A stretch of 14,189 nt of DNA from Bdellovibrionota bacterium FG-2. Lineage in GTDB: Bacteria > Bdellovibrionota > UBA1018. The stretch covers positions 1 to 14,189 of the forward strand of contig JBBCAV010000328.1 of NCBI GenBank assembly GCA_051382305.1, given 5' to 3'. This document shows positions 1-14,189 of the stretch, piece after piece. The position numbers and the translations under genes are program-made. Under the pieces are notes generated by a model that searched no databases, had not been told where the DNA came from, and saw only the letters and a program-made list of their open reading frames with translations. Position 1 is the first letter of the stretch, and every line of letters starts with the position of its first letter.

Positions 1-2
1 AT

Positions 3-2141
3 TTTAAAGAAGATGACCCTCAGACTCTTAACCCACCGCTGTCGGAGGCTTGTAAGACCTTCCGGGCCGTTAGTGAACTAGGGACTCTTTTTCGTAAGGT
101 CGGAAAGCCTTTTTTTCTGCGGTTTTGTGAGCTCAGCTCAGAGTCAATCACCAGTGCTAAAGACTCTTTGAAGCAACTTTTAAATTTGCAAGTCAAAGCA
201 AGCCAACATCGTACATTGATTGATCAGCTTTACTCAACACTGAATGCCCACTTTGAAATTCCACTATTTCTAGATCGTAATGCCCAAAATAACCTGACTT
301 ACCAGGCGCTGATTCACACCCTAAAAGACTTAGATGCACTTGAGAGAGTTGATTTACAATTCGAGAAAGTATCGAAAGCCATTCGGTCAACACCTTCAAA
401 GGAATTTCTAGAACACTTGCTTAAGATTGAGGTGCCATGGAGTAGCTACTGCAAAGCTATCATAATCCGTGGTTGGGTTGACGATCTCCGTGCTCAAACC
501 CCAGGGCTACGTGCATTTGAAAGTAGTGGTTTCGATAAGAAAGTTAAAAAATTTAGGAAGTTAGAGACCCTGCATCGGGAGTCGGCCCGTGAAACCGTCA
601 ATAATACCCTCTTCAGGCGGTGGAACGGAGGACATGGTGAGCACGTGGGATTAGAGCTTTTAAAGGGAGAGGCCAATAAACAGCGACGAGTACTATCTCC
701 GAGAGAAATTATGGAAGTCGGCGCGCTTACTGCCATGATGAAGCTTAAGCCCTGTTGGTTAATGAGCCCGCTTAGTATCTCCCAGATGCTTCCCCTACAG
801 CCTGGCTTATTTGACATTATTATATTCGACGAGGCATCCCAGGTCCGAGTCGAGGATGCGGTTCCTTCGATTTATCGATGCAATTCGATGGTAGTTGTGG
901 GCGATCAAAAACAAATGCCGCCCACAAATTATTTTCAGGGCACAGAGATTCCAGAGGATGACGAAGACGAGGATAATGAACCGGCTACAAGTATCTTGGA
1001 TTTGGCTTCCCGAGTCTACCCATCGGAAATGCTTTTGTGGCATTATCGGAGTCGTTCGGAAGGTCTGATTGCCTTCTCTAATCGCGCATTCTATGAAGGT
1101 AGACTGATTGCTGTTCCTAGCCCTCATTGCATCACAGAATCCGATGCACTTTGTTTTCACAGAGTCGAAGAGGCGTATTTTAATACGAAGGACGGGAACA
1201 TCCAGGAAGCCGAGGGAGTTGTGGAAACAGCTTATCGACTTCTTAAAGAGCATCCAGACAAATCTTTAGGTGTGATCGCAATGGGGATACCCCAGATGGT
1301 TGCGATCTCGCAAGTTATTGAATGCCGAGAAGCTGTGGACAATGCCTTCCGAAATACTATTGAGGCAGCGCGAAATTTCAAAGACGGCGAAGCAGAGGCC
1401 GGGTTTTTTGTGAAAAATCTTGAAAATGTTCAGGGGGATGAGCGTGATATAATCCTGATCTCTGTTGGTTACGCTCCTCCAAAAAAGGGAAAGAACCTGA
1501 GACGTAGTTTTGGGCCACTATCGAAGGAGGGCGGAGGGAGACGCCTTAATGTAGCCATTACTCGTGCCAAACAGCAGGTACATGTATTTTGTTCGTTTGA
1601 TCCCCAAGAGATTCCAACGGACGAGGCAGCCTTTTCGAAGAATTCAGATTCAGTTTTCTTCGTGCGTTATTTGAAATATGTGCAAGCTTTCTCTGAGAAG
1701 AGGACTTCGGATGCACTTTTGATTTTAGATTCTTTTGGGCCGCGGCGGAGTGGGGCTAGTGGCGGGAGAGTTCGTAAGGGGGATGGTTTCACTAAAGAGG
1801 TACAGCGTCGTCTTGAAGACCTGGGATATAAAGTTTCGGTTGATATTGGCACCTCAGGTTTCTTTATCGATCTTGCGATTCATAATCCCGACATCCCCGC
1901 GAACTTCATTCTCGGGATAGAGTGTGATGGCGCTTTGTTTCACTCGACTCCATATGCACGCGATCGGGATAAGATACGAAATGATCTGCTCGTGAGCCGG
2001 GGATGGCGTATTGAGCGAATTTGGTCGCAAGATTGGTCACGTGATTGGAAGGCGGAGATCGCGCGGCTAGACAATATTTTGAAGTTTATCGTAAAGGAAG
2101 TTCGGATCGTGCCTTCAACGGAAGATAAGATGGCTATTTAA
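3..2141 (+). CDS. Superfamily 1 (UPF1/DNA2-like, AAA_11/AAA_12) helicase with C-terminal Vsr/restriction-endonuclease-like domain; 5'-partial
   Basis: The frame is open from position 3 (FKEDDPQ...), so the TTG at 168 is not the true start. Motifs: LMSPLSISQ, FDIIIFDEASQ (Walker B), VGDQKQMPP, HYRSR, NVQGDERD, RRLNVAITRAK. C-terminal FIDLAI...GIECDG...RDKIR...RGWRIERIWSQDW. Walker A lies outside the window. Confidence 0.92.
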   Translation, partial: FKEDDPQTLNPPLSEACKTFRAVSELGTLFRKVGKPFFLRFCELSSESITSAKDSLKQLLNLQVKASQHRTLIDQLYSTLNAHFEIPLFLDRNAQNNLTYQALIHTLKDLDALERVDLQFEKVSKAIRSTPSKEFLEHLLKIEVPWSSYCKAIIIRGWVDDLRAQTPGLRAFESSGFDKKVKKFRKLETLHRESARETVNNTLFRRWNGGHGEHVGLELLKGEANKQRRVLSPREIMEVGALTAMMKLKPCWLMSPLSISQMLPLQPGLFDIIIFDEASQVRVEDAVPSIYRCNSMVVVGDQKQMPPTNYFQGTEIPEDDEDEDNEPATSILDLASRVYPSEMLLWHYRSRSEGLIAFSNRAFYEGRLIAVPSPHCITESDALCFHRVEEAYFNTKDGNIQEAEGVVETAYRLLKEHPDKSLGVIAMGIPQMVAISQVIECREAVDNAFRNTIEAARNFKDGEAEAGFFVKNLENVQGDERDIILISVGYAPPKKGKNLRRSFGPLSKEGGGRRLNVAITRAKQQVHVFCSFDPQEIPTDEAAFSKNSDSVFFVRYLKYVQAFSEKRTSDALLILDSFGPRRSGASGGRVRKGDGFTKEVQRRLEDLGYKVSVDIGTSGFFIDLAIHNPDIPANFILGIECDGALFHSTPYARDRDKIRNDLLVSRGWRIERIWSQDWSRDWKAEIARLDNILKFIVKEVRIVPSTEDKMAI

Positions 2142-2241
2142 GGTTGTGTGATCAATCGGGGCTTGCAAGGCCCACTGCCCAGTTCCCCTCTCGGAAGCAT
2201 TCTTTGCGCCAATATCTTGCTATTATTTAAACGGTTCTCCC

Positions 2242-2264
2242 TGAGTGACGTCTGAGGTCACTCA
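2242..2264. repeat. Perfect 8-bp inverted repeat TGAGTGAC-N7-GTCACTCA
   Basis: Seen directly in the convergent intergenic region. No clear U-tract on either side, so it could be a hairpin or an operator. Confidence 0.5.
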
Positions 2265-2330
2265 ACAAATATTGCAAGTGTTTTGGAAGGGTCAAGGCCA
2301 ATTGATTGCCCGATCACAAGCAGCAGAATG

Positions 2331-2339
2331 TGCTATAAT
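2331..2339 (+). promoter_or_regulatory. Extended -10 sigma70 element TGCTATAAT
   Basis: Exact TGnTATAAT match, with an ATG at 2346, 6 nt downstream. Confidence 0.4.
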
Positions 2340-2522
2340 CCTATTATGGAAATCCTAGATCACTCTAATAGAGTGGCGCGGAATCGCCTTTGATTTTGTC
2401 TGTGATTGGGTTCTTCTTCCCGTTCTCAGATTTATCAGCGATCATCCTATATTTTTCAACACAGCGGCAATTGTGTGATGATTAACATTAAAAACTGGAA
2501 GCGACAGAATTCCAACCCCCCG

Positions 2523-3968
2523 TCACCCCAAGCACTGCTTCGGAAAAATCCTAACCCCACGCTCCTGCGCTTCGTCTTGAAGTTTCGGATCAAATGTAAG
2601 TCTTCCCGAAAGCAAGATCGCATTCTGAGACAGTTTCTCAGCAACGATTAGGTCGATCCCGTTGCGGTCACCGCCGTAGTCATAATCAACTAACACCAGG
2701 GGATCAATAGCGGTGCGAAGTCCGGTTAAGAAGGCTTCTTCTGTATCAAAAACTTGAACCGAGTGGTTTGGAAACGCCGATTTCAATTTTTCTCCCATCG
2801 TCAAATCATCGTCGAGTGCAATGACGGTTTGGGCGTGAGTCCTTGTGATATCGAAAAACCACAGGGGGGTATCGACGAGGGGAAGATGAATTCGAATTGT
2901 TGTGCCATTTGTCAGCTTTTGAATATCCAAGTCACCCTTTGCCTGCGCAACCAGTGCACGGACGGTCTGAAGTCCTAGTCCTGTCCCGCCTGGCTTGGTA
3001 GTCATTTCTTCAGACGCCATGACTTTGGTTAGTACCTCTTTGGAAAATCCAAGCCCAGAATCTCGAATGACGATTTCACAGATTCTGTTTTGAACTTTTG
3101 CGGTGAGATAGACTCTTTTGGCTCCGGCCTCTGATGCGTCGATAGCGTTGGTCAGAAGGTTTGAGAATATTCTACACAAGTCCGAGAAGCTTAGGGCTGC
3201 AAAAGCCCGCAACGCAGGTTTCGGGACATCGCAAACAATCGTGACGCCACGAGCCCGTGCTTTTGCTTCTTCTTCTTCAAAGATAAATTGCAAAGCACCT
3301 CCGACAGTCGCAACCTCGGGTGAGGGAGTCTTGGTTTCTGGCTCTTTTGCTTTTGCGATAGCATCTTCTGTGTACTTTTTAAGACGGAGATCGATCATGG
3401 CGCGAAGGCGGCCGACGACCTGCCTTATCCTGTCCTTGTTTGCAGCGGGCAGAGTTTCTAAGTCCGTATTGAGCATGATAATCACGGAGGCAAGTGGGGC
3501 TTTTAGATCGTGCATGATTCTATGTACGAGGGCATAAACGGCAGATTCGGTTCTCAAGCGCTGAGTTTCTTGGACGGCGAGGTTGCGCTCCTCATATAGT
3601 TCTTGGTTCTTTTGGGTGAGAAGTGCAACGATCTCCAAAATTTCCCATGCCATTGTCCCCTGAAGAGCGGGACGCGCTCCAAGTTCAATCGAGGTGTATT
3701 TTACCATCTGCGTGTGAATGCGCCTTAGGCTTTGGCAAAGGGCAATTGAAAATACATTGGCAATTGCCCAAATTACCGCGAACGTAAGGACATATGCCCC
3801 AGCGTTTTGAACGGTCGCAACTTTTAGAAACGATAGGAGCCAAGACGTACCAATTGCAAATGCGAGGAGTGAGCAAAGGGTTATCGTGGCAGTGATAACG
3901 CGCAAACTATGAATAGGCGCCGGTGCTTGCACAAGGCGGCGCTGTTCAGGGCTTCGCGAGGACTCCAT
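2523..3968 (-). CDS. Histidine kinase portion: 2 TM, HisKA, HATPase_c, C-terminal receiver-like domain
   Basis: H-box IMHDLKAPL, N-box NLLTNAIDA, G1 DSGLGF, G2 GTGLGL. Receiver motifs VIALDDD...VDYDYGGDRNGIDL...LLSG...FPK. Confidence 0.9.
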   Translation of the reverse strand: MESSRSPEQRRLVQAPAPIHSLRVITATITLCSLLAFAIGTSWLLSFLKVATVQNAGAYVLTFAVIWAIANVFSIALCQSLRRIHTQMVKYTSIELGARPALQGTMAWEILEIVALLTQKNQELYEERNLAVQETQRLRTESAVYALVHRIMHDLKAPLASVIIMLNTDLETLPAANKDRIRQVVGRLRAMIDLRLKKYTEDAIAKAKEPETKTPSPEVATVGGALQFIFEEEEAKARARGVTIVCDVPKPALRAFAALSFSDLCRIFSNLLTNAIDASEAGAKRVYLTAKVQNRICEIVIRDSGLGFSKEVLTKVMASEEMTTKPGGTGLGLQTVRALVAQAKGDLDIQKLTNGTTIRIHLPLVDTPLWFFDITRTHAQTVIALDDDLTMGEKLKSAFPNHSVQVFDTEEAFLTGLRTAIDPLVLVDYDYGGDRNGIDLIVAEKLSQNAILLSGRLTFDPKLQDEAQERGVRIFPKQCLG

Positions 3969-4004
3969 GAGTGCGACCGCGGTGATCGCGGCGAAAGAAA
4001 ACTC

Positions 4005-4742
4005 CTAGCCATACTCAAATACCGAAAGGCCAGATATTGGGCCGCCAATGTCTTGGTATCTCAGCACGAAATCGCTTGCAGCGACCCCCGTGAAGAAAAA
4101 CCAAAGTAGAAACTCCGTGAACCCCAAAGTCCTAACGCTTGCGATGAGGATGCCGCCAACCATAACGGCTTGCCCAAGCGCATAGAGGATCGCGGTTGTG
4201 TAAATGAGGATCGGCCTTCTTTGTGGATCTTTGAAAAACGGTAATAGAATGAGCTCATAGGAGCAAACAAAGTAAAGCCCCGCGATGAGTGCAATCGCCA
4301 AAACGACCCACTTGCGAGATTTTGCTTCAAGTTGATCGGTCGCTCTCAAGACAACTGCGTAGCCCGATAAGAGGGCAAACGCCGCATAAGGCAGTTCATG
4401 AAATAACGGAACCAGGCCCCTTGGGGGTGGAAGCCGTAAGATGTAGGCAGTTATCCCATAGGCAAGATCGGCGACTCCCACAAAGAGGAGAGACCACTGT
4501 AGGCTTTGCGTCCAGCGGGACTTGGTGTCTTGCCCTGGAATATGCCCGGAAAAAGCCGCGCGTAACAAATAGAAGGAGAGCATTGAGGTAATGAACTCGT
4601 GAATGGCCGAAGCCATACCTGTGACAGTCACCGACAGTCCGTAACGTGTCGCGGCCCAATTATAGAAAAAGGGAATGAGGCAATTTAGGATTGCCAGAGA
4701 GATAAAGGCAGGAAGTTTTAGAAAAGTTTTTGAGGTAATCAT
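4005..4742 (-). CDS. Multi-pass membrane sensor domain (N-terminal part of the split kinase)
   Basis: About 7 hydrophobic segments, plus an eighth that spans the TAG. In frame with the kinase. Confidence 0.75.
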   Translation of the reverse strand: MITSKTFLKLPAFISLAILNCLIPFFYNWAATRYGLSVTVTGMASAIHEFITSMLSFYLLRAAFSGHIPGQDTKSRWTQSLQWSLLFVGVADLAYGITAYILRLPPPRGLVPLFHELPYAAFALLSGYAVVLRATDQLEAKSRKWVVLAIALIAGLYFVCSYELILLPFFKDPQRRPILIYTTAILYALGQAVMVGGILIASVRTLGFTEFLLWFFFTGVAASDFVLRYQDIGGPISGLSVFEYG

Positions 4743-5335
4743 TTTCGTTTCCGAATTCTGAGCCATCCGCGCGGCATTTTAAATGCGGGATTGATAAAAG
4801 CCATACTCTCGAAGGCCCGTTCAATCGAAATCCAATAGGGGGCGGGGACTTCAAAGTCGACATCGCAAATAAGGATTTCTCCGGCTTCCGAATCATACCC
4901 TGAGATCGGTGAGAAATGGGGGGAGCCTTGTCCCTGCAATGGCTGAGAGAGGGCATGATCCTGAGTGAAGTTCATGACAAGTCCAAGGTCCTCGCGAGAG
5001 GCGGCCTCTTCGAGGTCTGACTTAAAGAGCGCAATATTCTCAGGAAACGCTCGGCGAAGTTGAACTTCAAGTTCATGGGAGTAGACCATTTCGGTAGTGA
5101 AATGGGCTTCATGTAATGCCATCCCGCGTTTGGTAGTAAATTGTTCGACGGGAACCCAGCGTGAGAGTTCGGGTGCAAGCCAAGCGCTTTCAGGTTTCTT
5201 TTCGCAGCCTAGCGCTTGTGCAACAAGTGAGATTGAGGCGGGGCCGCAGGTGCAGGGGTGCTCTTGCCTGTGGCCCGAATGGTAGAGCTCAAGAATGCGA
5301 TTGAATGTGGTGTGCTTGGGAGAGGGGAGTTTCAT
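4739..5335 (-). CDS. Phytochelatin synthase-like papain-fold cysteine peptidase
   Basis: QEHPCTCGPAS (oxyanion Gln, catalytic Cys), PHFSPISGYD (His), ILICDVD (Asp), then PYW...M...RGW as in the PCS family. Start placed at ATG 5335 (SD GAGGAG, ATGA overlap with the upstream stop) rather than GTG 5341. Confidence 0.85.
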   Translation of the reverse strand: MKLPSPKHTTFNRILELYHSGHRQEHPCTCGPASISLVAQALGCEKKPESAWLAPELSRWVPVEQFTTKRGMALHEAHFTTEMVYSHELEVQLRRAFPENIALFKSDLEEAASREDLGLVMNFTQDHALSQPLQGQGSPHFSPISGYDSEAGEILICDVDFEVPAPYWISIERAFESMAFINPAFKMPRGWLRIRKRK

Positions 5336-6825
5336 AAACACTCCTCGGACTCGAAAGCGGATTCAGGCTGAGTCGCCGTTTGAGTAGTTAGTCCAGGCGA
5401 GGTGTTGCCATAGGTTTGTGATTTTTTGTGTAGTCCAAGCTCCATCATTTTTCGGAACAAGGTGGTGCGACCGATTCCTAGGCTTGTCGCAGTCAATCCT
5501 AGGTTGTTATCAAAAAGATTTAGGACAGCGAGCAGATAGTTGCGTTCGCAGTTTACCAAAAACTTTTTGAAAGCGGCTGGATTAACTTCATCAATTGCGG
5601 CGGGGATTCCTAAGGCTCCTTTGCCGGAGGCCAGGACATTATTGCCCCTGGTTTCGACATCGCGTCGCTCAATGAGGGTGGAACTACGGCGCCCAGTTAA
5701 AATCGTCGCTCTTTCAAGTGTGTTTCTTAGGTCGCGTACATTGCCAGGCCACGGCTGTTTGGTAATGAAACTAAGCGCGCTGTCAGTTAATGAATAATTG
5801 CCCTTGTCCATGCTGGCCAGGAGGAATTGCACAAGATCTGGGATGTCTTCGATGTGTTTTCGAAGAGGGACCGTATCGATTTCGTAGACGTTTAAGCGGT
5901 AATATAGGTCATCGCGAAATTTGCCCTGAGAGACGAGCGTCGTAAGGGATTTGTTTGCTGCCGCAATTATTCGCACATTTACCTGAATCGTTTTAGTGCT
6001 GCCAAGTGGCGTGACTTCTCCGCATTGAAGAACGCGAAGGAGTTTGCTTTGCGCGTTCAACGGGAGGTCACTAATTTCATCCAAAAATAAGTCCCCTCCA
6101 TCAGCGAGGACAAATTTTCCAACCTGATCTTGAGTGGCCCCTGAAAATGCGCCACGGACATGTCCGAAGAGTTCACTTTCAACTAGATTCTCGGGAAGGG
6201 CAGCACAGTTAAGGCCATGGAAGGGGCGCGAAGGATCATCTTCAACAGCGTGCAAGCGACGCGCGATGAGCTCTTTGCCTGTTCCAGTTTCGCCAGAAAT
6301 CAGTACAGGTGTCAGCGATCCTTTGAGGCTTTGCACAGTGGCACGAAGTTCCGCCATGGCGGGGGAGCGACCTATAATCTCATATTGAAAGGCTTGTTTA
6401 AATCGCGCGATGAGTTGCTCTGACTTGCGCTCAATTGAAGCGCGACTCAATGCCATTGGAATACGCACAAGGAGATCGGGCACGATGTTTTCACCCTTGT
6501 GGAGATAATCACTTGCGCCAGCGGCGAGACATTTGTGGACGAGAGTCAAGTTGCTGTCGGCGGTCAAGATGATCACGACAGTTTGGGGTGTCGCAGCTTT
6601 GATTTCTGGAATCAGATCTAAGCCGTTTCCATCGGGGAGATTTTTGTCGAGCAGAACAATGTCGAATGTCGTTCGCGAAAGCAGGGTGCGAGCCTGCGCG
6701 ATTGTCGCAGCCTGTGCGATGTCATTGTAGACTCCCAAAAGGGTGACGACCTGTTCACGAAAACATCCGTCATCCTCCAAGAGTAGAATTCTGAGGTCTT
6801 GTTTGATTTGATTTCGGCCCTTCAT
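5332..6825 (-). CDS. Sigma54-dependent NtrC/AtoC-family response regulator (REC-AAA+-Fis HTH)
   Basis: LLEDD and LLDKNLPDGNG receiver; GETGTGKE; ESELFGHVRGAFSGA; FLDEI; RDDLYYRL; WPGNVR; C-terminal HTH TATSLGIGRTTLFRKM. SD AAGGAG upstream. Confidence 0.96.
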   Translation of the reverse strand: MKGRNQIKQDLRILLLEDDGCFREQVVTLLGVYNDIAQAATIAQARTLLSRTTFDIVLLDKNLPDGNGLDLIPEIKAATPQTVVIILTADSNLTLVHKCLAAGASDYLHKGENIVPDLLVRIPMALSRASIERKSEQLIARFKQAFQYEIIGRSPAMAELRATVQSLKGSLTPVLISGETGTGKELIARRLHAVEDDPSRPFHGLNCAALPENLVESELFGHVRGAFSGATQDQVGKFVLADGGDLFLDEISDLPLNAQSKLLRVLQCGEVTPLGSTKTIQVNVRIIAAANKSLTTLVSQGKFRDDLYYRLNVYEIDTVPLRKHIEDIPDLVQFLLASMDKGNYSLTDSALSFITKQPWPGNVRDLRNTLERATILTGRRSSTLIERRDVETRGNNVLASGKGALGIPAAIDEVNPAAFKKFLVNCERNYLLAVLNLFDNNLGLTATSLGIGRTTLFRKMMELGLHKKSQTYGNTSPGLTTQTATQPESAFESEECL

Positions 6826-6867
6826 CTGTAAGCTCCTTCACTTCTGCTCGTATTGCCAGAGCACAAG

Positions 6868-6883
6868 AGCAAGTGATGGGCCA
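6868..6883 (-). promoter_or_regulatory. Sigma54 -24/-12 promoter of the NtrC-like operon
   Basis: Minus strand reads TGGCCCATCACTTGCT (GG-N10-GC, one mismatch to TGGCAC-N5-TTGCW), about 40 nt upstream of the ATG. Confidence 0.75.
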
Positions 6884-6996
6884 GTTGCGGCATTCTTGGC
6901 CGCGGGTGGGGGAGGTTGTCGTAGTGGGCTAATTTAAAAGGGGAATTCTAATTCCGCTGAAGGGCGGTCTTTTTTCTGGAGCTGGAGGGTCGAAGG

Positions 6997-7044
6997 AATT
7001 GATGGGAATAGCCTACAACAGGTTGTGGGTATTTCCCATCAGTT
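6997..7044. repeat. Long imperfect inverted repeat just downstream of the small peptide gene
   Basis: Arms AATTGATGGGAATAGCCTACAAC (6997-7019) and GTTGTGGGTATTTCCCATCAGTT (7022-7044); 18 of 23 positions are complementary. Confidence 0.7.
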
Positions 7045-7058
7045 GGCATTGGTTTCGC

Positions 7059-7307
7059 CTAGCTTCCCCACTTTTCAGTTACGGGTTGAGTCTTGTAAAA
7101 AATCTCTTCCAGAGTCATATGTTTGAGATCAAGCTCTTGGATCTGAATTTTTTCAAATGAGTTTCTTAGGTCATTTCCCTCAGAATCCAGGCTTTTGTCT
7201 AATTCGATTTTCCTAGTTTTTGCAGCCGATAAGTCGTCGGCGCGTGCTATTGCCCCGGAACTTAATGAAAAAGCTGCCGCCAATAAAACCAAAATTCTTT
7301 TCTTCAC
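7059..7307 (-). CDS. Small secreted peptide (82 aa, Sec signal); candidate signal/RiPP precursor
   Basis: GTG at 7307 with SD GGAGGG (7314-7319) 6 nt upstream. MKKRILVLLAAAFSLSSGAIARA is a typical signal peptide with an A-x-A site. The mature part ends LEEIFYKTQPVTEKWGS. The function is inference. Confidence 0.8.
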   Translation of the reverse strand: MKKRILVLLAAAFSLSSGAIARADDLSAAKTRKIELDKSLDSEGNDLRNSFEKIQIQELDLKHMTLEEIFYKTQPVTEKWGS

Positions 7308-7357
7308 AAAACACCCTCCATTTTTTGATACCCAAAGATAACGCAACGCGTATATCA

Positions 7358-7387
7358 TTGCTTTGGCACTGACACAAGCTCTATAAT
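7358..7387 (+). promoter_or_regulatory. Putative sigma70 promoter of the SBP-YcaO-kinase operon
   Basis: TTGCTT-N18-TATAAT, with the GTG start 6 nt after the -10 box. Confidence 0.5.
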
Positions 7388-7393
7388 TGGCAA

Positions 7394-8974
7394 GTGTCGA
7401 AACATAAAAAACGCATCGTGGGCGCCCTCCTTTTCATGGGTGTCGCGACTTCAGTACTTTTCTTGGGAATTACAAGGAGATCTCAATTGATTAACCTTAA
7501 GTCCAACCCACCAACTCGCCCCTCTTGTATCGCTGTCGGGATCCCTCAGATCCACCCCACTTACGACCCCAGCGCGCTCTCAAACACGGACAAAGTCTTT
7601 GTCGTTAATTCCCTGCTTGGAAAACTACTGTCGATAGGGCCAAGTAACGAAGTCTATTCTGCCATCATCAACCGTTGGAGTGTAGATCAAGACAAAAAGG
7701 TTTTTGATCTGTTCCTAAATCCTAACGCGCGTTTTTCAGATGGCACATCCATTCGCGTTGAAGATATTGTCGCCACCTTAAAACGCCTTATCCTCTTAGA
7801 AGGGGTGCATATTTCCTTAAGAGGCAAAATTCTTGGTGCAGATCAGCTAAACAAGATTACGGAGACAATCCCAGGAATTGAAACCCTATCCGCCAATCAA
7901 ATCAGAATTCGTCTGGCAAGCCCCGAGCCCGATTTTTTGTATTGGCTTGGGTTCCTTGAGCTTGGCGTATTAAGAGAAAGTGATGCCGCCCTACCTGCTG
8001 GAAAAATCACATTCAAAGTAACGAGCGGCGCCTATTTTCTGGAAAAACAAACCGCCACTGAGCTCACACTCAAAGCGAACCCCTATTTTTATGAAAAAAA
8101 AGGGGACGCCTCTGCTTGTATTACGGTTAAACAGTATTCAACACCGGAAAATGCTCTCAAAGCACTTTACGCCGATGAAATCCAAGTACTCGAATATGGC
8201 GCGGTTCTGAGTCGAGAATTTGGAAGCCTTTTAGACTCCCATCGCTTTGAGGTGACCCTCAGCAACTCCAAAGCGCTGCTCTATCTCATTTTGAATCCAA
8301 GGCGGGACCTTTTTCGCGACAAGCCCCAGAGACTTTGGTTAGCTCAAAAACTCAGGGAAGCTATGTTAATTCCCTACAAAGAAGGATCGATCTTTCTCCC
8401 CGCCGATCAGTTTTTGACTGATGATCATGTGGGTTTTTTGGACGCAACAGACATCAAAGCCATTCAGGGGGAACTCTCAACCCTAAGCCAACCGCCGAAT
8501 CAAAGCAAAATCAGAGTACTTTACCCGGAGGTTTTTGGAATGGAATATGCCGACCTTCTTAAAAACCAGATAAAAATCGCTGCGCACCTTGATACCGAGT
8601 TTCTAATGGCCACCGATCAAAGCGCCCGCCAGCGAATCGAAAGCGATGACTATGATGCGACCGTGATGATCACCGGGATGGGCGAGAAGGCGACCAACAT
8701 TCTTCTTTCCTATCACTTTCAGCCTCTTCTTAAGTTCTACAGGTTTCCTGCTCTCGACCTTCAAAGCCTTTTGGAAAAAAGTGAAGCAACGGGAGATCCA
8801 AATGAGCGGCGAAATTATTATCGCGAACTCTCGAAATCCATTCTTCGCCAAGGGTACATTTTGCCCGTTTCTGTCTACAAATGGCCGACTTTTCATCGAA
8901 GTGATCTGTTTTTTCAAAACCACCATGACTACATCTACGACACGGAACTATGGAATCTCTCCTGGAAGCCGTAA
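7394..8974 (+). CDS. ABC-type family 5 (OppA/DppA-like) extracytoplasmic solute-binding protein, N-terminally anchored, orphan
   Basis: N-terminal basic + hydrophobic segment; YDP, RWSVDQDKKVFDLFLNPNARFSDGTSIRVEDIVATL, SGAYFL, LKANPYF, DPNERRNYYRELSKSIL...ILPV. No permease or ATPase genes in the window. Confidence 0.9.
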   Translation: MSKHKKRIVGALLFMGVATSVLFLGITRRSQLINLKSNPPTRPSCIAVGIPQIHPTYDPSALSNTDKVFVVNSLLGKLLSIGPSNEVYSAIINRWSVDQDKKVFDLFLNPNARFSDGTSIRVEDIVATLKRLILLEGVHISLRGKILGADQLNKITETIPGIETLSANQIRIRLASPEPDFLYWLGFLELGVLRESDAALPAGKITFKVTSGAYFLEKQTATELTLKANPYFYEKKGDASACITVKQYSTPENALKALYADEIQVLEYGAVLSREFGSLLDSHRFEVTLSNSKALLYLILNPRRDLFRDKPQRLWLAQKLREAMLIPYKEGSIFLPADQFLTDDHVGFLDATDIKAIQGELSTLSQPPNQSKIRVLYPEVFGMEYADLLKNQIKIAAHLDTEFLMATDQSARQRIESDDYDATVMITGMGEKATNILLSYHFQPLLKFYRFPALDLQSLLEKSEATGDPNERRNYYRELSKSILRQGYILPVSVYKWPTFHRSDLFFQNHHDYIYDTELWNLSWKP

Positions 8975-10161
8975 GTTCGAAGCTCATAGACGAGCAAGAG
9001 TACCTGAGGGTTGCGTCCCATGTTTTAGGAGCTTGGGATTTTTCATCGTTCATTGGTAACCGGATTTTTCCCAACCAAAGCAGAATCAAGCTCGCAGATT
9101 TTTTTGCCCATCTTTCTAGAGATTTTGATGCAGAGTTTGGTGCGTTTTCGATAAAGAACACAAATCCATTTTTCGCAGAGCAGACAACAGTTTCTGCTGA
9201 ACTTCGATTGCCTGCGAGGTTTCCTGAAAACCAACGTTTACTCTTAGGTTCAGGCGAGCGAGCGGAAAAAGAAGAATCAAAATATATTGCGCTTGTCGAA
9301 CTCTTGGAGAGACTTTGTTTTAAACTGAGTGCAGAAAGAGGGTTGAGGCATTGCATTGACCTAAAGACCGGTAAAACTTGCCATCGGTCTTATCACCCAG
9401 AAAACACTTCCGGCATGGCGATCCATACCGATCCAAAGCTCTCCCTGGAAAATGCGATTTTCGAACTGATTGAACGAGACGCGTATATGTGCCATTGGCT
9501 TACCCAAATAAGGCCGATACCCATCGTACTTCGTGAACATCGGGTTTTCGATCAAGTTCAAGCACGAATGAGCGAGCTGGGCCTTGAGTTTTCCGCTTTT
9601 CTCCTTAAGGGGCTGTGCGGAGTTCCTGTAGTCCTAGTTTCTTCATATGATCGGCAATTTCGCAACGATAGCACCTCTTTTTGCCACGGGATTAGCGCTG
9701 CTGGCTCCATAGAGATCGCGTTTGATAAAGCGGTGGGCGAACTTGTTCGGTTCAACAACCACTGCGCCAACCTTGGAGGTATTGCTCGGCAGGTAAAGTC
9801 TGAAATTTCAGAGCCCATGGGCCGATTCTATTACTACCTTGATCCGAATAGACTTGGAGACTTGTCGGTCTTTATGTCTGATGGCACTCGGCCCACGATA
9901 GTCGACAAAAAAAGTTGGCACAAAACTTCTCACAAGACAAAAGATCTGATTAAGCAGATGACTCGAATGGGACCTTTGTATCTTTACCCCGCTCGACAAT
10001 TCGCCATCGTCGCGGATACTTTTTTTCCATTTCTTGTCGATTGTGATTTTGTCCAAAAGCCAAACTACGGAGATAAACTTGTGATTAATCAATCAAGAAT
10101 TGAACAATTCAGTTCCCAAGGGTCGCAGGGACTCTGCATGAAACCGCACCCACTCCCATGA
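8950..10161 (+). CDS. YcaO-family ATP-dependent peptide backbone-modifying enzyme (stand-alone)
   Basis: SKYIALVELLER, NTSGMA...AIFELIERDA, GVPVVLV, GISAA...FDKAVGE, and the Pro-rich C-terminus KPHPLP. Confidence 0.9.
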   Translation: MESLLEAVSSKLIDEQEYLRVASHVLGAWDFSSFIGNRIFPNQSRIKLADFFAHLSRDFDAEFGAFSIKNTNPFFAEQTTVSAELRLPARFPENQRLLLGSGERAEKEESKYIALVELLERLCFKLSAERGLRHCIDLKTGKTCHRSYHPENTSGMAIHTDPKLSLENAIFELIERDAYMCHWLTQIRPIPIVLREHRVFDQVQARMSELGLEFSAFLLKGLCGVPVVLVSSYDRQFRNDSTSFCHGISAAGSIEIAFDKAVGELVRFNNHCANLGGIARQVKSEISEPMGRFYYYLDPNRLGDLSVFMSDGTRPTIVDKKSWHKTSHKTKDLIKQMTRMGPLYLYPARQFAIVADTFFPFLVDCDFVQKPNYGDKLVINQSRIEQFSSQGSQGLCMKPHPLP

Positions 10162-11957
10162 AGATTCGTGAATTGAACCCCATTTACGTTTCCTCAGTTG
10201 CCTTATTCTTATTGGGAAACGGGGCTATGCTTGTCGGACAAAAAATTCATTTACGGGGAATGGATCGCCAAGTTGAGGTCATGACCAGGCGCCACATTCT
10301 TTCGGGAGATTTTAACGTCGCTAAAGAAGCGATGACCGCACTGAAACCTACATTCATTGAGAGTTTTCAGATTGTAGACGCGAGCAGATCAAAAGACCTG
10401 ACCTGCGCACGAGGAATGAGGGCGGTTCCGATGTATTTTGACTCCGACCGCATTATTCCAAAAGCTTCTGTTTGCTATACCCCTGACCGTAAAGTTTTTT
10501 TTGAAGTCTTATTTTTGGTGAATGTGCTCATTGTGCTGGCCGCAGGATCAATGATTTTGCTCCAACGGCGATACTTGAAACTTGTTCAGAATTCACAGCG
10601 CGATTTTTTCAGTCGGTTTTTGGGGATGATGGAACACTATATTCGAAGCGACTTCTCAAAAGGTTCCGAACCTCAATTAGAGTTATCAAAGGATTCAGGT
10701 GAATTTGAAAAGAAGGTGAAAAACCTGATTCAACTTTATATTACACAGAAGTCAAAAATGGATTTGCAAGTCTCACTCTCGAATCTTGCCTCCCAAGTCG
10801 CACATGATATTCGCTCACCACTTACCAGTCTCAACGTGGTCATTGAAAAAGTGCAAGCCCATGGCGTCCTAGACGAGCAAAGCCGCACCATGGTGCGAAC
10901 GGCGGTAGGACGTATTCGCGACATCGCCAACAACCTGCTGTCTCAAAATCGCAGTCTCAGCGTCGGCGCAACAGACTTGGAACCATTGCCATCCACACCC
11001 GATTTAACAACCAAACCTACTTCTCCCACATCAAATGAAACCGCATCTCCAACACTTTTATGTACCCTCATCGACTTGATTGCCTCAGAAAAGCGCGCGC
11101 AATTTTCTAAACAAATTGAAGACGGAAAGCTAGAGATCCTTACCGATCTGTCAAGCGGATATGGGCTTTTTGCGAAAATCCAGCCCACCGAATTTTCACG
11201 TCTTCTCTCCAATCTCATCAATAATGCAGTTGAAGCGATGTCTGGGGTGGGGAGGGTGCAAATTACTCTTAAACCATCGCCCATAAGCGAGGCCAAAATA
11301 GAGCTGGAGATTTCGGACAATGGCAAAGGGATTCCACCCGAATTGATTCCCTTGCTCGGCACCAAGGGCAACACCTTTGGCAAAAATGGTGGGTCGGGTC
11401 TCGGACTGTATCATGCCAAAACAAGTGTTGAGTCATGGGATGGCGAATTTTTGATTGAGTCCTCTCAAGAAGCGCGTTTTACGAGAACCAAGCTTCGCCT
11501 TCCAAAGCTTGACTCAACAGAGATTCCTAAATGGTTTCCTGAACTACTTTTGATCAACGCCCAAATGACGATTGTCGTTTTAGATGATGACCCCACCATT
11601 CACGACGTTTGGAACGAGAGGTTTCGCGACCTTTTGACAGCTAATCATAAAATTGACCTTTTGCATTTTCACAGCCCTGAGGAAATCCTTGCCTGGTATC
11701 GAAAAACCTTGGGTCCAGAAGGGGACGCACTCTATCTTTGCGATTATGAAATGCGGGGAAGCAAACATTCCGGAATCGATGTCATTCAAATGCTCGACAT
11801 TGCGAAAAAAAGCATCCTAGTGACGAGCCACACCAGTACGGCCACTCATGGCGACGCTCCTCTGATAAGCGAGCGATGCGAAAAACTTGGAATCAGGTTT
11901 CTGCCAAAAGCGCTGGCTGCCTTAATTCCTATTAAAGTGGCACTCCCCAGCTCCTGA
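10158..11957 (+). CDS. Hybrid sensor histidine kinase (2 TM, small periplasmic domain, HisKA, HATPase_c, receiver-like domain)
   Basis: QVAHDIRSPL, NLINNAVEAM, DNGKGIP, GSGLGL. Receiver motifs IVVLDDD...LCDYEM...GIDV...LVTS...LPK. ATGA overlap with the YcaO stop. Confidence 0.94.
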   Translation: MKIRELNPIYVSSVALFLLGNGAMLVGQKIHLRGMDRQVEVMTRRHILSGDFNVAKEAMTALKPTFIESFQIVDASRSKDLTCARGMRAVPMYFDSDRIIPKASVCYTPDRKVFFEVLFLVNVLIVLAAGSMILLQRRYLKLVQNSQRDFFSRFLGMMEHYIRSDFSKGSEPQLELSKDSGEFEKKVKNLIQLYITQKSKMDLQVSLSNLASQVAHDIRSPLTSLNVVIEKVQAHGVLDEQSRTMVRTAVGRIRDIANNLLSQNRSLSVGATDLEPLPSTPDLTTKPTSPTSNETASPTLLCTLIDLIASEKRAQFSKQIEDGKLEILTDLSSGYGLFAKIQPTEFSRLLSNLINNAVEAMSGVGRVQITLKPSPISEAKIELEISDNGKGIPPELIPLLGTKGNTFGKNGGSGLGLYHAKTSVESWDGEFLIESSQEARFTRTKLRLPKLDSTEIPKWFPELLLINAQMTIVVLDDDPTIHDVWNERFRDLLTANHKIDLLHFHSPEEILAWYRKTLGPEGDALYLCDYEMRGSKHSGIDVIQMLDIAKKSILVTSHTSTATHGDAPLISERCEKLGIRFLPKALAALIPIKVALPSS

Positions 11958-11964
11958 TGCGTGA

Positions 11965-12315
11965 TTACTGATTCATCTTAGGATGAAGCGGCTTTGCATT
12001 GTTTTCGTGGTCGAATTTCGCAAGCTCACTGGCCATCTTGGCTTGAATATAGCCGGAGTAAGTCCCATCACCGTGACGAATGATTTCCTTCAGGAGTTCT
12101 ACCGAGGGTTGAGTGCGACCGTTACGCTCTTTTTCATACATGAGTTGAGTTAAAGTCGTCGCCGTAATGTCATTCTTCGTTTTGTTATCAATAACCCGAA
12201 CATCTCGCCCCGCTTTGAGCGTCTTGTCGATCTCGTCGAGGGTGACGTAGACGGACTCTTCGGTGTCGTAGAGCTTGCGGTTCTGATAGCGTTTGATGAT
12301 TTTGGCTTCGGTCAT
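11965..12315 (-). CDS. PhaR-like (PHB/PHA accumulation regulator N-terminal) DNA-binding protein
   Basis: IIKRYQNRKLYDTEESVYVTLDEI...VRVIDNKTKNDITATTLTQL...LLKEII matches the family pattern. ATGA overlap with the upstream gene. Confidence 0.9.
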   Translation of the reverse strand: MTEAKIIKRYQNRKLYDTEESVYVTLDEIDKTLKAGRDVRVIDNKTKNDITATTLTQLMYEKERNGRTQPSVELLKEIIRHGDGTYSGYIQAKMASELAKFDHENNAKPLHPKMNQ

Positions 12316-12773
12316 AAATTCCCCCGTTGGCGCCCTTTATCCACCAAGAGACGTCGCTCCGCAACCCAAGAGTAGGGCGCGGTGCGTAATTTGTTTGGGC
12401 TGGTTGATCCCTTTCGTTCCCAGACGACTCGCAGCCCTTGATTTAGGTCACTCGTTTCACTTAAAATAAGCTCCCGACCTTTGAGGGTAATAGAACGCCT
12501 CTGAGTGGTTCCCAATCTCTTTGCCAAATTAGAAACCTCCACCTGATGGCAAACAAACGGGCCATCAATACTAAACGTACCGGCATAGGCAATCGTGTGA
12601 TCGCGTAACTCATTGTCGATAAGTGCCTGACCTTGAATGATCACGGACATAGAGAGATCTGGGAGATAAAGTAGTATTCCACTGAAAGTTTCAGGGTAAA
12701 GCGAATGAGCCTTCAAATGCCACGTTCCAATGAGATCTTCAGGTTCGAATGGAGGGGACGGATTTTGGGTCAT
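12312..12773 (-). CDS. Lipocalin-like domain protein
   Basis: LIGTWHL, GILLY...MSV, IAYAGTFSI, HQVEVS...GTTQRR, VWER: the pattern of bacterial Lipocalin_5-type proteins. Confidence 0.8.
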   Translation of the reverse strand: MTQNPSPPFEPEDLIGTWHLKAHSLYPETFSGILLYLPDLSMSVIIQGQALIDNELRDHTIAYAGTFSIDGPFVCHQVEVSNLAKRLGTTQRRSITLKGRELILSETSDLNQGLRVVWERKGSTSPNKLRTAPYSWVAERRLLVDKGRQRGNL

Positions 12774-12789
12774 ACAATTATGCGAAGGA

Positions 12790-13290
12790 TTATTTCTTGC
12801 TACCAGGGCCTAAGAATTTTTCTAAGGCTGGCTTGACCTTGCTGTTGTGGAAGTCTATGCATTTAGTGTTTTCAGGGTCATTGTCGAGGTATTTTGAGCA
12901 TTCCTTTATTCCTGGTAAGGTAATTTTGAGACACTCTTCCATAAAGTGCACCGCTACGAGTGCTGCTTCATCGGTGAGATGTGCAAGTTTGCTTTTTCGT
13001 TTCAATTGGTAGTCGCTGAACGAATCCGAAGAGGATCGCGCTTCCATTTTTTCGTTAAGGATTAGGGTCGCCTTTTCTTCCAACTCCTTCGGGAAGGCGT
13101 TCATTTTTTGTCCTGAACTTTTGGCCGCTTCTTTAGCGGTGTTGATTCTGATTTGCTCAAGCAGCCCCCTAAACGCAAAACCTTTGCAAACAGTCTCAGC
13201 AGCTGCTTTAAGCTCTGCTTCCTCAGCAAATGCGGCCTGTCCCATCAGGAATATCAACCCAAGTCCTGCGAAAATGGAATATTTCTTCAT
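12790..13290 (-). CDS. Secreted hypothetical protein, helical, 4 Cys
   Basis: Signal peptide MKKYSIFAGLGLIFLMGQAAFA; charged K/E/A-rich mature region; no family recognised. Confidence 0.75.
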   Translation of the reverse strand: MKKYSIFAGLGLIFLMGQAAFAEEAELKAAAETVCKGFAFRGLLEQIRINTAKEAAKSSGQKMNAFPKELEEKATLILNEKMEARSSSDSFSDYQLKRKSKLAHLTDEAALVAVHFMEECLKITLPGIKECSKYLDNDPENTKCIDFHNSKVKPALEKFLGPGSKK

Positions 13291-13295
13291 AACAA

Positions 13296-13324
13296 ACTAT
13301 AGGATCCTCAAGCGACAAAATCAA
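13296..13324 (-). promoter_or_regulatory. Putative sigma70 promoter for the 166-aa gene
   Basis: Minus strand TTGATT-N17-TATAGT, then 5 nt to the ATG. Confidence 0.5.
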
Positions 13325-13372
13325 TAGGGCAACGAAAGGTGGCTTAGGTTTTCTCCCAGACCTAGAACCTTC

Positions 13373-13414
13373 TTTTCCATTTTTGAAACATTCATGTTCC
13401 GAAAGTGGAACATG
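13373..13414. promoter_or_regulatory. Tandem palindromic sites (candidate enhancer/UAS) upstream of the sigma54 promoter
   Basis: Perfect CATGTTCC-N6-GGAACATG (13393-13414) and degenerate TTTTCC-N6-GAAACA (13373-13390), offset by 22 bp. Confidence 0.65.
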
Positions 13415-13445
13415 CTCTCCGCCGAGATTTTCCTGAATCGTAATA

Positions 13446-13458
13446 TTTCAACAACTTA
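13446..13458 (+). promoter_or_regulatory. IHF-like binding site
   Basis: TTTCAACAACTTA, one mismatch to WATCAANNNNTTR, between the palindromes and the -24 element. Confidence 0.5.
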
Positions 13459-13473
13459 CGTGTAACCAAGCTC

Positions 13474-13489
13474 TGGCACCGACATTGCT
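13474..13489 (+). promoter_or_regulatory. Sigma54 -24/-12 promoter
   Basis: TGGCAC-CGACA-TTGCT, a perfect match to TGGCAC-N5-TTGCW. Confidence 0.88.
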
Positions 13490-13511
13490 TTAGTGGTCCC
13501 CAATAACAAAT

Positions 13512-13529
13512 TGTTCCGAAGACGGAACA
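13512..13529. promoter_or_regulatory. Third copy of the TGTTCC-N6-GGAACA palindrome, in the 5' UTR
   Basis: TGTTCCGAAGACGGAACA versus the upstream TGTTCCGAAAGTGGAACA. Confidence 0.65.
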
Positions 13530-13544
13530 GAAAAGGGGATCTAT

Positions 13545-13763
13545 ATGATTAAGACGCTAAAGAGTTGGTTGGGCAATCTGGTTAGTACAAATGAGGGTTT
13601 TTCCCTACACAAGACGGGCAGAAGAATGGTGGCGCGGCCCAAGCGCGCTGTTCGCGATATCGCCTTGGACATCAACGGCGAGAGGATACTCACACTGCCT
13701 GTATCCTATTTCTCGACCTTAGAAGAGGGACGTGCGCGCGCCTATTTCCCGAGGGGGCTCTGA
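13545..13763 (+). CDS. Small basic hypothetical protein (72 aa)
   Basis: SD-like AAGGGGA upstream; first ORF after the sigma54 promoter; the stop is 1 nt before the next ATG. Confidence 0.65.
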   Translation: MIKTLKSWLGNLVSTNEGFSLHKTGRRMVARPKRAVRDIALDINGERILTLPVSYFSTLEEGRARAYFPRGL

Positions 13764-13764
13764 T

Positions 13765-14189
13765 ATGAACTCCCTAAAAGACAAATCGATTCCGGTGATG
13801 GCGATCCTAGTTGAAGAGGAGCTTCGGATTCGAAAGCTGTGGCAACACTTCTTTCACAAAAACGGACTGCTCTTATTGGTGTTCGACTCCCCAGAGCAGT
13901 TCTTGAAGCATTACAAGCCAAATGGCCGCCCAATTGAGCTCTTTTTTGATCAAGACTTTGGTAATCGTCGCGGCGAAGGGGTGAAGCTTGCTCGCCTAGT
14001 TGTCTCGTGGCCGGGGCGTGTTGCGACCAATCTTGTAACTTCATACGAACCCCAGAATTTTGCCTCCGAATTTCGCGAAGGCATTTTGGATGATGTCTTG
14101 TCTAAGTTCCCCGAAGAGATCTTCGGTCCGAACTATTTTCTCGATCATTGCCTTGATGCTGAACCTCCCGCGAGCTTATTTGGTTTCAG
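13765..14189 (+). CDS. CheY-like receiver-domain protein; 3'-partial
   Basis: Translated by hand: MNSLKDKSIPVMAILVEEELRIRKLWQHFF...VFDSPEQFL...LFFDQDFGNRRGEGVKLA...LVTSY...VLSKFP. It has the acidic pocket, phospho-Asp, Thr and Lys. SD GAGGGGG upstream; open to the window end. Confidence 0.8.
   Translation, partial: MNSLKDKSIPVMAILVEEELRIRKLWQHFFHKNGLLLLVFDSPEQFLKHYKPNGRPIELFFDQDFGNRRGEGVKLARLVVSWPGRVATNLVTSYEPQNFASEFREGILDDVLSKFPEEIFGPNYFLDHCLDAEPPASLFGF

Follow-up and report, generated by a model that had tools for sequence, protein, structure and literature searches.

What is a gene for a YcaO enzyme doing inside an operon of receptor genes? Enzymes of this family are known from antibiotic-type peptides and from a few protein modifications. 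The question is raised by a 14,189-nt stretch of DNA from Bdellovibrionota bacterium FG-2 (GenBank assembly GCA_051382305.1, contig JBBCAV010000328.1; the whole stretch analyzed is hereafter called the window), where a stand-alone YcaO is encoded between a binding protein of the peptide type and a sensor kinase. The host is a freshwater, predatory-type bacterium, in a phylum that is largely predatory. A first-pass annotation, made from the sequence alone, read the locus as a single system that makes, matures and senses a modified peptide and knew of no described system with such an architecture; our full-text literature search, likewise, yielded no paper on a YcaO inside a receptor operon.

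Two adjacent signaling units

The gene content of the window is best explained by two adjacent signaling units, the right one spanning positions 7059–11957 and the left one positions 2523–6883. The genes of the two strands stand back to back around an intergenic region of 86 bp (7308–7393), which lies between the small ORF and the solute-binding protein (SBP) gene. On the forward strand, the right unit encodes an orphan family-5 SBP (SBP_bac_5; 526 aa, 7394–8974), a stand-alone YcaO (403 aa, 8950–10161) and a hybrid sensor histidine kinase (599 aa, 10158–11957); the domains identified in these proteins, along with the overlaps of 25 nt between the SBP and YcaO genes and 4 nt between the YcaO and kinase genes, bear out the order of overlapping genes that had been reported. 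On the reverse strand, the unit encodes a small exported protein of 82 aa (7059–7307), with the same length in the public gene call. The small ORF was previously placed in one unit with the sigma54 regulator gene, but this assignment has to be abandoned: the two are separated by 233 bp that contain a hairpin (−20.6 kcal/mol, z −2.85) and a sigma54-type promoter (6868–6883). A domain search of all window ORFs of at least 95 aa detected no exporter, dehydrogenase, E1-like/ThiF or protease domains, in accord with the earlier observation that the accessory genes of an antibiotic RiPP cluster are missing.

Recurrence of the cassette in Bdellovibrionota

The YcaO of the window belongs to a clade represented in 3 of the 401 genomes of the phylum and, at E ≤ 1e-10, in 4 of the 127 genomes of the class, one of these being a partial match. 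The genomic context of this clade was read at three loci (the window and those in genomes G018 and G078). All three combine overlapping SBP, YcaO and kinase genes, in this order, with a divergent ORF of 82–98 aa that encodes a signal peptide and is the sole intergenic ORF of that kind in its locus; thus, the neighborhood that the first-pass annotation suggested looking for does recur. A quick tree with 56 rows places the window clade together with a set of short, SBP-linked YcaO-like proteins, which are about 80 aa shorter at the N-terminus than the window YcaO, and apart from 14 longer YcaOs (SH-aLRT 96).

The short YcaO-like genes are far more common, with profile matches in 95 of the 401 Bdellovibrionota genomes. 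Among the best 30 loci, 24 carry an SBP_5 gene no more than 1.5 kb from the short YcaO-like gene, a count that overstates independence, given that SBP-linked genes went into part of the profile and that close relatives account for several of the loci. The typical order is YcaO-like gene, small ORF for a protein with a signal peptide and, often, [ST]C at its end, and SBP gene. Of 21 gaps that separate the YcaO-like gene from the next gene downstream (an SBP gene in 19 cases), 16 contain a small ORF whose N-terminus is signal-like, and 10 of these 16 ORFs have [ST]C near the C-terminus. Genes for a kinase and, in last place, a sigma54 regulator continue the cassette in all four loci that were read further downstream, one of which is found in the window's own genome, on a different contig. 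In 13 of 20 loci, a sigma54 −24/−12 element is located just upstream of the short YcaO-like gene, and the total scan yielded only 21 such sites within 146,762 nt. This pattern of small secreted ORFs with sigma54 promoters and regulators fits a make-and-sense loop and supports a modified-peptide circuit of this kind for the wider cassette family. In the window, the link is weaker: the small ORF contains no Cys and has no detectable homology to those of the other loci, and there is no sigma54 promoter upstream of the cassette.

Components of the right unit

The YcaO scores 67.3 bits against PF02624 (cut-off 25.7). Its acidic motifs, E117/E120/R121 and E172/E175/R176/D177, are invariant in an alignment of 16 sequences and align with their counterparts in the ATP-bound YcaO of M. 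jannaschii (6pe3), an McrA-type enzyme that also matches the window YcaO best in sequence of all solved chains (E 1.1e-15). The structural model (pLDDT 87) best matches LynD and the YcaOs of M. kandleri and M. jannaschii in Foldseek, with McbD and EcYcaO among the further matches. With its active-site signature apparently intact, the enzyme looks catalytically competent, as far as sequence and model can tell. The protein ends in KPHPLP, a PxPxP motif, the PHPLP part of which is common to the closest relative; H400 and P401 are nearly invariant in the 16 sequences, some of which end in HPFA, HPIA or HPLA. Excerpts of a recent preprint present PxPxP as a motif of azoline-forming YcaOs (bioRxiv 10.1101/2025.07.11.664356). 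The C-terminus of the window enzyme thus points to azoline-type chemistry. Most azoline-forming YcaOs need an E1-like or RRE partner; in the window ORFs of at least 95 aa, we detected neither an E1-like/Ocin-ThiF partner nor a fused RRE for leader binding, and in the model the N-terminal 60 residues of the YcaO form four helices instead of a winged helix. A search for TfuA (PF07812) gave no match in the host genome, which is 85% complete, and a match in a control genome.

The small ORF starts with GTG, with a GGAGG Shine-Dalgarno sequence 7–8 nt upstream, and encodes a Sec-type signal peptide with a single N-terminal hydrophobic segment and a predicted cleavage site between ARA and DD. The mature part would be an acidic polypeptide of 59 aa with the C-terminus TQPVTEKWGS; the protein has no Cys, and Ser and Thr are scattered and not abundant. 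Compared with the small ORFs of the sister loci in G018 and G078, it gave no BLASTP hit at E ≤ 100 and aligned poorly; hhalign against the long small proteins of short-YcaO cassettes returned probabilities of 0.7% and 0.2%, and a word search among 5.8 billion proteins retrieved no homologue. Neither the C-terminal [ST]C motif nor homology to the small ORFs of other cassettes was found. The product of the small ORF is a candidate ligand and/or substrate of the YcaO, the latter role being suggested by its position. In the 86-bp intergenic region, a simple scan detected no sigma70-type site, and sigma54 −24/−12 elements were found before neither the SBP operon nor the small ORF, in the window or in the two sister loci, so that a feedback loop of the short-YcaO type is not evident in the three loci of this clade. 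The sequence TGGCAC at 7364–7369 was considered as a sigma54 promoter and rejected: the GC is one base too distant, and the site is absent from the promoter-scan lists.

The SBP matches PF00496 with 78.5 bits, is 35–36% identical to its orthologues in G018 and G078, and has an N-terminal membrane anchor or signal, with one TM segment at residues 8–26. Its closest solved relatives are the peptide-type binders SapA, OppA, MppA and DppE, as well as PrgZ and MbnE, and genes for an ABC permease or ATPase are absent from its surroundings. By these matches, the protein is an orphan SBP of the peptide-binding type. The right-hand kinase consists of two TM segments flanking a periplasmic loop of about 90 aa, followed by HisKA, HATPase_c and a C-terminal receiver; residues 470–599 were modeled with a pLDDT of 83.5, and only receiver domains are present among the Foldseek matches listed. 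This kinase and the left-hand one both look like hybrid kinases. The right unit includes no response regulator or Hpt gene, and Hpt matches, which number six elsewhere in the genome, amount to 0 in the window.

The left operon

The left operon, on the reverse strand, starts with the gene for an NtrC-type sigma54-dependent response regulator (REC, Sigma54_activat and HTH_8 domains; 497 aa, 5332–6825). A sigma54-type −24/−12 element, TGGCCCATCACTTGCT (6868–6883, reverse strand, 1 mismatch), lies 43 nt upstream of the regulator ATG; a similar element, with 2 mismatches, precedes the orthologue in G118, and rpoN is present in the genome. The operon is thus preceded by a promoter of the sigma54 type and is probably self-regulating. 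The next gene overlaps both flanking genes and encodes a phytochelatin-synthase-like papain-fold protein (200 aa, 4739–5341) that matches positions 29–210 of the PF05023 profile at 77.9 bits (cut-off 24.9). From a reading by eye against the family consensus, we take Cys in TCGPAS, His in HFSPI and Asp in CDVD to be its putative triad. Orthologues with 44–61% identity are encoded in G018, G118, G122, G123 and G124. Given that the protein has neither a signal peptide nor a TM segment, it is predicted to be cytoplasmic, and hence nothing indicates that it matures an exported peptide.

The third gene (2523–4766), for a polytopic hybrid histidine kinase, is interrupted by an in-frame TAG at 4005–4007 that leaves a membrane part of 253 aa (4005–4766) and a separate kinase part of 481 aa with two TM segments (2523–3968). 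The orthologues are single fused ORFs in both loci examined, with 584 aa in G118 and more than 608 aa in G018, and the one orthologue translation that was read, from G018, has Trp in place of the window TAG codon. A putative C-terminal receiver is suggested by alignment with the right-hand kinase. The membrane part weakly resembles MASE/7TM sensor modules, an observation that we record as a lead only. Of the reverse-strand genes first described, the small ORF, the sigma54 activator and the papain-fold protein are confirmed, but the kinase, described as having about 10 TM segments, is split.

The left operon is retained in G118, where no YcaO or SBP match was found on the 9.4-kb contig, and in G018 it and the YcaO cassette are found on separate contigs; in neither of the clade's other two loci (G018 and G078) do the left-arm genes adjoin the cassette. 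Judged by gene neighborhoods, the left arm is a self-contained operon that is conserved apart from any adjacent YcaO, and its sigma54 regulator may or may not be common to the left and right units. The one-system interpretation of the locus is, therefore, supported in part: the right unit and the related cassette family agree with it, but the left operon is separately conserved and its kinase is cut by the TAG.

Proposed mechanism and alternatives

We favor the interpretation of the right unit as a rare long-YcaO variant of a widespread Bdellovibrionota cassette that produces, and itself senses, a modified peptide, with a probability somewhat below even, about 0.45. Under this scenario, the cytoplasmic, ATP-dependent YcaO would introduce a backbone modification, of the azoline type, into a small Sec-targeted protein prior to export; in the window, the target would be the product of the divergent 82-aa ORF. 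The small protein would then be exported, with removal of the signal peptide, and its mature form would be bound by the membrane-anchored orphan family-5 SBP. The loaded SBP would switch the two-TM hybrid kinase, from which phosphate would pass, by a route that we assume, to an unlinked Hpt protein and on to a response regulator. An extended version would have a YcaO-installed heterocycle or thioamide on the Sec-exported protein serve as the self-made signal read by the orphan SBP and the hybrid kinase, with a second channel, formed by the polytopic kinase and the phytochelatin-synthase-like enzyme, converging through Hpt on one sigma54 regulator, similarly to the convergence of the Vibrio channels on LuxO; we regard this as improbable.

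Conceivably, the YcaO modifies a folded signaling protein, whether the kinase, the not yet exported SBP or some unlinked protein, in which case the small ORF could encode an unmodified periplasmic accessory of the kinase, one that we assume to be comparable to CpxP at cpxRA. The translational coupling of the YcaO gene between the SBP and kinase genes in all three loci suggests that the enzyme is co-produced with the SBP and kinase, and not with the small ORF. The small proteins of the clade, with 59–73 aa after cleavage, share no conserved Cys/Ser/Thr motif; furthermore, no solved structure matches the YcaO better in sequence than the McrA-type M. jannaschii enzyme, and one report offers a precedent for a stand-alone YcaO that recognizes a folded protein, EcYcaO acting on ribosomal protein uL16 (PMC13063428). 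A folded target is harder to reconcile with the PxPxP end, which the preprint excerpts associate with azoline formers, with the failure to find TfuA in the 85%-complete genome, or with the readily apparent short peptides, Gly-rich and ending in Cys, that adjoin the enzyme in short-YcaO cassettes, and no candidate site was identified on the kinase or the SBP. We consider this explanation unlikely, albeit a serious contender. Another possibility is that the SBP and kinase respond to an external ligand, for instance peptides from prey or cell walls, and to no self-made signal, with the YcaO and the small ORF as passengers or outputs under common regulation. The environmental peptides bound by the closest solved SBPs (SapA, OppA, MppA, which binds murein tripeptide, and DppE), the lack of a sigma54 feedback promoter at the window cassette and the largely predatory life style of the host phylum all are compatible with such sensing. 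It would, however, leave unexplained the placement of the YcaO gene between receptor genes in three of three loci, the YcaO-like gene next to the SBP gene in 24 of the 30 related loci and the recurrent small secreted ORF, and appears to us a little more doubtful.

An antimicrobial RiPP cluster producing a linear azoline peptide, in which the two-component genes merely regulate production, would be in line with the PxPxP end of the YcaO and with the regulatory kinase/regulator pairs that excerpts of a study describe for RiPP clusters, for example, in Bacteroidales (PMC10352776). Yet the window lacks an exporter, an immunity gene, a dehydrogenase, a leader protease and an E1-like partner, the candidate peptide is Sec-targeted, devoid of Cys and not rich in Ser or Thr, and the SBP has no transporter partner, which together make this explanation highly improbable.

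Comparison with known systems

The window YcaO shares with the azoline-forming enzymes (McbD, LynD/TruD, MusD) the fold (Foldseek E 2e-14 to 2e-9), the acidic ATP/Mg motifs and PxPxP. Unlike those enzymes, it is encoded inside a receptor operon, with no E1-like/RRE partner or fusion, dehydrogenase, exporter or Cys-rich core peptide in the window, and scores far below the cut-off of TIGR03604, the SagD family (65.7 bits vs 219.25). In being a single-domain protein of similar size with no RRE, it resembles E. coli YcaO and the methanogen McrA YcaO (6pe3/6cib), the former being reported as a stand-alone enzyme of uL16 thioamidation (PMC13063428). It differs from both in its context, which is signaling rather than the ribosome or methanogenesis, in the PxPxP end, in the score against TIGR03266, the McrA-thioamidation model (21.5 bits vs the cut-off of 365), and in that TfuA was not found in the genome.

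In the Vibrio relay, LuxN, LuxPQ and CqsS signal through LuxU to LuxO. As in that relay, the window combines several kinases that look like hybrid kinases, one of them with a periplasmic binding protein, near a sigma54-dependent response regulator; by contrast, it encodes no Hpt, the regulator reaches 269.7 against a cut-off of 800 for the LuxO equivalog model, the two arms are conserved separately, and the signal would be a ribosomal peptide, not a small molecule. Gram-positive peptide pheromones include the Agr AIP, with AgrC, and pheromones bound by the SBP PrgZ. Like these, the proposed circuit would rely on a membrane kinase or a family-5 binding protein to detect a modified ribosomal peptide after its export, and positive feedback is a further likeness in the related short-YcaO cassettes; the differences are the YcaO as modifier, Sec export, an SBP that would feed a kinase instead of an importer, and the Gram-negative host. 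A further comparison is with the short-YcaO cassettes, which likewise consist of a YcaO, a small secreted ORF, an SBP and a kinase. Unlike these, the window has the order SBP, YcaO and kinase with the small ORF divergent, includes no [ST]C end, sigma54 promoter or regulator in the unit, and encodes a YcaO with an N-terminus longer by about 80 aa, in a clade of its own (SH-aLRT 96). Because the wiring differs, this rare long-YcaO variant can help to tell the essential parts of the cassette from the optional ones.

The left operon, with its sigma54 regulator, phytochelatin-synthase-like enzyme and polytopic kinase, is a second undescribed operon type. A YcaO-linked peptide make-and-sense circuit also appears to be undescribed in print. 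If real, such a circuit would amount to peptide-based cell-to-cell or autocrine signaling in Gram-negative bacteria, with Sec export and a transporter-less SBP as co-receptor, and would identify a concrete substrate for YcaOs that lack a partner, which form a large group.

Recurrence of the YcaO cassette

The flagged span 2523-11957 and its immediate surroundings contain nine sizeable genes. The plus strand carries the right-hand cassette, in which the gene for a family-5 solute-binding protein (SBP; 526 aa, 7394-8974; PF00496, 78.5 bits) with a single N-terminal hydrophobic anchor overlaps by 25 nt that of the YcaO (403 aa, 8950-10161; PF02624, 67.3 bits), which in turn overlaps by 4 nt that of a histidine kinase (599 aa, 10158-11957) that combines two TM segments with HisKA and HATPase_c domains. 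Divergent from these, across an intergenic region measured at 86 bp as in the first-pass annotation, is a small ORF of 82 aa (7059-7307, minus strand) with a GTG start, an upstream GGAGG and a signal peptide that ends in ARA before DD; the public gene call yields the same 82 aa.

Word-based protein searches with the YcaO and with the small ORF each returned the query as the sole match, and a first contig scan of genomes produced no match. Against 1.84 billion proteins, a two-sequence profile of the YcaO reached E≤1e-30 with 12 representative clusters, and the closest full-length relatives came from MAGs labelled “uncultured Bacteriovorax sp.” and “Oligoflexia bacterium.” The clade of window-type (long) YcaOs was represented in 3/401 genomes sampled from the phylum; the count at the class level was 4/127 at E≤1e-10, one of these being a partial match.

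Comparison of the neighbourhoods of the YcaO homologues bore out the recurrent association proposed earlier. In the other two genomes, G018 and G078, the order SBP, YcaO, kinase is repeated with overlapping SBP and YcaO genes, and an ORF of 97-98 aa with a signal peptide is divergent from the SBP gene; in each of the three loci, such an ORF is the sole intergenic one of its kind. The G018 and G078 small proteins are clearly similar to each other, and the window protein could not be aligned with them. The genes flanking the four-gene cassette differ among all three loci. In the Bacteriovorax MAG (locus L009), an AbiEi/AbiEii toxin-antitoxin pair (6620-7955) lies upstream of the cassette, just past the small ORF, and a gene for a transglutaminase-like and TPR protein (12890-14134) overlaps the end of the kinase gene.

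The long-YcaO clade also includes nine metagenomic members (P0007-P0015). Among 80 metagenomic loci scanned by tblastn with the window’s proteins, none had a second cassette gene. At L019, the locus of a relative of the outer long-YcaO branch, a neighbouring ORF contains a Cys motif read as radical-SAM-like, and no SBP or kinase match was found there; given this context, members of the clade need not all be receptor-linked.

The left-hand operon as a separate unit

On the minus strand, beyond the small ORF, are encoded an NtrC-type sigma54 activator (5332-6825), a phytochelatin-synthase-like (PCS-like), papain-fold protein without a signal peptide (200 aa, 4739-5341; PF05023, 77.9 bits), a multi-TM protein (253 aa, 4005-4766) and a two-TM kinase (481 aa, 2523-3968). 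The small ORF had been placed in one gene set with the activator; the two are, however, 233 bp apart, with a sigma54-type element, TGGCCCATCACTTGCT (6868-6883, minus strand), and a hairpin (-20.6 kcal/mol, z -2.85) between them; this strand thus comprises two or more transcription units.

The grouping of both arms into a single system was only partly supported. Close orthologues of the PCS-like protein (44-61% identity) are present in five genomes of the class. One of these, G118, has the complete operon (sigma54 regulator, PCS-like protein, fused polytopic kinase), with a sigma54-type element with 2 mismatches upstream, on a 9.4-kb contig in which neither a YcaO nor an SBP was matched; the G018 genes for the PCS-like protein and the kinase are on a short contig distinct from that of the YcaO cassette. 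As judged from these contexts, conservation provides no link between the YcaO cassette and either the papain-like enzyme or the polytopic kinase. That the two arms are neighbours in the window could still matter: the right-hand cassette has no regulator, the short-YcaO cassettes read to the end finish with a sigma54 regulator, and the genome encodes rpoN and has six Hpt-domain matches outside the window.

The 253-aa and 481-aa ORFs form one reading frame split by an in-frame TAG at 4005-4007 (minus strand). The orthologues in G118 and G018 are single fused ORFs of 584 aa and >608 aa, respectively, and the G018 translation has Trp (TGG) at the position of the TAG. The “~10-TM kinase” of the first-pass annotation is thus a genuine gene type that is interrupted in the window assembly, whether by a true nonsense codon or through an error of assembly. 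Contigs of sequencing run X1 are identical or near-identical to the window, as judged by contig comparison, and this run is probably the source sample; the near-identical contigs have the same letters at 4005-4007. A relative’s contig in run X3 also spans this codon. In the window, an ATG 12 codons downstream of the TAG could allow translation to restart. In the Atlas, the 253-aa membrane part matched unnamed clusters (0.92-0.93) and MASE/7TM families (0.81-0.83), both of which serve as leads only.

The C-terminal 130 residues of the right-hand kinase had no Pfam match and were modelled as a receiver domain (pLDDT 83.5), with receiver domains exclusively among the Foldseek matches listed. The tail of the left-hand kinase is of the same kind by alignment, and on these grounds we treat both proteins as putative hybrid kinases.

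Other sigma54 elements and flanking genes

Across the whole window, 66 sigma54 matches with ≤3 mismatches were observed against 58.5 expected, that is, no enrichment. A candidate sigma54 promoter in the 86-bp region was rejected: TGGCAC is present, but the GC is one base too far. A simple scan of 6700-7500 found no sigma70 sites. A perfect consensus sigma54 element, TGGCACCGACATTGCT, lies in the intergenic region at 13474-13489 (plus strand), upstream of a 3'-open ORF (13732-14187, plus strand) whose product weakly matches a receiver domain and can be aligned with the unusual receiver tails of both kinases; this ORF and its element are a possible target of the window’s sigma54 regulator.

The window spans its entire contig. 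At the left end, the product of a 5'-open gene (3-2141, plus strand) joins a superfamily-1 helicase (AAA_11/AAA_12) to an MTES_1575 restriction-endonuclease-like domain. The three genes at 11965-13290 (minus strand) encode a PhaR-like PHB regulator (PF07879), a lipocalin-like protein (PF13924) and a protein of 166 aa that has a hydrophobic N-terminus resembling a signal and belongs to no clear family. The helicase and lipocalin-like genes were searched for in G018, G078 and the same-genus genome G001, and neither was found; given this result for the latter, the region may be variable DNA. Contig pieces 90-99% alike to 2523-11957 were detected in two lake-water metagenomes from different years (runs X2 and X3). 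One such piece covers the greater part of the small ORF, which is free of frameshifts there; its single 1-nt deletion, at 7023, falls outside this ORF.

Short-YcaO cassettes in Bdellovibrionota

Weak YcaO matches in relatives led to a commoner set of short YcaO-like genes (~320-370 aa). A five-sequence profile, partly built from SBP-linked genes, matched 95/401 phylum genomes at E≤1e-8. An SBP_5 gene was located within 1.5 kb of the YcaO-like gene in 24 of the 30 best-scoring loci, several of which are close kin, and slightly beyond that distance in two of the remaining six. The usual order is YcaO-like gene, a gap of 150-380 bp, and SBP gene; in four loci, including one on contig C133 of the window’s own genome, genes for a kinase and a sigma54 regulator follow.

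A small ORF with a signal-like N-terminus is present in 16/21 gaps, 10 of the 16 having [ST]C near the C-terminus (for example, ...GSGATCEK and ...GGGGTCDF); four gaps contain no ORF of ≥25 aa and one nothing convincing. Six longer small proteins (96-118 aa) can be aligned with one another; near the end, all have an invariant Pro and then [ST][CST]. The short gap peptides of L105-L131 have a common leader, composed of MS[VFL]xKK, a hydrophobic stretch and S-x-[ST]-[RK]-x-L, that precedes a Gly/Ser-rich tail; instead of a plain signal peptide, this leader might be a motif for enzyme recognition or special cleavage. Profile comparison did not confirm a resemblance between the C-terminus of the window’s small protein, TQPVTEKWGS, and TQPTCWGH from one short-YcaO cassette.

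A sigma54 -24/-12 element (≤2 mismatches, GG and GC fixed) occurs just upstream of the YcaO-like gene in 13/20 loci, two of the 20 lacking upstream DNA; over both strands of the 146,762 nt scanned, the total is only 21 such sites. With a sigma54 promoter at the start of the operon and a sigma54 regulator at its end, this arrangement fits a positive feedback loop. The C133 locus (L153, 3600-9400) is a complete example, with a sigma54 promoter, YcaO-like gene, SBP, kinase and sigma54 regulator, and its small ORF, a member of a recognisable family, encodes 116 aa with a signal peptide and the ending DHPTSI. The same-genus genome G001 also has a cassette of this type (L115).

Phylogeny and predicted activity of the YcaO

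In a quick IQ-TREE phylogeny of 56 rows (without the fragments P0007, P0017 and P0020, the near-duplicates L112 and L115, and the truncated L123), the long-YcaO clade comprises 15 rows (SH-aLRT 96), with P0019 and P0021 as its outer branch. It groups with the short SBP-linked clades, apart from 14 longer YcaOs (SH-aLRT 96), in a tree that has many long branches and is rooted by the chosen outgroup.

Residues E117, E120, R121, E172, E175, R176, D177 and E264 are invariant across 16 sequences and align with the ...ExxER... motifs of the ATP-bound M. jannaschii YcaO. The confident structural model (pLDDT 87, pTM 0.89) best matches LynD, the YcaOs of M. kandleri and M. jannaschii, MusD, McbD and E. 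coli YcaO. At its C-terminus the protein has PHPLP, and such a PxPxP end is, according to bioRxiv 10.1101/2025.07.11.664356, canonical for azoline-forming YcaOs. Arguing against simple membership in a known type, the scores against the SagD-type and McrA-type NCBIfam models are far under the cut-offs, no E1-like or RRE partner is present in the window, and a search of the genome, which is 85% complete, did not detect TfuA.

Possible function and alternatives

Our tentative reading, to which we assign a probability of about 0.45, is that the small, Sec-targeted protein would be modified by the YcaO ahead of its export, after which the exported product would be read by the orphan SBP together with the hybrid kinase. 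A good case for such making and sensing can be built for the short-YcaO cassettes; for the window, whose small ORF lacks Cys and has no relatives that could be detected, it is positional only. Complex prediction that paired residues 36-526 of the SBP (3-row alignment) with the small protein in its mature form scored 0.00 against a mark of 0.32 and carries no weight either way.

That the YcaO instead modifies a signalling protein, on the pattern of EcYcaO and its substrate uL16 (PMC13063428), the small protein being a plain periplasmic accessory, seems rather unlikely. PMC13063428 also describes the in silico folding of EcYcaO against all proteins of the genome. Somewhat less probable still is that peptides from outside are what the SBP and kinase sense, the remaining genes being passengers. 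An antibiotic RiPP cluster with regulators is highly improbable: as the first-pass annotation had it, genes expected of such a cluster are absent, the window having none that resembles an exporter, dehydrogenase, E1-like protein or leader protease.

Comparison with known systems

A YcaO within a binding-protein and kinase operon was not found described in the openly accessible full-text literature, in agreement with the earlier statement that no system of this architecture was known; for a Bacteroidales cluster, the RiPP-mining paper PMC10352776 mentions only a regulatory pair of kinase and regulator. Compared with the short-YcaO cassettes, the window cassette belongs to the long-YcaO clade, has a divergent layout and lacks the feedback promoter, and the neighbouring operon of sigma54 regulator, PCS-like protein and polytopic kinase is a further distinguishing feature.
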